Shown: piece after piece, positions 1 to 64,000 of the stretch
How positions within the stretch are numbered: position 1 is the first letter of the stretch
How the letters are laid out: the number at the start of each line of letters is the position of its first letter
DNA from: an uncultured archaeon
GTDB taxonomy: Archaea > Asgardarchaeota > Lokiarchaeia > Sigyniarchaeales > SOKP01
Assembly (NCBI GenBank): GCA_964486045.1
Contig: CAZALK010000003.1
Location: 1 to 64,000 of the forward strand
Direction: 5' to 3'
DNA: 64,000 nucleotides
Position numbers and translations under genes: made by a program
Notes under the pieces: model-generated
Database searches by the model: none
The model's input: the letters and a program-made list of their open reading frames with translations, nothing else
What the model was told of the DNA's origin: nothing

Positions 1-1
1 C

Positions 2-484
2 TCACTATTAAGCGGGAGTGGTGATAGTCAAGCAGCAGCCGCTCCAGCAGCCGCAGCTGCCTCAATACCCGCAGCACCCGCACCACCAGCAGCTGCCTCA
101 ATACCCGCAGCACCCGCACCACCAGCAGCTGCCTCAATACCCGCACCACCAACAACTGCTGGACCGCCAAAAGCACCTTCAAATGGCCCTCCTAAACCAC
201 CCACAAGTCCTCCAAAAGCACCTTCAAGTGGCCCTCCTAAACCACCCACAGGTCCTCCAAAAGCAGGTAATTTACCAGCAGCACCGAAATTACCACCTTC
301 TGGATCGCCACAGGCCCCACCTAGTTCAGGACCGCCACATGCTAAAAGGCCAGTTGGACCTCCTGGAGGTGGACCTCCAGCTCCGGCAGACGCAGCACCT
401 CAAGCTGGAGGAGGTTTAAGCTCTCTTAGAGATGAAATGCTCGATGAGCTTAACCGTTTGAAAAAAATCATGCGAGGAGAATAA
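2..484 (+). CDS. 3' part of an Ala/Pro-rich protein with a C-terminal WH2-like amphipathic motif (5'-partial, runs off the window)
   Basis: Frame +2 is open from nt 2 to TAA 482-484: SLLSGSGDSQAAAAPAAAAASIPAAPAPP...GPPKPP...GGGLSSLRDEMLDELNRLKKIMRGE*. It is absent from the ORF track because its start lies outside the window. Confidence 0.85.
   Translation, partial: SLLSGSGDSQAAAAPAAAAASIPAAPAPPAAASIPAAPAPPAAASIPAPPTTAGPPKAPSNGPPKPPTSPPKAPSSGPPKPPTGPPKAGNLPAAPKLPPSGSPQAPPSSGPPHAKRPVGPPGGGPPAPADAAPQAGGGLSSLRDEMLDELNRLKKIMRGE
53..151 (+). repeat. In-frame 36-bp tandem repeat (AAASIPAAPAPP), two full copies plus a shortened third
   Basis: gcagctgcctcaatacccgcagcacccgcaccacca at 53 and 89, with a partial copy at 125. 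Confidence 0.9.
167..265 (+). repeat. In-frame 45-bp tandem repeat (PKAPSxGPPKPPTxP), two copies plus a stub
   Basis: ccaaaagcaccttcaa[a/g]tggccctcctaaaccacccaca[a/g]gtcct at 167 and 212. Confidence 0.9.
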
Positions 485-631
485 CCAGTCCACCGATCTG
501 GCAAAGACTAGCAACCTGTTATAATAAATATCAATTTATCCTGTTTTAATTTTTAAAAATGTCATATTTTTCCCCTTTAGGAATTTTAGAAATCTCAATA
601 GACTATAAAGTTATAAACTTGATTAATTTAG

Positions 632-925
632 TATACCCCCCCAAATGGAAAAATTGTAGTAAAAACAGATTTAAAAGATGATTTTGTGTTGATTTCTGTG
701 ACCGATGATGGGATTGGGTTTACGGAGGATCAGAAAGAGAGGGTTTTTGTCCGTTTTGGAAAAATCGAGCGTTATGGTCAAGGGATTGATTTAGGGATTG
801 ATGGGACTGGTCTTGGTCTGTATATTTCAAAAAAAATTGTAGAGTCTTATGGTGGTAAAATCTGGTTAGAATCAGATGGTTCTAACAAAGGAAGCACATT
901 CTACTTTACTATCCCTATTGCTTGA
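632..925 (+). pseudogene. Orphan C-terminal HATPase_c fragment of a histidine kinase
   Basis: YTPPNGKI...VTDDGIG...GTGLGL...GSTFYFTIP. The frame is preceded by TAG at 629-631, where the N-box NAIK should be. No HisKA or sensor part is present. Confidence 0.8.
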
Positions 926-1172
926 TAATATTTTACACTTTTAGTGGATCTCTTTTTCGATAAAATTTGGCGTAAATTAATTCTTCTACAAGAGTAATAT
1001 AATCAAGTATGACGTTATAGCACTTGTTAAAATCTATGTCTAATTTGTTACTTCCAACTTTATAATGAACAATAGTTTAAAATATATCTATTTTAATTCC
1101 CGATTAAATAATATTATATTAAGGAGTATTAAAGAAACTTAAATATTGAATAAACATTTTCAGGCAAAAAGA

Positions 1173-2294
1173 ATGGGAAATCTTACTGTAGTTATAGATA
1201 TCGGTCAATTCTCTACTAAAATCGGGTTTGCGGGAGAAGATTCTCCAGCTCAAGTATTTTTAACGATGGTCGGGAAACCAAAATATCAAAGTATAAGTAT
1301 TGATTATTCAAATTCTAAGAAAAGAGAAGACGAACTTTATGTTGGTGATGAAATCCAATCTATAGGACTTTATAAAATTTTTCATCCAATAGAAAAGGGG
1401 ATCATAATTGATTGGAAACATTTTGAAAATATTGTTAATTATATCTTTTATAATTTAAGAGTTGACCCTTCTTTAGTTAATGTCCTTTTAGCCGTCCACC
1501 CGTTATTTCCACGTAAGGATTTAGAAAAGATTTTTGAACTATTTTTAGAAAGACTTCAATGTATGAATTTTTATCCGGTTTTAGATTCGATGCTTACTTT
1601 ATATTCAGGTGGTTTTCAAACAGGCTTGATTGTAGAAATTGGTGACAGTAATACACGGATTGTACCGATATATGAAGGTTATAAATTAAATCATGCAGTA
1701 AGAATTCTGGAAATAGGTGGTAAAGTATTGACTAAATATATGGAAAAAATCTTAGAATCTATAGGGTGGTCAGTTGATTCTTCTATTCGAAGAGAGTTAG
1801 TTAGAGCTCTAAAGGAAAAGGCTTGTTTTGTTTCTTTAGATTATAAAGAAGATCTAAAAAGGAGTGAACAATACAACAAAGAATATTCATTACCAGATGG
1901 ATCAACAATCTCACTAAATAATGAAAGATATACTGTTCCAGAGCTCTTATTTAACCCTTCTACTGAATTGGAGGAAGTCTCGCTGCCTGTAGCTATTATA
2001 GATGTAGTAGAAGCTTGTGATTTAGATATTCGCCCGGAATTATTAAATAATATATTTTTAAGCGGAGGATCTTCCATGTTTCCTAATTTAAAATCAAGAA
2101 TGTATCAAGAATTAGAACTTGAACTAGCTAGAAGGAAGAAAAAAAGTCAAAGTGTAAGAATTATAGCCCCACAAGAGCGAACCTTTTCTGTATGGATAGG
2201 TGGTTCAATATTAGCAAAGATTCCAGAATTTTCAGAGAACTGGATATCTCGAGCAAAATATTTTAAAGATGGAATCCCCCCTAACTTGTTATAG
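1173..2294 (+). CDS. Actin-related protein (Asgard Arp, actin family)
   Basis: Motifs VVIDIGQFSTKIGFAGEDSP, YVGDE, PIEKGIIIDW, IVEIGDSNTRIVPIYEGY, LKEKACFV, YSLPDG, LSGGSSMFP and ERTFSVWIGGSILA. ATG 1173 is preferred over TTG 1146. Confidence 0.95.
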   Translation: MGNLTVVIDIGQFSTKIGFAGEDSPAQVFLTMVGKPKYQSISIDYSNSKKREDELYVGDEIQSIGLYKIFHPIEKGIIIDWKHFENIVNYIFYNLRVDPSLVNVLLAVHPLFPRKDLEKIFELFLERLQCMNFYPVLDSMLTLYSGGFQTGLIVEIGDSNTRIVPIYEGYKLNHAVRILEIGGKVLTKYMEKILESIGWSVDSSIRRELVRALKEKACFVSLDYKEDLKRSEQYNKEYSLPDGSTISLNNERYTVPELLFNPSTELEEVSLPVAIIDVVEACDLDIRPELLNNIFLSGGSSMFPNLKSRMYQELELELARRKKKSQSVRIIAPQERTFSVWIGGSILAKIPEFSENWISRAKYFKDGIPPNLL

Positions 2295-2394
2295 CCTACA
2301 ATACCCTCAATATTACAGTGATATTACACTTAATTAAATAATTATCAGAAGTATAAAATCACATCAGAACCTTATTATAAAGTGATATTCAAGA

Positions 2395-2733
2395 ATGGAA
2401 GAAAGGGAACAGGAAAAATATTATAATCCAATTTATTCGGTCTTGTTTAACAAAATTAAAGATATCAAAACTCCAATTAAAAATGAAATATTAAAAGCTC
2501 TCCTTGATGGACAATGGCATTCTGAGCGTGAACTCATTAGAGTATCAAAAAAACAGCATGGATTTGTTGGAGCAGTTACATTAGGAACAATGGTTAATTC
2601 ATTAAACCACTCGATTAAAAATAATTATTTACAAAAGAAAGTCGTAAATGAAAAGCTGTATTACAAGATTACCGACAATTTTGTTGGATTAACAAGAGCT
2701 GCATATAGGTTTAATGCAAAAAGATTCTTTTAG
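2395..2733 (+). CDS. Small winged-helix-like hypothetical protein
   Basis: EILKALLDGQWHSERELI...YLQKKVVNEKLYYKIT fits a helix-helix-wing pattern. Confidence 0.6.
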   Translation: MEEREQEKYYNPIYSVLFNKIKDIKTPIKNEILKALLDGQWHSERELIRVSKKQHGFVGAVTLGTMVNSLNHSIKNNYLQKKVVNEKLYYKITDNFVGLTRAAYRFNAKRFF

Positions 2734-2826
2734 CAAAAGGATATTCAAACTTTTGAATTTATCCCTCCTGAAGATTTAATGGTTTTTAAAATGCAGTAGG
2801 GAGATATTATTCAAAGTTATATCGAA

Positions 2827-4971
2827 TTATTTTTTTATGCAAGTATCTTTTGAAATTTTAAAGTCTCTACAATTAGAGCAAAACCCTTTTCCCTTTTCAA
2901 AATCATTCCAACAATTAGGACATAAGTAGTAATTATAACTCTTATCGTTTTTTCGAAGGGAAATCTTAAAAATATTGAAGTTACAAACTAAACAAATAGA
3001 ATTCAACAATAAAAGTCTTCCTTTCTTGGGCAAGGATAAATATTTCTTACAATTATCATCTGAACAAACTAAAAATCTTTTGTTTTTTAAATTTATGAAC
3101 TTCATTGGATAATTTAGACAATTAGGACATCTAGATGATGTTTGAGGTATTTTTTGAGGTGTTTTGTTTTTTATTTTTAAATTGTTTGCTTTGGAGATAA
3201 TATCATGCTTGTTTGCCAAAAACTTATCAAATAATTTCAAAAACTCTATTCTTATTTCATACACCACATTATGCATTTTCTCTCTTTTTTCTTTAATATC
3301 TTCAAGTTTTTCTTCGATCATTTTAGTAAAATCTGGTTTAAGAAATGGTAACCATATTTTTATCAAGATCTCGACTAGAAATTTACCTAAATCTGTTATA
3401 AAATATTGATATTTAACTCTATTTATTACTTGCCTCTTTTGTAGTATATATATTATTTGAGGTCGTGTGGATTTTGTCCCAAGATGATTTTTTTCCATTA
3501 ATTTAAGTAAAGATGTGTCTGTGTACCTGGGGGGGGGTTTGGTTTCTTTTTGGTTGAGAGTTATTTCTTCTACAGCTATTTTCTTACTTGAAATTTGTAT
3601 TTCTTCTTCATATTTGGGTTTAAGGAAAGGAGCAATTTCAAGAAATCCTTTAGAAATTAAAGAAACTCGCTGAGATCTAAAAGGTTCATCCTTAATGGAT
3701 AAATTTAGAATTTGTGTTGATTCAATTGCGTCTTCGCCAAATAATGCAAGATAATGTCGGGTAAGTAAGTTATATACTTTTTTCTGTAAATTATTTTCTA
3801 ATTTTGTGCTATTTACTTCTAGGCTTTCTAGAGGAGTAATTGGCGGATGATCACCAGCATCTTTCTTTCCTCTAGTCGGTCTCATTCTCCTATTTTGTAC
3901 TAATGTTAAGCTATATTTTCCTAATTGAGAATGTGAAGTGAACTTATCCAAAATTCCTTTATGATTAAAATATGGTTTATATACATCACTATCTGTCCTA
4001 GGATAAGAGATTATTTTATTTAGGTATAATTCATTCATAGTTTTCAAGGCAGTGTTCGCGGGGATTTTTAAATTTCTCGTGAGAAGGATTAAAGCTTTTG
4101 ATGTATTTAAAGGAGTCGGTGGAGATCTTTTTTTAGAATTCTTAGCAATATCGACAACTATTCCAATTTTTTCATTTTGAATTTTTTTAAAAATTTGTCG
4201 TACTTGGGATTCTGCATCTTTTTTAAAAGGATTTGAGAGATGATGTGCTTTAAAAGTCCCTTTATCATGAACTAAGACCGCATCTATTAAAAAATATACC
4301 TCAGGTATAAAATTTTCGATATTTTGTTCTTTTAAATAGATTAAATAAAGAAGACTTGTCTGAACTCTACCGATCGAAGTAAATTTAACTCCAAAATTAT
4401 TGAGTAATGGACGAAGAGTATTGCTAACCTCTCTAGTGGCAGAAAAACCAATTACTGCATCAATTATTGCTCTAGCCTCTCCTGATTCCCCCCAACTGAA
4501 CTTTGGGACTATTAAATTGCTAAATTTATTAAGAATCTCATTCGGTTGAAGTGAACTAAGCCACAGTTGTGAAACCTTTATATTTGGTTTTATTTGCTTA
4601 ACATAAGGGAGAGCATCGAACAATCCTATATTACATCCTTCAATATCCGCATCAGTTGCAATTATACATTGATCACAGATTTTAGCAAATACTTCAATTG
4701 TTTTTATATACGGAAATGCATATTTGATGGGCATTTTTTTTATTGAAATTGGATCTAAAATTATATCTCGAGGTATAGGATTTTTCCAATTTTTATATTT
4801 CTCAGTATTTCTATATTCAAGAATATGGCCCCTAAGAGGGACTATATATATGTCTTTACTATTTATATAATATACGTTTACCTTAGTTTTATTTATTTTA
4901 GAATATGAACCTAATGCACTTGCAATAGCCATTGCTGCTTTATTTTTCTCTGCAATTATTAAAGTGGGCAT
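2827..4971 (-). CDS. topA: DNA topoisomerase type IA with C-terminal Zn ribbons
   Basis: IIAEK, LRGH, ATDADIEG, SIGRVQT, catalytic ISYPRTDS, DHPPITP and LGTKSTR, followed by several CxxC pairs. Confidence 0.95.
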   Translation of the reverse strand: MPTLIIAEKNKAAMAIASALGSYSKINKTKVNVYYINSKDIYIVPLRGHILEYRNTEKYKNWKNPIPRDIILDPISIKKMPIKYAFPYIKTIEVFAKICDQCIIATDADIEGCNIGLFDALPYVKQIKPNIKVSQLWLSSLQPNEILNKFSNLIVPKFSWGESGEARAIIDAVIGFSATREVSNTLRPLLNNFGVKFTSIGRVQTSLLYLIYLKEQNIENFIPEVYFLIDAVLVHDKGTFKAHHLSNPFKKDAESQVRQIFKKIQNEKIGIVVDIAKNSKKRSPPTPLNTSKALILLTRNLKIPANTALKTMNELYLNKIISYPRTDSDVYKPYFNHKGILDKFTSHSQLGKYSLTLVQNRRMRPTRGKKDAGDHPPITPLESLEVNSTKLENNLQKKVYNLLTRHYLALFGEDAIESTQILNLSIKDEPFRSQRVSLISKGFLEIAPFLKPKYEEEIQISSKKIAVEEITLNQKETKPPPRYTDTSLLKLMEKNHLGTKSTRPQIIYILQKRQVINRVKYQYFITDLGKFLVEILIKIWLPFLKPDFTKMIEEKLEDIKEKREKMHNVVYEIRIEFLKLFDKFLANKHDIISKANNLKIKNKTPQKIPQTSSRCPNCLNYPMKFINLKNKRFLVCSDDNCKKYLSLPKKGRLLLLNSICLVCNFNIFKISLRKNDKSYNYYLCPNCWNDFEKGKGFCSNCRDFKISKDTCIKK

Positions 4972-5452
4972 TAATATTTTAGAAGAACAAATCTTTTTAC
5001 TAATATATTATTTATTATTTAGCAATTGGAAGTAAAAAGTTTGGGGAAACTTTAACTAATTTTGGGACTAATAGCTTTCAATATAATATTTTAATAAAAC
5101 ATAAAATAATGTTTGTTGGCAGATTTCCTAAGGTAATAGAAGAAGGGTGTATCTTACAAGGACTAAACGATATAGCTTCGACACTAACTATCTTTAATAA
5201 TTTATAGAGTTTAATGACGTGTTAGTAGAGCTATGATAAATAAGTTTTAATGATTTTAGCATAAATTTGCTTAGCGTCTTCTTGAACTAAGAATAGTGCT
5301 AAAAATCTGATAGGAAGATCTAAATACTTGACACATCTATTAACAATTAAAAAAAAAATAATTAATACTTCTGTTAACAATTAGAAAAATTCTTTAAATC
5401 AACTAATCAATGAAGTCTTTTTTTTTAAATTGTTTAAAGGATTTAAAATAAT

Positions 5453-5758
5453 ATGAGAGATCCGAAAAGAATTAAAAGGGTATGTCTTTTGTTAGCGGAG
5501 GTCTGGAGCCATTTTCCTCAACAAAGATTGGGACAATTTTTATTAAATTTTGTTTATGGAAGTTATGGAAAGGATCATCATATTTATAACAAAGAAGATG
5601 ACGAAGTGGAGCAAATATTGAAGTTATTTATGGAAAAATTTAACGAATTTAAAGAACTACCTAGACAAGAAGAATTTGAACAAGAAAAGCTATTTTTTAA
5701 AAGAGTCGCTAAAGAACTTCGAGATTCATTAAAAAGCGAGGAGAACAATGAAAAGTGA
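5453..5758 (+). CDS. Hypothetical protein with an MRDPKRI...W...RLGQ motif (YihD/DUF1040-like, often seen in viruses)
   Basis: MRDPKRIKRVCLLLAEVWSHFPQQRLGQFL. The family call is from memory of the motif. Confidence 0.55.
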   Translation: MRDPKRIKRVCLLLAEVWSHFPQQRLGQFLLNFVYGSYGKDHHIYNKEDDEVEQILKLFMEKFNEFKELPRQEEFEQEKLFFKRVAKELRDSLKSEENNEK

Positions 5759-6150
5759 ATTAAGAATTTGCCAAAGTAAAGTTAAAATATATGAAAGGGA
5801 TGGATAGAATTGAATAAGAACAAACAGAAAATTAATTCTCTCAAACTGAAACAGAAACTCCAAGTACTCATCGAACAATTTCTCCTATTCATAATATTTA
5901 ATACTAAAAGAATTAATGAAAGAGCATTCGAAAAAAGAAATTAAATATTTTTAATATAATAGTGGAGAATTAATAGTGAATCTTAATGGACAATAATTCA
6001 GGTAGATTATTGAATGGTGTAATAAAAAGATTGAACGGAATTAGAAAATGAAAAGACCAAATAATTCAAATTTAATTGAAGAAAATGAACAGCATAAGAA
6101 AAAGGCTATATAGCTTATCATACGCCACCAGGAAGTGCGCAACTCGTGCC

Positions 6151-6332
6151 GCTTAAACCTATATTTAACTACTATCATTTAACTACTATCTATTATGCTT
6201 AAACCTATATTTAACTACTATCTATTTAACTACTATCTAGTAGTATTGTGCTTAAACCTATATTTAACTACTATCTAGTCTACTATATTTAACTACTATC
6301 TAGTCTACTATATTTAACTACTATCTAGTCTA
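6151..6332. repeat. Intergenic composite direct-repeat array
   Basis: Seven exact copies of ATTTAACTACTATC at 6163, 6177, 6209, 6224, 6262, 6287 and 6312. Three are preceded by GCTTAAACCTAT, and the last three are spaced exactly 25 bp apart. Confidence 0.95.
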
Positions 6333-6524
6333 GCTAAATAAATTATGATTCATCCATTTTTTAGCTCTAGGTTTCCAAATTAAATTTTGCAAGGGATTAT
6401 ATTTTTTAATAAACCTATGATAGGTAGTACTTCCATAAACCGATCTAAGGAGATAATCTCCGCTTACCAAATCAGTTAATATCAAATATTTGTCCACATC
6501 TATATAGTCATTTTTTATTCTCAT
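6330..6524 (-). CDS. Small hypothetical protein
   Basis: 64-aa ATG ORF ending at the repeat array, with no recognisable motif. Confidence 0.4.
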   Translation of the reverse strand: MRIKNDYIDVDKYLILTDLVSGDYLLRSVYGSTTYHRFIKKYNPLQNLIWKPRAKKWMNHNLFS

Positions 6525-6563
6525 ACAGTGAATTTAAGCCAGTACTTTGATTAAATTTTATTC

Positions 6564-8768
6564 CTAAATTTTTATATCAACCATGCAATTTTTGCATTGA
6601 ATTGCATTACCATCTATAAATTCTTGAATTAAATTAGCAGAGATTGAATTATAACAATAGGGACACAAATTTGACAGGATAGAGACTCGAATATCATAAA
6701 ATTCACCTTCAGCATCAATAGTTTTATCATAGATAAGCTTTTTTCTAACACGACTTCCTATTTCTGCCAAAAACGCAGTTATTTGTCGCTCATCATTTCC
6801 AGATACTTCAATTTCAACTTTTTTACTCGTACCGTCTAACAATACATATACAATAAGCTGATTTTTCTTTATTTTTGTTATACCATAAAACCAGGCCTCT
6901 CCAAATTTATCTTCTTCAGAGAACGTTTTAAAGATTAGTTTAATATCAAATTGTCCAAGTATAGTTATTAGGGAAGAAAAAATTGAGAATGACTTATCTT
7001 GGTTTTTAAGGGGAAATATTTTTTTATCGTGATGAGTAAGCTTTCGATGAAGACTTTTAACTCGTGCTAGATTAGCATCACCTTCAGTAAAAAATATTGG
7101 ACAAGAAATTGATATCATTTTAGGTTCCATTGTTACGGCATGCGGTTTGTCTCTCACATCAAAAAAACTCACTGTTGCATTTACAGGACTCTCCATACAA
7201 TTAATAGGTTCTAAATATAATGAAATAGCTTTTTTCTCATTAGCTCCTAATTTTGAAATAAGAATGCTATCCCCTGATCGTGAATAGTTAGGCTCATGCA
7301 ATATCCATTTTAACGCATCTGGGATGCTAAATGTAATTTTTAAATTAGTTAATGAGAAATTGGTTTTATTATTTAATCCAATTTTAAATCTAATCTGCCC
7401 TCCAATGAAATCAAACTCCCTAATTATGGATAAAAATGATCCTTTTTGCACTTCCTCTATAATTTGGGGTTCCTCAAAGTCTACTGTATCTAATTCATCA
7501 ACTTTAACTCTTGATATAATACCAATTAACTTATCCATTTTAATCTGAAGATCATGTAGAAACTTTCTACTATATACAATTCTAGTTTTTAATTTCTCAC
7601 CCAAAGGTTTAAAGAATGCAATTTCATTAGTTTTTTCTTTCGCTTCGGAATATATTAAGATGATTTCATTAACTTTCTTGATTGCTCCTTTTAAATCTTT
7701 TTTCTGTAATGAACGGGCTTTTTTTAAATCGTTATCTGTATTAAATATTATTATCTCAATTTCTAATTGATTGATCCTTAATTCTATATTTTATATTGCT
7801 CGAAGGAGTTTATCAACGGGGAAATTTAGTTTATTAACTTTATTCAATTCTATAGCGGCTTGAAAATTTGAAATTGATAATCTCCATTCCTTTTGAGATA
7901 TTTGTAAATCTGATTTCTCGTAAGCCTTCAAAGCAGTTTTATTGTGAACATCGGCCCTTACTTTATATGCATTAAACATACTTTCTTTCAGGATTTTTAG
8001 ATTTTCTTTAATCTTATCTTTTTCGGCTGCTTTCTTTAATGCTTTCTCAAAATAGTTTATTGACTTTTCCCAGTTTTCTATTGCTGGTTGATAAGACTTT
8101 TTGGAATAGTTTTTATTTCCTCTTTCTGCGAATTCTTTCGACTTTCTTAAAAGAACCTGAAATTCATTCAATAATAATTCTTCTTCTTCTTGTTTAACTA
8201 AAGTGTGATAATTAATTTTTAGTGAAAAAAGAAAATTTATAAGGAAAATTGATAATATGGTTAAAAAAGTCCAAAAAATACTAATTAATTTAAAAAAGCT
8301 AAATAGGCTAAAAAATGTCCCTATGATTAGAATTATTGAAATGAAAAAAAATGCTTGATACCGGTCAAAAAAATCTCTTAATTTTATAGATCTCGTTCTT
8401 GGTATTATGTATTTTGGAGCCCCATATAGATTATTATCCGAGGATGTCACTACCATAAAAAATGATATAATTGATCCTAATGCTACCCAAATTCCGAATA
8501 TGATATGTGCAGAGAGCCAACCATTATAATATGATCCTGCTCCTATAATGCCTAGATATATACTCATTCCAAGCCAAAATGGATAGAATAAATATATCGA
8601 CTTTATCACTCTTATAAAACGCTCAGGATTTTTGGTTCCAAGAAAATATGTTATAATAGACCATGCATAACAACCAAAGAAAAACGATGAAAATGTATTT
8701 GTGTAAATAAGATAATTATCTGTTAGCTGTACCCAATCCCAAACCCAACTGAAAAGCGTTTCCTCAAT
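6564..8768 (-). pseudogene. Membrane protein (TM helices, TPR-like helices, adaptin-appendage/BBS-like GAE+platform domain, CxxC...CxxC tail) interrupted by one in-frame TAA
   Basis: Track ORFs 7791..8609 and 6564..7604 are in the same frame. The 62 codons between them (NIELRINQLE...FFKP) are open after TAA 7793-7791. The frame is also open upstream of 8609 to about 8795 without ATG/GTG/TTG. Confidence 0.75.
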
Positions 8769-8982
8769 TCTCTTTTTAGTTATTGCAACAACTGTTTATC
8801 TAAAAGAATGGCCCTTACATATATTTCAAGTGGTTGCTACTATTCTAGTTATGATGACACTTTACTCAGCACCAGCATATTTCATATATCTTAAAGTGTC
8901 TCAAAAGGTTTATCGGAGAATATTTAGAAAAGATTTACAAGAATTAGAAATGTTAACTAAAAATGACATCAAATTAAAATAA
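8767..8982 (+). pseudogene. C-terminal fragment of a membrane protein
   Basis: ILFLVIATTVYLKEWPLHIFQVVATILVMMTLYSAPAYFIYLKVSQKVYRRIFRKDLQELE...K*, with no plausible own N-terminus. Confidence 0.5.
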
Positions 8983-9219
8983 TTTTATTCTTTTTTTTTT
9001 ATCAAAATAAGAAAAAATAAGGTCAACTACTTATCATTCAGCAAAACAAAAAATCATAGATATGAAATTATCTAATTAATTTGTAATCAAAAAAATTTTT
9101 CTTATAAATTATCATAATAATTTTTAATTTCTCTTCTCTTCTTTTTCAAACAACTCAACTATTTTCATCTTTGAAGGTGTTAAAAAATCACAATTAAAAA
9201 AAAAAAAAATAATCTTGTC

Positions 9220-10638
9220 ATCGAGAAACAAGACCGAGATGCTATTTTTTACAATTTTACTAAAAGTCTTTGTCCAAAATGCCGCAAACCAATTGATGCG
9301 CAAATTTTTGTTAAGAAAAAAAAAGTAATCATGCGTAAAAGATGTAAAGACCATGGATGGTTTGAAGCATTATTATCTACAGACTTTGAAACATATCGGT
9401 CTTGGGAACGATTCAATAAGCCCGGTACTATGCCACTAGAATTTCAGACTAAAGTTAAGGAAGGATGTCCAACAGACTGTGGTTTATGTCCGGCTCATCA
9501 ACAACATACCTGTTTAGGGATTTTAGAGATTACTAATGCTTGTAATTTTGAATGTCCTGTTTGTTTTGCTAGTTCTGTAAATGGGCCTAAACAGAAACAT
9601 CTGGATCTAACTACTGTAAAAAGTATGGTAGACACATTAATTAAATCAGAAGGGATTGTTGATTTGATTCAAATAAGTGGAGGAGAACCTACTTTACACC
9701 CCAAGATAATCAATATTCTCGAATACATCAAAAATACTGGCAAAATAAAAAGAATTATGCTTAACACTAATGGTCGAAAGTTCAGTAAAAATCTAGAGTT
9801 TTGCAAAAAACTCCAAGTGGCTGGATTAAAGCATGTTTATCTACAATTTGATGGATTCAGTCAGGAATCGCTGAAGAAAATTAGAGGAAATTCAGATTTG
9901 ATTCCTGAAAAGGTAAAAGCAATAGAAAATTTAACGCAAGTAGGAGTTAAAGTTACTCTAGCAATGACAATTATCAAAGATGTCAATGACCATGAAATTG
10001 GAAAAGTAATCAATTTTATGCATGAAACACCAGGAGTATTGGGACTGGCTCTTCAACCCGTTTTTGCCGAAGGGAGGTTAATGCCGTTTTATGATCCAAT
10101 GGACCACCTAACAATGCCAGATATTCTAGAAAGAATAGAGGATCAAACAAACCACCTCTATCTTAAAGATGACTTTTTTCCAATTCCCTGTCCTTATCCT
10201 CATTGTTCAGGAGCTACTTTCTCATACAGAGATCCAGAAACAAAGGAACTGACAACACTCAAACGTTTAGTAGAAATTGAAGATTATCTTGATTATTTCA
10301 AAGATACAATAGTTCCCGATCCAGAGTCAACTATCAAAGATGCATTAGAAAAGGTTTTTTCATTTTCTACTTCACCTGGTTCAAAGAAACTTGTTGAAGG
10401 TTATTGTCAAGCTTGTGGGATTGATTTGAACATTGAGGCAATCGTCGATTCTCTTCGAAAGTATGCGGATCATGTAAGGATGATCACTATAAAACCGTTC
10501 ATGAGTGTTTGGGATGTAGATATTAAACGTCTTATGAAATGTTGTGTCCATGAAGTGCTCCCAGATGGTAAAATCATGCCATTCTGTTCTTACAATATTC
10601 TCTATCGCGATAAATATCATGAAACATATTTTAGGTGA
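9220..10638 (+). CDS. Radical SAM protein of the MJ0619/Tes (GDGT-MAS) family; true N-terminus lies upstream of the track's 9331 start
   Basis: TKSLCPKC...CKDHG rubredoxin-like site (first CxxC at 9271, in frame), GCPTDCGLCPAH auxiliary cluster, CNFECPVC radical SAM motif, SGGEPT, and C-terminal KCCVH...PFCSYN. The start at ATC 9220 is a guess. Confidence 0.85.
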   Translation: MEKQDRDAIFYNFTKSLCPKCRKPIDAQIFVKKKKVIMRKRCKDHGWFEALLSTDFETYRSWERFNKPGTMPLEFQTKVKEGCPTDCGLCPAHQQHTCLGILEITNACNFECPVCFASSVNGPKQKHLDLTTVKSMVDTLIKSEGIVDLIQISGGEPTLHPKIINILEYIKNTGKIKRIMLNTNGRKFSKNLEFCKKLQVAGLKHVYLQFDGFSQESLKKIRGNSDLIPEKVKAIENLTQVGVKVTLAMTIIKDVNDHEIGKVINFMHETPGVLGLALQPVFAEGRLMPFYDPMDHLTMPDILERIEDQTNHLYLKDDFFPIPCPYPHCSGATFSYRDPETKELTTLKRLVEIEDYLDYFKDTIVPDPESTIKDALEKVFSFSTSPGSKKLVEGYCQACGIDLNIEAIVDSLRKYADHVRMITIKPFMSVWDVDIKRLMKCCVHEVLPDGKIMPFCSYNILYRDKYHETYFR

Positions 10639-11453
10639 ATAAAATGGTAAAAACTAACTTAATTCCTAATGAAAAGGATTTTATTGTTTCTTGTTGTAAT
10701 TTCTATGAGAATTCTTTAATTCACGCATTATTTGGGACTAGTTTCCATCCTGGTGGACTAAAATTAACAAAAGAACTATGCGAAAAGCTAAATTTATCCC
10801 CAAAAGATAAAGTTCTCGATCTTGCCTCAGGTTTAGGTACCACAGCAATATTTTTAGCAGAAGAATTTGGAGTATCCATCACAGGAATTGATGTAAGTGA
10901 GATAAATGTCAAAAAATCAAATTTATTAGCTCAAGATAAGGGATTGGGGGAACGAGTTAAATTTGTAGTGGCAAATGCTGAAAAACTGCCATTTGAAGAT
11001 CAATCTTTTGATGTAATCATTTCTGAATGTTCACTTTGTTTATTTCAAAATAAAGAATTAGCGATTCTAGAAATGAACCGATTATTAAAATTCGGAGGTA
11101 GATTAGGAATAACAGATGTAGCAATTGAAAAAAAATTACCGATTGATATTGAAAAAATGATCTTTAAAGTTACCTGTATTTCAGATGCTTTATCAATGAA
11201 TGGGTATCGTCAAGTATTAGAAAAAGGGGGATTTATAATACATTTTTTGGAAAATCGCAAAACTTATGTTAATAAGATGATAGATGATATCAAAAAAAAG
11301 ATTTTTTTCGCAGAAATCGCTAAAGGACTTAATAAAAAAGATTTACAAGGTTTGGACTTGCGACAAGCAAAAGACTGGTTAAAACGAGCGAAAAAACTCA
11401 TAAATGAAGGATATGGGACATATTGCCTAATTATTGGTTTTAAACCCTATTAA
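10635..11453 (+). CDS. Class I SAM-dependent methyltransferase (UbiE/ArsM-like)
   Basis: FHPGGLKLT, VLDLASGLG, AEKLPFEDQSFDVIISEC. Overlaps the radical SAM stop codon (GTGA). Confidence 0.9.
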   Translation: MNKMVKTNLIPNEKDFIVSCCNFYENSLIHALFGTSFHPGGLKLTKELCEKLNLSPKDKVLDLASGLGTTAIFLAEEFGVSITGIDVSEINVKKSNLLAQDKGLGERVKFVVANAEKLPFEDQSFDVIISECSLCLFQNKELAILEMNRLLKFGGRLGITDVAIEKKLPIDIEKMIFKVTCISDALSMNGYRQVLEKGGFIIHFLENRKTYVNKMIDDIKKKIFFAEIAKGLNKKDLQGLDLRQAKDWLKRAKKLINEGYGTYCLIIGFKPY

Positions 11454-11492
11454 TTATTTTAAAATAGAATCGTCCTTATAATTCATTTTCTC

Positions 11493-11603
11493 TTAATACA
11501 TAATATCTAGAAACAATGAGCTTACTTATAAAGCCCAGAGAGGGATTTTAACTGCAAATTTTTTCGTTGCCAAACCTATTCCTATATGTGCTAAAGCAGG
11601 CAT
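11493..11603 (-). pseudogene. N-terminal remnant of a membrane (metal-dependent hydrolase-like) protein
   Basis: MPALAHIGIGLATKKFAVKIPLWAL*VSSLFLDIMY*, with an internal TAA followed by truncation. Confidence 0.55.
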
Positions 11604-11616
11604 ATAATAGATTATA

Positions 11617-11763
11617 TGGTTAAATAAAGCATTTGAAACTCGAAAAGAATTCATCCAAAAATATAAAGATAAAAACTGTATTATCATTGGAGGACACTTT
11701 GCTGGGAATCCTGCAGGTATTCTTAAACAGATTGAAAATAAAATCATATTTACTCCTTATTGA
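11617..11763 (+). pseudogene. C-terminal remnant of an MBL-fold metallo-hydrolase
   Basis: AFETRKEFIQKYKDKNCIIIGGHFAGNPAGILKQIENKIIFTPY* matches the typical MBL tail (A.ETR...GxHF...G). Confidence 0.55.
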
Positions 11764-11776
11764 TAGAAAGAGAAAA

Positions 11777-12508
11777 ATGAAAAAATTTATTGAAACTCTT
11801 TCTTTCAATGCTTATCTTTTGGGACATAAGAAGGGAAGACGGAAAATCTATGCGGATGGACGCAAAAGACGACTAATACCACACCAAACTGAAGTAAACA
11901 AATATTTACGCAAAATTGGACTCCAAAAAGCACGCAATATTTTGCGTGAATGTCTTGATGAACAACTAAAAAAAGCTTTAGTCCTAAATCTTATTTCTAA
12001 AAAGGTAAATGTTTTAATTGACTTTACAGAGCATCCATATTATGGGAAACGAGAAGATAAAATGATAAAAGGGACAAATCGGCAGAAGGGAACACTAAAA
12101 ATGCGTCATTACTTAGGATTTTCGATTTTATCACGAGAAACCCATCTATATACTGGATTAGAGCAAGTGGCAACTGGTCAATCTAAGATTCCCATAATTA
12201 TTAAATTTCTCGATCACCTACTTGATTTGGGATTTGAACTGAAATATGTATTAATGGATAGGGAATTCTATAGAGCAGAGTTATTGGATGAGATTAAAGG
12301 TATGGGTGGTGATGTCCTAATTCCTGCGAAGCAATACAAAAAGGTCAAACAATTTATAGCCGAATATTTAGAGGGAAAGAAGAATCGGGTCATAAAATAT
12401 ACGTTTTCTAGTGCTTTAGAGGCAAAATGTCGATTTTTTGCATATGTTTACCTAATAATAAAGGCAAAACGGGGTTTTTCTCTTCAAGGGGTCAAAAGAG
12501 ATGATTAA
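11777..12508 (+). mobile_element. Truncated DDE transposase (ISH3/IS4-like) remnant
   Basis: VLIDFTEHPYYG (first D), KGT...HYLGFSIL and VLMDREFY (second D). The ORF stops before the YxxRxxIE signature. No terminal inverted repeats were recognised. Confidence 0.8.
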
Positions 12509-12774
12509 GGAGTGTGTCGCATTCAGAGATAATTTTAGTGAAGAATATAGACGAGTTAATGAAATAGACCTTGATGGATTTATATATGATGAAATATTCA
12601 AATGTGCTGATAAAATAATTAAAATGATGGTTAAAAACGCTTATGATTCTAAATTCCTCAATTAAATTCAATACTTTTTTTTGAATAAAAATTCAGAAAA
12701 TTAACTCTCAATTATAGATGTGATATTCATTAATACATTAAGGATCCCAGATTTTTAGAAAGTATAGAAGTAAG

Positions 12775-15700
12775 TTAACTTGGTAATGTAAATTCAAAAG
12801 TAGTCCCCTTATTGAATCCCTCTGAGCTTGCTCGAATTTCCCCATTATGAGCAATAACGATACCTTTGGTGATATAAAGCCCTAATCCAGTCCCACTATC
12901 TTTAATGTTAAGATTTTCATTGAGAATTGGTTGTCTAATCCTTTCAAATTTTATAAATAATCGGAGTAATTCATCTTTTGCCAATCCTATCCCATTATCT
13001 TTTACTTCAAAGATATACTTATCTTCTTCTAGTTTACATGAAATTTCTATCCATCCATAATCTGGTGTAAATTTAATAGCATTTGAGATTAAATTTGTAA
13101 AAACTGTAAAGATACGAGTTGGATCAACATTCAACATTATTTCATGACTAATATTTAATATTATTTCAAGATTTTTTTCATTAATCAAATAACTTAGTTC
13201 ATCTAAACAATCATTTATTATCTTAGTAATATTTACTTGCTCTTTTTGGAGTTTCAATTTATTCTCATCAATCTTCATTACATCTAAAAGTTGATCCATT
13301 AAAACCTCGAGTCTGGTAACATTTCTCTGGACAGTTTTTAAATCATCTATAATCTCAGGAGATAATCGGTTCCTATGTTTCATTAAAATGTAATCAGTAT
13401 ATCCTGAAATTGAAATCAAGGGGGTTTTTAACTCGTGAGCAGCCATAGTTATAAAATCATTCTTAATCTCGTCCAATTTCATTAATTCAACATTTTGCTC
13501 CCTAAGTTTCTTTTCAGATTCCAATAAATCTTGCTGTAATTTGAATTTCTCAGTAATATCAGTAAATGTTCCTTCAACTTCTGCTATCTCTCCCTCAGAG
13601 TTATAAATAACGTGTGAATTCAGATCTATAGTTATCATGTTCCCATTCAACTTTTTAACTTGAGCAATAAAATTTCTGACAAAACCCTTTTCTTCTAGTT
13701 CATTGTAGTATCTTCTATTTATCTCTTCGCTAACAAAAAACTGACTAGAATCAGTACCAACTATACTCTCATCAAGTTCAAGGCCCAAAATTATGTTACA
13801 TGCCTGATTATGCATTAATAATGCACCTTTGTAGATTCCCCTATAAAATGCCACATCCAAGTTATTAACCATATTTCTGAAATTTAATTCTGATTCTTTT
13901 AATTTTTGTTCGGCTCTCTTATTTTCGGTTATGTCTTGACCTGAACTCAAGGAACCGATAACCATTCCTTCTGAGTTTTTTATTACTCGATTATACCACG
14001 CTATAATTCTTATTTCACCATTTTTTGTTATAATTGGTGCTTCAGTATTTTCAAGGAATTCAATTTCACCATTTATAAACCGGTTATAATTTTTTTTAAC
14101 AAGTTCTCTATTAATTTCAGGGATATATTTATCAATAAAATTTATTCCAATGATTTCAGACTCATCTTCTTCCAAAATTTCACATCCTTTTCGATTGATA
14201 AGTTGTACTGTCTGATCTGCATTTAAAACTAATAAAATTACGCCTGCTATATCTAGATAATTCTGAACTTTTTCTCTTTCTTCTTTTAACTTCTGCTCTG
14301 CTTTATTGCTTTCTGTGATATCTCGTATTATTGTTATTATTTGTTCAACTTTCCCTTCATGAAAGATCGGAATTTTCCGAGTCTCAGTGATTACTTCAAG
14401 TTCTGGCAGCAAGATGTTTTCCATTGTAATGAGGGGCATTCCAGTATCAAAAATTTGCTTATATTCATCAAAGATTTTAGAATCTAAGAATGGAAACGCT
14501 TCAGAAATCTTTCTTCCAAAAATCTCAGTATCTAGATTTAGTTCATCTAGCCAATTTTTAAATGCTTGGTTTACTAAAATTATTTTTAAATCCTTATTCA
14601 CTACATGTAGAGGATCACCTAGAGAATTAATTGTAGTTCGATACTGTCGTTCAGAATCTATGAGATCTTTCGTTCTTTCTTGAACTTTTTTTTCTAGACC
14701 TTTATTTAATATTTTTAATTCTTCTTGGGAATTTCTTAGATCTTTTTCGGCAATTTTCTGGGCTGTAACATCCTGTATTATTACCTGAAAAACCGTTTCT
14801 CTGCCAATCTTAACAAGACTATCATCTATATGTATCCAAATAGCACGGTTGTCAGAAGATCTCAAGATTTGAACCTCCATCGGTTCTGCTACTTTTCCAT
14901 CAAGAACTGCTGCATACCTTTCTTTAAATAATGGTAATAATTTCTCAGGTTTTATATATACATCAATAAAATTTTTATTTATTAAATTTTCAGCACTTAA
15001 ACCAAATATTTTCTCAGTAACTGGGTTAACATCAACTATTATTCCTTTTTTATTTACTAAAATGATTGAATAAGGGGAGGATTCAAATAAATGACGGTAC
15101 TTCCGTTCTGAAGAGTATTTTTCAGAAATGTTCCGAGCTAAACCACTAAATCCAATTTTTTTTCCATCGGAATCATATCTTAAATAGACAGAGGATTCGC
15201 AAGTTACGTGTTCTCCACTGCTTTTCTGAAATTGGAATTGAAAATCAGACTTAGATTGTTCAGTTTCAAACACTTCACGATAAGCGTCTCTATTTTTTTT
15301 TCGGTTTGCTTCATCAAGTAAGCTTTGATAATTTACTCCTAATAATTCATCTCTAGAAAACCCAATAAGATCAGAAAAAGCCTCGTTAATAAACGTAAAA
15401 GTTCCAAATAAATCAACCTCGAAATATGACTCTTTAATATTTTCGAGAATACCTCTGTATTTTTCTTCAGACTCTTTTAATTTTTGCTCAGAATACATCC
15501 TATTCGAAATATCTTCATATGTCACAAGGATTCCTACTACATTCCCCTCCATATCATGTAAAGGTATTCTATTAATCCCATACCAATTCTGTTTTCCACT
15601 GGGTGTTATTAATAGTTCAGTGACATTGTACTCTAACTTGTTATTCTTCATTACATTACGTTCGCAATCTTTGATGTAATCTAATTTATCTCTAACCCAT

Positions 15701-16320
15701 TTTAAATTATCATCTGTCTTCCCTATAATTGAATGAGGATTAACCAAGCCATTAATGGTCGCAAAATTAGTATTACATCCTAAATAAATCAAATTTGTGT
15801 CTTTCCAATAAATTAACTGAGGAATATTGTTAATTACAACTTCTAACATCTCTCGAGTTTTTTGGACAGCAGTAATGTTGTTCTTAGATTGAAGTAATTT
15901 CCAAAATTTAATTTCAGGTAAAGTATCTGCTAATTGAGTGTATCTAATTTGGCTTCTTTTAATTTCGTTTTCCATATTTTTTAACCTAGTAATATCTCTA
16001 CAAACGAGAAATACTTTATTGATATTATCATTATCAACAAATCTTTTTCCTTTAATTTCATACCACTTAAAAAGGTTATTATACCCATTTATCCTGAATA
16101 CATCCTTTCCATATCCAACTTTAAAGACTTTTTCCACAAATTTTATTCCTAGTCTGGAATCATCAGGATGTAGAAAATCGACCAGCTTCTTTTCAAAATC
16201 TAATTCTTTAATATTAAAGTATTCGCATTTAATATTTTCATTACAAATGAAAATAAGATCATCGATATTTTCAGAAATAAGTTGATTAATCCTATTGATA
16301 TTCTTAGTTAGGCTTGCCAT
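12775..16320 (-). CDS. Multi-PAS sensor histidine kinase (cytoplasmic)
   Basis: Many PAS/PAC repeats (RDIT/EDIS/QDVT...ESEEKYR), H-box AAHELKTPL, N-box NLISNAIKFTP, DNGIG and GTGLGL. Confidence 0.95.
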   Translation of the reverse strand: MASLTKNINRINQLISENIDDLIFICNENIKCEYFNIKELDFEKKLVDFLHPDDSRLGIKFVEKVFKVGYGKDVFRINGYNNLFKWYEIKGKRFVDNDNINKVFLVCRDITRLKNMENEIKRSQIRYTQLADTLPEIKFWKLLQSKNNITAVQKTREMLEVVINNIPQLIYWKDTNLIYLGCNTNFATINGLVNPHSIIGKTDDNLKWVRDKLDYIKDCERNVMKNNKLEYNVTELLITPSGKQNWYGINRIPLHDMEGNVVGILVTYEDISNRMYSEQKLKESEEKYRGILENIKESYFEVDLFGTFTFINEAFSDLIGFSRDELLGVNYQSLLDEANRKKNRDAYREVFETEQSKSDFQFQFQKSSGEHVTCESSVYLRYDSDGKKIGFSGLARNISEKYSSERKYRHLFESSPYSIILVNKKGIIVDVNPVTEKIFGLSAENLINKNFIDVYIKPEKLLPLFKERYAAVLDGKVAEPMEVQILRSSDNRAIWIHIDDSLVKIGRETVFQVIIQDVTAQKIAEKDLRNSQEELKILNKGLEKKVQERTKDLIDSERQYRTTINSLGDPLHVVNKDLKIILVNQAFKNWLDELNLDTEIFGRKISEAFPFLDSKIFDEYKQIFDTGMPLITMENILLPELEVITETRKIPIFHEGKVEQIITIIRDITESNKAEQKLKEEREKVQNYLDIAGVILLVLNADQTVQLINRKGCEILEEDESEIIGINFIDKYIPEINRELVKKNYNRFINGEIEFLENTEAPIITKNGEIRIIAWYNRVIKNSEGMVIGSLSSGQDITENKRAEQKLKESELNFRNMVNNLDVAFYRGIYKGALLMHNQACNIILGLELDESIVGTDSSQFFVSEEINRRYYNELEEKGFVRNFIAQVKKLNGNMITIDLNSHVIYNSEGEIAEVEGTFTDITEKFKLQQDLLESEKKLREQNVELMKLDEIKNDFITMAAHELKTPLISISGYTDYILMKHRNRLSPEIIDDLKTVQRNVTRLEVLMDQLLDVMKIDENKLKLQKEQVNITKIINDCLDELSYLINEKNLEIILNISHEIMLNVDPTRIFTVFTNLISNAIKFTPDYGWIEISCKLEEDKYIFEVKDNGIGLAKDELLRLFIKFERIRQPILNENLNIKDSGTGLGLYITKGIVIAHNGEIRASSEGFNKGTTFEFTLPS

Positions 16321-16451
16321 TATGATGATTACCTCATAATAAGGTGTAAAATAATTCTATCTTTAAGTAAAATAAGAAGAATTAAAAATAAATTTATTCC
16401 TATAAAAGTTAGAATTTTAAAATTTTTACTTTAACTAATAAACTGATTAAT

Positions 16452-17573
16452 TTATCCAAAAGTCCCTGCCCATCCTCGCACATTTTTCCTCATAACTTCT
16501 TGTTTTAATATAATCTCCTCTTTTTGTTTTTCAGTTTTATTAGTTAGATTAATTAGTTCAGGTACAAAGTTATATTTTACACAAAATTCTTTACTTTTTT
16601 TTGAAATTAAATCTTTGGGTATTTTTAATGGGTTATTAGAAAAATCTTTAAATTTAGATTCCCAATCCTCTAAAAATTGATAAATTTTATTACGTGATTG
16701 AAATATTGGAAGCACTCCTAAACTATTTGGTGTGGTTACTGCAATGTTTGCTCTTTTTAAACTAAATCTATTACCGTTAAATGTTATAGCAATTCCGTTT
16801 TCATCACTTAATCGCTGAAGCATGTCAATGTCCGTAATTGAATCACCTATGGCAACCATTTGTGAAACAGATACACCAGTTCTTTTTGATATATCTTCTA
16901 CCGCGAATTCTTTTCTTTTTCCTCCTCTTACCTTTACTTCATTCATAACTTTGATATAATCTGATTCATTTCTCTCCCAGAAAAAGTTATTCAATTCATC
17001 GAGAACGCTAACAATATTTTTATTATTTCTTATGTATTTTTGAAAAATTTGTTTTAGCAATATTTCAATGTCTTGATCAATATTAAGAAGCTCCTTTTTC
17101 ATATTTCTAATATCTAATTTTGTACAGTAAACATGATCTCTTTTGATATCTAGCGCAGCTGTTACATTGTAAGCGAAATGTGTATAACTTGTAGAAATAA
17201 CAAAAATCTCCCAATTTTTTTGCAATATTCTCATCAATTCTTTGGTACCTGGCAATAAACCTAAATTTCCTTTAGCTAAACTAATTAGGTCTTCATCTGT
17301 ATAAGTTGCTACATATAAAGGGGCCATAAGTCGAAGAGTATCTCCGGGTTGATATTCAGGAATCTTAAGTTGCTCCTTTACTCCTGGAACGTCAATAAGA
17401 TAATCGTCGTAAATAGATATCATTTGAAAGAAATCTCCCATTTTAAATTTTTGCAAATTCAATTTGGATCTTTTGCTCAGTAACTTACCAATCTCAGCAG
17501 CAAAATCTATGGTGCTTATAGGTCCTTCCAAATCCCAACAACAAATTAATTTCTTAGGCACTGTATTCCCCAT
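16452..17573 (-). CDS. HAD-superfamily hydrolase, EhaR/COG4030-like
   Basis: WDLEGP, YQPGDTL, ISTSY, GGKRK, GDSITDIDML, FNGN. Confidence 0.8.
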   Translation of the reverse strand: MGNTVPKKLICCWDLEGPISTIDFAAEIGKLLSKRSKLNLQKFKMGDFFQMISIYDDYLIDVPGVKEQLKIPEYQPGDTLRLMAPLYVATYTDEDLISLAKGNLGLLPGTKELMRILQKNWEIFVISTSYTHFAYNVTAALDIKRDHVYCTKLDIRNMKKELLNIDQDIEILLKQIFQKYIRNNKNIVSVLDELNNFFWERNESDYIKVMNEVKVRGGKRKEFAVEDISKRTGVSVSQMVAIGDSITDIDMLQRLSDENGIAITFNGNRFSLKRANIAVTTPNSLGVLPIFQSRNKIYQFLEDWESKFKDFSNNPLKIPKDLISKKSKEFCVKYNFVPELINLTNKTEKQKEEIILKQEVMRKNVRGWAGTFG

Positions 17574-17696
17574 AATTTAAATTGGAATTGATAACATTAA
17601 CAATAATTAATATAAAAAACTTAAAAAACCAAGTTATTAAGAGCTTATTACTCAATATCTCAAACCGATATATAGTACAAGAATTGTAGAACCATA

Positions 17697-18182
17697 TTAG
17701 TATTTAAGTTTAAAAATTTCTTGAATTGTTTTTTCTTTTCTTTCTTTTTCTATTTTATTTCGCCAATCTGGCTCTATTAAATCAAAAGCCTCTTGAGCAA
17801 GGTTCTTTATATTTTCATCAGAGGATTCAAGAAACAATCCGATATATTCTAACGCCCTTTTATCTTGAATTCCTTTTAAGGCCTTTAATATGAGAATAAT
17901 TCTAAATTTATCGCTTTCAGATTTATCTAATTCTTCAATGAGCTTTTCTACAATTCTTAAAGTTGCTCGACCATCTCTAATTCTTCCAAGGGCTTCAATT
18001 ATTCGATTTATTACTATATAATCCTTTTCAGATCTCAGAGCACTGCACAGTAAATTTACTGCTCTACCTTCTTCCATGAGCCCAAGTTTTCTTGCTGCTT
18101 CAGCTCTTTTTTGCCAATCTTCATCATGGAATAGTAGTTTTATTAAAGCATTATATTTGACGTTCTTTTCATGCCAATTCAT
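17697..18182 (-). CDS. HEAT-repeat (PBS lyase-like) protein
   Basis: RAEAARKLG, IIEALGRIRD and LKALKGIQDKRALEYI repeats. Confidence 0.85.
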   Translation of the reverse strand: MNWHEKNVKYNALIKLLFHDEDWQKRAEAARKLGLMEEGRAVNLLCSALRSEKDYIVINRIIEALGRIRDGRATLRIVEKLIEELDKSESDKFRIILILKALKGIQDKRALEYIGLFLESSDENIKNLAQEAFDLIEPDWRNKIEKERKEKTIQEIFKLKY

Positions 18183-18283
18183 TGTTCAAGTTAAGCTTAA
18201 TTTCAACATTATTATAATTTGATTATTATAAAATATAAAAATATAAAGCTTAAGAAATAAAATTAAAGAAAATATTGTTTATT

Positions 18284-19606
18284 TCACTTCATAAGAGAAT
18301 CCATATGGTCTATTCGTTTCTGCAAAAGTTTTCGAGTACCTACGTCTTTCCTATGAAAAAGTTTTCCTTTCACACAACCTATACCCGTTTCAGCGATTTT
18401 TTCGGCGTCTTCGAGAGAATCAGATACTCCTAGTATAGCTATTGATCTTGAAGTTGTTGTATATATGTTATTACCTTCCCGATAAACTGATGCGTAATAA
18501 TATTTTGCACCAATTTCTTCTAGTTTCTTCTTGTCTATTTTTATGGTCTCATCTCTATTTGGGTTCGCAGGATAACCTTCAGGAGCAAGATATTTGCATA
18601 CTGTTGCTTTTCTCTCAAAATTATAATTATTTGATAAGTTCTTATTAATAATTGCCCAACATATATCAACAAAATTTCCATTTAGGAGAGGTAACACATT
18701 CATCGCCTCTGGATCACCCAATCGAGAATTATATTCGATCAATTTTATACCATCTGCAGTTTTCATGAACTGTCCATATAAAAATCCTTTATACTCTACT
18801 CCCGTATCTGCTTTAATTGCAGTCACTGTTTTTTTCATATCTGCAAGTGCTTCATCTACATCTTTTTGAGTAAAAAAGGGGATAAGATGATCTTCCATGC
18901 TATATGAACCCATTCCACCCGTATTTGGACCTTTATCATCTTCATATGCTCTTTTGTGATCTTGAACCAAAGGAGAACCGATTATAGTTTTTCCATCAAC
19001 AAATGTCTGTAAAGTAAACTCTTCTCCCTCACATCTTTCCTCTAATAAGAATCTATTTTTGCTATCTACTAATTCTTGGCAATATTTTAAAATATCATTT
19101 TTAGTAAAAAGGTGATCCCCATAAACTTTGACTCCTTTTCCACCAGTAAGCCCTTCTGGTTTAACAACGATAAACTCTTCCCTAATATCCTTTATATAAT
19201 TCTCAACACCATCCATAGTGTCAAACATTTTACTTTTCACATTTGATTGGATTTTATATTTTTCTAGGAGGTCTCTCATGAATATTTTTGATCCTTCTAT
19301 CTGAGCTGCTTCTATTTTTGGACCAACACATGGGATATCTCCTCTTTCCAGAGCGTTAACAATGCCAAATGCTAAAGGAGCTTCAGGTCCAATAACAGCA
19401 AAATCTATTTTATTCTTTTTTGAAAAATCAAGGATTTCTTGAAAATCCATCTCGGAGTGAATTTTAATACCTTTACTTAAATCCTCTAATCCAGCATTGT
19501 TGAAGCTCATATATGCAAACAAATCTGCTCCTCCTTTAACAAGAGTCTCACCAATAACATGTTCTCTTGCACCATGTCCAACAATCAAAACTCGATATAA
19601 CTTCAT
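18284..19606 (-). CDS. purD: Phosphoribosylamine--glycine ligase
   Basis: GHGAREH, IGPEAPL, EGSK, GGKGV, QDHKRAYEDDKGPNTGGMG, EYNSRLGDPE. Confidence 0.97.
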   Translation of the reverse strand: MKLYRVLIVGHGAREHVIGETLVKGGADLFAYMSFNNAGLEDLSKGIKIHSEMDFQEILDFSKKNKIDFAVIGPEAPLAFGIVNALERGDIPCVGPKIEAAQIEGSKIFMRDLLEKYKIQSNVKSKMFDTMDGVENYIKDIREEFIVVKPEGLTGGKGVKVYGDHLFTKNDILKYCQELVDSKNRFLLEERCEGEEFTLQTFVDGKTIIGSPLVQDHKRAYEDDKGPNTGGMGSYSMEDHLIPFFTQKDVDEALADMKKTVTAIKADTGVEYKGFLYGQFMKTADGIKLIEYNSRLGDPEAMNVLPLLNGNFVDICWAIINKNLSNNYNFERKATVCKYLAPEGYPANPNRDETIKIDKKKLEEIGAKYYYASVYREGNNIYTTTSRSIAILGVSDSLEDAEKIAETGIGCVKGKLFHRKDVGTRKLLQKRIDHMDSLMK

Positions 19607-19848
19607 AATGAATAAAAGTATTTTTATATTTATTAGAAAAAAAGTATTTTATAGTATTATTAATTTACTTCATTCAATTAATAGCCCTACAATAATCACT
19701 TTCCTTTATTATAGTTGAATTAGGAAACTTTCAGTTATTTGATTTACAATTAGATTGTATCAATAAAATTTCATTTTTAAATAAATTATATTTAATAATA
19801 TTTTTCTGATAAAAGTATCAATTCAATTCTAAGTAGGAAGAACTCTTG

Positions 19849-20424
19849 CTAGTTTTCGAGTTTTTCACCACAACTAGCACAAAATTTTGCATCTAAGGGT
19901 AGTTCATGAGCACAATTTGGGCAGATTTTAGTTTTCTTCTCTTCTTTAAGTTTCTCTTCAAGATTTGATCTACAAATTGGGCAGAATTTGGCATCACTTT
20001 CTATACCTTCCCCGCAAAACGGGCAATTAAGTTTTGAAATCGGTTTTTCGATTACTTGATTAGGCTGCTCATGCTGTAAAACTGGTCTTGGGGGAACTTG
20101 AACATTTCCAACTCTAACTTCAACAGGTAATGTAAGAAGAATAATTTTCTTTGATGCGAGAGTGGCTGTTAACGTAAAAATGCCCTCAGCCTTAGGAATG
20201 ATCGCAAAAAGCCGGCTTTTCTTATTTCCATTCCCAATTCCCCCATACCATTCAGATTTTATCCTTAGCCGGACTTCAGGAGGTCCAGTAAGCACTACTC
20301 TAACTTGAGGAAGATAATGACCTTGAAAGTTTTGAACCACCAAAAAAAATTCTTTCTTTCTATTTAAAACGCTGTACACTGCCTCAGCGTCATTTTTTAA
20401 ACCAAATTTAATTTGTGTACTCAT
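19849..20424 (-). CDS. Ig-like domain plus double zinc ribbon protein
   Basis: CPFCGEGIESDAKFCPIC and CPNCAHELPLDAKFCASCG. Confidence 0.8.
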   Translation of the reverse strand: MSTQIKFGLKNDAEAVYSVLNRKKEFFLVVQNFQGHYLPQVRVVLTGPPEVRLRIKSEWYGGIGNGNKKSRLFAIIPKAEGIFTLTATLASKKIILLTLPVEVRVGNVQVPPRPVLQHEQPNQVIEKPISKLNCPFCGEGIESDAKFCPICRSNLEEKLKEEKKTKICPNCAHELPLDAKFCASCGEKLEN

Positions 20425-20669
20425 TATCTTAAATTCTCTTTAAGGTTTATAGAATTTTATAATAATTTCAATATTTATATTTATATATATTCAATAGTAT
20501 AAAATTAGAATATATTAACACTATTTTTTAGTTCTCCTCATTTAAAGTGATCTCAATGCTGGTTTGGTAAACAAATAAAAAATCGTGGTGACTTTCAAAA
20601 TTAAGAAAATAATTATAGTATTTCTAATTTTATAACATAAGCTAAGCAATTAAATGCATTAGTATAAAA

Positions 20670-21617
20670 ATGGTTGAAGTCTGTATTGAATTTAATAACG
20701 TTTCTAAGAGCTATAAAGACGTTCTTGCTTTAGACAACATTTCTTTTACTATACAAAAGGGTGAAATTTTTGGGTATATTGGTCCAAACGGAGCTGGTAA
20801 GACGACTACAATTAAAATTATAGTAGGATTGATTAAGGATTTTAATGGAGATGTCTTTGTAAACCGAAACAATGTAATTACAAGTAAAAAAAAAGTACAA
20901 AATTTGATAGGATATCATCCACAAGAAGCAGGATTTCAGGAATGGCGTACTGTTGATCATGCTTTTAAAACCTTCGGTCGTCTTTCTGGACTTAGATCAG
21001 AACAGCTTGAATATCGTATTCATGAAATTTTAGAATTAGTCGGTCTAACAGATGTTCGAAGTAAGAAAATAGTTCACTTATCAGGAGGTATGTTTCAAAA
21101 ACTAAGACTAGGACAGGCTCTCCTACACGAACCAGAAATATTAATCTTAGATGAGCCTTTAGCAGGATTGGATCCATCAAGTAGGTTTCAATTTAAAAAA
21201 GTTATTAAAAAACTTGCTAAGAGTGGGATAACAATTTTATTCTCATCACATATTTTAAATGATGTTGAGGATATAGCAAACAGAATAGGGATTTTACATG
21301 AAGGGAAAATTAGAAAACTTGGAACCCCAGAAGATCTACAGAGCAGCTTCCAAGTTGGGAATATGATTGAAATAATTGTTGCTAAGAATACCCCTCTCTG
21401 TGAAGATATAGAAAGTTTATATAAAGTCGACTATGTAGAAAACCCTAAAGCAAACAAACAGTTAATTCACTTGAAATCTAATGTTGACATCGATTTAACC
21501 GTTTCCCAAATTATGAATTTATTAATAGAACAAAAATGTAGAATCCGTAGTTTTAATCTTGTAAAACCAAGTTTGGAACAAGTCTACTTAAAGTATGTTG
21601 GAAGTGAAACTGAGTGA
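20670..21617 (+). CDS. ABC-2 type transporter ATP-binding protein
   Basis: GPNGAGKTT, LSGG, LILDEP, SSH, and C-terminal PSLEQVYL. Confidence 0.95.
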   Translation: MVEVCIEFNNVSKSYKDVLALDNISFTIQKGEIFGYIGPNGAGKTTTIKIIVGLIKDFNGDVFVNRNNVITSKKKVQNLIGYHPQEAGFQEWRTVDHAFKTFGRLSGLRSEQLEYRIHEILELVGLTDVRSKKIVHLSGGMFQKLRLGQALLHEPEILILDEPLAGLDPSSRFQFKKVIKKLAKSGITILFSSHILNDVEDIANRIGILHEGKIRKLGTPEDLQSSFQVGNMIEIIVAKNTPLCEDIESLYKVDYVENPKANKQLIHLKSNVDIDLTVSQIMNLLIEQKCRIRSFNLVKPSLEQVYLKYVGSETE

Positions 21618-22276
21618 GTTTAAGATTACTTTTTATCGATGAATTACGGGGTTATGCAAAGTCAAAGGTAATGATTGTATTATGGATTGGCTTACCTCTA
21701 TTATCTTTTTTGATTCAATTTATTAATCCAGGTGAACTTGAAGGTATGCCAATATCATTTCTAGTTTCTCTTATTGTTTCAAGTATAGGAGGAACTCTTT
21801 CTGCGATAATGCTAAGCACATCAATTGTAAGTGAAAAAAATCGTCATGTTTATGAGTTATTCCTAATTAGACCAGTTAAACGTAGCAGTTTGATTTTAGC
21901 AAAATTTCTGGCAGTTTATTTATGTCTCGTTGTTGCTGTTGGAATTTCTCTTTCTGTTGGCTTGATAATTGATGGATTCGCTAACAAATTGTCAGAAAGT
22001 CTCTTGAATGTTACATTTGAGTATTTAATTATGAGTTTTTCCTCAATGGCGATTACATGTTCTATTGGAATTTTATTTGGTGTAGTAGTTTCCTCTGTAC
22101 CAATAGCGGCAATTTTGTCTGTATATTTAGGTAGTCAACTGTCATCATTGATTATTTTACCTATTTTCTTCTTGGAAGGTTTAGATCCCGTCATTCTATC
22201 TTTAGCTCTTGGAATACCTATATCAATTATCGTAATTGGAATTGATATATCATTATTTAACCGTCAACAATTCTAG
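21614..22276 (+). CDS. ABC-2 transporter permease
   Basis: About 6 TM segments and the motif SEK...ELFLIRPVKRSSLILAKFL. Overlaps the ATPase stop. Confidence 0.9.
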   Translation: MSLRLLFIDELRGYAKSKVMIVLWIGLPLLSFLIQFINPGELEGMPISFLVSLIVSSIGGTLSAIMLSTSIVSEKNRHVYELFLIRPVKRSSLILAKFLAVYLCLVVAVGISLSVGLIIDGFANKLSESLLNVTFEYLIMSFSSMAITCSIGILFGVVVSSVPIAAILSVYLGSQLSSLIILPIFFLEGLDPVILSLALGIPISIIVIGIDISLFNRQQF

Positions 22277-22296
22277 GAAATAAATAGGGTTGCTTA

Positions 22297-22893
22297 TCAC
22301 TCATTAATTTGTTCTTTATTGTTCTTAGAGAAACTGTGAAATGCATGTACAATTCTTTGAAGCACTGTTATAGTACTACCAATTGCTAAGATAATCATTG
22401 TCCACCAAATAGCGGTTGGAACCCAAATTTGTAGGATAGCTCCAATAAATAAAATCGGAACTCTATCAGTTCTTTCTATCAAACCGACTCCATATAAACT
22501 AGAGAATCCTAATGCTTCTATTTTTGCTCGAGTATAAGAAGTTAAAAATGCTCCAATCAGCACAATAAGACCTATTTCAAGAGTTGTATATCTACCATAA
22601 ATAACTCCAATGAGAATAAAGAAATCTCCAATTCTGTCTAAAGTCGAGTCATAAAATGCTCCCAATTTCGTAGGACCTTGAAGTCGAGCAACCACACCAT
22701 CTAACTGATCGAAGAATTCAGTAATAAATAAGAAAATTATAACAATAAAAAGAAATTGAAAAAATAACCCAAAAAATACTACTAAAGCAGAAAGTAAACC
22801 AAATATAGTAAAATAGTTAGCTGGAATTTTCTTTAATTTCTTACCTAAAGGGAGTAGAAGTTTAGCTGAGAATTTTTTTACTTGTAATAACAT
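22297..22893 (-). CDS. CDP-alcohol phosphatidyltransferase (archaetidylinositol-phosphate synthase-like)
   Basis: DQLDGVVAR...GAFYDSTLDR, SYTRAKIE, GLIERTDR. Confidence 0.92.
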   Translation of the reverse strand: MLLQVKKFSAKLLLPLGKKLKKIPANYFTIFGLLSALVVFFGLFFQFLFIVIIFLFITEFFDQLDGVVARLQGPTKLGAFYDSTLDRIGDFFILIGVIYGRYTTLEIGLIVLIGAFLTSYTRAKIEALGFSSLYGVGLIERTDRVPILFIGAILQIWVPTAIWWTMIILAIGSTITVLQRIVHAFHSFSKNNKEQINE

Positions 22894-23247
22894 TAAAAGA
22901 TATTCCTCTTTATAATAGAGATGTATTAATTAATGATTAAATTAATTTATTGCTGTTATCAAAAAAAATTATTGATGAACATCCAGTTTTTATTATGAGA
23001 TAAAATATTTAACCTAATTTCTTGTCTATGCGAAAATAATGCACAAATCTCAAAAAGAATAAGTTTAAAAAGTTAAATTTTCTTTACAATTGTAATAATC
23101 TTGAATATACTCCGAGATTATTGTTTTAATGGTGAGGTATTACAATTTTTAAAATGCTTGTTCAATGATTTTTTACGTGTTAACTCATAGGAAGTTAAAA
23201 ATTTATAATCTGAGAGGGTTGGAGCAAAAAATAGCACTCACGTTTGG

Positions 23248-24510
23248 ATGGGCAGAGGATTTGAATATAAAATGTTAGAATGTCTCCACAATAGTTTAAA
23301 AGAGCAAAGCAAAAAGATAACATCTTGGTATAACTCTAAAGTGAGAGCTTTAGAAGAAAAAAATATCGCTCTTCCTCTTTTTTCTTCTTTTGATATGAGA
23401 GATAGTGGATATAAAGCTTCGATTGTTGATTCCAATGTGTTTCCTGCCGGTTTTAACAATCTTGACTTAGAATCACAACTACATGCCTCTACAAGATTTT
23501 TTAATTATTTATCTTCCATTTCTTCGGAAAAGGATGTCTTAATTATTTCAGAAAATCATACAAGAAACACTTATTACTTCGATAACATTCACGTGTTATC
23601 TCGCATCTTAAACAAAGCAGGATTCAATACATATTTTGGTTATATTGAAGGAGAAAATAATTCTCGTCCTACTTTAGTTTTAAATAAATACGAAGAACCA
23701 TTAAAAGTTGAAAAAATTTTTAGAGATAATGGAAGAATTTTTACAGACTCATTCCATGATGGAATTATAATATTAAATAACGATCTTTCAGTTAATCGCC
23801 CAGAAATTTTAGATAACGTTCGTCAACATGTTTTACCTTCAATTTCTTTAGGTTGGTATAACAGGAAGAAGAGTACTCATTTTCAGTTGTTCAGCGAGTT
23901 AATTGATGAATTAGCCTCATTAATGTCATTTGATCCCTGGCTATTGAAGACTTTCTTTACATTTGTTGATGATATTAATTTTAAAGATAAAGATTCTCTT
24001 GATGATGTGGCTAAAGCTGTCAATTTGGTTATAGACGAAATATCTCTCAAATATGAAGAATTTGACATTCGTGAAGATCCGTTTGTTTTTGTTAAAGATA
24101 ATTCAGGTACTTATGGTTTAGGAATAATTTGTGTTTCTTCTGGAGAAGAAATAAAGAATCTCAATTCTAAAAAACGAAAAAAGATGATTTATGGAAAAGA
24201 AAGATCTCGAATCGATAGCGTTTTGATCCAAGAAGGGATTTATTCTAACTATCTTATGCATAATAACTCTGCTGAACCAGTATTATACAATGTGGGTGGA
24301 GAAGTTGTGGGAGGATTTATGCGAGTTAACAAGTTACAAGATAGAAATACAAATCTTAATACCAGAGGAATGAGTTTTCAAAAATTAATTGAAAACAATC
24401 AAACTCTACCCATTATCCTGAAAAATAATGAGTTTTCTTTATACTCACTGCTCACCAAAATAGCAGATTTAGCAATATCATATGAATATAAACAAACTTT
24501 ATTAGACTAG
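23248..24510 (+). CDS. gshA: Glutamate--cysteine ligase, divergent ATP-grasp-type GshA family
   Basis: PLFSSFDMRDSGYK...DSNVFPAGFNNL, ENHTRN..Y, ILNNDLS, GWYNRKKSTHF, FDPW, KDNSGTYGLG, AEPV.Y...VGGF.R, NLN..GM.F. Confidence 0.88.
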   Translation: MGRGFEYKMLECLHNSLKEQSKKITSWYNSKVRALEEKNIALPLFSSFDMRDSGYKASIVDSNVFPAGFNNLDLESQLHASTRFFNYLSSISSEKDVLIISENHTRNTYYFDNIHVLSRILNKAGFNTYFGYIEGENNSRPTLVLNKYEEPLKVEKIFRDNGRIFTDSFHDGIIILNNDLSVNRPEILDNVRQHVLPSISLGWYNRKKSTHFQLFSELIDELASLMSFDPWLLKTFFTFVDDINFKDKDSLDDVAKAVNLVIDEISLKYEEFDIREDPFVFVKDNSGTYGLGIICVSSGEEIKNLNSKKRKKMIYGKERSRIDSVLIQEGIYSNYLMHNNSAEPVLYNVGGEVVGGFMRVNKLQDRNTNLNTRGMSFQKLIENNQTLPIILKNNEFSLYSLLTKIADLAISYEYKQTLLD

Positions 24511-25454
24511 TGAATATTGTGAAATGGCTATTTGTGATAGATCCGATAGAAACTTTAAACTATGAAACCGATTCTACATATGCAATAATGAAAGAAGCTT
24601 ATCGTCAAAAAATTAATGTATTTTGTTGCCGTACACAAGATATTTTTTACAAAGAGGGAATTAGATGCTACTCAAGATCTTTTTCTCTTGAGGCTGAGAA
24701 TTTTAAAGTCGGGTCTGAAATAGACTCACACTTGGATACTTTTGATATTGTTTTCATGAGAAAAGATCCTCCTTATGATATGACGTTCCATTACTGTACC
24801 CAACTACTTTCTTTAACAAACTCTTTAGTTGTTAATTCTCCTCAAGCATTAAGAGATTTTAATGAAAAATTAATTATTCTTCCTTTTCTAGATTTTATCC
24901 CGGAAACTCTTGTAACTTCAAATGAATCTAAAATTTGGTCATTCTTGAACGAATTTCCAAATGGATTTATCCTTAAATCATTAGCCTCCTACCAAGGGCG
25001 TTCTGTTGCCTGGATCACTAAAAACGATAAGAACTCTGAAAAAGTTTTAAAAACCTATACAAAAAACTTCTCAACTCCGGTAATGATTCAAGAATATTTA
25101 CCCGACGTGAGTATTGGAGATAAACGCATCTTAGTATTAGGTGGTAAGATAATCGGAGCTGTTTTACGTGAGCCAAAAGATAATAACTATTTAGCGAATT
25201 TAGGCCAAGGTGGAATTGCTAGGAAAACTACCTTAACGGAGCGTGAAAATGAAATGGTTGAAGGAATTTCAAATTTCCTTATTAAGAATGGGTTACATTT
25301 TATTGGGTTAGATGTAATTGGGGATTACATAACTGAAATCAATATTACATGTCCAACTGGAGTTGTACACATTAACAAACTTAATAATATCGTTTTAGAA
25401 GAAGAAATTATAGATTACTTTCGAAATTTAGTAGAGACTTTTAATCCTATATAA
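24510..25454 (+). CDS. gshB: Glutathione synthetase (bacterial type)
   Basis: FVIDP...DST, MRKDPPYD, VNSPQALRDFNEKL, QEYLP, GDKRIL, ANLGQGG, GLDVIGDYITEINITCPTG. Its GTG overlaps the gshA TAG. Confidence 0.92.
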   Translation: MNIVKWLFVIDPIETLNYETDSTYAIMKEAYRQKINVFCCRTQDIFYKEGIRCYSRSFSLEAENFKVGSEIDSHLDTFDIVFMRKDPPYDMTFHYCTQLLSLTNSLVVNSPQALRDFNEKLIILPFLDFIPETLVTSNESKIWSFLNEFPNGFILKSLASYQGRSVAWITKNDKNSEKVLKTYTKNFSTPVMIQEYLPDVSIGDKRILVLGGKIIGAVLREPKDNNYLANLGQGGIARKTTLTERENEMVEGISNFLIKNGLHFIGLDVIGDYITEINITCPTGVVHINKLNNIVLEEEIIDYFRNLVETFNPI

Positions 25455-25499
25455 AATTTTAAAAAGAAAGAAAAAAATGATATACAATTTGAAAAGAAT

Positions 25500-27002
25500 C
25501 TATATTCTATAAATAGGATAAAATTTTTCTTCAATATATTTCAGAAAATAGTCTGAATTCAAGTCTTCTCCAGTAACTCTTTTTATTAAATCGTTAGCTC
25601 TATAAATACCACCATGCTGATGAATATTTTCTCTCAGATAGTTCAATAAATTAGAAAAATTCCCTTTGCTGTAATCATCAGGTAAATTTGGCATCTCCTC
25701 CAGTGCTTTTGCATATATTTGAGCACCATATAGATTTCCAAGAAAATACGTAGGGAAATACCCAAACAGTCCCCCAGAGAAATGAACATCTTGCAAAACA
25801 CCTAGTGCATCATTTGGAGGAACAATTCCTAATAATTCTTCAAATTTAGTATTCCATACTTCTGGTAATTCATTTACATTAATATTCCCTTCAATGAGAG
25901 CCTTTTCTATTTCAAATCTTAAAATAATATGCAGACCATAAGTTACTTCATCCGCATTTACCCTGATGAAAGAAGGTTGAACAATATTGATAGCTCTATG
26001 AAAATCTTCCATAGGATAATCTTTTAAATTATCCGGGAAGTATTGTTGAAAAGTTGGATACCAATACATCCAAAATTCTTTACTGCGACCAACAATATTT
26101 TCCCACATTCTTGATTGTGATTCATGGATTCCCATTGATGCACCAGATCCTAAAATTGTGTCATGCAACTCCTCTTTAATGCCCATCTCATAAATGGCAT
26201 GACCATACTCGTGAATTGTACTTGTAATACAATCTGGAAAGGGTTCCGTTGTTCTCGTGGTAATTCTAACATCCTTTGCCGCGAGAGAAGTCGTAAATGG
26301 ATGTGTTACTTTATCTTGTCGCCCAGAGCTAAAATCAAACTTCAATTTTTTAATAATTTTCCCGCTTAATTCAAATTGTTTATCCTCATCATAATGCTTC
26401 TTAAAAATTGAATCATCAGGTTTATCTGAAGAAGAATTTAGTTTCTTAACAAAATCAATTAATTTTGGTTTAATTGGGTCGAAGATATTGGCAATCCAAT
26501 CATATGTCGCTCCTGGTTCATATAAATCTATTAATGTAGAGTATATATCAGGATGAGTCCCAAGTTTTTCTGCTTTTTCCTTCTGTAATTCAACAATTTT
26601 TTCTAATATTTTTTCAAAAATTGAAAAATCACTTTTTGCTCTAGCCTCTTGCCAATTCTTCGCAGCTAATACACTAGTTTCAGCAATTTCAACAACTAAT
26701 GATACGGGTAATTTTGTTTCTAGGTTATATTCTCTTGTAATTTCGCGTAACATCGCACTTTCAATTTCGTTAAGATTAAGTTTTCCAGCTTCTTTTATTA
26801 ACTTTCCTACTTTTTCGGATGTTATTCTTTGATGAATTAACTTACTTATTAATGAGACTTGTTTTGACCTACCCTCAACAGATTCATAATTCATCATATT
26901 AACTTCCTGATCCCAATTCAAAAGAGATGAAATATAACTTAACCTTAATATTTCAGCAAAATATTCTCTAAGTTCATTCATTACATTCATTCTAGGTACC
27001 AT
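25500..27002 (-). CDS. Carboxypeptidase, family M32 (Taq-like)
   Basis: LNWDQE, HPF, DVRITTR, HEYGH, HESQS, IRVNADE, QDVHF, GYFPTY. Confidence 0.95.
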   Translation of the reverse strand: MVPRMNVMNELREYFAEILRLSYISSLLNWDQEVNMMNYESVEGRSKQVSLISKLIHQRITSEKVGKLIKEAGKLNLNEIESAMLREITREYNLETKLPVSLVVEIAETSVLAAKNWQEARAKSDFSIFEKILEKIVELQKEKAEKLGTHPDIYSTLIDLYEPGATYDWIANIFDPIKPKLIDFVKKLNSSSDKPDDSIFKKHYDEDKQFELSGKIIKKLKFDFSSGRQDKVTHPFTTSLAAKDVRITTRTTEPFPDCITSTIHEYGHAIYEMGIKEELHDTILGSGASMGIHESQSRMWENIVGRSKEFWMYWYPTFQQYFPDNLKDYPMEDFHRAINIVQPSFIRVNADEVTYGLHIILRFEIEKALIEGNINVNELPEVWNTKFEELLGIVPPNDALGVLQDVHFSGGLFGYFPTYFLGNLYGAQIYAKALEEMPNLPDDYSKGNFSNLLNYLRENIHQHGGIYRANDLIKRVTGEDLNSDYFLKYIEEKFYPIYRI

Positions 27003-27145
27003 TTCTAAAGATTAATATACAATTAAGAAAAATAGTTAACAATTTACAAATTAATTTTAGTATTAGGTTTTTAAATATTCAATACCTTTAAAAGAACTAT
27101 ATTTTGAACTTTTGTTGAACTAATTAATACCAGGGATTAACTAAA

Positions 27146-28708
27146 TTACACAATCTGTTCTTGTTTTACAAAAAAATCGGCAGCTAACTTAACATCCTCA
27201 ATAGTTAACGCTCTTCGTAAAGATTGTGCTAAATCTGTAACTAATTGTTCACATAACTTTAAACTGAGCGAACTCCCCTTTTCTGTGATAATTTTTTGTA
27301 ATTCCTTTGAAAAATCTACAGTTACAGGCTGTTTTATCTCTTTACTTAATTTTTCGTGAGGGGGGAATAATTCCATAGGCATTCTTACATCTGATCTTGT
27401 TGATATTTCTTCCCGACTTTTTGAAGGGATATATTGTTTTTTAAATTTAGCGGAACTTTCAGAAGGTTTTAAAAGTTTTAGACCAACAGGCTTACCCTCT
27501 AATTTTTGAAATGATGTCATTCCACTAGACAATCTTGTGGGTGGAGGTGGCAATTCTTCCTCAGCTTCCTCATTATTAAAGAATTTAAGCGAACGAGTTC
27601 CAGTGGGTAGTGGTTTAACTTTAACTTTCCTTTTAAATTTTAATCGTTTTGGGATTTCAAAATCTTTACCCTTCTCACTTTCTTTTCTTTTATCTCTCAA
27701 ATCTCTCAAAACTGCTGTCAAATCAAGTATTTTTTGTTCGAAAAGTTTAAGATGTTCAAAATCTTGATATGTCGTACAGACATTAACTAAATCTCTATAT
27801 TTTGCTAAAGCTTGAACAATATTCCCTAATTTAACTAATTTTTCTGCTTCTTTTACAGCCTCTTCAAAATTAGATGGTAATTTTTCCTTCATTCCTAAAA
27901 TTTCTTTGATATATCCTTGAAGTTGTTTTTTTGCATCAGGAGAATTTAAGGAAATTTCTTTAAAATCATAGATATTTAATTCATTTTTAATTCTTTTGAT
28001 GTCCTCGTCTTCTACTAAATCACGTTTATTTCCAATTATTAATAATTTCGCATATTTGCTCTCAAGTTTCTGCATATTCATAAAATGATTCAATATTTTC
28101 AAGTTGTAGTTTGCTAAATTAAATAAAAGGATTATAAGATCAGATCCCCTTAAAAATTTCGGCCAAAGACTCGAGAAATTATCTTTTAATCGAAAATACC
28201 AGAGCTCAAAACTTAGATCTTCAATCTGAATAGTACTTGACTTTGCAAAGTCCATAATGATCTTTTCCTGCTCACTTCTTAATAAATTGTATAGTGTAGT
28301 TTTTCCCACATGAGTTGGACCGATAATAGAGATTTTGGAATGTAAAGCGCTCTGAATTTCGTCAAGAAAGCTTGAAAACTCATCCTTCAACGCACTTGAT
28401 TCTTGAATTTTGGTGGGATCAGTAAATAATTCTTGAAATCTTGCTACTGTATCATCTAATATTTTTTCTATGTATTGAATTGAATCACTTAAGTCAGTTA
28501 CAAATAGAAAATATAAATCATCTATCCCTTTATGAAAAATTTGGAAAGAAGAATGTTTGCGGTTAATGATTTTGCCAGGAAGGGGCAGTTCCATATATTT
28601 ATCTAAGGTATCTTTAATATTTCTTAATTCAGTATTCCCATAAGCAATAGCGTAATCTTTAACATAAATATGTTCCTTATGATAAAAAATATGAATTTGA
28701 CGTAGCAT
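27146..28708 (-). CDS. Longin-like + small GTPase-like (Arf/Rab superfamily) + helical domain protein
   Basis: N-terminal longin-like pattern, G1 GPTHVGKTT, G4 NKRD, a degenerate G3 (WYFRLKD), a MIT/TPR-like helix pair and a Pro-rich linker. Confidence 0.8.
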   Translation of the reverse strand: MLRQIHIFYHKEHIYVKDYAIAYGNTELRNIKDTLDKYMELPLPGKIINRKHSSFQIFHKGIDDLYFLFVTDLSDSIQYIEKILDDTVARFQELFTDPTKIQESSALKDEFSSFLDEIQSALHSKISIIGPTHVGKTTLYNLLRSEQEKIIMDFAKSSTIQIEDLSFELWYFRLKDNFSSLWPKFLRGSDLIILLFNLANYNLKILNHFMNMQKLESKYAKLLIIGNKRDLVEDEDIKRIKNELNIYDFKEISLNSPDAKKQLQGYIKEILGMKEKLPSNFEEAVKEAEKLVKLGNIVQALAKYRDLVNVCTTYQDFEHLKLFEQKILDLTAVLRDLRDKRKESEKGKDFEIPKRLKFKRKVKVKPLPTGTRSLKFFNNEEAEEELPPPPTRLSSGMTSFQKLEGKPVGLKLLKPSESSAKFKKQYIPSKSREEISTRSDVRMPMELFPPHEKLSKEIKQPVTVDFSKELQKIITEKGSSLSLKLCEQLVTDLAQSLRRALTIEDVKLAADFFVKQEQIV

Positions 28709-28877
28709 ACAGATTTCCGATAAAGGTTGTTTCCTTAATAAAAAAAAAAGAAATACTAATTAATAATTCTTTAGAATTCCCCTACTAAAAAATTTAAATG
28801 CTCAAATATAGTTTTACAAAAACAAAAACAAATATTAGATTTTAATGACTCTTTTTGCATAGGATATATTAAATAAT

Positions 28878-29855
28878 TTGGAAAATAAGAAAATCACAAA
28901 CATGCCCCTAGAACCAAAGCATTACTTAAAATTTCTGGATAATGATGCGGAGGCAAAAGATCGATCAGAACTACTTGGTTTACTCGATGTAAGAATAAGA
29001 GCATTATGTTTTGATGAATGTGAGCGTGATAGAATCGTTTGTACATTAACTCCTTTATGCTCGAAGAGATTCTTACTTAGATTGAGAATTAAAAATAATT
29101 TGACGATCCAAGATTTACCTCAATTTTGTTACAGTGTTCATAAGGGCGTAATTGAGAGGCATTTTAGGAATAAAACAATTATTTATCGACCATATGATGC
29201 TTACTTGTATCTAATTGATTTTTTGGATGTATTTTTTCATGGAGATTATCGAAAATTAAATAAGTTTATTTCATTAAAAAATTGGGGAGATGCAATAGAG
29301 ATTTTTGATGATAGAATTAACAATCGAAATGAAAATTTTAGCTATCTATTAACAAAAAATTATGTCTTATTTAAATTTGAAGATAAGATTCATTTAATTT
29401 TTTTAAATAAAGGTTATGTTCTTTGTAATGCTAATCGTGAAAATATTGTAAGCCTTGAAATGATATATGGTTTATGTAAGCTTTATGCTGATATTTATTT
29501 TCCTGAAGTTAAATTAAAGATATTCGGTTCTAATCGTGTAGAAATAATTGTAAAAATCCCTTATGATATTCTTGCAAAAGTAAAAAGCGACGCTACTGAA
29601 GTTAATGACTCTAAAGCTGACGATTATTTTTGGAATACGCTTTGGGAAGATCTAAATGCATTAACTCAATATTGCAATGAGATTCATCTGCAAATGGATA
29701 AAAACCAAAACTTAGAAATTGCTTTATCCATCTCAATTTTGACCAGTAATTATTTATTAGATGAGAAAAGAGCATTACTTAGGTTTAGGGATTTAAAGTT
29801 AATATTAAATTTCATAACGCGTATTTATACTGATTATTATATAATATGGGTGTAA
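28878..29855 (+). CDS. Hypothetical protein
   Basis: 325-aa ORF with a Cys-containing N-terminal part (CFDEC...C...C). Family not recognised. Confidence 0.7.
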   Translation: MENKKITNMPLEPKHYLKFLDNDAEAKDRSELLGLLDVRIRALCFDECERDRIVCTLTPLCSKRFLLRLRIKNNLTIQDLPQFCYSVHKGVIERHFRNKTIIYRPYDAYLYLIDFLDVFFHGDYRKLNKFISLKNWGDAIEIFDDRINNRNENFSYLLTKNYVLFKFEDKIHLIFLNKGYVLCNANRENIVSLEMIYGLCKLYADIYFPEVKLKIFGSNRVEIIVKIPYDILAKVKSDATEVNDSKADDYFWNTLWEDLNALTQYCNEIHLQMDKNQNLEIALSISILTSNYLLDEKRALLRFRDLKLILNFITRIYTDYYIIWV

Positions 29856-29880
29856 AAAATTAGAGAAAAGTGATAAGAAA

Positions 29881-31362
29881 ATGGAAGAAAATGAAAAAGA
29901 CCTTATAGAAATCAATTCAATAAGAGAATTTGTGATGGCTAGTAGAATTGATGATGCAGTTAAACTAATTGCTCTCTATCTTGGCGATTCTACGGAAGAA
30001 AATTATATAGATAGATTAGAAAATATTATTGAACTGTTATTATCGCTCCACGGAGGAAGAGTTGTGCTAAGATTTTTAATTGAAAATCTTGTAATTGACA
30101 TTTCTTCTCTGTTGGAAAATCTTTCTAAAAAAGATTCCGTATTGAGATATACTTTCTTGCTATTATTAAAAACAATTTGTGAAAACGAGTGTGATCTATT
30201 TCTGCCTTACAGTGAAGATTTATTAAATTCCGATGAACCAAATGTACGAGAGGCTGACTTACAACTTTTGATATATATGGCAGGAGGAGATAATATAATC
30301 AATGATGAATCATTAATTAGGGGTATAACCTTAAAACTTACAGATGAAAAAGATTTTGTTGTAGAGAAGGCTATCCAAACTTTAAAAGCAATAGGAGAAA
30401 AATCCCCCTCAATAGTAACAAAAGTTTTAACGGATTTCGTCAAAGAAAATTCACAAGTTCCTGAAAATGAAGAATTGAGAAATTCGGTTGATAGTATAAT
30501 TAAGTCATTTGTTACAATTGAAAAGATTGAAGAAATCGTTGAAGCTACTGAAGAAAAAAAGGATGATGATCTAAAGAAAGAAGTGTCTGAAATCACTGAT
30601 AAAGAATTAGAATTGAAAAAGAAAGACTTAGAATTGAAAAAGAAAAAACTGGAGCTAGCGAAAAAAGAAAAGATATTAGGGGAAAAATCAATAAAGGAAA
30701 AAGGAAAAGTATTAAAATTAAAAGAGGAGCTTCTTGTTGAGGAAACAAAACTTTCCGAAGAGGAAATATTAGTTGATAAGGCACCAATGAAAAAAATACC
30801 AAAGAAGCTAAAGAAAGAAGTTTCTGAGATTAGAGGTAAAGAAATAGAATTGAAAAAGAAAGGATTGGAACTTGAAAAGAAAAAATTGGAATTAGAAGAA
30901 GAAGGAAAGAAATTAGAGGAAAAATCAATACAGGAAAAAGAAAAAGTATTAAAATTAAAAGAGGAGCTTCTTGTTGAGGAGACAAAACTATCCGGAGAAG
31001 AAATATTAGTTGATATAGTTCCAATGAAAAAAGTGCCTAAGGAGTTAAAGAAGGAAGTCTCGGAGATTAAGGCTAAAGAAAAAGAATTACAGAAAAAAGA
31101 TTTAGAAATTAAAAAGAAAAAGCTAGAGTTGGAGGAAAAAGAAAAAGAGTTGGAAGAAAGGGAAATTATTGAAAAAGAAAAGACTTTAAAAATTAAAGAA
31201 GAATTTATTGAAAAGGAAAAAGCATTATCTCAAGTGGAATTAGAGTTAAAGCAGAAGGTCATTAAACAGAAAGAACAAAAGATCCTAGAAGAAGAAGCAG
31301 AAAGAGTTGATAACCAATTGAAGAAACTGTCAAAAAAAGAGAAAAATGATGAAAATTCTTAA
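29881..31362 (+). CDS. HEAT/ARM N-terminus with a K/E-rich coiled-coil C-terminus
   Basis: HEAT-like DEPNVREADL and DEKDFVVEKAIQTL, followed by a long K/E coiled coil. Confidence 0.8.
   Translation: MEENEKDLIEINSIREFVMASRIDDAVKLIALYLGDSTEENYIDRLENIIELLLSLHGGRVVLRFLIENLVIDISSLLENLSKKDSVLRYTFLLLLKTICENECDLFLPYSEDLLNSDEPNVREADLQLLIYMAGGDNIINDESLIRGITLKLTDEKDFVVEKAIQTLKAIGEKSPSIVTKVLTDFVKENSQVPENEELRNSVDSIIKSFVTIEKIEEIVEATEEKKDDDLKKEVSEITDKELELKKKDLELKKKKLELAKKEKILGEKSIKEKGKVLKLKEELLVEETKLSEEEILVDKAPMKKIPKKLKKEVSEIRGKEIELKKKGLELEKKKLELEEEGKKLEEKSIQEKEKVLKLKEELLVEETKLSGEEILVDIVPMKKVPKELKKEVSEIKAKEKELQKKDLEIKKKKLELEEKEKELEEREIIEKEKTLKIKEEFIEKEKALSQVELELKQKVIKQKEQKILEEEAERVDNQLKKLSKKEKNDENS
30571..31220 (+). 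repeat. 237-bp (79-aa) in-frame repeat, about 2.7 copies
   Basis: LKKEVSEI units start at 30571, 30808 and 31045, exactly 237 bp apart. Confidence 0.9.
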
Positions 31363-31363
31363 T

Positions 31364-32407
31364 TTAATCCTCCTTACTTTCTTCTTCCAAATCGAAATCT
31401 ATACTTGATTGTGGTTTACTCTCTGCTATAGGTGTGATGTGCAACCTTCTTACTAACTTTCTGATATCCTCAAGTTTTATACTATCTGGAGGTAAGCTCA
31501 TTTGGATTTTTTTGGCTCGTTGATATGCTAATTCTATGTATTGTAAATCTTCAAAAAATTCAATAATTTGAATTTTGTAGTTAGTATCTTCTAGCTCTGC
31601 TTCATACTCCATCAATTTCTCCTTAAGCAAAAGATCAATTTTATCTGTTCTCTCAGACCATTTTACACTTTTAACGAGATTTTTAAAAGAATTCATAACA
31701 TTGTACATTTCTGATTTCGAATAATTATCGATGTTTTTTAAAACATAGAAAATATATAATTCTGCTTTATCCCATCTTCTATATTTCAAGCTGATTTCCA
31801 CAAGCGCTAATAAAGCTTGTTCATAAAGAAATTTACTCTCTATATTGGGAATTATCTTCTCAAATATCCAATCTAACAAATTAGGCTGGTTGAATTTATC
31901 GATAACATCAATTAAGAATTTTTCCACAGCAAAGTACAGTTTAGCATTTTCTGTTTTCGTTGAACTGAGAAAGGAAACCAAAGCGTATTTGACTCTTCCC
32001 ATTGCATCCTCTAAATTTATTGGTGTTTCCGTAAATTTATAGAACGCTGATTCTAAGATGGGCATTAGTTTATCTTTAGCCTCAAAATCATAAGCAAAAT
32101 ATTTACCCCACGAAGGGCTAATTTCAGCCGGTTTTTTACTCTTAACACCTTTTTTTGCAATTGTAGCTTTTTTTGTTCTAGGTTTTTTAGTTTTTAATTT
32201 TTCAGAAAGCTCTTTTATTTGGTTATCGTTTAAAAATTCCAAAATTATTTTATCTTTTTCTTGAGGGACAACCATTCTAAAAAACACATCTGAATCTTCT
32301 TCGAATAATAACTCTCTTAGATTTCGAGGGAAAGTAATTCCTGTTTTCGTTTTTTTTACAATATCCTCAAAAAAAGGAGCATCCTTAGATTTCTCATCTT
32401 CATCCAT
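31364..32407 (-). CDS. Hypothetical protein with an AbrB/SpoVT-like N-terminus and alpha-helical C-terminus
   Basis: KTGITFPRNLRELL...VFFRMVV...KIILE resembles a swapped-hairpin barrel. Confidence 0.65.
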   Translation of the reverse strand: MDEDEKSKDAPFFEDIVKKTKTGITFPRNLRELLFEEDSDVFFRMVVPQEKDKIILEFLNDNQIKELSEKLKTKKPRTKKATIAKKGVKSKKPAEISPSWGKYFAYDFEAKDKLMPILESAFYKFTETPINLEDAMGRVKYALVSFLSSTKTENAKLYFAVEKFLIDVIDKFNQPNLLDWIFEKIIPNIESKFLYEQALLALVEISLKYRRWDKAELYIFYVLKNIDNYSKSEMYNVMNSFKNLVKSVKWSERTDKIDLLLKEKLMEYEAELEDTNYKIQIIEFFEDLQYIELAYQRAKKIQMSLPPDSIKLEDIRKLVRRLHITPIAESKPQSSIDFDLEEESKED

Positions 32408-32505
32408 AATAATTAAAAAGATTATGGATTTTATATTTGTTTCTCATAGTAATTCAAAGTAATTACTTTCACCCAAGAATTTTATACGTTCCAAGTTAAG
32501 TTTTT

Positions 32506-33099
32506 TCAGCCTGTAATATTCACAAGCTCTACACCACGGTGTTGAAAATTCTGATCTATAAAACAAAGTATAGCGTGACCTTCATGAGTATATACAATAG
32601 GTACTGGATAGGATTCAGCATTCTGAATAAAACTCTTTTTTACAAATAATGGAAGAACTTTCTTACAAACTCTACACTCAACTTGGATTCTTTTAACTAA
32701 ATCTAAATCTGCAAAATTTTTTATTATTTCTTCAATTATTTCCTTAAAACTATTAAAAATGTTAGAATTGAAGTTACTATAAGATAAAATAACATCAATG
32801 TCATAAGTTTCATGAAATTTAAAACTTACATATTCCAGTAGAGCTTCTAATAATTGGAATTGTATTTTTATACTAGCTCCAGCAGTATAAATTAAACTAT
32901 TTTTCCTAATATGAACTATTTTCATATTTCCCTTATCTTTATGGAAAAAAATATCACTAACAGGGTTTTCTTTGACAATATTTAAGTCTAAATCAAATCT
33001 CCTAAAAGATTTTTCTGGTTTCCATTCGAATAAAGTAAACTCATCGTTACTAATATTTATAAATTCGAGAAATTCACCGATATTTCTAAAGACTGGCAT
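32506..33099 (-). CDS. Hypothetical protein (longin-like core plus CxxC...H..H domain)
   Basis: C-terminal ECRVC...YPVPIVYTHEGHAILCFIDQNF..RGVE. Confidence 0.65.
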   Translation of the reverse strand: MPVFRNIGEFLEFINISNDEFTLFEWKPEKSFRRFDLDLNIVKENPVSDIFFHKDKGNMKIVHIRKNSLIYTAGASIKIQFQLLEALLEYVSFKFHETYDIDVILSYSNFNSNIFNSFKEIIEEIIKNFADLDLVKRIQVECRVCKKVLPLFVKKSFIQNAESYPVPIVYTHEGHAILCFIDQNFQHRGVELVNITG

Positions 33100-33232
33100 T
33101 CAATTAATTCTTTCTTAATTTAAGTATTTAATGATACTAAAGATATTTATATCTTTCAATTACTTTAAAATCCATAATATAAAAATGTCTGTAAACAGAT
33201 TGGGATTATTAAAATAGAGGCTGATTTGAATT

Positions 33233-33877
33233 ATGATTTATTTACAAGAAATTTTGAATCTGACACCTGCTACTCCAGAAACCCTAAATTCTTTTATAAA
33301 ATTAAGCCAAAATTTATTAGTACCTGTATGTAAACGCTTAGGAACGCGACTTGTAGTTGCGTGGTTTAGTCATTATGAATGGTTCTTTCAGGTAACTCAC
33401 GTTTTTGAATTTGCTGATATGAAGCCGCTAAAAGAATTTCGAATTAAAGCTAGCCAAGATGAACAATGGGGTGAATATAACGCAGAGTTAGATGGTTTTG
33501 CTCCAGAACGTCGCACTCGATTACTCGAACCAATAGGTGCAATTTCACCAGATGTACTTAATAAAGCAATCGAAGAAAGCCAGAAAACACCTCTTAAAGT
33601 TTATAGTTTAGCAACTCTAGGAGTAACTCCGAATAAAATGACCGAATTTGTTGAATTTGTGGAAACTTTGTCAAAAAATGCCCCGATTATCGCAAGTTGG
33701 CGACCAATTGCTGGTAATCCAAATGAAGTAAATGATTTATGGAAAGGAGATATTGGACCAAAAGATTCCCAACCTGTTGTTGAGGGGATGAAAGAATGGT
33801 TCCGAAAACTTCGAGAATTGGCACCAAAAGAGCGTTTAGTACAAATTTACCCTCTCCCATATTCTGAATTAAAATAG
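33233..33877 (+). CDS. NIPSNAP-family protein (copy 1)
   Basis: MIYLQEIL..., RLGTRLVVAW, two ferredoxin-like halves, ending PLPYSELK. Confidence 0.8.
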   Translation: MIYLQEILNLTPATPETLNSFIKLSQNLLVPVCKRLGTRLVVAWFSHYEWFFQVTHVFEFADMKPLKEFRIKASQDEQWGEYNAELDGFAPERRTRLLEPIGAISPDVLNKAIEESQKTPLKVYSLATLGVTPNKMTEFVEFVETLSKNAPIIASWRPIAGNPNEVNDLWKGDIGPKDSQPVVEGMKEWFRKLRELAPKERLVQIYPLPYSELK

Positions 33878-34026
33878 TCTTTACCTCAATATCCTTTTCA
33901 TTTTAAAAATGATTTATTGAATAATCTGAAATCTATAGAAACTTTAAAAATCACCTTTCTTTGAATCAGATATAATCTCAACTTTTTAGTATGACGGTTA
34001 TATAAAAATATAGGTAGATTTGAATA

Positions 34027-34680
34027 ATGATATATTTAGAGCAAACTCTTAATATTACACCAGCGAGTCCAGATATTCGGGATGATTATATTAAGGTTGC
34101 CGAAGAATTACTAGTCCCAGCATGCAAACGTCTTGGAGCACGTTTAGTAGCTGCTTGGAATGCGAATTCTGAATGGTTTATGCAGACAACTCAAATATTT
34201 GAGTTTAATGATATAGAAAACTTGAAGAAATTTCGGATTAACGCTAGTCAAGATAAAGAATGGGGTGAATATTTGGCTCAATTAGAGGTTTTTGCCCCGG
34301 AACGCCGTACTCGACTACTAGAACCTATAGGTGCGGTCCCACCAGAAGTACTGCATAAAGCAATAGAAGAGAGCCAGAAAACACCACTCAAAGCTTATAG
34401 TATGGCGATTCTTGAGGTAAATCCCGGGAAAATGCCGGATATGATTGCTGGAATATCAACAGGATATAAAGCAATGCCGATTATTGCAAGCTGGCGACCA
34501 ATTGCTGGAAGTCCAAATCAAATTATGGATTTATGGAAGGGAGATATATTGTTTAATGCTAACAATATGGCATATCGTCCTTTTAGCAAAGAACAACAAT
34601 GGGTTCGAGATCTTCGAGAAAATGCACCTAAAGAAAGAATCATGGCTTTATATACATTACCCTATTCTCCCCTGAAGTAA
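34027..34680 (+). CDS. NIPSNAP-family protein (copy 2, tandem paralog)
   Basis: Shares FAPERRTRLLEPIGA, KAIEESQKTPLK and PIIASWRPIAG with copy 1. Confidence 0.8.
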   Translation: MIYLEQTLNITPASPDIRDDYIKVAEELLVPACKRLGARLVAAWNANSEWFMQTTQIFEFNDIENLKKFRINASQDKEWGEYLAQLEVFAPERRTRLLEPIGAVPPEVLHKAIEESQKTPLKAYSMAILEVNPGKMPDMIAGISTGYKAMPIIASWRPIAGSPNQIMDLWKGDILFNANNMAYRPFSKEQQWVRDLRENAPKERIMALYTLPYSPLK

Positions 34681-34800
34681 ATTTTTTCAAAATTCCTAAA
34701 AGTTCTTTTTTTTATTTTCCACTTCATTTTAAAGCATAAGTTTATGAAAAAACTTTTGGTTTATGTTTAAGATATCGAATAAAGAGAGGTTAAGGATTAG

Positions 34801-35655
34801 TTGAACAAAAAAACACTCGAAAGGGAAATGGAATTGCATCAAGAAACTAAAATAGTTGAAGAGTATAAGAATCTTGAATTCACGGTTATTCTAGTACGCC
34901 CTGAACATGCTGCAAATATAGGATCAATAACTCGAGTCATGACAAATTTTGAATTTAAAAACCTTGTGATCTTTAATCCTATTGAACAAAAGGCAAATAT
35001 ATTCAGTCATCACACCCATGGATTTGCCATGCATGGAAAAGATATTCTGATGAAGGCACAAATCATAGAAGTAGGGGAACAAGAAAATCATCTTGGTGAA
35101 TTAAAATCCACCCTTAACCAGTTTGATTTGGTACTTGCAACAACTGCAAAGGGAAAGAGATATACTAATATTAAAAGATTAGCAATCTTTCCTGAAGATT
35201 TAACAATTCCAAGCTCCCTAAAACCTTTGAAAATTGCAATTTTATTTGGAAGAGAGTCTCGAGGACTAACAAATGATGAAATTAGTCTTGCTGATATACT
35301 TTTAAGGATACCCACCGGGGAAAATTATCCAACATTAAATTTATCTCATGCATGTGGAATTATATTATATGAAATCTTTAAAAAGATTAATAGATTGACA
35401 GTGGGAAGAGGATCAAAACCAGTATTACTTGCAAAAAGAGAAGATCGTCAAACACTTTATAATCTTGTTAATAATGTTTTAGAAAAGTTGAAAATTAGAG
35501 CTCATAGGAGAGAAAATGTATATTTTGCCTTTCGAAATATTATTGAACGTTCTTTTATGTCGAGAAAAGAACTGAGTCTAATTTCCGGAGTATTTTCCAA
35601 AATATATAGATTTATTGATGGATTACACCTCTTTGAGGAGGAAAGAAAGTCGTAA
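34801..35655 (+). CDS. trmJ: tRNA/rRNA SPOUT methyltransferase (TrmJ/LasT family)
   Basis: ILVRPEHAANIGSITRVMTNF, FGRESRGLTNDEI, IPTGENYPTLNLSHA. Confidence 0.9.
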   Translation: MNKKTLEREMELHQETKIVEEYKNLEFTVILVRPEHAANIGSITRVMTNFEFKNLVIFNPIEQKANIFSHHTHGFAMHGKDILMKAQIIEVGEQENHLGELKSTLNQFDLVLATTAKGKRYTNIKRLAIFPEDLTIPSSLKPLKIAILFGRESRGLTNDEISLADILLRIPTGENYPTLNLSHACGIILYEIFKKINRLTVGRGSKPVLLAKREDRQTLYNLVNNVLEKLKIRAHRRENVYFAFRNIIERSFMSRKELSLISGVFSKIYRFIDGLHLFEEERKS

Positions 35656-35691
35656 AAACAAATTCTATGAAAATAATTGAAAAGAAGAGAA

Positions 35692-36018
35692 TTAGTTCTT
35701 ACTTTTCCATTTTGGTATTTCTTCTCCAACAAGAACAGCAGCAATAAAACAAAAACAAGCAAAAAGACCCAAAAATATAAAACTCAAATTAAAACATTTG
35801 ATATCATTACTTTCAAAACAATAACTACTAATATTTAAATATGTAATAAGGAAAACAATAAATAGTATATAAGAGGCAGCCATTATATATAACTTTACTT
35901 TCTTTATCGGTCTTTTCTTCTTTTTCGTTTTTTTAGCAAGGATTAAGCGCAATTCACATTTCGGACATAAAACACCACTTTCTTCTATTTCTGTTCCACA
36001 AATCTCGCAATAGGGCAT
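35692..36018 (-). CDS. Small Zn-ribbon membrane protein
   Basis: YCEICG...LCPKC followed by two TM helices. Confidence 0.75.
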   Translation of the reverse strand: MPYCEICGTEIEESGVLCPKCELRLILAKKTKKKKRPIKKVKLYIMAASYILFIVFLITYLNISSYCFESNDIKCFNLSFIFLGLFACFCFIAAVLVGEEIPKWKSKN

Positions 36019-36196
36019 AATTTTATAACTTGTAAATGTTTATATTAGTTTTTAGCAATTATTACTCGCTATAGCTTGTTTCACGTTATCTAACGATTTT
36101 GGGCTTGCTTGAATAATACTTATCATTTTGACTTCAATAATTCAAAATATATTATTAAAATTTAAAGGATTTGGATTAAATAGATTATGGTTAATC

Positions 36197-36219
36197 CTTG
36201 GTTTTGGGATATAACCAAG
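36197..36219 (-). terminator. Short inverted repeat downstream of 36235..36945
   Basis: CTTGGTT-N9-AACCAAG. Confidence 0.25.
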
Positions 36220-36234
36220 CAAGTATATAAAAAT

Positions 36235-36945
36235 TTATATAAGTAATTTTTTCTGCAATTTTATATATTCATTATAGTCCAGAAATTCTTTTTCTACATA
36301 CTCAAAAACTATTTTATATAATTGCCTTAAAAGTTCTTCAGGAAAAGCTTTTTGTTCAAAAATAACCTCATAAACTAACTCTTCAGTAAGGATTTGAGCA
36401 TTTATAGATTGGTGGCTGAGTAAAAAACTCATCATCGCTTTATCCACTTTAGTTTTGATAAGCTTTTTTATGACATTCAGACTGATATCTCTCTTAGGAT
36501 CGATGAAATAGGGAAAATTCATGTCATCAAGGATTTTGATGTAGTTTAAGGAGTCTGTAATCTTTTCCACGCAATATTCTAGTGAACTTACGGGAAGATT
36601 AAATTTTTGACAATATTCTTTCTTGGTTTCATGAGCGGGGAAGCTAAAGGGGTGCCTAGAAATTATATAATACGCCCCTATAAAGAATTTGAACAAATTA
36701 TGAGGTATCTTTCTGTTGTTTCTTAAATATTTATATACAAGCGAAACCGTGTCAAGTAGAAAATTCTCGTTAATCTCAAATTGCTTTAAAAAATCTTGAC
36801 CATCTTTTAATAAATCAATGGTAATACGTTCTTTGGTGTTTGTTACTTCATATTCAGGAGTATAAAGTTCTAACATTTCACACACACTATTTTGCTTTGT
36901 TTTTAAAGGGAAGTAATATCGATATATTTTTAGGATAATATTCAT
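36235..36945 (-). CDS. Protein with a single TFIIB/cyclin-fold-like repeat (start may be the internal MLELY)
   Basis: FIGAYYIISR...ETKKEYCQKFNLPVSSLEYCVEKI resembles the TFB C-terminal repeat (A.LYIA.R...TQ.EIA...VT..TI). Confidence 0.6.
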   Translation of the reverse strand: MNIILKIYRYYFPLKTKQNSVCEMLELYTPEYEVTNTKERITIDLLKDGQDFLKQFEINENFLLDTVSLVYKYLRNNRKIPHNLFKFFIGAYYIISRHPFSFPAHETKKEYCQKFNLPVSSLEYCVEKITDSLNYIKILDDMNFPYFIDPKRDISLNVIKKLIKTKVDKAMMSFLLSHQSINAQILTEELVYEVIFEQKAFPEELLRQLYKIVFEYVEKEFLDYNEYIKLQKKLLI

Positions 36946-37124
36946 ATGTTATTTTTCATATATAAATGTGATGCAGATTTGATGTAATTTAGATCCATAA
37001 ATAATTCAATTTTGTTTCGAAATATATGTAAATATTATGCAAAAACGCAACATTTAAATATCTGTTTTAGCATTTATCTCTTAATTTTTGTCGAATATAA
37101 TTTAAAATCTTAAAACTTAAAGAA

Positions 37125-37589
37125 ATGACATCTGACACAGAGATAATCAATCAAGAAATAGACTTAGAATCTAAAAGAATAACTGTTAGTATTGATGAAG
37201 TAACAGATAAAATAATAGAAAATTTAATTGGTGTGAAAGGTAGATCAAAATCTTCTGTAATTTATCAAATAATTCGAGATTGGATTGATGACAATTCTGA
37301 ACTTATTCTAAATAACTGGGGTATAAATTTTGCTACAATAAGAAGACAAGTTATAAGTAAGTATAAAGAAGTTCCAGTTAAAAAAGAGCTTTCTGATTCT
37401 GAAATGAATGTTTTGAATCGACTTACAGAATTATTTAAAACAGTAAAAAGTATTAGTACGAAAGAATTGGCTGAGGAAGTGGATGTCGATACAAAAACAC
37501 TTAGAAATTTAATATTTAATAACCGTGTGAAATTAGAAGCAGCTGGACTTAAACTTGCTTATGAAGATGGCAAATTCTTTCCGACTTAA
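37125..37589 (+). CDS. Ribbon-helix-helix + HTH transcriptional regulator
   Basis: KRITVSIDEVTDKIIE...SKSSVIYQIIRDWI (RHH) and ISTKELAEEVDVDTKTLRNLI (HTH). Confidence 0.75.
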   Translation: MTSDTEIINQEIDLESKRITVSIDEVTDKIIENLIGVKGRSKSSVIYQIIRDWIDDNSELILNNWGINFATIRRQVISKYKEVPVKKELSDSEMNVLNRLTELFKTVKSISTKELAEEVDVDTKTLRNLIFNNRVKLEAAGLKLAYEDGKFFPT

Positions 37590-37627
37590 AATTAAAAATA
37601 TAATGAATTAAGAAGTGAAAAATAAAA

Positions 37628-37816
37628 ATGAGTTCAAGACGATTAGAAATGTATGAAAACATTGATGTTTCCCTGCTTGTTATCCCCTTTTCAAAGGTAT
37701 TTAAGCCCTATAAAGCAAACTTTATCTATTCTGGAAATGAAAATATTCCCTTTAAAGAAAGAGAAACAGAATTTAAAATGATATTTAGACAAGAATTTTC
37801 AGATGTTTTAAGATAG
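37628..37816 (+). CDS. Small protein, IPFS/IYSGxExIPF family, copy 1
   Basis: DVSLLVIPFS...IYSGNENIPFKER...FKMIFRQEF. Confidence 0.8.
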   Translation: MSSRRLEMYENIDVSLLVIPFSKVFKPYKANFIYSGNENIPFKERETEFKMIFRQEFSDVLR

Positions 37817-38017
37817 AAAACAGATCACTTTTAACATTACTACTTTACTTCAATCTGGTTTTATATTTTGATAGAAATTATATTTTGATAAAGAAATAGT
37901 TCAAAATTTTACCATATTTCCTTATATTATAACAATAGTATTTAATGACATAATTGAGAATAAATATTTAATCTATAATAATTGTCATTAACTGTGAATA
38001 TTTGGTATTAAATAAAC

Positions 38018-38221
38018 ATGCTAAAAGATACTGTAAACGGAGAGCCAAGAGCTTTTTCAGAATTGATTTTTAATATTTCAAGTGCCATAATTCCTTATTC
38101 CAAGATGATTCAATCATCGAATGTATCAGATATCTATTCGGGTGAAGAAAGAATTCCATTCCATAAGAGAACTCCAGAATATATATCGATTTTAAGAAAG
38201 GAATTTGCAGTTATTTCTTAA
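38018..38221 (+). CDS. Small protein, same family, copy 2
   Basis: NISSAIIPYS...IYSGEERIPFHKR...YISILRKEF. Confidence 0.8.
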   Translation: MLKDTVNGEPRAFSELIFNISSAIIPYSKMIQSSNVSDIYSGEERIPFHKRTPEYISILRKEFAVIS

Positions 38222-38450
38222 TAATACCCAAATATTGAAGAATTCTTTAGAATTTAGGATAAAATTCAAAATCTCTTTTTCCTTCCATCTGTAGCTGAAG
38301 TTCAAATTTATAAGTTGTTTAAAGCAACTTTAAATCAAAAAATCAAGGTTTCACCTTTAATCCTATCTTTTACTGAAACATCCTCAAAAATCTTTTAATT
38401 TATTGAGAATTAGATTTCAATATACAACCGAAATTAAGAGATTTACAGAA

Positions 38451-39674
38451 ATGAAAGGAAATTTTGAGATTCGTAAATTAATTGAACAAGATCGTGAAGT
38501 ATACAAAAAGTTGATGCGATATGCTTTTGAAACAACCATGAATAGTTATGAAGATTTAAGATGGCCTTCAGAGAAAATACCTATCGATTGGCATTATGGC
38601 GCGTTTGATAAGGAGCAATTAGTAGCGGGAGTAGGTATTATTCCATTTGAAATTCGAATGCGTTCTCAAGAGTTTAACATGTATGGAGTTGGAGGAGTTG
38701 CTTCAAAACCTGAATATCGTAATCTTGGTATCATAAGAGAATTAATGGTAAAAATTTTTAAAGATTTATATGAAAATAATATCCCGTTATCTGTTTTATA
38801 TCCATTTAAGCATTTATTTTATGAGATGTTAGGATACAAACTTGTTGATGAACATTTTTCCTACGAATTTAATATATCGGATATTATATACAGAGAAACA
38901 GAGTATCACATGAAAGAAGTCGAAAGGATAAATGATGATATTATAAGTGTTTATGATCGCGCTATTTTAAATTTTGATTATATTGCTAAAAGACCTGAGA
39001 TTCAATATTGGAGAGGCTTATATAAAAACAACTACAAATTCATTTGCTACAACGGAGATCAACCTGTAGGTTATGTAATAATAATCTTTACCAAAAGAGA
39101 TGCTGTGTGGTTAGAAAAAAAAGATGCCATGTGGTTAGAACATCCAGAGAAAACAATATTAATCCAAGAGGCGTTCTGGCTTGATCAAACGGCTAAGCAA
39201 ACAATCTTTAATTTTCTGTGGAGTCATCGAGATCAACGAAAATATATAGTTGGAACTTTTTCTGCGCATGAAAATATAATAGATCTTTTAAAAACTCCCC
39301 GAATAAAAACTAGGTATATAGTAGATAATTCTCAACTGAGAATAATAGATTTAAAAGCGGTTTTAGAGAATCTGAAGTATCCATTTGATAATTTTTATAT
39401 AATATTTCATACAAAGGATGACTTTTGTCCCTGGAATGAAGGATTCTTCACCCTAACGTCAAAAGAAGAACAAATCAATGTAGAGTATCATAAATCTTCG
39501 GAAAACTCAGCAGATATCGAATTAGATATTAGTTATTTAGCACAATTGCTAGCAGGTTTTAGAACAGTCAATGATCTTTTAGAATTCGGTTTTGTTTCTG
39601 TAAATCCTGAAAAACTTGAGCTATTACAAGCTTTATTTCCATTGACAAATAATTATTTTCATGACTTTTTCTAA
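38451..39674 (+). CDS. Eis-like GNAT acetyltransferase with SCP2-like C-terminus
   Basis: GVGGVASKPEYRNLG, LSVLYPF..FYE..GY, RIIDL, DDFCPWNEG, ending HDFF. ATG 38451 is preferred. Confidence 0.9.
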   Translation: MKGNFEIRKLIEQDREVYKKLMRYAFETTMNSYEDLRWPSEKIPIDWHYGAFDKEQLVAGVGIIPFEIRMRSQEFNMYGVGGVASKPEYRNLGIIRELMVKIFKDLYENNIPLSVLYPFKHLFYEMLGYKLVDEHFSYEFNISDIIYRETEYHMKEVERINDDIISVYDRAILNFDYIAKRPEIQYWRGLYKNNYKFICYNGDQPVGYVIIIFTKRDAVWLEKKDAMWLEHPEKTILIQEAFWLDQTAKQTIFNFLWSHRDQRKYIVGTFSAHENIIDLLKTPRIKTRYIVDNSQLRIIDLKAVLENLKYPFDNFYIIFHTKDDFCPWNEGFFTLTSKEEQINVEYHKSSENSADIELDISYLAQLLAGFRTVNDLLEFGFVSVNPEKLELLQALFPLTNNYFHDFF

Positions 39675-39858
39675 ACTCACTTTATTCCTGTTTCAAGATT
39701 TTATTCTTAATTTATTTAGAATTATCCCATAATTCATTGGAAAATGCGGAAAAGCCAATATTTTTTATTTAAAAACCTTTGGTTTTCTTTATTATTATAT
39801 AATACAACTTCATTAGATGTTTATAAGAATAATTTGATAACTTTAGTTCTCACTCGAT

Positions 39859-40086
39859 GTGAAAATCAATATGGTAATGGATGATAAGATTACAACTTTT
39901 CTTGAAATTATCGATGAATTTGAAGATGAATTTTATCCGGATATCTCAGCTGCAGTAATTTCTTTCTCAAATGTAGGTATTAAGAAAGAAGAACAATATA
40001 TTTATTATGGGTATGAACAAATTCCTTTTAATAAAAGACATCCTACATACCAGAAGATTTTCATTTATGAATTCTTACATAGTTAA
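39859..40086 (+). CDS. Small protein, same family, copy 3
   Basis: DISAAVISFS...IYYGYEQIPFNKR...YQKIFIYEF. Confidence 0.8.
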   Translation: MKINMVMDDKITTFLEIIDEFEDEFYPDISAAVISFSNVGIKKEEQYIYYGYEQIPFNKRHPTYQKIFIYEFLHS

Positions 40087-40177
40087 ACTACTTCTCTTAC
40101 AAAATTAAGAACTCAAGAAAAAAACTGTCTCTTTTTATATATCAATTAAGATAGTTCGTAATCTATATTATTTTAAA

Positions 40178-40492
40178 ATGGCAACTATGAATTCAAGAAC
40201 TATTGAAAAACAGGTTGAAGATTTTTTAGATAATTCATTTAACGCAGAGGATCACTTCGTTAATAATGAAAATCAAAAAAAAAAGTTTGTTTTACTCTCA
40301 AGACTCGTTGCAGATTTATTTAAATGTGAAAATTCAGCAGTTTGTTTCCATAACATTTCAAATTTAATAGTTCTAATCTTAAACATCTACAATGAAAAAT
40401 TTCCAGTAGATATATATTCTAATGGGAGAACGGGTTCGAAAAAAAAAAGCGACAATGACTTTAAACGTATAATCAGAGAGAATTTGGTATAA
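40178..40492 (+). CDS. Small protein, divergent member of the same family
   Basis: NISNLIV...DIYSNG...FKRIIRENL, with an N-terminal extension. Confidence 0.65.
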   Translation: MATMNSRTIEKQVEDFLDNSFNAEDHFVNNENQKKKFVLLSRLVADLFKCENSAVCFHNISNLIVLILNIYNEKFPVDIYSNGRTGSKKKSDNDFKRIIRENLV

Positions 40493-40607
40493 GAGTTGGA
40501 TAAACAATTTATTTTATCAGAAAACATCAATAAATTTGTCGGGTGTTCTCTCTTAAATAATAATAATATTATATTAAAAATAAAAAGAAATAAGTAAGGG
40601 GTTCAAA

Positions 40608-40826
40608 TTGAGCTTAAAAGTAGATTTTAAAAAAATTGTGAATATTGACCATGATATTGAAGAGGTTGACGTTTTTCAAGGTATATCTCAGTTAATCATC
40701 CCTTTCTCGGTTGTCTTTAATATCAATCACTCTCCAGAAATATATACTGGAGAGGAACTAATTCCGTTCAGGGAAAAAAATATAAAATTCAGGAAAATAT
40801 TAATTGACGAGTTTATTAATGGTTAA
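40608..40826 (+). CDS. Small protein, same family, copy 4
   Basis: GISQLIIPFS...IYTGEELIPFREK...FRKILIDEF. Confidence 0.8.
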   Translation: MSLKVDFKKIVNIDHDIEEVDVFQGISQLIIPFSVVFNINHSPEIYTGEELIPFREKNIKFRKILIDEFING

Positions 40827-40898
40827 AACAGATTTGTAGAAAAAAAGAATAAAATTTGTAATTCTCTTCTTTTAGCTTATTAGGTAGAGAAAATTAAG

Positions 40899-41639
40899 TT
40901 AATTTTCCTTTAAGATGAGCTCTTTTATCCAATGAGGAAGCAAAAATCCACTATAGAAAGCAAGACCACTTAGAATTAGTATTATTCTATTTATTATTAA
41001 TATCACATCAATAATAGATCCAAAAAGTAAAGGTTTTAACCCATCTAAAGCTGCACCAATAAAAAAAAGTACTACTGCAAGCAAAATAAATTTTCCTTTT
41101 AATCTGATTTCCGTATTGTCAGATCTCATTGATACACGCGCAAAATTAACCCCTGTTATAAGAAATACTAATAACACCGATATTAAATAACCCAATGCGA
41201 ATGATTTATATTCAGCGTCTACAGAATTAAACATTACGCCAATAATTGAGACATCATTAAAGATAAAATAAAAAAAGACAATATAATATATTAATCCGGT
41301 GATGGTTGCTATTAATAAAAAAATTTTTTGTTTTTTTTTGTATAAAAAATCGGTATATGCTGTCAACCATAAAAATAGAGCTACTGGAACAAATAGATTA
41401 CCTAATGTAAAATAAAGTTCCTCACCAAATCCTGCTCCTGTAAAGAGAGCTGCGAGAAATGAAAATGCAGAAGACCACCATATTTCACATAACAATACCC
41501 ACGTAAACCCAACAAAAAGAAGTTCTCTTCTTTTATTTACAAAATACTTTGAAACAATTCGTAAACCAATTATTGTAGAGATTACAACAGTAGCTAAGCT
41601 TAAAGAACCGGTTAATATTTCAAGAGGTGTTAAAACCAT
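40899..41639 (-). CDS. 7-TM membrane protein
   Basis: Seven hydrophobic segments, IRLKGKF and FYSGFLLP.W. Confidence 0.8.
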   Translation of the reverse strand: MVLTPLEILTGSLSLATVVISTIIGLRIVSKYFVNKRRELLFVGFTWVLLCEIWWSSAFSFLAALFTGAGFGEELYFTLGNLFVPVALFLWLTAYTDFLYKKKQKIFLLIATITGLIYYIVFFYFIFNDVSIIGVMFNSVDAEYKSFALGYLISVLLVFLITGVNFARVSMRSDNTEIRLKGKFILLAVVLFFIGAALDGLKPLLFGSIIDVILIINRIILILSGLAFYSGFLLPHWIKELILKEN

Positions 41640-41779
41640 GTTTTTTCAATATGAATTTTTTGATTAAATAAATTAATTTTAATTCTTTATTAATTTATCT
41701 CTCATTCAATTATTAAAAAAAAATTCGAGATAAAACCTTCAGTTTACTCTTAAGTATAATTTACTTTTCTTTATTAATC

Positions 41780-42079
41780 TTAAAGTGACTTTGGCATAAG
41801 AAATATATTTAAACACATCGGACAAGAATTATATTTTAACAGCCAAGAATCTATACATGTAGAATGATATTGACTGTCACAGAATGAGCATTTTATTGTA
41901 TTATATTTACTTGAACTGATGTATTCATGACAAATTGTACATTGAATCTTTAGTTTTGAAGATTTCTCGTTTTTCTTCAACTTAATGCCACAAAAACAAC
42001 AGTAATTTAATTGAGACACATTCAATCCTTGAATTCCTCTCCCACAATTAGGGCAAAAATTAAATTTTGTTAAGGGCAA
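41780..42079 (-). CDS. Zn-ribbon + RING-finger protein (E3-ligase-like)
   Basis: FCPNCG...YCCFCG, then CTIC...CSFC...HSTC..W...CPMC. Confidence 0.85.
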   Translation of the reverse strand: MPLTKFNFCPNCGRGIQGLNVSQLNYCCFCGIKLKKNEKSSKLKIQCTICHEYISSSKYNTIKCSFCDSQYHSTCIDSWLLKYNSCPMCLNIFLMPKSL

Positions 42080-42207
42080 TTTTTAAGCTTCTCATTTTTA
42101 TTCTTTTAATTAACACTTATTAAAAAACCTAAATGAATTTTTTCGAGTCCAATTTTTAATTAAAAAATAGGAAAGAAAGGGAATTTATCTTCGTTCCTTT
42201 TTTCTAC

Positions 42208-42603
42208 TCATTTTTCTTGGAGGATATAGAAATACGCAAAAACAATCAAGAATGCAACAAACATCCCAAAAACCCACCAACCAACAACAGGTCCAGATTC
42301 AATTAACCACCATGCCAATCCCACAATAGCAGATACTAACCATATCAAATCAGTTTGAACAAGAAGTTTAGATTTCTCCCAATCCTTGCTTCTGTATGCA
42401 AGGAAGGAACCACAACCTAAAGCAAGAGATGCTGCACCTATTAATCTTAAAAGACCGTAATCTGCCATAGTAACTCCCACTAAATTACAATATATCTCAG
42501 GAATAAACAAAAAGAAAATACCTAAGATTAATCCTAGTATAAAATGTACAATAAATACAATTTCAAGTCCTTTTAGAAGATCTTTCCCCATTAGTTTTCT
42601 CAC
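42208..42603 (-). CDS. 4-TM membrane protein
   Basis: Four hydrophobic helices and an RLIGAA motif. Confidence 0.75.
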   Translation of the reverse strand: MRKLMGKDLLKGLEIVFIVHFILGLILGIFFLFIPEIYCNLVGVTMADYGLLRLIGAASLALGCGSFLAYRSKDWEKSKLLVQTDLIWLVSAIVGLAWWLIESGPVVGWWVFGMFVAFLIVFAYFYILQEK

Positions 42604-42715
42604 TTTTAGTTTTAATTTTTTCTAGATAGATTATAATTATACCCTCTGAATTTTTATAGAATTCGTTTTTCATTATAAAAATTCTTCCTAAAGTAGGATA
42701 AAATTCTGAAAAAGG

Positions 42716-43525
42716 TTATTTGTAATTATTGATAAATCTTTTTAATGGATCAATATATTCAACTTCGTAAGAAGAGATATTGTTGTGACCTGCTCCTTTT
42801 ATTAATACAAGTTTCTTCTCGACATCTAAAGGAACATTTTCAAAAATTAATTTTCCTTGACTGTAAGGAATAATCGAATCAAATGTGCCATGAATAACTA
42901 ATACTGGTTTTTTAAATTTTCTTATTCTTGTATCGTTTGAATATTCACTCAAAAATTCGGGTGTTATCTCTGAACCAGAAACACCAAACAATCCAGACAT
43001 CAAATCGTATATACTTGCAAATCCACTTTCAAAAATTACCCCACGTAAACTATCCGGATTGTGTGAGCCAATTTCGGATGCACAAATGCTTCCCAGTGAA
43101 CGTCCAAGAATAAATATTGAATCATTGAAATTATTCTTGATCAGCCATTTATAAAATTCATTATAGATTGGAAGGGCATCCGTAATTAAGCTAGTATAGT
43201 AAGGTTCTCCGCTACTAAATCCATATCCGCGAAAATCAATAACCGCTAAATTAATCCCACATTGAAAGAAGAAATCTTTAAAATATTGATAATCCGCTGC
43301 AATTTCTCCATTTCCATGGAATAATAGAATTGTTGGATAATTTAGATTATTTAAATAAAAAAATCCTCCAATAAGGATATTTTTTTCAATCTGGAGCTTT
43401 AGGGTTTTAATGTTTGGATCTGTCTCATTAGGTACTGGAATTTTCCGCGGATAAAAGACTATATTCGAAACTGCTGGATTATCAATTAATAATTTTCTCA
43501 CCATATATAATACCCTTTTGTTCAA
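42716..43525 (-). CDS. Alpha/beta hydrolase (ABHD17/Bem46-like)
   Basis: FHGNGE, DFRGYG.S.G, GRSLG, HGTFD, GAGHN. Confidence 0.92.
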   Translation of the reverse strand: MNKRVLYMVRKLLIDNPAVSNIVFYPRKIPVPNETDPNIKTLKLQIEKNILIGGFFYLNNLNYPTILLFHGNGEIAADYQYFKDFFFQCGINLAVIDFRGYGFSSGEPYYTSLITDALPIYNEFYKWLIKNNFNDSIFILGRSLGSICASEIGSHNPDSLRGVIFESGFASIYDLMSGLFGVSGSEITPEFLSEYSNDTRIRKFKKPVLVIHGTFDSIIPYSQGKLIFENVPLDVEKKLVLIKGAGHNNISSYEVEYIDPLKRFINNYK

Positions 43526-43657
43526 ACTTAAATATCTTTCTTTAATGACTTAGTTATTATGTTTTTTTTTGGAAAATAGTAAAATTTTAAATTAAAAGAA
43601 ATAAAAGATAAACTTACCTTTAAATCCAACTTTAAAGAGAGTAAGGTGTAAATCACT

Positions 43658-43966
43658 ATGGGAATAATAATGATAACTGTTTGGGTTTCTCCCCATGACG
43701 CTATTGAGATGGCGAAATTGTATATGAAACAACCTAGAGAAATACCTTTTGTCACTAAATGGCGTGCTTTCAATACACCAGGCGGATTACACGGTCATAA
43801 ACAATACCACTTAATTTATACAGAAAGGGGAAAAGTAGAAGAAGCCGGTTTGGAGCTTGCTAAATATTTTTTGCCGTTTACGACTAAGATCGAAAGTTTT
43901 CGTTGGCAATCTGAAAGTTTAACAGGGGTAACTGAGACATTTAAATTAATTGGGGAGAATTGGTAG
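43658..43966 (+). CDS. Small alpha/beta protein, paralogous to 54219..54539
   Basis: Similar length and pattern to 54219..54539 (I..T...P.H, K.Y, G, G..E.A, IE). Confidence 0.7.
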   Translation: MGIIMITVWVSPHDAIEMAKLYMKQPREIPFVTKWRAFNTPGGLHGHKQYHLIYTERGKVEEAGLELAKYFLPFTTKIESFRWQSESLTGVTETFKLIGENW

Positions 43967-43996
43967 TAATCTATTTATAAACTTCATTTTTTTTTA

Positions 43997-44554
43997 TTAT
44001 TTGTATCCACGCTTCTTATAGTACAATACTGAAACAGCTATCGTTCCGAGAAGTATCAAAATAAAGGGAGTAAATGAGAAGTTGATACTTGGTTGAAAAT
44101 TATTACTTGTCCAAACTGGATAGCCTGCTGAAATCCAGGCGTTTATAGCACCTAGCATGTTAAAGACTTTTGTAAAATTATGATTACCAGCGAGATTTTG
44201 ACTAGCAACTGCACCCCTAGCCCCTGACCTACAATATACAATTATCTCAGTATCATTATATGGCATCAATTCACCAATTCTTGAATCGATTTGATTGAGA
44301 GGGATCAAGGTTGCGTTATGTAAATGACTTTCATCATATTCGTTTTGTTCTCTAACATCAAGTATAAGCAAATTAGGGTATTGGGTATGGTTGTTTATCA
44401 TGGCATAAGCTGTTTGTACATCAATATCTGTATATGTTGCAGCCTTAACAGAATTTATAGGAATAAACATTAGAAAGGGTATTAACATCCCTAAAAAGAA
44501 TATTGCAACTTCAGTTTTAGTCTTAAAAATCTTTGATTTTTTATTTAACTTCAA
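43997..44554 (-). CDS. Membrane-anchored rhodanese-domain protein
   Basis: ILDVREQNEY, VYCRSGARG, AWISAGYPV, with N- and C-terminal TM helices. Confidence 0.9.
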   Translation of the reverse strand: MKLNKKSKIFKTKTEVAIFFLGMLIPFLMFIPINSVKAATYTDIDVQTAYAMINNHTQYPNLLILDVREQNEYDESHLHNATLIPLNQIDSRIGELMPYNDTEIIVYCRSGARGAVASQNLAGNHNFTKVFNMLGAINAWISAGYPVWTSNNFQPSINFSFTPFILILLGTIAVSVLYYKKRGYK

Positions 44555-44690
44555 TTTTAATGCTCCCTACTATAATTGAGTTTTAGGGTCATCTATTTTA
44601 GGAAATAACGATATAGAATTTTAACTCTTTTCTTAATTTTTATAAACTTCTTATCAATAATTTTTATATAAATAAAGAATTTAAATTGCT

Positions 44691-45437
44691 TTATTGTGCT
44701 TTTCCTTGATCTGCTACAGCTTTAATTGCTTCTTCAACTTTTTCAGAGTCCGCAAGGTAATAGTGATTAATTGGTTTTAACTGATCATCTAACTCATAGA
44801 TTAAAGGTATTCCAGTTGGGATATTTAATTTAATTATTTCTTCTTCAGGGACGTTATCAAGATATTTAACGAGAGCACGTAAACTATTCCCATGTGCAGA
44901 AACTAAAATTTTTTTTCCTGACTTTATTGTCGGTGCAATTACTTCATGCCAATATGGTAAAACTCTTTCAACTGTATCTTTCAAACACTCAGAAAGAGGG
45001 ATTTCATCTGCTGTTAATCCTTTATATCTAATATCATTCCCCGGGTATCTTGGATCACTTGTTTTAAGTACAGGAGGAGGTACGTCATAACTTCTTCGCC
45101 ATATAAGCACTTGTTCCTCACCCATCTCTGCTGCTAATTTTGCTTTATATAAACCTTGCAAAGCACCATAATGCCTTTCGTTCAATCTCCATGCACGATG
45201 TACAGGTATCCACATTAAATCCATCTTATCTAACACAATCCATAGTGTTCTTATTCCTCTTTTTAGAACCGAAGTAAATGCTATATCGAAGGAATATCCT
45301 TCTTTTTTAAATTGTTGAGCTGCTTCTTTCGCCTCTTGAATACCTTTTTCTGAAAGATCTACATCAGTCCAACCGGTGAATCTGTTTTCCTTATTCCAAA
45401 TACTTTCCCCATGTCTTAAAAGAACAAGTTTATACAT
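44691..45437 (-). CDS. gpmA: 2,3-bisphosphoglycerate-dependent phosphoglycerate mutase
   Basis: [34 protein letters not shown]. Confidence 0.97.
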
Positions 45438-45558
45438 TTTATATCAATTTTGTATTATAGTTATCGCATTATTTGAATATCTTAAAACTTAATATTTATC
45501 TCTTTACTTTTTATATAATTAAAAAAGAAGATAAAACAAAATTCTAAGATGGTTTGAG

Positions 45559-46242
45559 ATGAAAGAAGGAGGAATATTAAAGGGAGCAGATCGTAGAGAA
45601 AAAAATTGGAATAGAATCAAATTTGGTGAACCCTTTAAAAAAGCGCTTGATCGCTTTAGGGAGGAGGTTCTTAAAAGAGAGGACTTTGATCCGACAGCAC
45701 TTTTGCAGTTTGGGCTTTTTATGAGTAAAGCTGTTATAAATATTTTATTAGAAAATGAATCAAGATTTGGTGTGAAGGGTCAACAGGCAGTTAATGATGC
45801 TTTAATTAAAACAGGATATGATATTGGAAAACAAATTATGGATGGTGTAGAGATTCCTTCGGATGTATCCCCAATTGAGCTAATAAGTTATTTCGCAACT
45901 ATTGTTAATACCCAAATTTGGGCTTCAATTGAAGAGCCAACAATAGATAATGAAGAAAAATGTTCGTTCAATATTTTATGGTGCCCACTTCAAGATGTCT
46001 ATAAAGCTTTTGATTGTCGAGTTCAACGATATTTAGTACAAGGATGTATCAATGCATTTCGGGATTTGAATCCCATAAAGATTGATCATCAAGTAGAATT
46101 TACACAAACCATACCATCTGGAGCAGATTTCTGTCGATTTATCATTGGATGCAAAAATCCAGGTGATAATGATAAGTGGGAGATTTATTCGCGAATTTTA
46201 GAAGAAGAAGCACTTAAGAGAATGGAAGATTGGAAGAAATAG
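45559..46242 (+). CDS. V4R / ATC-hydrolase-like ligand-binding protein
   Basis: ILWCPL...DC...TQTIPSGADFCRF. Confidence 0.7.
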   Translation: MKEGGILKGADRREKNWNRIKFGEPFKKALDRFREEVLKREDFDPTALLQFGLFMSKAVINILLENESRFGVKGQQAVNDALIKTGYDIGKQIMDGVEIPSDVSPIELISYFATIVNTQIWASIEEPTIDNEEKCSFNILWCPLQDVYKAFDCRVQRYLVQGCINAFRDLNPIKIDHQVEFTQTIPSGADFCRFIIGCKNPGDNDKWEIYSRILEEEALKRMEDWKK

Positions 46243-46296
46243 TATTAATAAAACACGCAATAGTAGGAGGAAAATTAAGATTTAACAAAGGAGTTA

Positions 46297-46668
46297 TTAT
46301 TCCATTTTAAAATCTTCAATAAGTTTTATGTTTTTATTAAGATCGATTGTAATTGCAAGAAATTTTGGTTCTTCCTCTTCCTCTTCTTTTGGGTCAAGCA
46401 TCACAAAGTAAAATCGATTTTCTTCCAATTCATACCCTACTTCCAACTCACCGCAATTGTCTGGCAAAACCTTCTTTAAGTCTTCCGTTGCATTTTCTTT
46501 AAGAATATCATAAATAGAATCTTCAACTTTATTTTGTTTAGCTCTTATTTCCTTGATGTTAGTAAAATCGAATTGTCCAAGAGATTCCTGGACTTTAAGA
46601 TTTAATTCGTTCCAGTCATGAAATAAATCTTTTATATTAAGTTTTGATCCCATATTATATGATTTCAT
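46297..46668 (-). CDS. Hypothetical protein
   Basis: 123-aa ORF with typical codon usage and no recognised motif. Confidence 0.7.
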   Translation of the reverse strand: MKSYNMGSKLNIKDLFHDWNELNLKVQESLGQFDFTNIKEIRAKQNKVEDSIYDILKENATEDLKKVLPDNCGELEVGYELEENRFYFVMLDPKEEEEEEPKFLAITIDLNKNIKLIEDFKME

Positions 46669-46763
46669 TTGAATAAAATAAAACTTCTTATTACTATGGA
46701 AATAAATAAGAATTGAAAAATTGGTATTAAAATCTAAAATTAACTAAAAAAAGTGGTTATAAA

Positions 46764-47339
46764 GTGGAACTCGAACTCCCTGAACCTTTATTTAAAGGAA
46801 AGAAAAGTCTTGAAGAATGTATTAATAAACGTGAGAGTGTTAGAAAATATCGAGATCAAGAAATTGAGATTGAAAAAATTTCCCAGATTCTATGGGCGGC
46901 TCAGGGGAAAAAAGGTCAAAAAAGGACGGTACCCTCAGCTGGAGCAACATACCCCTTAGAGATTTATGTCGTACTAAAGAAAAAAGGATATTATCATTAT
47001 GATATCGAGAATCATAGGTTAAAGTTAATTACTGAAGAAGACATTATCCTCAGGTTAGTAGAAGAGTCTTGGAATCAAAATTTCATAGAAGACGCATATT
47101 TAAATATATTAATCTGTGCTGATTATTCGAGGACTACTATAAGGTATGGTGAAAGAGGGATGAGATATGTGTATATGGAAGTAGGGCACTGTGCTCAGAA
47201 TATTCATCTAGAAGCTATTGCTTTAGGTTTAGTTTCGGTTCCGATTGGTGCGTTTCAAGATCAACATGTAAAAAAAGTGATGAATCTCCCTACTAATATT
47301 AATCCACTTTACATAATTCCAATAGGTTATCCCCGATAA
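46764..47339 (+). CDS. SagB/ThcOx-family nitroreductase
   Basis: RESVRKY, LWAAQG, RTVPSAGATYPLE, EVGHCAQN, VPIGAF. Confidence 0.92.
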   Translation: MELELPEPLFKGKKSLEECINKRESVRKYRDQEIEIEKISQILWAAQGKKGQKRTVPSAGATYPLEIYVVLKKKGYYHYDIENHRLKLITEEDIILRLVEESWNQNFIEDAYLNILICADYSRTTIRYGERGMRYVYMEVGHCAQNIHLEAIALGLVSVPIGAFQDQHVKKVMNLPTNINPLYIIPIGYPR

Positions 47340-47368
47340 GTTCATTACTGAAATTTTTCTATGAAAAC

Positions 47369-47542
47369 TTAATATGAACGCTGCAATTCGTATTCCTCAT
47401 TTTTAAGAGTAAGTAACATGGCTTTTGGGATGAATCCATTGTGTTGTACATGTCCCATATATTTCATTCCTATTCTTTCTGCTACTTTCCAGCCACGTGT
47501 ATTATCTGGGTGTATATATGCAAATGCATCTATAAATTCTAA
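47369..47542 (-). pseudogene. C-terminal fragment of a RimJ/RimL-type GNAT
   Basis: AYIHPDNTRGWKVAERIGMKYMG, with no N-terminal half. Confidence 0.6.
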
Positions 47543-47919
47543 TCAATTACAGTAAAAATTACCTTTGACCAACTATTTGACACATCAAATCTAGCTGGAT
47601 CGGTCACTTGTGAAGTATTATTGTAGATATCAGTTGCTTTATATTAAAAAAAGAAATTCTACGACATATTTCATTTAATTACAAACCTCTTTGTATTGAT
47701 ATTTTACTAATAAACTAAGTGGAGAGAAGAAAAAATTCTGCAAAGCAAGGTGAATTTATAAAAATGTCATATTGTTATAAATTATTTTATGAAAAATAAG
47801 TAGAATAACTAAATTATACTAGATAATATAAACCAATTTGATAAATAGGAACAAACCCTTGTTATCCATAGATTCAAATTCTTATTATAGAGAAATTAAA
47901 ATTAAAAGAGATAAGAAAT

Positions 47920-48144
47920 ATGGTAGAAAAAACTGTTGACTATACAGGTTTCAGATGTCCTATTCCCGTCTTAAAAACCAAAAAAGAATTAAAAAATTTA
48001 ACTTCCGGACAAATTATCGAGGTAATTTCAGATGATATCGGTTCTAAGAAAGATATTCCCGCAATGTTGAAGAAGACCGGGGATGAATTAATTGAAATAA
48101 GGGAAGAAGATAAGAGTTTAATTTTTAAAATTAAAAAAACATAA
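47920..48144 (+). CDS. tusA: TusA/SirA sulfur carrier protein
   Basis: VDYTGFRCPIPVLKTKK, SDD.GS..DIP. Confidence 0.92.
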   Translation: MVEKTVDYTGFRCPIPVLKTKKELKNLTSGQIIEVISDDIGSKKDIPAMLKKTGDELIEIREEDKSLIFKIKKT

Positions 48145-48158
48145 ACGATGAGAATATT

Positions 48159-48581
48159 ATGGTTATGAAAAAAATGAATTATATTGTAAAGGATCACTCA
48201 TTCGAGAAATTCGCAATGATGGCGATTCTTGGAAGCTCTGCGGATGCTATGGATATAGAAATGCATTTTTTCTGTACATTTTGGGGACTGAAACTCTTAA
48301 AAAAGAATTTCAAGCCAAAAGCAAGGGGTATGCCTTTTCCTATGAAAGGTATGGGCGCGAAGATGTTTAAAAAAAGATTAAAAAAAGGTGGAATAGATAG
48401 TCTATTGGATTTAATTAAGGACGCTGTAGAAAATGGGAGTATGAAACTTTATCCTTGCACAACTACGATGGATTTAATGAAAATTAAAAGAGAAGACTTA
48501 TTTGACTTTGTAGAAGAACCAATTGGAGCTGCTGGTTTCTTAGAAATTTGTGATGATGCTGATGCAGTTATCTCATTGTAA
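48159..48581 (+). CDS. DsrE/DsrE2-like sulfurtransferase
   Basis: HFFCTFWGL, LYPCTTTMDLM, GAAGFL. Confidence 0.9.
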   Translation: MVMKKMNYIVKDHSFEKFAMMAILGSSADAMDIEMHFFCTFWGLKLLKKNFKPKARGMPFPMKGMGAKMFKKRLKKGGIDSLLDLIKDAVENGSMKLYPCTTTMDLMKIKREDLFDFVEEPIGAAGFLEICDDADAVISL

Positions 48582-48836
48582 ACCAATCTTATTCTTAAAT
48601 CAACTTTTTATATTCAAAACGGGAAATTTAGTCAAAGTCTAGTCCTTTGTGAGAAATTCCGGGCAACAACTAAAGAGCTTTACAATAATCGACTGATCTC
48701 AGCAAATAATACTTATATTGCCGATGTTTAAAGAATAACTAGAGAATTAAATCATTGTAATAAAGGAGATACCAGATACAAATGACTTAATGAATTTCTG
48801 ATTGATTAAATTATTACATCTACGAGCGAAAAAGTA

Positions 48837-49805
48837 ATGAGCTTAACTTCGAAAGTTGAGAGAAAACCAGAAATTATTGCCTATATTTTATTACTCTTAA
48901 CTGTAGTTATCTGGGGAGGAACTTGGCCATTAGGAAGATGGTTAGTTTCTGAGGAAGTCGGGGGAATGACAATCCCACCACTAATGATTGCAGTGATTCG
49001 CTATTTTTTAGCATTAATTTGTTTTTTTCTCATTCTAAAATTTAAAGAAGGAACTTTGAACTGGAGTTTTGTAAAAGAAAATTGGAGGATTTTGACCTTG
49101 ATGGGGTTTTTGTCAGTAGCAGTTTATCAAGCAGGCTATCTTATCGGTGAAATCTTTACAGCAGCGAGTGATGCAAGTATTATGATCGCAACAAACGCCA
49201 TTTGGGTTGTAATTCTTTCGAGTAAATTCTTAAAAACAGAATTTTTTACATGGAGAAAAGTTACTGGAACACTATTAGCATTCATAGCTGTCATCATCGT
49301 TGTGGGGTTCTCTCCTAATGTAGATGTCCCAAATCGAATTTTTGGAGATATTTTAATACTTGCTGCAGCATTTTCCTACGCTGTATATTCAGTAATTTCA
49401 CGATATTTTTTGAATAGAGCCAAAAACAAGGCTGAATCTTATCAACCAAGTTCTTTATGGATAATTACCTGGGTATCCTTTTTTGGTTTTATAATAACTA
49501 CACCTATAGCATTACTAGTAAGTCCGGAATATCTTAATCCATTAGAGTATTTAAGCATTCCACCTCGAGTGTGGATTGGAGTAGCATATCTGGCATTTTT
49601 TTCTACAGTAGGGGCATACACCTTCTATTTGGAAGGGATAAAGCGTTTAAATGCTAGTAGAGCCGCAATTTTCCTAACTTTAGTCCCATTATTTGGAGTG
49701 GTTTTCTCTACCATATTCTTAGGGGAAAAATTCGATGTTTTCATTTATCCTCTCGCGTTAATACTTGTAGTTTTAGGGATAAGTATTGTAAATCGAGATT
49801 CTTGA
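48837..49805 (+). CDS. DMT/EamA transporter
   Basis: About 10 TM helices, IWG, GD...L and two EamA halves. Confidence 0.9.
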   Translation: MSLTSKVERKPEIIAYILLLLTVVIWGGTWPLGRWLVSEEVGGMTIPPLMIAVIRYFLALICFFLILKFKEGTLNWSFVKENWRILTLMGFLSVAVYQAGYLIGEIFTAASDASIMIATNAIWVVILSSKFLKTEFFTWRKVTGTLLAFIAVIIVVGFSPNVDVPNRIFGDILILAAAFSYAVYSVISRYFLNRAKNKAESYQPSSLWIITWVSFFGFIITTPIALLVSPEYLNPLEYLSIPPRVWIGVAYLAFFSTVGAYTFYLEGIKRLNASRAAIFLTLVPLFGVVFSTIFLGEKFDVFIYPLALILVVLGISIVNRDS

Positions 49806-49880
49806 CATATTAGATTCAATAATCTTCTATCAATAGTTAAAAAGAAACAACTTCAAATAAAAAAAAACAATTATTTAGTT

Positions 49881-50006
49881 ATGACAGAAGTAATTTTAGA
49901 AATGGGGAATTGTGAAGAATGTCGGTCCGAGATAAACCTCGCTGAAGCGTGGAGAGTTGACGAGAAATACTATTGTCAAAGTTGTTTTGAGAATTTGGGA
50001 TTTTAA
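49881..50006 (+). CDS. 41-aa zinc-finger microprotein (below the ORF-track size limit)
   Basis: MTEVILEMGNCEECRSEINLAEAWRVDEKYYCQSCFENLGF*. Confidence 0.75.
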   Translation: MTEVILEMGNCEECRSEINLAEAWRVDEKYYCQSCFENLGF

Positions 50007-50371
50007 TTAATTTGCCTTAAATCTTAAGTTTTTTATATCCCTTTTGCAACTTGAAAATTTCATAAGATTTCATTCAAATTTGTTTTGGTATTTCAGTTTT
50101 GGTATTATTCATAGACAATAACAACAGAAAAATATTTTATAATTAATTTTATTCTCTTTATTTCAATTTTTAGGTTAATCTAATTTTAGAATTAGCTTAA
50201 TTATATATTAGCTCAATAGTTTGTTAATTATACTCGTTAGGATATTCCTCATTCTATTTATCTTCATATAAACTTTAAATTAATTTGTAGCTAAGTTGTA
50301 TATATTAGAAAAAGTTTTCAATATTATCATAATACTATCATCTTAAAAAGCAGAATGTAATAGTAATTTTT

Positions 50372-51106
50372 ATGGAATATATTTCAGATTCTTTTGAAAA
50401 AGCTAAGAAGTCGGAAAGTGTAGAAATAATCAACGATTTTCTAATAAAATTAGGGAAAAATCCTAAACCAGATTACTTAGAATTTATAAAATATTTTATT
50501 AATGAAACAGAAGAAGATATACATGAGAAGATAAAGTTAAATTTAGTATATGCTTTGGGGGAAATTGGTAGCTTAACAAAGATCACTGATAATTACTTAC
50601 AAAAATTAATAAATATTTATTATACATCTGATCGGTGGGTTAGAAATGAAATAATTCAGGCGATTAAAAAAATCTCCAAGAAATCAAAACTAAATGAAAG
50701 TATCATTGGCCTACTAGGAATTGCATTAAATGATGATTATCTTCCCATAAAATTGAGCGCTTTGGAGGTTTTAAGAAATTTTAAGATCTTCCCTAATTCT
50801 ATTTTAAGGAATTTTTTTCAAGTCTTAAACTCAAAGGAATCAGAAATCTTAGATTTATGCAGAAGATTACTGAAAAGTGTTTCATTAGAAACTCAAAGTA
50901 TATTTGAATCGCTAAATTCTTCTGACAATTATAAGATTCTTAAAACTCGAGCAATTAGATCTCTACTATTAATAAACTTTGAGTCAATATTCAATTTGGA
51001 ATCGTTTAGAGAGAAAATTTTCAATTCTGGGTGGGATAATAGCTTTAAAGAGAACTATTTAACACAAATAGACACATTTCAGAGAATCCTCCTAAAAACT
51101 CTGTGA
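50372..51106 (+). CDS. HEAT-repeat protein
   Basis: LVYALGEIG, DRWVRNEIIQAI, DDYLPIKLSALEVL. Confidence 0.8.
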   Translation: MEYISDSFEKAKKSESVEIINDFLIKLGKNPKPDYLEFIKYFINETEEDIHEKIKLNLVYALGEIGSLTKITDNYLQKLINIYYTSDRWVRNEIIQAIKKISKKSKLNESIIGLLGIALNDDYLPIKLSALEVLRNFKIFPNSILRNFFQVLNSKESEILDLCRRLLKSVSLETQSIFESLNSSDNYKILKTRAIRSLLLINFESIFNLESFREKIFNSGWDNSFKENYLTQIDTFQRILLKTL

Positions 51107-51121
51107 ATTATATCATAATTA

Positions 51122-52384
51122 TCATTGATAATTTTCAAGTGTATCTTCTAATTTTTCATTTGATACTATGATTTCATTAAAAATCTTAATCAGATATTTT
51201 ATCACTTCTCGTGGATTACCCCTTGCTTCTCTAAAAATATATTTTAAAACATTCTCATTTAAAGGGAAGAAAGAATTTGAGAAAAATTTAGGATATTCAT
51301 GGTAATTAACATTCGCAAAAAATATTTCTAAATTTTCTTTATAAAATTGAAACAAATCTTCTTCTATGAAATCTGACATGACTAGCGGTTTTTTCAGCAT
51401 AATAAGTAGTTTCCTATTCTTTTCCCCAATCTTCTTTTTTAATTCTTCAATAGCTTCAATGGATTTGAAAGTGATAATTATTTTTAAACCTCTTATTTTG
51501 TGTAACTCAAGGATTTTATCTAGAATTTTCTCTGCAGAGTATTTTTCTGGAACTTGCTTAATTCCAAACCATCTAGGATCAAAGACCTCCTCAATATCTT
51601 CAGTTAGTTCAACACTCTCATACATTGGCTTTTGAATTGGAAGAACTTTTTCAAAATCATCTAAAAATAACAAACTTTTCTTGTGTGAATTCTCAATAAA
51701 TACTCTTAACATTGTGAATGCGTGACTTCTTTTTCTAAGATCATGTTTTATATTCAATCTAGAAAGGTCTTTAACATCCATCAACTCACCAATAAGCCAT
51801 TGTTCCGCTTTAAATTTCTTGTAAGGCTCTAATTGATGAGCTGTAATTGCTGTAATCACATCTTTTAAGGCATCTTTATCCTCATATCTCCGGGACCATT
51901 TTTTAAATGCAGATTCCTTCGTTTTCTCTAAATTTGATATTTGAAAAAACCCAAATTTTCGCTCTTGTGGCCCCCATTTATTACATAATTGTTTTGTCAT
52001 ATTTCTTAATGGTTCCATCCTGTCCTCTGAATCAATCTTATCATACGATACGGCCATACTTTCGATGAATTCTGAGTAAGTTCTAAAATAAAATTTCTTA
52101 TAAACAGTTTCTAAAGAAATATAAACCGTATTGTAATCATATAATATGTTCTTTAGTGCCCAATATAAGTGTGTTTTTCCTTGACCCACTTCCCCTATTA
52201 TCGGTAAAATAAAGTTTTCATTCCCTTTAACGATAGTAACAATATTCCGTAAAAAATCTTTCCTTGATTGAACTAATCCAATATCTTCCCTAATTTCCCC
52301 TGTACTTACGAACTTTTTAAACGGGGATCCAATAAATTTCAGTGTATTAATTAATTTCTGTTCTTTGTTTTCAAGTAGAAGCAT
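51122..52384 (-). CDS. P-loop (AAA-like) ATPase
   Basis: Walker A GEVGQGKT, Walker B LLFLDDFE, FFPL and RGNPREVI. Confidence 0.85.
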   Translation of the reverse strand: MLLLENKEQKLINTLKFIGSPFKKFVSTGEIREDIGLVQSRKDFLRNIVTIVKGNENFILPIIGEVGQGKTHLYWALKNILYDYNTVYISLETVYKKFYFRTYSEFIESMAVSYDKIDSEDRMEPLRNMTKQLCNKWGPQERKFGFFQISNLEKTKESAFKKWSRRYEDKDALKDVITAITAHQLEPYKKFKAEQWLIGELMDVKDLSRLNIKHDLRKRSHAFTMLRVFIENSHKKSLLFLDDFEKVLPIQKPMYESVELTEDIEEVFDPRWFGIKQVPEKYSAEKILDKILELHKIRGLKIIITFKSIEAIEELKKKIGEKNRKLLIMLKKPLVMSDFIEEDLFQFYKENLEIFFANVNYHEYPKFFSNSFFPLNENVLKYIFREARGNPREVIKYLIKIFNEIIVSNEKLEDTLENYQ

Positions 52385-52403
52385 ATTTATGATTATGGTG
52401 TGT

Positions 52404-53024
52404 TTATTGATTCAATTCTTCAGTTCCTAATATAATAATGAATAAAACATTCTTATCATCAACGTTGACAAAAAATTCATAACTAACTTTAACTTCATCA
52501 TCAGTATCTCTACCAACGATTATACAATCATAAAAAACTGGGTTACCCTTCTCATTAATCACAACGCGATCAGACATTATAATTCCCTTTTCGATTAATG
52601 AAACTGGATTTTTCAAGATCTCGTCTTTAAAAAAATCTAAATGATCAATTTCTCCTCTATTATTATTAAGATATAATCCTGCCGTGTGACATAAACTGAT
52701 TGAAAAGGGAAATGGAAATTGCTCTTTATTGTACTGCTCCATTATGGATTCTGATATTAGAACAGCGTATTCCAAAGGAGTTTCCTCAAGATTTTTCCAT
52801 GAGAAGTCAGATTTTTTAGAAAAAGCAGTTAATTTGCTATCCCTATCTTTGAACCCTACAATTAAACCTTGAGATATTGATATTTCTTCAGAATTTGATA
52901 TTGATAGATTATCGGAAAAGATAATTTTATCTTGACACTTAGAGATGATTGAACCCGTAAAATCTCCATTGTTTATTCTATTTTTTAACGCGTCGTATAA
53001 TACAAAATCAGTCGATTCATCCAT
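52404..53024 (-). CDS. Hypothetical protein
   Basis: 206-aa ORF co-oriented with the ATPase (19-nt gap). Confidence 0.7.
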   Translation of the reverse strand: MDESTDFVLYDALKNRINNGDFTGSIISKCQDKIIFSDNLSISNSEEISISQGLIVGFKDRDSKLTAFSKKSDFSWKNLEETPLEYAVLISESIMEQYNKEQFPFPFSISLCHTAGLYLNNNRGEIDHLDFFKDEILKNPVSLIEKGIIMSDRVVINEKGNPVFYDCIIVGRDTDDEVKVSYEFFVNVDDKNVLFIIILGTEELNQ

Positions 53025-53285
53025 TTTAAATATTTTATCTTTACTTTTTTATGACTTTTTTAATGAGCTTTTCCATGTAATATCATTAATCTTATATATA
53101 AATATTATATATAAAAATATTTGAGATTTGTGAGTTTATTCGGTTAAAATTGAAATTTTTAATTCCTTAAATGTTGAATCGATTTTGAAGTCCTTAATTA
53201 AGTGAAACGATTCAATTAAATTTTTTGTTCCTGGAAAAGCTTACACAGATCAAATATCTGATATCGGATTTCCTACGGTAAAGTA

Positions 53286-53558
53286 GTGTACATTCTACGC
53301 TTTGCTGAAGTGTCATATATAATGCCTCACTACAAGAGTGTCGCGAATAGCGAACAACCTGCTCAATGGATTATTGGAGTAGTTGATTATAATCAGATTG
53401 TCTCACCCTTTAATGGATATATCGAACTTAAAAATTATTTTGATAAAACAATTGGGAAGAGAGATATCAAGGATATAAAAGATGTATTAACAGGTGAAAG
53501 CATCTTCTCTGAAATGGTCTTCGTTGATAGTTCCCCAACTGCCTTAATGGAGTCATAA
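53286..53558 (+). pseudogene. Probable gene fragment of unknown family
   Basis: 90-codon GTG ORF inside a shard-rich zone. Confidence 0.35.
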
Positions 53559-53569
53559 TTTTGAATATT

Positions 53570-53695
53570 ATGAAATACAAGTTTATCTTTCCGGCTATTG
53601 GAGCTGCGGTAGTATTATTAGGGTTATTTTTCCCCTCAGGAACTTTAATCTTATTTCCATCAATATATAATAGATCTTCGGCCATCTCTAATTGA
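53570..53695 (+). pseudogene. N-terminal fragment of a membrane protein
   Basis: MKYKFIFPAIGAAVVLLGLFFPSG... ends after 41 aa. Confidence 0.45.
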
Positions 53696-53828
53696 TCGAA
53701 AACATTTGTTTGTAAAAACTTCCAATCACTCGCAGGAATGGAAAATCTTTTTTTTACTTTTTTTCAAAGATATCTTCGAAATCTCCTAAAGATTCATTAT
53801 TTTTTATCAATCGTATCACATCTGACCA

Positions 53829-54183
53829 TCAAGATCCATATATAGACTCCCACGCTTCCAAGATATCAGGCTCAATAGGAAGATGATTCAATGAAAGACT
53901 TGAAAGGTTTGAAAAATTCTTAAAAGATTGGGGGAAGTTTAGTTATCAAATTATTATCTAAATTTAGAGAATAAAGTGCGTTTAAATTTCCAAATAGCTT
54001 TGGTAGTGATTTTATCTTATTGTTAGAAAGTTTTAGAGATTTAAGTGCAGTCAATTTACAAATTGAATCAGGAAGGGATGTTAAATTATTATGATCTAAA
54101 TGAAGTCCTTCAAGTTTAGTGAGATTTCCTATTGATGATGGGAGAGCATTCAATTCATTAAAGCTTAATGATAAATACTCCCA
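53829..54183 (-). pseudogene. Leucine-rich repeat gene remnant, 5'-truncated and frameshifted
   Basis: LxxLxLxxNxLxxLP repeats. Removing one base from the G5 run at 53930-53934 restores LPQSFKNFSNLSSLSLNHLPI. Confidence 0.75.
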
Positions 54184-54218
54184 GATTAAAAAAAAAATGT
54201 TTAGAATTGAAAAAGAAA

Positions 54219-54539
54219 CTACTCAGGTGTGGGTAACCCTGCAAGTGCTGTTGCTTCTGGGAATGTAGCCCAAACTCTAATTTCGTATTCATATCCCTCG
54301 ATTTCTATATATTCATACAGTTGGGTACTAAATTGAGTATATGCTGCTTCAAATTGTCCTTCTTTTACTCTATAGATTGACATAACAGTTATTCCGTTCG
54401 GTCCAGTAGAAACCGGTTGGGCTATCAATTCTCCTAAAGATTCATCCGGGGGATATTTAGGGAGCACTTCGAGGTATTTTTTGATAACATCATTCTGTTT
54501 GTGACTAGGGTAACTAGATGTTGCGATAATAAATGGCAT
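54219..54539 (-). CDS. Small alpha/beta protein, paralogous to 43658..43966
   Basis: MPFIIATSSYPSHK...KYPPDESL...IEGYEYEI, with an upstream GGAG. Confidence 0.8.
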   Translation of the reverse strand: MPFIIATSSYPSHKQNDVIKKYLEVLPKYPPDESLGELIAQPVSTGPNGITVMSIYRVKEGQFEAAYTQFSTQLYEYIEIEGYEYEIRVWATFPEATALAGLPTPE

Positions 54540-54689
54540 TATTTTTCTCCTTTCTTTTTGTTTACTTCTTTTTGAGAAGTGTCGGAATTTAAAACCATTT
54601 AATGATATATAAATCTTTATATTTTTGTAGTTGAAGTCAAAACCATATTATATTTGAATTTTCTGGGAAAAAGGAAACTTTAGGATGCT

Positions 54690-55241
54690 TTAAACTTTAT
54701 TGAGTAAATCTTCTACTGACAACAGAACTCGACGCTGATGAGGTTTTCGGATACTGATTTCTCGACAAAGTTTGGTAGTAAGTGCTTTAATTTTATTAGA
54801 ACGTTTCCGATAATCATCATCAGAAAGTTCAATATAGTGTAAACAATCATAAAAGCAATAATCGACACATGCAGGAGTTCCTCCGCATAAATCACATTTT
54901 ATCGCTTTTTGTTTCTTTAAATATTCCATAGCTCCAAACGGACAAGCAACTACACATTGATGACACCCTGTACATTTTTCTCTATCTACTTTAACAAGGT
55001 TTTCTCCTTTAGATGTTTCAGTTTTATAAATTGCCTCAGCTGAGCACGCTTTCATACACATCGGATCTTCACATTGCACACAAACCACGGGTCTAGACCA
55101 CCCCCCCAAACCATCAGTCACAACCTTAATACGAGATTGTGAGGGGATAAACACTCCTTCTTTAGCATTAGAGCATGCTAGTTCACATAAGTGACATCCA
55201 GTACAATTGTCTGATTGAATTGCTAAAACTTTTTTACTCAT
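54690..55241 (-). CDS. 4Fe-4S polyferredoxin subunit (AOR/DmsB-associated type)
   Basis: CTGCHLCELAC, CVQCEDPMC..AC, CTGCHQCVVACP, KCDLC...PACV..C. Confidence 0.92.
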   Translation of the reverse strand: MSKKVLAIQSDNCTGCHLCELACSNAKEGVFIPSQSRIKVVTDGLGGWSRPVVCVQCEDPMCMKACSAEAIYKTETSKGENLVKVDREKCTGCHQCVVACPFGAMEYLKKQKAIKCDLCGGTPACVDYCFYDCLHYIELSDDDYRKRSNKIKALTTKLCREISIRKPHQRRVLLSVEDLLNKV

Positions 55242-55254
55242 AATTAAACCTTTT

Positions 55255-55341
55255 TCATCCTCCTGGTATAAAAGGAGTCATTAATAGTTTATCACCATCC
55301 TTCAATGCAGTTTGAAATTGATCTTCTAGTGAAAGTATGTT
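55255..55341 (-). pseudogene. C-terminal remnant of a MoaD/ThiS (SAMP-like) protein
   Basis: NILSLEDQFQTALKDGDKLLMTPFIPGG*, immediately upstream of the 4Fe-4S gene. Confidence 0.7.
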
Positions 55342-55590
55342 ACGTCTTCGTCTTGAACTGAATATATCTTTTTCATTTATCCCATCGATTTGAGCAAGTT
55401 CACTTCTTATGTCGTCGATCATTAATTTTAACCGTGATAAAGTCACAGACTTCCCATCTAACTCTACTTGTATGCTCATATTGGTTTTCAAAACTTTTTC
55501 CCTTAAGTTACTAATCGTATCTGAGATTTCACTGATTTCACTTGATATCTTTTCAAAATCTACAAAATTGGTTTCTTTCGCATTTTGCTC
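55342..55590 (-). pseudogene. Internal fragment of a DIP1984/septicolysin-like coiled-coil protein, fused in frame to the MoaD tail
   Basis: L.EKVLKTN...V..DG..VTL..L....D..RSEL. The family call is from memory. Confidence 0.45.
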
Positions 55591-55627
55591 CTTAAAACTT
55601 TTTATAAAAAATAAAAATAAAAAAAAA

Positions 55628-56152
55628 TTAATTAAATGTTTGGACAAATAAAGAAAAATCCATGATTGAATCTGCTGTGCTGTCCCCTCTAAAAACAATT
55701 GCAATAGAATGATTTCCTGAAGTCATTGTAGTGTTGTAATGTTGTAGAGACACAGACATTCGTAAACTTCCTGGTGTAACTGTATTATCTCTCCTTACAA
55801 AAATAATTGAAGAATACCAGATAATGCCATTTACCTTAAGTCTAACCTCGACATAACTACTTGGAGTCGAACTGTGGTCAAAATTAATTTCACCAATTAA
55901 TAAAAAATGTACTGATTGTCCTGAACTAACATCGAAATCAATTTTAATAGTAGGTAGAGTATTCCATGCATTACCGGACAGAACATAGTATACACTGCTA
56001 GCAGTATCGTACCATTTATTTTCAGGAGGAGTATCAGGCATTGTTGGAGGAATTAAAATAAAATTATCATATATAACAAAAGATCCTACTCCAAGTCCTA
56101 TGATTAAAGCTATAGTTGCTAAAATACTACTACTTTTTCCCATAAACATCAA
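55628..56152 (-). CDS. N-terminally anchored secreted beta-sandwich protein
   Basis: N-terminal TM helix, Pro linker and a beta-rich domain. Confidence 0.75.
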   Translation of the reverse strand: MMFMGKSSSILATIALIIGLGVGSFVIYDNFILIPPTMPDTPPENKWYDTASSVYYVLSGNAWNTLPTIKIDFDVSSGQSVHFLLIGEINFDHSSTPSSYVEVRLKVNGIIWYSSIIFVRRDNTVTPGSLRMSVSLQHYNTTMTSGNHSIAIVFRGDSTADSIMDFSLFVQTFN

Positions 56153-56295
56153 CTTTTTTTGATAGAATAAATCCTCGTAATTAGATAGATATCAAAATTA
56201 TATAAAAGCTTCTAGGCACCCCTTTTAATAAAGTTCTCGTACGGAATTGACGCATCTAGAAAAATATTTAACTTTTAACGTATTTATGATAGCTT

Positions 56296-56424
56296 ATGGC
56301 TAAAAAGAAAAAAGAAGCTCCTTTAACCGGAATTACGGTATCTAGAGAAGAAGATTTTTCCGGTTGGTATACAGAACTAATAAATAAGGCGGAGAAAACT
56401 TCAAATCTACCATCAAATGATTGA
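56296..56424 (+). pseudogene. proS: 5' fragment of prolyl-tRNA synthetase
   Basis: MAKKKKEAPLTGITVSREEDFSGWYTELINKAE matches the archaeal/eukaryotic ProRS N-terminus (EDFSxWY...KAE). The sequence becomes unrelated after 33 codons. Confidence 0.7.
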
Positions 56425-56574
56425 TAAACGAGTGATTCTGAAATTAATTCATTGAGAATATTTCGACGAGGATACCGAAGTTTATTTCGAATGTCTTCTC
56501 CATAAAGTATTGAAGTAAACATCCGGTAGTTATTCCTTTATTTCCGAATAATTAAATTTCTATGACTCAACATT

Positions 56575-57065
56575 TTATTTTTGCATTCTAGAGTCCCAAC
56601 CGAGGATAATGTTCCTCCCAAATTTATTCTTTAATATTTTAAGTGATGAAGGGATGTCGACTATTCTGTTTTTTTTAACCTGCATCATTTCCAAATTTTG
56701 TAACTTTTCAATTGTTGGTGGGATTGTTGTCAATTTATTATTTCTTATCCAAAAATCCTTAATTGATTTTAATTTGTCTATATTATCAGGAAGTGATGTT
56801 ATCTGATTATTTGATGTATGTAACCATAAGAGTGATTCTAACGAAAGGATTGGGAGTGGAAATTCAGTAAACTGATTATACTCTAAAGATAATTCTTTCA
56901 AACAATGTAAGAAACCTAAATTTCGGGGTAAATCACTGAGGTTGTTATGATCTAAATTTATATATTCTAGTGATAAAATTTCTGATAATACTTCAGGGAT
57001 TGAGAGTAGATTATTATGTGAAAGATCTAATCTTTTCAAATGATCTAATGATGTTAATTTTGCTA
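56575..57065 (-). pseudogene. Leucine-rich repeat protein, 3' part only
   Basis: About six 23-aa LRRs. The frame extends upstream (AKLTSLDHLKRLDLSHNN) and breaks at about 57065. Confidence 0.75.
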
Positions 57066-57100
57066 GCGGGTTTGTCGCACTCCAGTGATTTTCCCAAGAT

Positions 57101-59041
57101 GTGAAGATACAAAAGAAGATTACTCATAATATTGTTTCCGAGCAATTACCAAGTGATTATTATCTAAATGATGTTATTGCTGATAGTACTGATGCTTTAA
57201 TAAATGAAGGAATAGGAGATGCCATTGAGTGGGCTCAAGTTAGTTCGTTACCGAACAATCAAAGGAATTCAATAAATGAAGGTTTAATAAAGAAAACTTC
57301 TAAATGGGCTAAGGTTGCAAAAGTTGTAGGATTTTCCGGCCTGGCAGTTGCGGGGTTAGGGGTTACTGGGGGATTGGCTTCCGTATTTGGATTTTTGGGA
57401 GGGATTTCAGGCATTTTTGCTACAACTATTATGGGAACGACTGCCATGGTAAGAAATATTAATTCCTTCATAACTCCAGATTTATCATTTAGGAAATCTG
57501 TAAGAAAAACTAAAGCAATCTCCTTTATTTTGAAAAAAGGTTCAAAAGATAATATGATCGGGATTTACAGAGATAGAAGTGAAGTTCTTATTCATATTGC
57601 TAATAGACAAGAAAAATATATCAACCCCACTAATATAGATGATAAGATCAATAGCGGAGAATATAATGCTATTCAGCCTTATGAAAGTCGCCTTACTATA
57701 ATGACTCATTCCCATCATGAACTAATGAAAATCCATAATAAAAAATCTAGACAGTATAAAAATCGAGGTCTCTTTGGTGTTGTCTATTTAATTATTGACT
57801 GGGAAACCGGAAAACTAAAGGTTGGAAGGACTGAGACTTCATTAGGTACCAGAAAGTCGCAATATATCTCAGCAGCAATAAAACAGCTTAACAAAAAAGA
57901 TCCTATAACAGAAAGAATAAGGGAGTTAATAGCGATTAGAGGGAAGAAACTTGTGAGAAAAACCCTTGAGTGGATTCCAATTGAAGTAGTTTTAAGAACG
58001 GGAAGTTCTGATGGACATATCGCTCATGACCGAAAGCTTATTGAAAATTTAGAGCAATTATGGCAAAACAAATTAGACACTTCAGATCCTCGATATGGAT
58101 ATGACCAGACTTCTGGAGCTGCTGGTCCTCATGCCAGAAAAGCGAGTTACCCTCCCACTGCTGTTGAGATCACGTTACCGAGAGTATTTATTAATCCTCA
58201 CGAACTTCAAATACTTTTGGAGAAAGTATGTGATTTTAATCAAATGCTTACTGTTCTCTCTATTAAGAAAAATTATCTCGGAATTAATTCTAGAGATATC
58301 TATGAAAATATTAAATATCATTGGCCGTTCTTAGCAAGAGGATTAGACACCTTCACTCCCCAAAATAAGCTCCCAGTTTTATTAAAGAATGCAAGATATT
58401 ATTTCATAGCTCAAATAGTTAGTAATTATGTTGAAAATGGCTATGATGTTCTATCCGAAATTGCATTAACATTTCAATCTAAAGAGAATCCTTCTGGTGT
58501 ATCTAGGGAGACAATATCACGAGCTATTAAGCAAGAATTTGGGACTAATTCTTGGGCGGGTTTTCTCTCATTACATGGAACAAAGTTAACACCACAATCT
58601 ATAAAGCATCTTGACATCAGAGAATTTATAAATGTTGGCGGTAAGTCATTAGAAGATCACATAAAATTCACTTTATCTACTTTCATTATTAAAGGGCTAA
58701 GTGAAGCAGAAATTGTAGTTGAATTAAGAACACATAATTTTCATATCAGTTCTCTACCAGGTTTACAAAGGTATATCTACAAATTCTGGGGAAATTTGGC
58801 AAATGCAAGGAAAGTGTTGGTGGCTCCAATCTTGGCTTTAAGTTTTAAACTGGGCCATGATTCGACTCAGATAAGACGGGAGATGCCATTCTTTCAGAGA
58901 AGGGGTCCAGGGCTTAGCGCAGGAGATGTAGTACGAGCTTATTGCAAGCAGTGGTTTACCATAAATCCCACTCAAGCTAGGAGTATTCTGAGACTCAGAT
59001 CTTTAAGTGAATTTTTGAATCAAAATCTAAATGATCAGTAA
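57101..59041 (+). CDS. GIY-YIG nuclease with a Gly-rich hydrophobic N-terminal segment and C-terminal HTH-like repeats (possibly 5'-truncated)
   Basis: GVVYLI.D..TGKLKVGRT...R...Y...IEV...LEQLW......GYD at 57776-58105. Hydrophobic VVGFSGLAVAGLGVTGGLASVFGFLGGISGIF lies upstream of it. Confidence 0.8.
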   Translation: MKIQKKITHNIVSEQLPSDYYLNDVIADSTDALINEGIGDAIEWAQVSSLPNNQRNSINEGLIKKTSKWAKVAKVVGFSGLAVAGLGVTGGLASVFGFLGGISGIFATTIMGTTAMVRNINSFITPDLSFRKSVRKTKAISFILKKGSKDNMIGIYRDRSEVLIHIANRQEKYINPTNIDDKINSGEYNAIQPYESRLTIMTHSHHELMKIHNKKSRQYKNRGLFGVVYLIIDWETGKLKVGRTETSLGTRKSQYISAAIKQLNKKDPITERIRELIAIRGKKLVRKTLEWIPIEVVLRTGSSDGHIAHDRKLIENLEQLWQNKLDTSDPRYGYDQTSGAAGPHARKASYPPTAVEITLPRVFINPHELQILLEKVCDFNQMLTVLSIKKNYLGINSRDIYENIKYHWPFLARGLDTFTPQNKLPVLLKNARYYFIAQIVSNYVENGYDVLSEIALTFQSKENPSGVSRETISRAIKQEFGTNSWAGFLSLHGTKLTPQSIKHLDIREFINVGGKSLEDHIKFTLSTFIIKGLSEAEIVVELRTHNFHISSLPGLQRYIYKFWGNLANARKVLVAPILALSFKLGHDSTQIRREMPFFQRRGPGLSAGDVVRAYCKQWFTINPTQARSILRLRSLSEFLNQNLNDQ

Positions 59042-59145
59042 TTTACACCACCTTTAAAGTTTAAATACTTTAGTTTTTTTATTTATCAAGAAGATCGTAA
59101 TATTTAATATGTTTTATTATAGCAAAATAAAATAAGGTAATCTAG

Positions 59146-64000: not shown

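What the first reader, a model, noticed from the sequence alone, without database searches (positions are those of the whole stretch)
2..2294. Polyproline + WH2-like protein encoded just upstream of an actin-related protein (WASP/VASP-like logic)
Seen in sequence: the real frame at the window start is +2. It gives a long Pro/Ala/Gly-rich region ending GGGLSSLRDEMLDELNRLKKIMRGE*. Established knowledge: eukaryotic actin regulators (WASP/WAVE, Ena/VASP) place polyproline tracts before a WH2 motif, an amphipathic helix such as RDALLDQI followed by LKK(T/V). Here RDEMLDEL..LKKI fits, with a short linker. Only a decayed kinase shard separates this gene from the co-oriented Arp. Inference: an Asgard nucleation-promoting or elongation-factor-like protein genetically linked to an Arp.
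Basis: partly seen in the sequence, partly recalled or inferred. Interest (0 to 1): 0.8.

Follow-up and report, generated by a model that had tools for sequence, protein, structure and literature searches.

The report
Asgard proline-arm adaptor with docking helix
This gene encodes a real but undescribed protein found in most Asgard archaea, with a head, a floppy proline-rich arm and a nearly unchanging end helix; it is a testable candidate for a missing actin regulator, but it is not a recognisable WH2 protein and its link to the neighbouring actin-like gene holds in only one family.

Summary
Observation mostly confirmed. Joining contig C27 (exact 55-bp overlap) gives the whole 244-aa gene: a 50-aa helix, a short helix, a Pro/Ala/Gly arm and an end helix (LRxEMLxELxRLK). 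The end helix is found in 314/400 Asgard genomes, mostly single-copy. It sits on a soluble head or on a membrane-anchored head with a steadiness-box-like hairpin, and recurs inside unrelated Loki proteins, sometimes in tandem.

It fails the WH2 tests: linker 1 residue (4-10 expected), LKK[VTA] in 0/32 diverse members, no Pfam hit, and AlphaFold draws one helix through LKKI. The longest proline run is 2.

The gene lies upstream of the Arp in 109/109 testable genomes of its own family, but 0/4 in the sister family. Several lineages carry the helix and only Lokiactin. In published L. ossiferum data, the inferred orthologue is absent from the stored rows of the Lokiactin co-IP and of the abundant proteome (weak evidence against). 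The 'decayed kinase' is a young 99%-identical duplicate.

Best reading: an adaptor that presents a docking helix to a phylum-wide partner; Lokiactin is the leading single candidate (about 0.3). This scan found the family before on other genomes.

The parts
2..484 (+). 3' 160 codons of the 244-aa proline-arm protein; the first 84 codons (50-aa helix and most of the short helix) lie on contig C27 from position 37842
14..406 (+). Pro/Ala/Gly low-complexity arm (PP dipeptide units, no run of 3 or more Pro); predicted disordered; variable in length among orthologues
416..472 (+). conserved 19-residue amphipathic end helix, pan-Asgard; predicted as one continuous helix that includes LKKI (458-469)
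625..1002 (+). 378-bp, 99.2%-identical copy of the 3' end of a histidine-kinase gene on C23 (HATPase_c ORF 686-925); not part of the conserved locus
1104..1122 (+). AT-rich element like the one seen by eye 50-80 bp upstream of the Arp in most genus members; candidate own promoter of the Arp (inference)
1173..2294 (+). Asgard actin-related protein, 373 aa, about 41% identical to Lokiactin; orthologue of L. ossiferum UYP44126.1; found only in this family and its sister family within the class
2395..2733 (+). 112-aa gene that follows the Arp throughout the family (conserved block member, function not tested)

Best explanation
The protein is a flexible adaptor. SHOWN by sequence and prediction: it has a head, a disordered Pro-rich arm and a free 19-residue amphipathic end helix; the helix is the only part kept across Asgard archaea; the head is exchangeable (soluble 50-aa helix plus short helix in Loki, Odin and four other families; one to ten membrane segments plus a steadiness-box/CdvA-like hairpin in ten others); and the helix is reused inside unrelated proteins. 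INFERRED: the head places or oligomerises the protein, possibly together with an 88-91-aa protein encoded beside the soluble form, and the arm lets the helix reach and dock into a groove of one conserved phylum-wide partner. The most likely single partner is Lokiactin, bound in the barbed-end cleft in the manner of arcadin-2 or the VASP FAB helix and not as a WH2 with an LKKT extension (about 0.3 overall). The neighbouring Arp is at most a family-level secondary partner.
For: Motif in 314/400 genomes and 68/85 genera, mostly one copy; distant hits checked by eye have the same arm-plus-terminal-helix layout. L, R, E, M, L, E, L, R, L, K are 84-100% conserved while one stripe (positions 20, 24, 27, 31) varies, so charged as well as hydrophobic faces are constrained. 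AlphaFold: helix pLDDT 84-95, no packing on the head (pTM 0.24 and 0.33). Reuse inside Ras/Roc-like GTPases, an LRR protein and Cys-rich proteins, two or three tandem copies with flexible spacers in some, as expected of a docking motif. For Lokiactin as partner: it is present in all Asgard lineages (PMC9834061) and is the only actin in five distant genomes plus Odinarchaeum that carry the helix; arcadin-2 is an archaeal precedent for a C-terminal helix in the actin groove (PMC5173319); the first five helix residues fit the WH2 helix pattern; a second Asgard arm-plus-helix family with a related helix (hhalign probability 88%, E=3e-6) resembles the VASP FAB motif; the gene stays next to an Arp in a whole family.
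Against: No binding is shown. In the L. ossiferum Lokiactin co-IP (bioRxiv 10.1101/2025.11.30.690169, Suppl. Table 2) the tag inferred for the orthologue, GNAMCCOK_00620, is absent from all stored rows (ratios from 10 down to -1.06; 841 lower rows were cut), although profilin and five gelsolins were enriched. It is also absent from the stored abundant part of the proteome, so low abundance could explain this. The abundant sister-family protein (02219, mean 18.5) is not in the stored co-IP rows either. No sequence match to any solved actin ligand. The hydrophobic spacing also suits a coiled coil, and the membrane form's hairpin points towards ESCRT-I/CdvA.
Confidence: 0.45

Rival explanations
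1. The end helix is a homo-oligomerisation coil, like the C-terminal tetramerisation coil of VASP. It clusters the heads, and proteins that carry a copy join the same bundle.
For: Hydrophobic residues at 3-4-4-3-4 spacing along a continuous helix at the extreme C-terminus, with possible i/i+3 salt bridges. This would explain the lack of a co-IP signal with Lokiactin.
Against: About 5 turns only. Pfam VASP_tetra does not hit it in five genomes. Two or three tandem copies inside single chains and near-invariant outward-facing charged residues fit a ligand motif better.
Confidence: 0.25
2. The helix docks on a non-actin partner of the membrane-remodelling machinery, such as a Vps4 MIT domain, ESCRT-III or another pan-Asgard protein; the family is an ESCRT-I/CdvA-like adaptor.
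For: The membrane-anchored form has a hairpin whose best structural matches are the human ESCRT-I headpiece (TM by target 0.8, E=0.14-0.20) and Vps23-C (rmsd 0.5 A over 59 columns, E=1.5), with a CdvA coiled-coil cluster in the Atlas and weak Pfam CdvA (5.7e-4) and Vps23_core (0.07-0.11) hits. Steadiness box and CdvA hairpin are reported as related (PMC11188069).
Against: None of these matches is significant. No ESCRT gene was noticed among the neighbours read (judged from N-terminal sequences, not by a family scan). The window's soluble form lacks the hairpin. The MIM1 spacing recalled from memory (L-x-x-R-L-x-x-L) is not met.
Confidence: 0.22
3. One reading: a WASP/VASP-like nucleation-promoting factor with a true WH2 and a profilin-binding tract, dedicated to the neighbouring Arp.
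For: Upstream and co-oriented with the Arp in 109/109 testable genomes of the family, median gap 923 bp. Both orthologues fall below the stored abundance cut in L. ossiferum. Pieces of the gene block persist in neighbouring families.
Against: WH2 tests fail. No acidic tail. Longest proline run 2, and Loki profilins were reported not to bind VASP polyproline (as cited in PMC8410842). 43-272 kb apart in the sister family. The helix exists where no such Arp was found. A PIG-L gene or other inserts usually separate the two genes, and each appears to have its own transcription signals.
Confidence: 0.08

Closest known systems
Arcadin-2 of Pyrobaculum (crenactin regulator; PDB 5LY3; PMC5173319)
   Same: Archaeal protein near an actin-family gene; its activity lies in a short C-terminal amphipathic helix that binds the actin groove.
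   Different: No sequence similarity detected. The protein here has a coiled or membrane head and a long Pro-rich arm, and binding to actin is untested.
WH2 domain proteins (WASP, WAVE, WASH; Pfam PF02205; PMC3298513)
   Same: Pro-rich region before a short amphipathic helix; the five-residue helix pattern fits; followed by LKK in this lineage.
   Different: Linker 1 residue instead of 4-10; fourth motif residue I/L/F, never V/T/A; second basic residue missing in 13/32 members; helix continues through LKKI; no C or A domain.
Ena/VASP EVH2 region: FAB helix 259-278 and tetramerisation coil (PMC10340426)
   Same: A Gly run followed by a helix with hhxEhNxh spacing; Pro-rich arm; a predicted oligomerising helix in the same chain.
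   Different: No basic ARRRK-type cluster, no EVH1, no GAB, no long proline runs; Pfam VASP_tetra negative. The second Asgard family (C1:492390-492848) fits FAB better than this protein does.
ESCRT-I Vps23/Vps37 steadiness box and CdvA coiled-coil hairpin (PMC11188069)
   Same: The membrane-anchored relatives have a helical hairpin and coiled coil of similar shape, plus a Pro-rich region.
   Different: Matches are below significance, the domain order differs, there is no UEV domain, and the window's soluble form has no such hairpin.
Asgard actin-related proteins (L. ossiferum UYP44126.1; PMC9834061)
   Same: The gene at 1173-2294 is the orthologue (50% identity, E=1.3e-119) of a published Asgard ARP.
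   Different: The neighbouring proline-arm gene is not mentioned in the papers read.

Membership tests
WH2 domain | [quoted passage not shown] | tested here: inconclusive
   First five positions fit; the sixth is N
WH2 domain | Linker of 4-5 (up to 10) residues between helix and LKKT motif | tested here: not met
   One residue, with no gap in any family member
WH2 domain | L[KR][KR][VTA] motif | tested here: not met
   0 of 32 diverse members; 13 of 32 lack the second basic residue
WH2 domain | Match to Pfam PF02205 | tested here: not met
   No hit at E<=10 on 16 peptides or at the motif's place in five genomes
WH2 domain | Helix ends before an extended LKKT segment | tested here: not met
   AlphaFold2 predicts one helix through LKKI in both forms, without a partner
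WH2 domain | Binds the actin subdomain 1/3 cleft | not testable with these tools
   Needs binding assays or a co-structure
Class I nucleation-promoting factor (WASP family) | C and acidic A segments after the WH2 | tested here: not met
   The chain ends 3 residues after the helix with no acidic tail
Ena/VASP | Polyproline runs that bind profilin (five or more Pro; established knowledge) | tested here: not met
   Longest run 2 here and in 55/70 orthologues; 5 in one
Ena/VASP | FAB helix with basic cluster | tested here: inconclusive
   Gly run and helix spacing similar, basic cluster absent
Ena/VASP | EVH1 domain and tetramerisation coil (PF08776) | tested here: not met
   No such Pfam hits in 70 full-length members or at the motif's place in five genomes
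ESCRT-I / CdvA steadiness-box proteins (membrane form only) | Steadiness-box helical hairpin | tested here: inconclusive
   Top Foldseek hits are ESCRT-I chains at E=0.14-0.20; Pfam CdvA 5.7e-4 in 1/12 and Vps23_core in 2/12, all below cut-off
Actin family, Asgard ARP (gene 1173-2294) | Pfam Actin match and orthology to a published Asgard ARP | tested here: met
   E=4.6e-91; orthologue UYP44126.1

The most novel reading that the evidence does not exclude
[quoted passage not shown] With its FAB-like sister family it forms the missing layer of filament-tethering or elongation factors: soluble in Loki and Odin, membrane-anchored through a steadiness-box hairpin in other lineages, and borrowed by GTPases and other proteins to reach the cytoskeleton.
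Probability: 0.25. Interest if true: 0.9.

Novelty: new variant of a known kind. Interest (0 to 1): 0.55.

Why it matters
Asgard archaea crawl with Lokiactin-filled protrusions, yet only profilins and gelsolins are known as regulators; nucleation and elongation factors have not been found (PMC9433394, PMC13716822). A near-universal, single-copy family with a swappable membrane or soluble head and an almost invariant docking helix must bind something central. Its orthologues in the cultured L. ossiferum (inferred UYP44328 / NEF87_000613) and in Odinarchaeum (WEU40329.1) make the question testable with a 20-residue peptide. If the partner is actin, this bears on the origin of WH2/FAB motifs; if it is ESCRT or self, it still defines a new core Asgard module.

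Tried and rejected
Pfam, PDB sequence and ESM Atlas searches gave no named family. A link to the Loki 2DGel C-terminal Zn domain: a motif-bearing Cys-rich protein did not match it in the PDB. CCDC53/WASH relation: one weak hit among 70 members, among many generic coiled-coil hits; rejected as composition. Strict co-occurrence of the 88-91-aa neighbour with the soluble head: it holds for most families sampled, but my test on genus g76 failed, since those genomes have the small protein and the membrane head. The alternative Gln/His/Pro-rich frame at 18-419 is a shadow of the real frame. 'Decayed kinase': rejected. The supplement of PMC9834061 holds no locus-level data for these genes, and PMC13716822 has no supplement held. 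Literature searches for Asgard with WH2, polyproline, VASP or nucleation terms found no description of this family; the library lacks most subscription papers.

Full report
OBSERVATION. The window begins at the first base of contig C3. The last 55 bases of C27 are identical to the first 55 of C3, one of 21 such end overlaps in this assembly, and the join gives a 244-aa ORF that matches complete orthologues of 221-305 aa in the genus. The protein has a 50-aa N-terminal helix, a short amphipathic helix, a Pro/Ala/Gly arm and a terminal helix. AlphaFold2 shows exactly these three helices, with no tertiary packing (pTM 0.24). Two details need correcting. The arm is 28% Pro but its longest Pro run is 2, as in 55 of 70 orthologues. 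The intervening 'decayed kinase' (625-1002) is a 99.2%-identical copy of the end of an intact kinase gene on C23; relatives have a PIG-L gene, other inserts or nothing at this place.

THE FAMILY. All named homologues are 'hypothetical protein' of Asgard archaea, and the Atlas returns only unnamed Promethearchaeota clusters. A profile of the last 34 residues hits 314 of 400 genomes of the phylum (68 of 85 genera), mostly once. I read the distant hits: they are arm-plus-terminal-helix proteins of two kinds. The soluble kind occurs in the Loki class, in Odinarchaeum (WEU40329.1) and in four other families. The membrane kind has one to ten transmembrane segments and a helical hairpin with a coiled coil; the hairpin's nearest structures are ESCRT-I chains and a CdvA-like cluster, all below significance. 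Among 1.84 billion proteins the profile finds 108 at E<=0.001, all of these kinds or proteins with internal copies (the library has no taxonomy). Internal copies occur in Ras/Roc-like GTPases, an LRR protein and Cys-rich proteins, in some cases two or three in tandem. Ten positions are 84-100% conserved, including five charged ones, and one stripe of the helix varies.

IS IT A WH2? By the published pattern (PMC3298513) the first five helix residues fit, the sixth does not, the linker is 1 residue instead of 4-10, and the motif ends in I, not V/T/A. Across 32 diverse members none has L[KR][KR][VTA] and 13 lack the second basic residue, so LKKI is a lineage feature within a longer helix. Pfam WH2 and VASP_tetra do not hit it, and no solved structure matches. 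There is no C/A tail. It is not a member of the WH2, WASP or Ena/VASP families. Whether it works like an actin-groove helix is a separate question; arcadin-2 shows that an archaeal C-terminal helix can do so without being a WH2 (PMC5173319).

LINK TO THE ARP. The Arp orthologue was found in 116/134 genomes of this family and 12/14 of the sister family, and in none of 12 genomes of five other families of the class. Where both genes lie on one contig, the arm gene is upstream and co-oriented in 109/109 genomes of this family (median gap 923 bp), but 43-272 kb away in 4/4 of the sister family; kin are not independent samples. Six distant genomes, including the closed Odinarchaeum genome, carry the helix and a single, Lokiactin-type actin. 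T-rich tracts follow the arm gene and a shared AT-rich element precedes the Arp in the genus (by eye), which suggests separate transcripts. The more ancient neighbour of the soluble form is an 88-91-aa gene, adjacent in 25 loci across Loki, Odin and three more families and never in membrane-form loci; its distribution largely follows the soluble head, with one genus as an exception.

PUBLISHED PROTEOMICS. G171 is Ca. Lokiarchaeum ossiferum. The orthologue lies between UYP44327 and UYP44329. I mapped the paper's tags by gene order and molecular weight (00612 = 36.98 kDa, 00420 = 50.83 kDa, 02218 = 24.01 kDa), which makes the arm protein GNAMCCOK_00620, the Arp 00418 and the sister-family protein 02219; this mapping is my inference. 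In Supplementary Table 2 of bioRxiv 10.1101/2025.11.30.690169, neither 00620 nor 00418 appears in the stored rows of the Lokiactin co-IP (ratio 10 to -1.06; 841 rows cut) or of the proteome (mean LFQ above 14.4; 3,120 rows cut), while profilin and gelsolins were enriched. This is weak evidence against a strong Lokiactin interaction, confounded by low abundance.

A SISTER FAMILY. The genome has a second helix-arm-helix protein (C1:492390-492848, 152 aa). Its end helix is found in 148/201 Asgard genomes, aligns with the first helix in register (hhalign probability 88%, E=3e-6), follows longer Pro runs in many members and in some lineages closely resembles the VASP FAB motif as printed in PMC10340426. 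It is abundant in L. ossiferum (mean 18.5) but also absent from the stored co-IP rows.

MECHANISM. Most likely an adaptor: an exchangeable head localises or oligomerises it, and a flexible arm presents a docking helix to one conserved partner (0.45; Lokiactin is the leading single candidate at about 0.3 overall). Rivals are a homo-oligomer coil (0.25), an ESCRT-side or other non-actin partner (0.22, overlapping the adaptor model) and a WASP-like factor dedicated to this Arp (0.08). Anatomy, distribution and gene order are shown; every binding step is inferred.

NOVELTY. I found no description of the family in the papers searched. Earlier agents of this scan reached a similar view on other genomes; those notes are not independent support. 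New here are the recovered full gene, the synteny counts, the origin of the kinase fragment and the cross-check against the Lokiactin co-IP. Interest 0.55: a real, near-universal, undescribed Asgard module that is cheap to test, with its actin role unproven and its WH2 label wrong.

Noticed in passing
G000 C1:492390-492848 (-); L032:6391-6849: Second pan-Asgard family (coiled coil, longer proline runs, end helix). Some members closely resemble the VASP FAB motif; found in 148/201 genomes; abundant in L. ossiferum. A better Ena/VASP-like candidate than the finding itself.
   Followed up: partly
G000 C27:37142-37417 (-); L031:7143-7418: Unnamed 88-91-aa protein, divergent from the arm gene here and adjacent to the soluble form across Loki, Odin and three more families; no Pfam or Atlas name.
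   Followed up: partly
window 1173-2294: Aligned to Lokiactin, the Arp has Asp and Arg at the positions of the catalytic Gln and His, and changes in the C-terminal half of the barbed-end cleft.
   Followed up: partly
window 625-1002: 99.2%-identical copy of the 3' end of a kinase gene on C23:55324-55701; recent duplication or mis-assembly.
   Followed up: partly
G000 C18:38578-39036 (+): 152-aa Cys-rich protein with a degenerate internal copy of the same helix; orthologues in several family members (L172, L173, L179, L181).
   Followed up: partly
G000 C1:345k and C24:48.5k (L143, L144): Two Lokiactin-like genes, 83% identical, in this assembly (contamination estimate 7.8%); paralogue or strain mixture.
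   Followed up: no
L089, L090, L097, L109, L110, L113, L116, L117, L118, L120: The membrane-anchored form is repeatedly encoded next to ribose-5-phosphate isomerase A.
   Followed up: no
L251:3001-4035 (P0170): 344-aa protein that begins with three tandem copies of the helix separated by near-identical flexible spacers.
   Followed up: partly
L026-L030, L129: In most sister-family genomes, including L. ossiferum, the Arp lies beside a small GTPase gene and a 79-aa gene instead of the arm gene.
   Followed up: no
window 2395-4971: A 112-aa gene and a convergent type IA topoisomerase (Pfam Topoisom_bac) follow the Arp in most family members.
   Followed up: no
G000 C23 (L146:2484-4763) and C15 (L147:3054-4052): Two more Pro-rich proteins: a 759-aa protein with a vWA-like end, and a 332-aa protein with a coiled coil and Zn ribbon; neither has the helix.
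   Followed up: no
G000 contigs C40, C45: GC about 0.58-0.59 against 0.31 for the rest of the assembly; likely contamination.
   Followed up: no

What the first reader, a model, noticed from the sequence alone, without database searches (positions are those of the whole stretch)
23248..25454. Complete gshA-gshB glutathione biosynthesis operon in an Asgard archaeon
Seen in sequence: a divergent-type GshA and a bacterial-type GshB, both intact, with overlapping stop and start codons (TAG/GTG at 24510) and an AT content like the host. Established knowledge: glutathione is typical of Proteobacteria, Cyanobacteria and eukaryotes, whereas haloarchaea stop at gamma-glutamylcysteine and archaeal GshB-like annotations are usually RimK-type. 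This protein has GshB-specific motifs (DP...DST, MRKDPP, EINxTxPTG). Inference: an old bacterial transfer giving true glutathione synthesis in the lineage related to eukaryotes. These are not the eukaryotic enzyme types.
Basis: partly seen in the sequence, partly recalled or inferred. Interest (0 to 1): 0.7.

Follow-up and report, generated by a model that had tools for sequence, protein, structure and literature searches.

The report
Lokiarchaeal gshA-gshB glutathione gene pair
A real, native two-gene cassette for making glutathione (or a very close relative of it) sits in this Lokiarchaeial genome, but it is a rare, patchily kept, bacterial-type cassette shared with DPANN archaea and some anaerobic bacteria, its second enzyme has remodelled substrate loops, and the genome lacks the usual glutathione-using enzymes.

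Summary
Two intact, tightly coupled ORFs encode a PF08886/TIGR02049-type glutamate-cysteine ligase and a prokaryotic ATP-grasp glutathione synthetase. The contig is genuinely Asgard (Lokiarchaeia): it carries an actin and an Arf/Ras-like GTPase. About 22 kb is collinear with six congeners that lack only these two genes. A seventh congener has the cassette at the same site.

The RimK/LysX alternative is rejected by HMM scores and by fold (TM 0.93 to E. coli GshB 1GSA against about 0.7 to RimK/LysX/ArgX).

The cassette is rare: 7 of 400 genomes of the phylum, all in one class. In a concatenated tree the Lokiarchaeial copies form one clade (100/98). Its sister group is DPANN plus Spirochaetota copies, and both are far from the proteobacterial gshA-gshB operons. 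The transfer is therefore old and of bacterial type, but the donor is unresolved.

Two caveats apply:
- This GshB subfamily replaces the small loop GMGG with SYQG and lacks Arg233 in the large loop, so glycine as third substrate is inferred, not shown.
- No glutathione reductase equivalog, GST, GPx, ChaC or GloB was found.

The proteins are already auto-annotated in public databases, and nanohaloarchaeal GshAB has been published. Interest is moderate.

The parts
23248..24510 (+). gshA, a glutamate-cysteine ligase of the PF08886/TIGR02049 ('A. ferrooxidans') type. The likely true start is ATG 23272 (412 aa).
   Evidence: Pfam GshA E 1.5e-120. TIGR02049 equivalog scores 372.7 bits against a cut-off of 293.9. 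PDB 3K1T matches at E 1.9e-74 over residues 16-417. The protein keeps all 59 invariant columns of a 15-sequence alignment that includes Proteobacteria. Homologue N-termini support the later start.
24510..25454 (+). gshB, a prokaryotic ATP-grasp glutathione synthetase of a remodelled-loop ('SYQG-type') subfamily. The alternative start is GTG 24519.
   Evidence: GSH-S_N E 1.6e-27 plus GSH-S_ATP E 7e-50. NF003573 scores 297.6 against cut-off 272, but TIGR01380 scores 279.7 against 299.05. 1GSA matches at E 8.7e-49. The AF2 model has pLDDT 94.5 and TM 0.93, rmsd 1.6 A, to 1GSA. Window residues R84, K120, K156, D204, R206, R220, D268, E276 and N278 correspond to E. coli R86, K125, K160, D208, R210, R225, D273, E281 and N283. 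Window S160-Y-Q-G163 replaces G164-M-G-G167, L228 replaces R233 and C281 replaces S286.
22894..23247 (+). AT-rich upstream region (GC 0.237) with a BRE/TATA-like element (GTTAAAAATTTATAA, about 23194-23208) 40-65 nt before the candidate starts. The promoter role is inferred.
   Evidence: Sequence, GC. Blocks including the TATA-like element are conserved with the upstream region of the G022 cassette.
22297..22893 (-). Left boundary of the indel: a CDP-alcohol phosphatidyltransferase resembling archaetidylinositol phosphate synthase.
   Evidence: PF01066. NF040950 scores 153 bits, below the cut-off of 180. In six congeners this gene directly abuts the M32 peptidase. In G022 it is followed by gshA.
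25500..27002 (-). Right boundary of the indel: an M32 carboxypeptidase, convergent with gshB across a 45-nt gap.
   Evidence: PF02074 E 3.9e-172. It is present in 39 of 41 genomes of the genus (G000 included) at 63-86% identity. Synteny is shown.

Best explanation
This is a native, expressed-looking two-gene cassette for a gamma-glutamyl-cysteinyl tripeptide thiol, most likely glutathione.

Mechanism, inferred from family membership and not assayed:
- GshA, an ATP-grasp-like PF08886 ligase, uses ATP to join the gamma-carboxyl of glutamate to cysteine.
- GshB, translationally coupled to GshA, phosphorylates the cysteinyl carboxylate of gamma-Glu-Cys and lets an amino acid, presumably glycine, attack the acyl phosphate.

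History:
- The cassette has the gshA-then-gshB order that is the norm in Beta- and Gammaproteobacteria.
- It belongs to a separate, deeply diverged lineage shared by Lokiarchaeia, DPANN archaea and Spirochaetota.
- It entered an ancestor within the Lokiarchaeial order long ago and became fully ameliorated.
- Only a few lineages have kept it. In this genus it sits between an archaetidylinositol-phosphate-synthase-like gene and an M32 carboxypeptidase.

Because no dedicated reductase, GST or peroxidase is present, the thiol probably acts as a simple low-molecular-weight redox or metal buffer. It does not look like the hub of a full glutathione enzyme network.
For: Family and fold:
- HMM and PDB matches for both proteins.
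- The model has TM 0.93 to 1GSA, against 0.70-0.73 for RimK/ArgX/LysX.
- 25 positions that are at least 90% conserved in canonical GshB, including all ATP/Mg/catalytic residues and the MRKDPP Arg, are kept in 118 SYQG-type sequences.

Native to this genome:
- About 22 kb is collinear at 50-90% amino-acid identity with six congeners that lack only the cassette.
- G022 has the cassette at the same site with a partly conserved upstream region.
- The contig carries actin (E 4.8e-91) and an Arf/Ras GTPase.
- Codon usage is host-like.

History:
- gshA and gshB are adjacent in all seven positive genomes.
- The single-gene trees agree with each other.
- In the concatenated careful tree the Loki clade has support 100/98, its DPANN plus Spirochaetota sister 98/96, and the two together 100/100 apart from named bacteria.
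- Branching inside the Loki clade follows taxonomy. Identities fall in the same order as PurD: 76, 72, 70 and 55%.
- 58 of 80 named bacterial loci have gshB directly after PF08886 gshA.
- More than 50 distinct 90%-identity clusters of Loki-clade GshB exist in metagenomes, including the original Loki's Castle LCGC14 data.
Against: - No enzyme of this GshB subfamily has been characterised, as far as I know.
- The small lid loop reads SYQG instead of GMGG. The large-loop Arg233 is Leu. From memory, the title of Tanaka et al. 1992 (Biochemistry 31:2259) calls Arg233 critical for catalysis. Ser286 is Cys.
- TIGR01380 scores below its cut-off.
- The genome has no gor equivalog, GST_N or GST_N_3, GPx, ChaC or GloB over cut-off.
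- Neither the unassigned flavoprotein disulfide reductase nor GGT co-varies with the cassette.
- Most relatives do without the cassette.
- There are no expression data.
Confidence: 0.7

Rival explanations
1. The cassette makes a glutathione analogue rather than glutathione. The remodelled GshB lids select a third substrate other than glycine (gamma-Glu-Cys-X), giving Lokiarchaeia and DPANN archaea a thiol of their own.
For: - Every member of the clade has S(Y/F)QG for GMGG, no Arg at position 233, and TCPT for TSPT.
- All 14 named bacterial GshBs that sit next to PF08886 gshA keep xMGG/xKGG; 13 keep (T/L/I/F)R(G/A/N)N, and L037 Gracilibacteria reads FKGN (Lys for Arg233).
- The changes sit in the two loops that close over the substrates in 1GSA.
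- TIGR01380 scores below its cut-off.
- The genome has no glutathione-specific partner enzymes.
Against: - All catalytic and gamma-Glu-Cys-side residues are kept.
- The model superposes on the closed GSH complex at 1.6 A.
- About a quarter of diverse GshB-family representatives also lack Arg233, so it is not universally required.
- NF003573 scores above its cut-off.
- No amidotransferase or other tailoring gene is linked to the cassette.
Confidence: 0.17
2. The segment is a chimeric or contaminant bacterial insertion in the MAG, not part of the archaeon.
For: The genome's estimated contamination is 7.8%. The gene families are mainly bacterial.
Against: - Both flanks are collinear with six congeners.
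- An independent congener assembly (G022) has the cassette at the same junction.
- Composition and codon usage are host-like.
- The nearest homologues are Lokiarchaeial.
- The contig is 305,878 bp long and carries Asgard signature genes.
Confidence: 0.01
3. The second gene is a RimK/LysX/ArgX-type alpha-L-glutamate or carrier-protein ligase misread as GshB.
For: A weak PF08443 RimK hit (E 1.7e-13) overlaps the ATP-grasp domain.
Against: - TIGR00768 scores 65.5 against cut-off 143.4, LysX 33.8 against 275.6, and RimK PRK10446 37.9 against 331.
- The GshB-specific N-terminal domain is present.
- TM is 0.93 with rmsd 1.6 A to 1GSA, against TM 0.70-0.73 with rmsd 5-7 A to RimK/ArgX/LysX.
- No LysW-like or S6 partner is adjacent, and the upstream gene is a GshA.
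Confidence: 0.01
4. The cassette spreads among Lokiarchaeia, DPANN and anaerobic bacteria by repeated recent transfer. It does not descend vertically with losses. On this view its presence at the same site in two congeners comes from recombination between relatives.
For: - The distribution is very patchy: 7 of 400.
- Genomic contexts differ in G038, G199 and G197, and in G038 the cassette sits next to a DNA methylase and an RHH protein.
- The G057 copy falls outside the Loki clade.
- G013 is closer to the window genome than G022 at flanking genes, yet lacks the cassette.
- The flanking-gene tree does not resolve whether the two carriers are sisters.
Against: - The Loki clade is monophyletic with internal order genus < family < order, and divergence tracks PurD.
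- The cassette is fully ameliorated.
- No integrase, transposase or repeats flank it in the window.
Confidence: 0.25

Closest known systems
Escherichia coli glutathione synthetase GshB (EC 6.3.2.3; PDB 1GSA, 1GSH, 2GLT)
   Same: Same two-domain architecture (GSH-S_N plus ATP-grasp) and same length. Identity is 33% (Foldseek structural alignment to 1GSA); phmmer E 8.7e-49. The model has TM 0.93 and rmsd 1.6 A. It keeps R86, K125, K160, Q198, D208, R210, R225, N235, D273, E281 and N283.
   Different: The small loop G164-M-G-G167 reads S-Y-Q-G. Arg233 is Leu, Ser286 is Cys and Pro161 is Ser. Subfamily-specific W4, Y91 and H96 are present. The subfamily is a separate clade (98 SH-aLRT; 100/100 in the concatenated tree).
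PF08886/TIGR02049 glutamate-cysteine ligase. From memory, it was first shown by complementation with the Acidithiobacillus ferrooxidans gene. A structure is available as PDB 3K1T.
   Same: The full-length match is over both curated cut-offs. 3K1T matches at E 1.9e-74. gshB lies directly downstream, as in 58 of 80 named bacterial loci.
   Different: Identity to proteobacterial members is only 34-41%. The protein belongs to the Loki plus DPANN plus Spirochaetota branch.
gshAB of DPANN archaea (Nanoarchaeota/Woesearchaeota MAGs). GshAB is also annotated in cultured nanohaloarchaea (PMC10266531).
   Same: It is the nearest sister lineage for both genes (45-48% identity). It has the same gene order and the same SYQG/no-Arg233 GshB. 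An adjacent archaeal GshAB is already reported at annotation level.
   Different: The phylum differs, and the Loki copies form their own clade (100/98). I did not test whether the nanohaloarchaeal genes belong to the same subfamily.
Haloarchaeal gamma-glutamylcysteine system (GCS2-type GshA, no GshB)
   Same: It is an archaeal low-molecular-weight thiol made through a glutamate-cysteine ligase.
   Different: The ligase family differs: PF04107 was not found in this genome. Haloarchaea stop at gamma-Glu-Cys, whereas here a GshB follows (PMC7278568).

Membership tests
Prokaryotic glutathione synthetase GshB (PF02951+PF02955; NF003573/TIGR01380) | GSH-S_N N-terminal domain followed by the GSH-S_ATP ATP-grasp domain | tested here: met
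   PF02951 E 1.6e-27 (residues 5-115) and PF02955 E 7e-50 (residues 119-292).
Prokaryotic glutathione synthetase GshB (PF02951+PF02955; NF003573/TIGR01380) | Score above the curated equivalog cut-off | tested here: inconclusive
   NF003573 scores 297.6, above its cut-off of 272. TIGR01380 scores 279.7, below its cut-off of 299.05.
Prokaryotic glutathione synthetase GshB (PF02951+PF02955; NF003573/TIGR01380) | ATP/Mg2+/acyl-phosphate residues (E. coli K125, K160, D208, R210, R225, D273, E281, N283) and the MRKDPP Arg86 | tested here: met
   All are conserved in the window protein and in 118 subfamily members.
Prokaryotic glutathione synthetase GshB (PF02951+PF02955; NF003573/TIGR01380) | Glycine-rich small loop (G164-G167) and Arg233 of the large flexible loop | tested here: not met
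   The small loop reads SYQG and position 233 is Leu228 in window numbering. This holds across the Loki, DPANN and Spirochaetota clade; the same region reads SFQG / YHANF in the unnamed P0219-P0242 clade. Among the top-150 family representatives, about a quarter also lack Arg233.
Prokaryotic glutathione synthetase GshB (PF02951+PF02955; NF003573/TIGR01380) | Fold of E. coli GshB | tested here: met
   The AF2 model has pLDDT 94.5 and pTM 0.91. Foldseek gives 1GSA at TM 0.93, rmsd 1.6 A, E 5e-33.
Prokaryotic glutathione synthetase GshB (PF02951+PF02955; NF003573/TIGR01380) | Catalyses gamma-Glu-Cys + Gly + ATP -> GSH | not testable with these tools
   This needs an enzyme assay or complementation.
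PF08886/TIGR02049 glutamate-cysteine ligase (GshA, 'ferrooxidans type') | Full-length match over the curated cut-offs | tested here: met
   PF08886 scores 402.9 bits against cut-off 25. TIGR02049 scores 372.7 against 293.9.
PF08886/TIGR02049 glutamate-cysteine ligase (GshA, 'ferrooxidans type') | Family-invariant residues retained | tested here: met
   59 columns are invariant across Loki, DPANN, Spirochaetota and Proteobacteria, the window protein included. Alignment to 3K1T covers residues 16-417.
PF08886/TIGR02049 glutamate-cysteine ligase (GshA, 'ferrooxidans type') | Genomic pairing with gshB downstream | tested here: met
   The pairing holds in the window and in all seven positive Asgard genomes. 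It also holds in 58 of 80 named bacterial loci.
RimK / LysX / ArgX alpha-L-glutamate ligases | Score over the family cut-off and closest fold | tested here: not met
   TIGR00768 scores 65.5 against 143.4. LysX scores 33.8 against 275.6. TM is 0.70-0.73 with rmsd 5-7 A.
Canonical glutathione redox network (Gor, Grx, GST, GPx, GloB, ChaC) | Glutathione-disulfide reductase equivalog in the genome | tested here: not met
   The best TIGR01421 score is 247 against cut-off 556. The four paralogues are MerA, Lpd and two unassigned proteins. The unassigned one does not co-vary with gshAB.
Canonical glutathione redox network (Gor, Grx, GST, GPx, GloB, ChaC) | GST, GPx, ChaC, GloB and classical glutaredoxin | tested here: not met
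   PF13417, PF02798, PF00255 and PF04752 gave no hit. TIGR03413 scored at most 87 against cut-off 200.8. Only two small Grx-like proteins (CMWC, CHRC) were found; the one that hit any NCBIfam Grx equivalog model scored far below its cut-off, the other hit none. GGT is present, but also in 23 of 61 relatives regardless of gshAB.

The most novel reading that the evidence does not exclude
Lokiarchaeia, DPANN archaea and some anaerobic bacteria share a distinct, uncharacterised gshA-gshB lineage. Its GshB has both substrate lids remodelled (SYQG small loop, no Arg233, TCPT). It may ligate something other than glycine, which would make a previously unrecognised glutathione-like tripeptide the low-molecular-weight thiol of these archaea.
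Probability: 0.15. Interest if true: 0.65.

Novelty: new member of a known kind. Interest (0 to 1): 0.4.

Why it matters
A 2020 review of archaeal thiols reported no archaeal GshB hits (PMC7278568). Glutathione is usually treated as a bacterial and eukaryotic molecule. This locus shows that some Lokiarchaeia, and many DPANN archaea, carry a complete and conserved gshA-gshB cassette. The low-molecular-weight thiol of at least some Asgard archaea could therefore be glutathione-like, and this can be tested by expression and LC-MS.

It does not bear directly on eukaryogenesis. The enzymes are not the eukaryotic types, and the cassette is rare (7 of 400 genomes) and confined to one class. The remodelled GshB loops give a concrete biochemical question about substrate specificity.

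Tried and rejected
It returned only proteobacterial-type loci at 34-41% identity. It gave named outgroups but no named close relatives.
I could not read the contexts of the DPANN, Spirochaetota and unnamed neighbours. I paired GshA with GshB only by identical longest-contig lengths.
- I looked for a partner reductase by co-occurrence. The unassigned flavoprotein disulfide reductase on C2 has orthologues only in G004 and G013, which lack gshAB, and none in G022 or G038. GGT is present in 23 of 61 relatives regardless of gshAB. No link emerged.
- A tree of flanking genes (PurD N-terminus plus CDP-OH transferase, 369 columns, 8 genomes) did not resolve whether the two cassette-bearing congeners are sisters.
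- Literature searches for the role of Arg233 in E. coli GshB found nothing in the held library. That point rests on memory.
- The upstream DrrA-like ABC-2 pair (20670-22276) was considered as a possible thiol exporter, prompted by earlier scan notes. It is retained in congeners that lack gshAB and matches no specific family, so I did not link it to the cassette.
- The window holds no tRNA or Rfam hits. No direct repeats flank the cassette, and no mobile-element gene is adjacent.
- The G057 copy may be misbinned. It is identical to a protein that NCBI labels 'Candidatus Deferrimicrobium sp.', it lies outside the Loki clade, and its neighbours are undiagnostic.
Full report
**Observation**

They are 23248-24510 (+, 420 aa) and 24510-25454 (+, 314 aa, GTG start). 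The TAG stop and the GTG start share base 24510.

Homologues refine the starts:
- GshA relatives are 412-413 aa and begin MLEHL..., which corresponds to ATG 23272.
- The syntenic congener G022 has no ATG at the position of 23248.
- GshB relatives start either at the equivalent of 24510 (MIIMKWLF) or at 24519 (MKWLF).

Either way the two genes are translationally coupled or nearly so. GC, GC3 and codon usage of both genes sit in the middle of the range of 26 other window genes.

**What the proteins are**

GshA:
- It matches Pfam PF08886 at E 1.5e-120.
- It scores 372.7 bits on the NCBIfam equivalog TIGR02049 (cut-off 293.9).
- It aligns with PDB 3K1T over residues 16-417 at E 1.9e-74.
- It keeps every one of 59 columns that are invariant across Lokiarchaeial, DPANN, Spirochaetota and proteobacterial members.

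GshB:
- It has the GshB-specific N-terminal domain and the GSH-S ATP-grasp domain.
- It passes NF003573 (297.6 against 272) but falls short of TIGR01380 (279.7 against 299.05).
- It matches E. coli GshB 1GSA at E 8.7e-49.
- An AlphaFold2 model (pLDDT 94.5, pTM 0.91) superposes on 1GSA with TM 0.93 and rmsd 1.6 A.
- RimK, ArgX and LysX reach only TM 0.70-0.73 at rmsd 5-7 A, and their HMMs score far below their cut-offs.

**A caveat in the active site**

I aligned 264 GshB-family sequences, including E. coli GshB taken from NC_000913.

The window protein and all its near relatives keep 25 positions that are at least 90% conserved in canonical GshBs. These include R86, K125, K160, Q198, D208, R210, R225, N235, D273, E281 and N283.

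Both substrate-lid loops, however, are remodelled:
- G164-M-G-G167 reads S-Y-Q-G.
- Arg233 is Leu (Leu228 in window numbering).
- Ser286 is Cys.
- Pro161 is Ser.

These changes appear. All 14 named bacterial GshBs that sit next to a PF08886 gshA keep the canonical small loop, and 13 of them keep (T/L/I/F)R(G/A/N)N (L037 Gracilibacteria has Lys at position 233).

From memory, Arg233 was called critical for catalysis in E. coli (Tanaka et al. 1992). I could not find the details in the held library. About a quarter of the top 150 family representatives also lack this Arg, so it is not a universal requirement.

Glycine as the third substrate is therefore an inference. An analogue remains possible.

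**Is it really in an Asgard genome?**

Yes.
- The window is the first 64 kb of a 305,878-bp contig of a 5.18-Mb genome estimated at 99% complete.
- It encodes an actin (PF00022, E 4.8e-91) and a 520-aa Arf/Ras-like GTPase.
- The gene left of the cassette resembles archaetidylinositol phosphate synthase.
- The best-named homologues of both proteins carry the labels 'Lokiarchaeota', 'Lokiarchaeia' and 'Promethearchaeota archaeon (CR_4)'. Others come from the Loki's Castle LCGC14 sediment metagenome.

The strongest evidence is synteny. In six congeners the whole 12-34 kb neighbourhood is collinear at 50-90% amino-acid identity. There the CDP-alcohol transferase directly abuts the M32 carboxypeptidase, and gshAB is simply missing. 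In a seventh congener (G022), gshA follows the same transferase. Its upstream region shares blocks with the window, including the BRE/TATA-like element. This excludes a chimeric join.

**Distribution**
- PF08886 and PF02951 hit the same genomes: 4 of 61 relatives.
- GshB was found in 7 of 400 genomes of the phylum, G000 included.
- All seven lie in the window's class. Five are in its family (two of about 54 species of its genus), one is in another family of the order, and one is in another family of the class.
- In every case the two genes are adjacent and in the same order.
- Outside the genus the neighbours differ: a methylase and RHH protein in G038, an LRR protein and EF-1alpha in G199, thymidylate synthase and TatD in G197. 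Only the two-gene unit is conserved.
- Metagenomes hold more than 50 distinct 90%-identity clusters of Loki-clade GshB, so the cassette is rare among species representatives but not a singleton.

**Phylogeny**

Quick single-gene trees agree with each other. A careful concatenated GshA+GshB tree used 40 rows, 716 columns and the model LG+C20+F+G4. It shows:
- The Lokiarchaeial copies form one clade (UFBoot/SH-aLRT 100/98).
- The sister group contains Nanoarchaeota/Nanoarchaeia, Spirochaetota and unnamed sequences (98/96).
- Both together are separated by a long, fully supported branch (100/100) from named Proteobacteria, a Verrucomicrobia MAG and Gracilibacteria.

Inside the Loki clade the order of branching follows taxonomy: order, then family, then genus. 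Identities to the window protein are:

| Protein | G022 | G199 | G197 | G038 |
|---|---|---|---|---|
| GshA | 70% | 57% | 52% | 44% |
| PurD | 76% | 70% | 72% | 55% |

GshA thus declines broadly in parallel with PurD. This pattern fits one old acquisition within the order followed by many losses. Transfer among relatives is not excluded. The G057 copy lies outside the clade, and the flanking-gene tree is unresolved.

The gshA-then-gshB order is the bacterial norm for this GshA type (58 of 80 named loci). An ultimately bacterial origin is therefore reasonable. The immediate donor cannot be named, and the tree is unrooted.

**Physiological setting**

The genome has none of the following:
- a glutathione reductase equivalog (its four flavoprotein disulfide reductases are MerA, Lpd and two unassigned);
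- GST, GPx, ChaC or true GloB;
- GCS2-type GshA or BshC.

It has two small glutaredoxin-like proteins with CMWC and CHRC motifs. It also has a gamma-glutamyltranspeptidase, but so do 23 of 61 relatives regardless of gshAB. One unassigned reductase does not co-vary with the cassette.

My reading is that the thiol serves as a simple redox or metal buffer and is recycled by non-dedicated systems. This is inference only.

**Comparison with what is known**

[quoted passage not shown] Adjacent GshAB has been reported, by annotation, in cultured nanohaloarchaea (PMC10266531).

The 2020 review of archaeal thiols found no archaeal GshB. It queried InterPro entry IPR037013 (PMC7278568). I found no paper in the held library that discusses gshAB in Asgard archaea.

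Earlier notes of this scan had already seen the remodelled GshB loops in another genome (e1-5184734). I saw the same SFQG/YHANF clade in my alignment.

**Verdict**

This is a new member of a known kind, found in an unexpected lineage and belonging to an uncharacterised GshB subfamily. Interest is moderate.

Noticed in passing
window 1146-2294 (+): A 382-aa actin homologue (PF00022, E 4.8e-91, nearly full-length match to the model). This is the Lokiactin-type Asgard signature gene.
   Followed up: no
window 27146-28708 (-): A 520-aa protein with an Arf/Roc/Ras-like small-GTPase domain at residues about 114-253 and long unassigned N- and C-terminal parts. It is conserved next to the M32 peptidase in all six congeners, at only 51-70% identity.
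   Followed up: no
window 25500-27002 (-), and congeners: The M32 carboxypeptidase is a single copy here. It is tandemly duplicated (two copies about 150 bp apart, 63-68% identity to the window copy for the second) in many congeners, such as G005, G031, G029, G007 and G003.
   Followed up: no
window 23055-23125 and 23138-23215: Blocks of the gshA upstream region are conserved with G022, for example ATAAGTTTAA.AAG..AAATTTTCTTTA, TAATAATCTTGA and TTACAATTTTT. Imperfect inverted repeats (TTTACAATTGTAATA / TATTACAATTTTTAA) are also present. This could be a regulator binding site.
   Followed up: partly
L023 (G057:C123:1-6000) and P0218: The GshB of G057, which GTDB places in the same class, is identical to a protein that NCBI labels 'Candidatus Deferrimicrobium sp.'. 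It falls outside the Loki clade. This points to a taxonomic label conflict, misbinning or a separate acquisition.
   Followed up: partly
G000:C2:244159-245514 (-) and G000:C1:137154-138677 (-): Two class-I flavoprotein disulfide reductase paralogues match no NCBIfam equivalog over cut-off. Their best hits are Lpd or mycothione-reductase-like. The C2 paralogue has orthologues in only 2 of 60 relatives. Their substrates are unknown.
   Followed up: partly
window 11633-12508 (+) and 12775-16320 (-): A DDE transposase (PF01609) lies next to an 1181-aa multi-PAS histidine kinase. The kinase is only 41-50% identical in congeners, while its neighbours are 70-80% identical.
   Followed up: no
window 33233-33877 and 34027-34680 (+): Two adjacent paralogous ORFs of 214 and 217 aa cross-match each other's homologues in congeners at 54-81% identity. 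Some relatives have one copy and others two. I did not look up their function.
   Followed up: no
window 29881-31362 (+): A 493-aa protein gives only a weak, sub-threshold hit to RTP1_C1, a eukaryotic RNA polymerase II nuclear-import factor domain (E 2e-4, 21.8 bits against cut-off 25.9). This is probably a chance match to HEAT-like repeats.
   Followed up: no

What the first reader, a model, noticed from the sequence alone, without database searches (positions are those of the whole stretch)
37628..40826. Array of five small paralogous proteins with an unrecognised conserved motif
Seen in sequence: ORFs at 37628, 38018, 39859 and 40608 share (D/N/G)(I/V)SxxxI(P/S)(F/Y)S-x10-IY(S/T/Y)GxExIPFxx(R/K)xxx(F/Y)xxI(F/L)xxEF at the C-terminus. 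40178 is a divergent member. All are on the + strand with their own AT-rich upstream regions and unrelated N-termini, and the DNA is too diverged for a recent duplication. Inference: a family of interchangeable small modulators with a conserved docking core and variable N-terminus. I cannot assign it to any named family.
Basis: partly seen in the sequence, partly recalled or inferred. Interest (0 to 1): 0.72.

Follow-up and report, generated by a model that had tools for sequence, protein, structure and literature searches.

The report
Lokiarchaeal small-protein family, five-gene array
Five neighbouring genes encode real, conserved 62-104-residue proteins of an unnamed family found only in one family of Loki-type Asgard archaea; its oldest copy sits in an operon with a DNA-binding regulator, but its function is still only inferred.

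Summary
ORFs A (37628), B (38018), C (39859) and E (40608) share a ~47-residue core and hit each other at E 1e-7 to 4e-4 against all 63,078 ORFs of the genome. D (40178) is a true divergent member (profile-profile 95.6%, E 1e-8), with conserved orthologues in relatives.

The family matches nothing in Pfam, NCBIfam, PHROGs, PDB sequences or PDB folds. It occurs in 101 of 134 genomes of one taxonomic family and in 0 of 232 genomes from 29 other families of the phylum, at 1-8 copies per genome.

Orthologues show dN below dS. Copies group by chromosomal position, so the paralogues are old and maintained rather than interchangeable.

The likely founder copy lies 7-38 bp downstream of an RHH-wHTH regulator gene in four genera, and it is the only copy in one of them.

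Best reading (about 0.35): a non-enzymatic binding module that began as an operon partner of that regulator. Against tight pairing, the regulator swaps allelic classes without matching change in A, and some genera keep it without the small gene.

No complex prediction or expression data were available.

The parts
37628..37816 (+). Member A (62 aa), the probable founder copy. It starts 38 bp downstream of the RHH-wHTH gene and is probably co-transcribed with it.
   Evidence: HMM E 8e-24. The same position is kept in 6/6 syntenic relatives, in 21/29 genus genomes for the top-scoring copy, and in genera g18, g20 and g21.
38018..38221 (+). Member B (67 aa), a younger tandem duplicate of A.
   Evidence: HMM E 1.6e-23. 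It is the only pair with residual DNA identity: A-B 70% over 88 bp. It forms a long unplaced branch in the tree.
39859..40086 (+). Member C (75 aa, acidic, pI 4.7).
   Evidence: HMM E 7e-23. Positional orthologues are L038:12819-13031 and L042:2432-2671. pI.
40178..40492 (+). Member D (104 aa), a divergent subfamily with a conserved ~50-aa N-terminal extension. The IPF motifs are lost; NIS..., DIYS and the C-terminal helix are kept.
   Evidence: hhalign of the D profile against the family profile gives 95.6%, E 1.1e-8. Orthologues lie directly upstream of the E orthologue in L037, L039 and L040. The D clade has 100/100 support. dN/dS is about 0.3.
40608..40826 (+). Member E (72 aa, TTG start, acidic, pI 5.0).
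   Evidence: HMM E 3e-21. Orthologues occur in five relatives at the same position. The E clade has 83/85 support.
37125..37589 (+). RHH-wHTH DNA-binding protein (154 aa), the operon partner of member A.
   Evidence: Pfam RHH_1 E 8.7e-5 and HrcA_DNA-bdg wHTH E 2.5e-4. Profile match to ParG, an RHH protein, at E 1.4e-3. Synteny.
36235..36945 (-). Conserved unknown protein transcribed divergently from the RHH-wHTH operon. It is context rather than a family member. The conserved part is 36238-36885.
   Evidence: It is a single-copy gene in 116/134 genomes of the taxonomic family. It has no Pfam, NCBIfam or PDB sequence match. The atlas finds only hypothetical Promethearchaeota clusters.

Best explanation
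These are five genuine genes of a lineage-specific family of small (about 60-105 aa), non-enzymatic proteins. Shown: the family is confined to one taxonomic family of Loki-type Asgard archaea, is inherited vertically at fixed chromosomal positions, and is under purifying selection. Its ~47-residue core has the pattern (I/L)S..(I/V)IPFS.F-(7-9)-DIY.G.E.IPF..R.P.(Y/F)(K/Q).I(L/F)..EF. Shown: the likely oldest copy lies directly behind an RHH-wHTH transcription-factor gene, divergent from a conserved core gene. Inferred: the core folds as a small helix-loop-helix module held together by its conserved aromatic, Pro and Gly positions, and it works by binding a partner protein. Inferred: the founder copy is made together with the RHH-wHTH regulator and acts either as its co-factor or as its regulated output. 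Inferred: later duplicates gained their own promoters and different N-terminal tails (pI 4.4 to 9.8), which give each paralogue a separate, non-redundant job.
For: Reality and selection: the profile finds 199 representatives among 1.84 billion proteins, nearly all 55-120 aa. In 143 sequences that mostly share 25-45% identity with the first, F is invariant and Y, G, E, F, E exceed 97%. dN/dS is about 0.2-0.5 in every orthologue pair of groups A, D and E. Range: 101/134 genomes of the family and 0/232 genomes in 29 other families of the phylum. Founder context: a gap of 7-38 bp after the RHH-wHTH gene in g1 (21/29 genomes), in g18, where it is the only strong copy, and in g20 and g21. Partial second RHH+module cassettes occur in two genomes. 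One natural wHTH-module fusion exists, P0007. Binding rather than catalysis: no conserved Cys, His or catalytic-type set is present; the conserved positions are hydrophobic, aromatic, Pro, Gly plus D, E, R, E. The AF2 model has pLDDT 92-94 over residues 41-60 and is helix-extended-helix. Non-redundancy: copies cluster by position, not by genome.
Against: The RHH-wHTH gene exists in allelic classes that cross genus boundaries (25% identity within the genus, 67% between genera). Member A instead follows the species proxy (r 0.80 against 0.37), and the partial correlation RHH~A is 0.14, p 0.12, so there is no co-evolution signal. Genera g22, g23, g24 and g28 keep the RHH-wHTH gene without a small gene behind it. 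No shared upstream 8-mer links the paralogues to the regulator's own intergenic region. The AF2 model has pTM of only 0.41 and matches no known fold, so even the fold is provisional.
Confidence: 0.35

Rival explanations
1. The members are small subunits or assembly factors of a lineage-specific complex unrelated to the RHH-wHTH protein, for example with the conserved 36235-type protein or the flanking RING-H2 protein. On this reading the operon position is only a historical accident.
For: Member A tracks the 36235-type protein and the species tree (r 0.80), not the regulator. The regulator persists without the small gene in four genera. A RING-H2 gene is a conserved right-hand neighbour of E.
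Against: The 36235-type gene is present in genera where the family HMM found no significant copy (g19 5/5). There is no fusion or tight adjacency with 36235 or the RING gene. Dispersed copies have heterogeneous neighbours.
Confidence: 0.15
2. The RHH-wHTH gene and member A form a toxin-antitoxin-like addiction pair: an RHH antitoxin/autorepressor upstream and a small toxin downstream.
For: The two-gene architecture has an RHH gene first and a short gap. The RHH gene evolves fast and shows allele-like classes. The C23 copy lies next to a MazE/AbrB-PIN pair.
Against: Members B-E and the C1 copy have no adjacent antitoxin candidate, yet they are conserved and under purifying selection. There is no similarity to any toxin family. 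Inheritance is vertical at a fixed locus rather than patchy and mobile. There is no RHH~A co-evolution.
Confidence: 0.08
3. The members are sliding-clamp (PCNA) or replisome-binding small proteins that use the near-C-terminal (K/Q)xI(L/F)xxEF as a degenerate PIP-like motif, in the manner of small archaeal PCNA inhibitors.
For: The motif lies close to the C-terminus and resembles Qxx(L/I/M)xx(F/Y)(F/Y) at positions 1, 4 and 8. The second conserved locus places one or two members behind a Hel308-like helicase gene.
Against: PIP position 7 is an invariant Glu, not an aromatic residue. Lys is commoner than Gln at position 1 (77 against 50 of 143). The motif is part of a confidently predicted helix that probably packs on the core. 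The resemblance comes from memory of the PIP consensus, not from a test.
Confidence: 0.05
4. The members are orphan immunity proteins for the polymorphic toxins that this genome carries.
For: Arrays of small paralogues are typical of immunity-gene islands. Earlier scan notes place a toxin-tip/antidote cassette at 57-60 kb of this window (not tested here).
Against: No toxin domain lies next to any copy. The core is strongly conserved and the orthologue groups are stable, the opposite of fast-turnover immunity genes.
Confidence: 0.04
5. The ORFs are chance open frames in AT-rich DNA.
For: They are short, the DNA is 26-29% GC, and two use non-ATG starts.
Against: There are hundreds of intact homologues in about 100 genomes with column-specific conservation and dN below dS.
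Confidence: 0.01

Closest known systems
Small archaeal regulators co-transcribed with or next to RHH genes, e.g. haloarchaeal CdrS (PMC8406309)
   Same: A very small archaeal protein gene sits in a short operon that involves a ribbon-helix-helix regulator. CdrS is a small protein co-transcribed with a partner gene.
   Different: CdrS is itself the RHH DNA binder and is linked to ftsZ2. The family here is not RHH: there is no Pfam RHH hit, and hhalign against the RHH-wHTH profile gives probability 0.03. It has no cell-division neighbour and has expanded to 1-8 paralogues.
Type II toxin-antitoxin cassettes with RHH antitoxins (survey: PMC2701414)
   Same: The gene order is an RHH gene followed closely by a small gene, and the RHH component evolves fast.
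   Different: Most copies stand alone, the family is vertically inherited in one lineage, and there is no toxin homology and no co-evolution.
Small PCNA-binding inhibitors of Thermococcales (TIP) and PIP-box peptides (own knowledge, not retrieved here)
   Same: The protein is about 60-70 aa and has a hydrophobic/aromatic motif near the C-terminus.
   Different: The motif fails the aromatic pair of the PIP consensus. There is no sequence relationship and no test of binding.
Pfam 'domain of unknown function' families restricted to single archaeal lineages
   Same: It is a lineage-restricted, conserved family that is annotated only as 'hypothetical protein'.
   Different: It is not yet in Pfam-A or NCBIfam.

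Membership tests
Any curated protein family (Pfam-A, NCBIfam, PHROGs) or solved structure | Significant profile match of the members | tested here: not met
   The five window proteins have 0 Pfam-A and NCBIfam families and only one noise PHROG hit (member E, E 0.047). No family recurs among 143 members at E<=1. The best PDB profile match is E 0.98. Foldseek PDB, Foldseek BFVD and VIA give no match.
Type II toxin (RHH-antitoxin cassette) | Each toxin gene is paired with an adjacent cognate antitoxin gene | tested here: not met
   Only A-type copies follow an RHH gene. B, C, D, E and the C1 copy have no such neighbour.
Type II toxin (RHH-antitoxin cassette) | Growth inhibition that is neutralised by the partner | not testable with these tools
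   This needs expression in a laboratory host.
Ribbon-helix-helix superfamily (CdrS-like small regulators) | N-terminal beta-strand plus two helices that match RHH profiles | tested here: not met
   There is no RHH Pfam hit. hhalign of the family against the RHH-wHTH alignment gives probability 0.03. The AF2 model shows no strand.
PIP-box clamp-binding peptides | Qxx(L/I/M)xx(F/Y/W)(F/Y/W) consensus | tested here: not met
   Column counts show K77/Q50 at position 1, E in 141/143 at position 7 and F in 143/143 at position 8.
PIP-box clamp-binding peptides | Binding to PCNA | not testable with these tools
   No complex prediction was available.
RiPP or bacteriocin precursor peptides | Conserved N-terminal leader, variable C-terminal core, adjacent modifying or export genes | tested here: not met
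   Conservation is reversed: the C-terminus is conserved and the N-terminus varies. Neighbours are heterogeneous, and the GNAT is present in only some syntenic loci.

The most novel reading that the evidence does not exclude
The family is a set of paralogous 'plug-in' microproteins. A common, conserved mini-domain docks on one hub protein of this Lokiarchaeal lineage, such as a transcription, replication or ubiquitin/RING component. The different N-terminal tails (acidic, basic or extended) reprogramme that hub. [quoted passage not shown]
Probability: 0.12. Interest if true: 0.7.

Novelty: categorically new. Interest (0 to 1): 0.4.

Why it matters
Asgard genomes are searched for clues to how eukaryotic cell biology arose, yet much of their lineage-specific gene content is unnamed. 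This work defines one such family cleanly. It gives a usable HMM and motif, a sharp taxonomic boundary (one family of the phylum), stable orthologue groups, and an anchoring context: the regulator operon next to a family-wide core gene. These make the family a tractable target for co-folding, pull-down and metatranscriptome work. Here 'new' means no detectable relatives. It does not mean that new biology has been shown, and orphan families of this kind are common in Asgard archaea, so the interest is moderate.

Tried and rejected
- Searches of the five proteins, and of all 143 aligned members, found nothing: Pfam, NCBIfam and PHROGs, a PDB sequence profile, Foldseek PDB and BFVD and VIA-wide on the AF2 model, and the ESM atlas.
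- Viral origin: a pattern scan of IMG/VR and a tblastn against phage records gave no hit.
- Decoy idea (module derived from a neighbouring gene): hhalign against the RHH-wHTH and 36235-type profiles was negative.
- Shared operator idea: no 8-mer is enriched across the seven upstream regions. The best p is 5.7e-4 with 951 k-mers tested.
- Co-evolution of A with the regulator: not significant.
- Fusion route to function: the module+~180-aa proteins of genera g22 and g23 (P0146 type) have no Pfam or PDB sequence match. Their AF2 model failed (pLDDT 44.5), and no homologue of these fusion proteins was found in this genome at E<=1e-5.
- Other fusions look like single events on short contigs, possibly gene shards: EVE+module, an OsmC fragment+module, and module+an LRR fragment.
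- The 91-aa gene ahead of the helicase-locus copies is not RHH-like.
- Charge: family pI ranges from 4.4 to 9.8, so there is no uniform DNA-mimic or DNA-binding character.
Full report
OBSERVATION
The five ORFs are present as described: A 37628-37816, B 38018-38221, C 39859-40086, D 40178-40492 and E 40608-40826, all on the + strand.
- A, B, C and E align with 14 invariant columns in the C-terminal ~47 residues.
- Each finds the others by phmmer at E 1e-7 to 4e-4 in a database of all 63,078 stop-to-stop ORFs of the 5.18-Mb genome.
- At the DNA level only A and B are still alignable, at 70% over 88 bp.
- A family HMM finds exactly six significant copies in the genome. Four are in the window; the others are C1:206676-206930(-) and C23:35568-35801(+). 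D ranks next, as the best sub-threshold ORF.

D is a true member.
- Its 103-105-aa orthologues in three related genomes hit the HMM at E 1.5e-7 to 5e-4.
- Those orthologues lie directly upstream of the E orthologue, as D does in the window.
- A profile of the four D orthologues matches the family profile at 95.6% probability, E 1.1e-8, over 52 columns.

- A has no upstream region of its own; it starts 38 bp after the preceding gene.
- Many members share an MSSK..(I/L)xK start.
- Each orthologue group conserves its own N-terminus.

THE FAMILY
A profile search of 1.84 billion representative proteins returned 199 representatives at E<=1e-3. Nearly all are 55-120 aa.

In a 143-sequence alignment whose members mostly share 25-45% identity with the first, the core reads (I/L)S..(I/V)IPFS.F-(7-9 residues)-DIY.G.E.IPF..R.P.(Y/F)(K/Q).I(L/F)..EF. 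The last F is invariant, and Y, G, E, F and E are present in over 97% of sequences.

Nei-Gojobori dN/dS is about 0.2-0.5 in every orthologue pair of groups A, D and E, with dS near or beyond saturation.

There is no match in any of the following:
- Pfam-A, NCBIfam or PHROGs, for the five proteins; scanning all 143 members singly against Pfam-A also found no recurrent family;
- a PDB sequence-profile search;
- the ESM atlas.

Public records call members 'hypothetical protein'. One comes from the Loki's Castle sediment metagenome.

AlphaFold2 with the 143-row alignment gives mean pLDDT 76 (92-94 over residues 41-60) and pTM 0.41. The model has a helix, a short helix at the first IPF/IPY motif, an extended segment, and a C-terminal helix. 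It matches no solved or viral predicted structure.

The conserved positions are hydrophobic, aromatic, Pro and Gly, plus one D, two E and one R. There is no Cys/His or catalytic-looking set. This points to a small folded binding module rather than an enzyme.

Whole-protein pI ranges from 4.4 to 9.8.

DISTRIBUTION
With the broad HMM the family is found in 101 of 134 genomes of the window's taxonomic family:
- g1 50/53;
- g20 37/42;
- g18 4/4;
- g22 7/10;
- g23 2/6;
- g29 1/1.

It is found in 0 of 232 sampled genomes from 29 other families of the phylum, including the sister family that holds closed 4.4-Mb and 6.0-Mb genomes.

Copy number is 1-8 per genome. Degenerate copies that keep only the IPFS strand-like motif and the C-terminal helix occur in g21. 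In g19, which lacks significant hits, a 76-aa ORF occupies the same position.

CONTEXT
The window locus is chromosomal and syntenic across the genus. The order is:
- a conserved 216-aa protein (36235 type, 73-84% identical), divergent from
- an RHH-wHTH gene (25-39% identical), followed after 9-38 bp by
- member A, then
- a variable interval, which often holds an Eis-like GNAT and other genes, then
- C, D and E, then
- a RING-H2 gene and an alpha/beta hydrolase.

In 21 of 29 genus genomes the best-scoring copy is the one behind the RHH-wHTH gene. Two genomes carry a second, partial RHH+module cassette.

In genus g18, which has one strong copy per genome, that copy is the one behind the RHH-wHTH gene, with gaps of 7-12 bp. 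The same holds in g20 and g21. This is therefore the most likely ancestral position.

One database protein (P0007) fuses the wHTH half of such a regulator to an A-type module.

A second conserved locus places one or two members behind a Hel308-like helicase and a 91-aa unknown gene. The C23 copy follows a MazE/AbrB-PIN pair. Other dispersed copies have unrelated neighbours.

A maximum-likelihood tree groups copies by position rather than by genome:
- D 100/100;
- E 83/85;
- three of four C 95/91;
- two helicase-locus subgroups 99/94 each;
- 9 label changes overall, against 25.7 in shuffles.

The paralogues therefore predate speciation within the genus and are kept separately.

LIMITS ON THE REGULATOR LINK
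- The 36235-type gene is a single-copy core gene of the whole taxonomic family (116/134). It is present even where the family HMM found no significant copy.
- The RHH-wHTH gene stays beside the 36235-type gene in g22, g23, g24 and g28 without a small gene behind it.
- The regulator falls into allelic classes that cross genus lines. The window's copy is 25% identical to that of a congener. That congener's copy is 67% identical to one from genus g20.
- Member A follows the species proxy instead (r 0.80 against 0.37 for the regulator). The partial correlation between regulator and A distances is 0.14, p 0.12.
- No 8-mer is shared beyond chance between the regulator's intergenic region and the upstream regions of the other copies.
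- The module is not derived from either neighbour.

INTERPRETATION
The best-supported reading has confidence of about 0.35. It is a non-enzymatic binding module whose founder copy is expressed with the RHH-wHTH regulator, either as its co-factor or as its output. Its duplicates acquired their own promoters and distinct tails.

Shown: family membership, range, selection, synteny, operon-like spacing and stable orthologue groups.
Inferred: the fold, binding as the mode of action, and any link to transcription.

Rivals are:
- a subunit of another lineage-specific complex (0.15);
- a toxin-antitoxin-like pair (0.08; most copies lack a partner, and there is no co-evolution);
- a clamp-binding protein with a PIP-like C-terminus (0.05; the aromatic pair is not met);
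- orphan immunity genes (0.04);
- chance ORFs (0.01).

The remaining probability is for functions not yet imagined.

WHAT LED NOWHERE
- The module+180-aa fusion proteins of g22 and g23 gave no family or structure match, and their AF2 model failed.
- Viral collections hold no relative.

VERDICT
This is a real, cleanly delimited and previously unnamed small-protein family. It is new in the sense of having no detectable relatives. Interest is moderate because the function is not established and orphan families are common in Asgard genomes.

Noticed in passing
window 37125-37589 (+) and orthologues in L037-L042, L055-L057, L067, L076, L077: The RHH-wHTH gene keeps its position between two vertically inherited genes, but it occurs in at least three allelic classes that cross genus boundaries. 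Identity is 25% between congeners and 59-67% between genera g1 and g20. This suggests in-situ replacement or long-lived polymorphism.
   Followed up: partly
window 36235-36945 (-): This unknown 216-aa protein is a single-copy gene in 116/134 genomes of the taxonomic family. It gives weak matches (E 1e-7 to 1e-5) to the N-terminal ~160-200 residues of 640-890-aa ORFs in several relatives. It has no Pfam or PDB sequence match, and the TFIIB/cyclin idea is unsupported by sequence.
   Followed up: partly
window 41780-42079 (-): A 99-aa zinc-ribbon plus RING-H2 finger protein (zf-RING_2, E 8e-7) is conserved at the right edge of the array in six relatives. It is a candidate E3-ligase-like gene of the Asgard ubiquitin system.
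   Followed up: no
window 38403-39674 (+): An Eis-like three-domain GNAT (Acetyltransf_9 + Acetyltransf_17 + SCP2_2) sits inside the array. The interval between A and the distal members holds different cargo in different species, and the GNAT is present in only some.
   Followed up: partly
G000 C1:199000-214000 (L043) and L046-L048, L063: A second conserved locus has a Hel308-like helicase, then a 91-aa unknown gene, then one or two family members. These converge on a DUF1922 zinc-ribbon gene and a second helicase.
   Followed up: partly
P0126, P0028, P0139, P0130/P0146 (database proteins; L049-L054): Rare fusions of the module exist: with a full EVE domain, with an OsmC N-terminal fragment, with an LRR fragment, and, in genera g22 and g23, one or two modules ahead of a conserved ~180-aa unknown domain. 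No homologue of these fusion proteins was found in this genome at E<=1e-5.
   Followed up: partly
window 40275-40284 and 40439-40448: There are two runs of ten A inside gene D. The window's D copy ends ...RENLV, whereas the orthologues end in (K/N)EF plus three further residues (e.g. KEEFLLE), so its C-terminus has drifted.
   Followed up: no
G000 C23:34359-35073 (L044:6359-7073): A MazE/AbrB-type antitoxin gene and a PIN-domain gene (vapBC-like pair) lie directly upstream of the C23 family copy.
   Followed up: no
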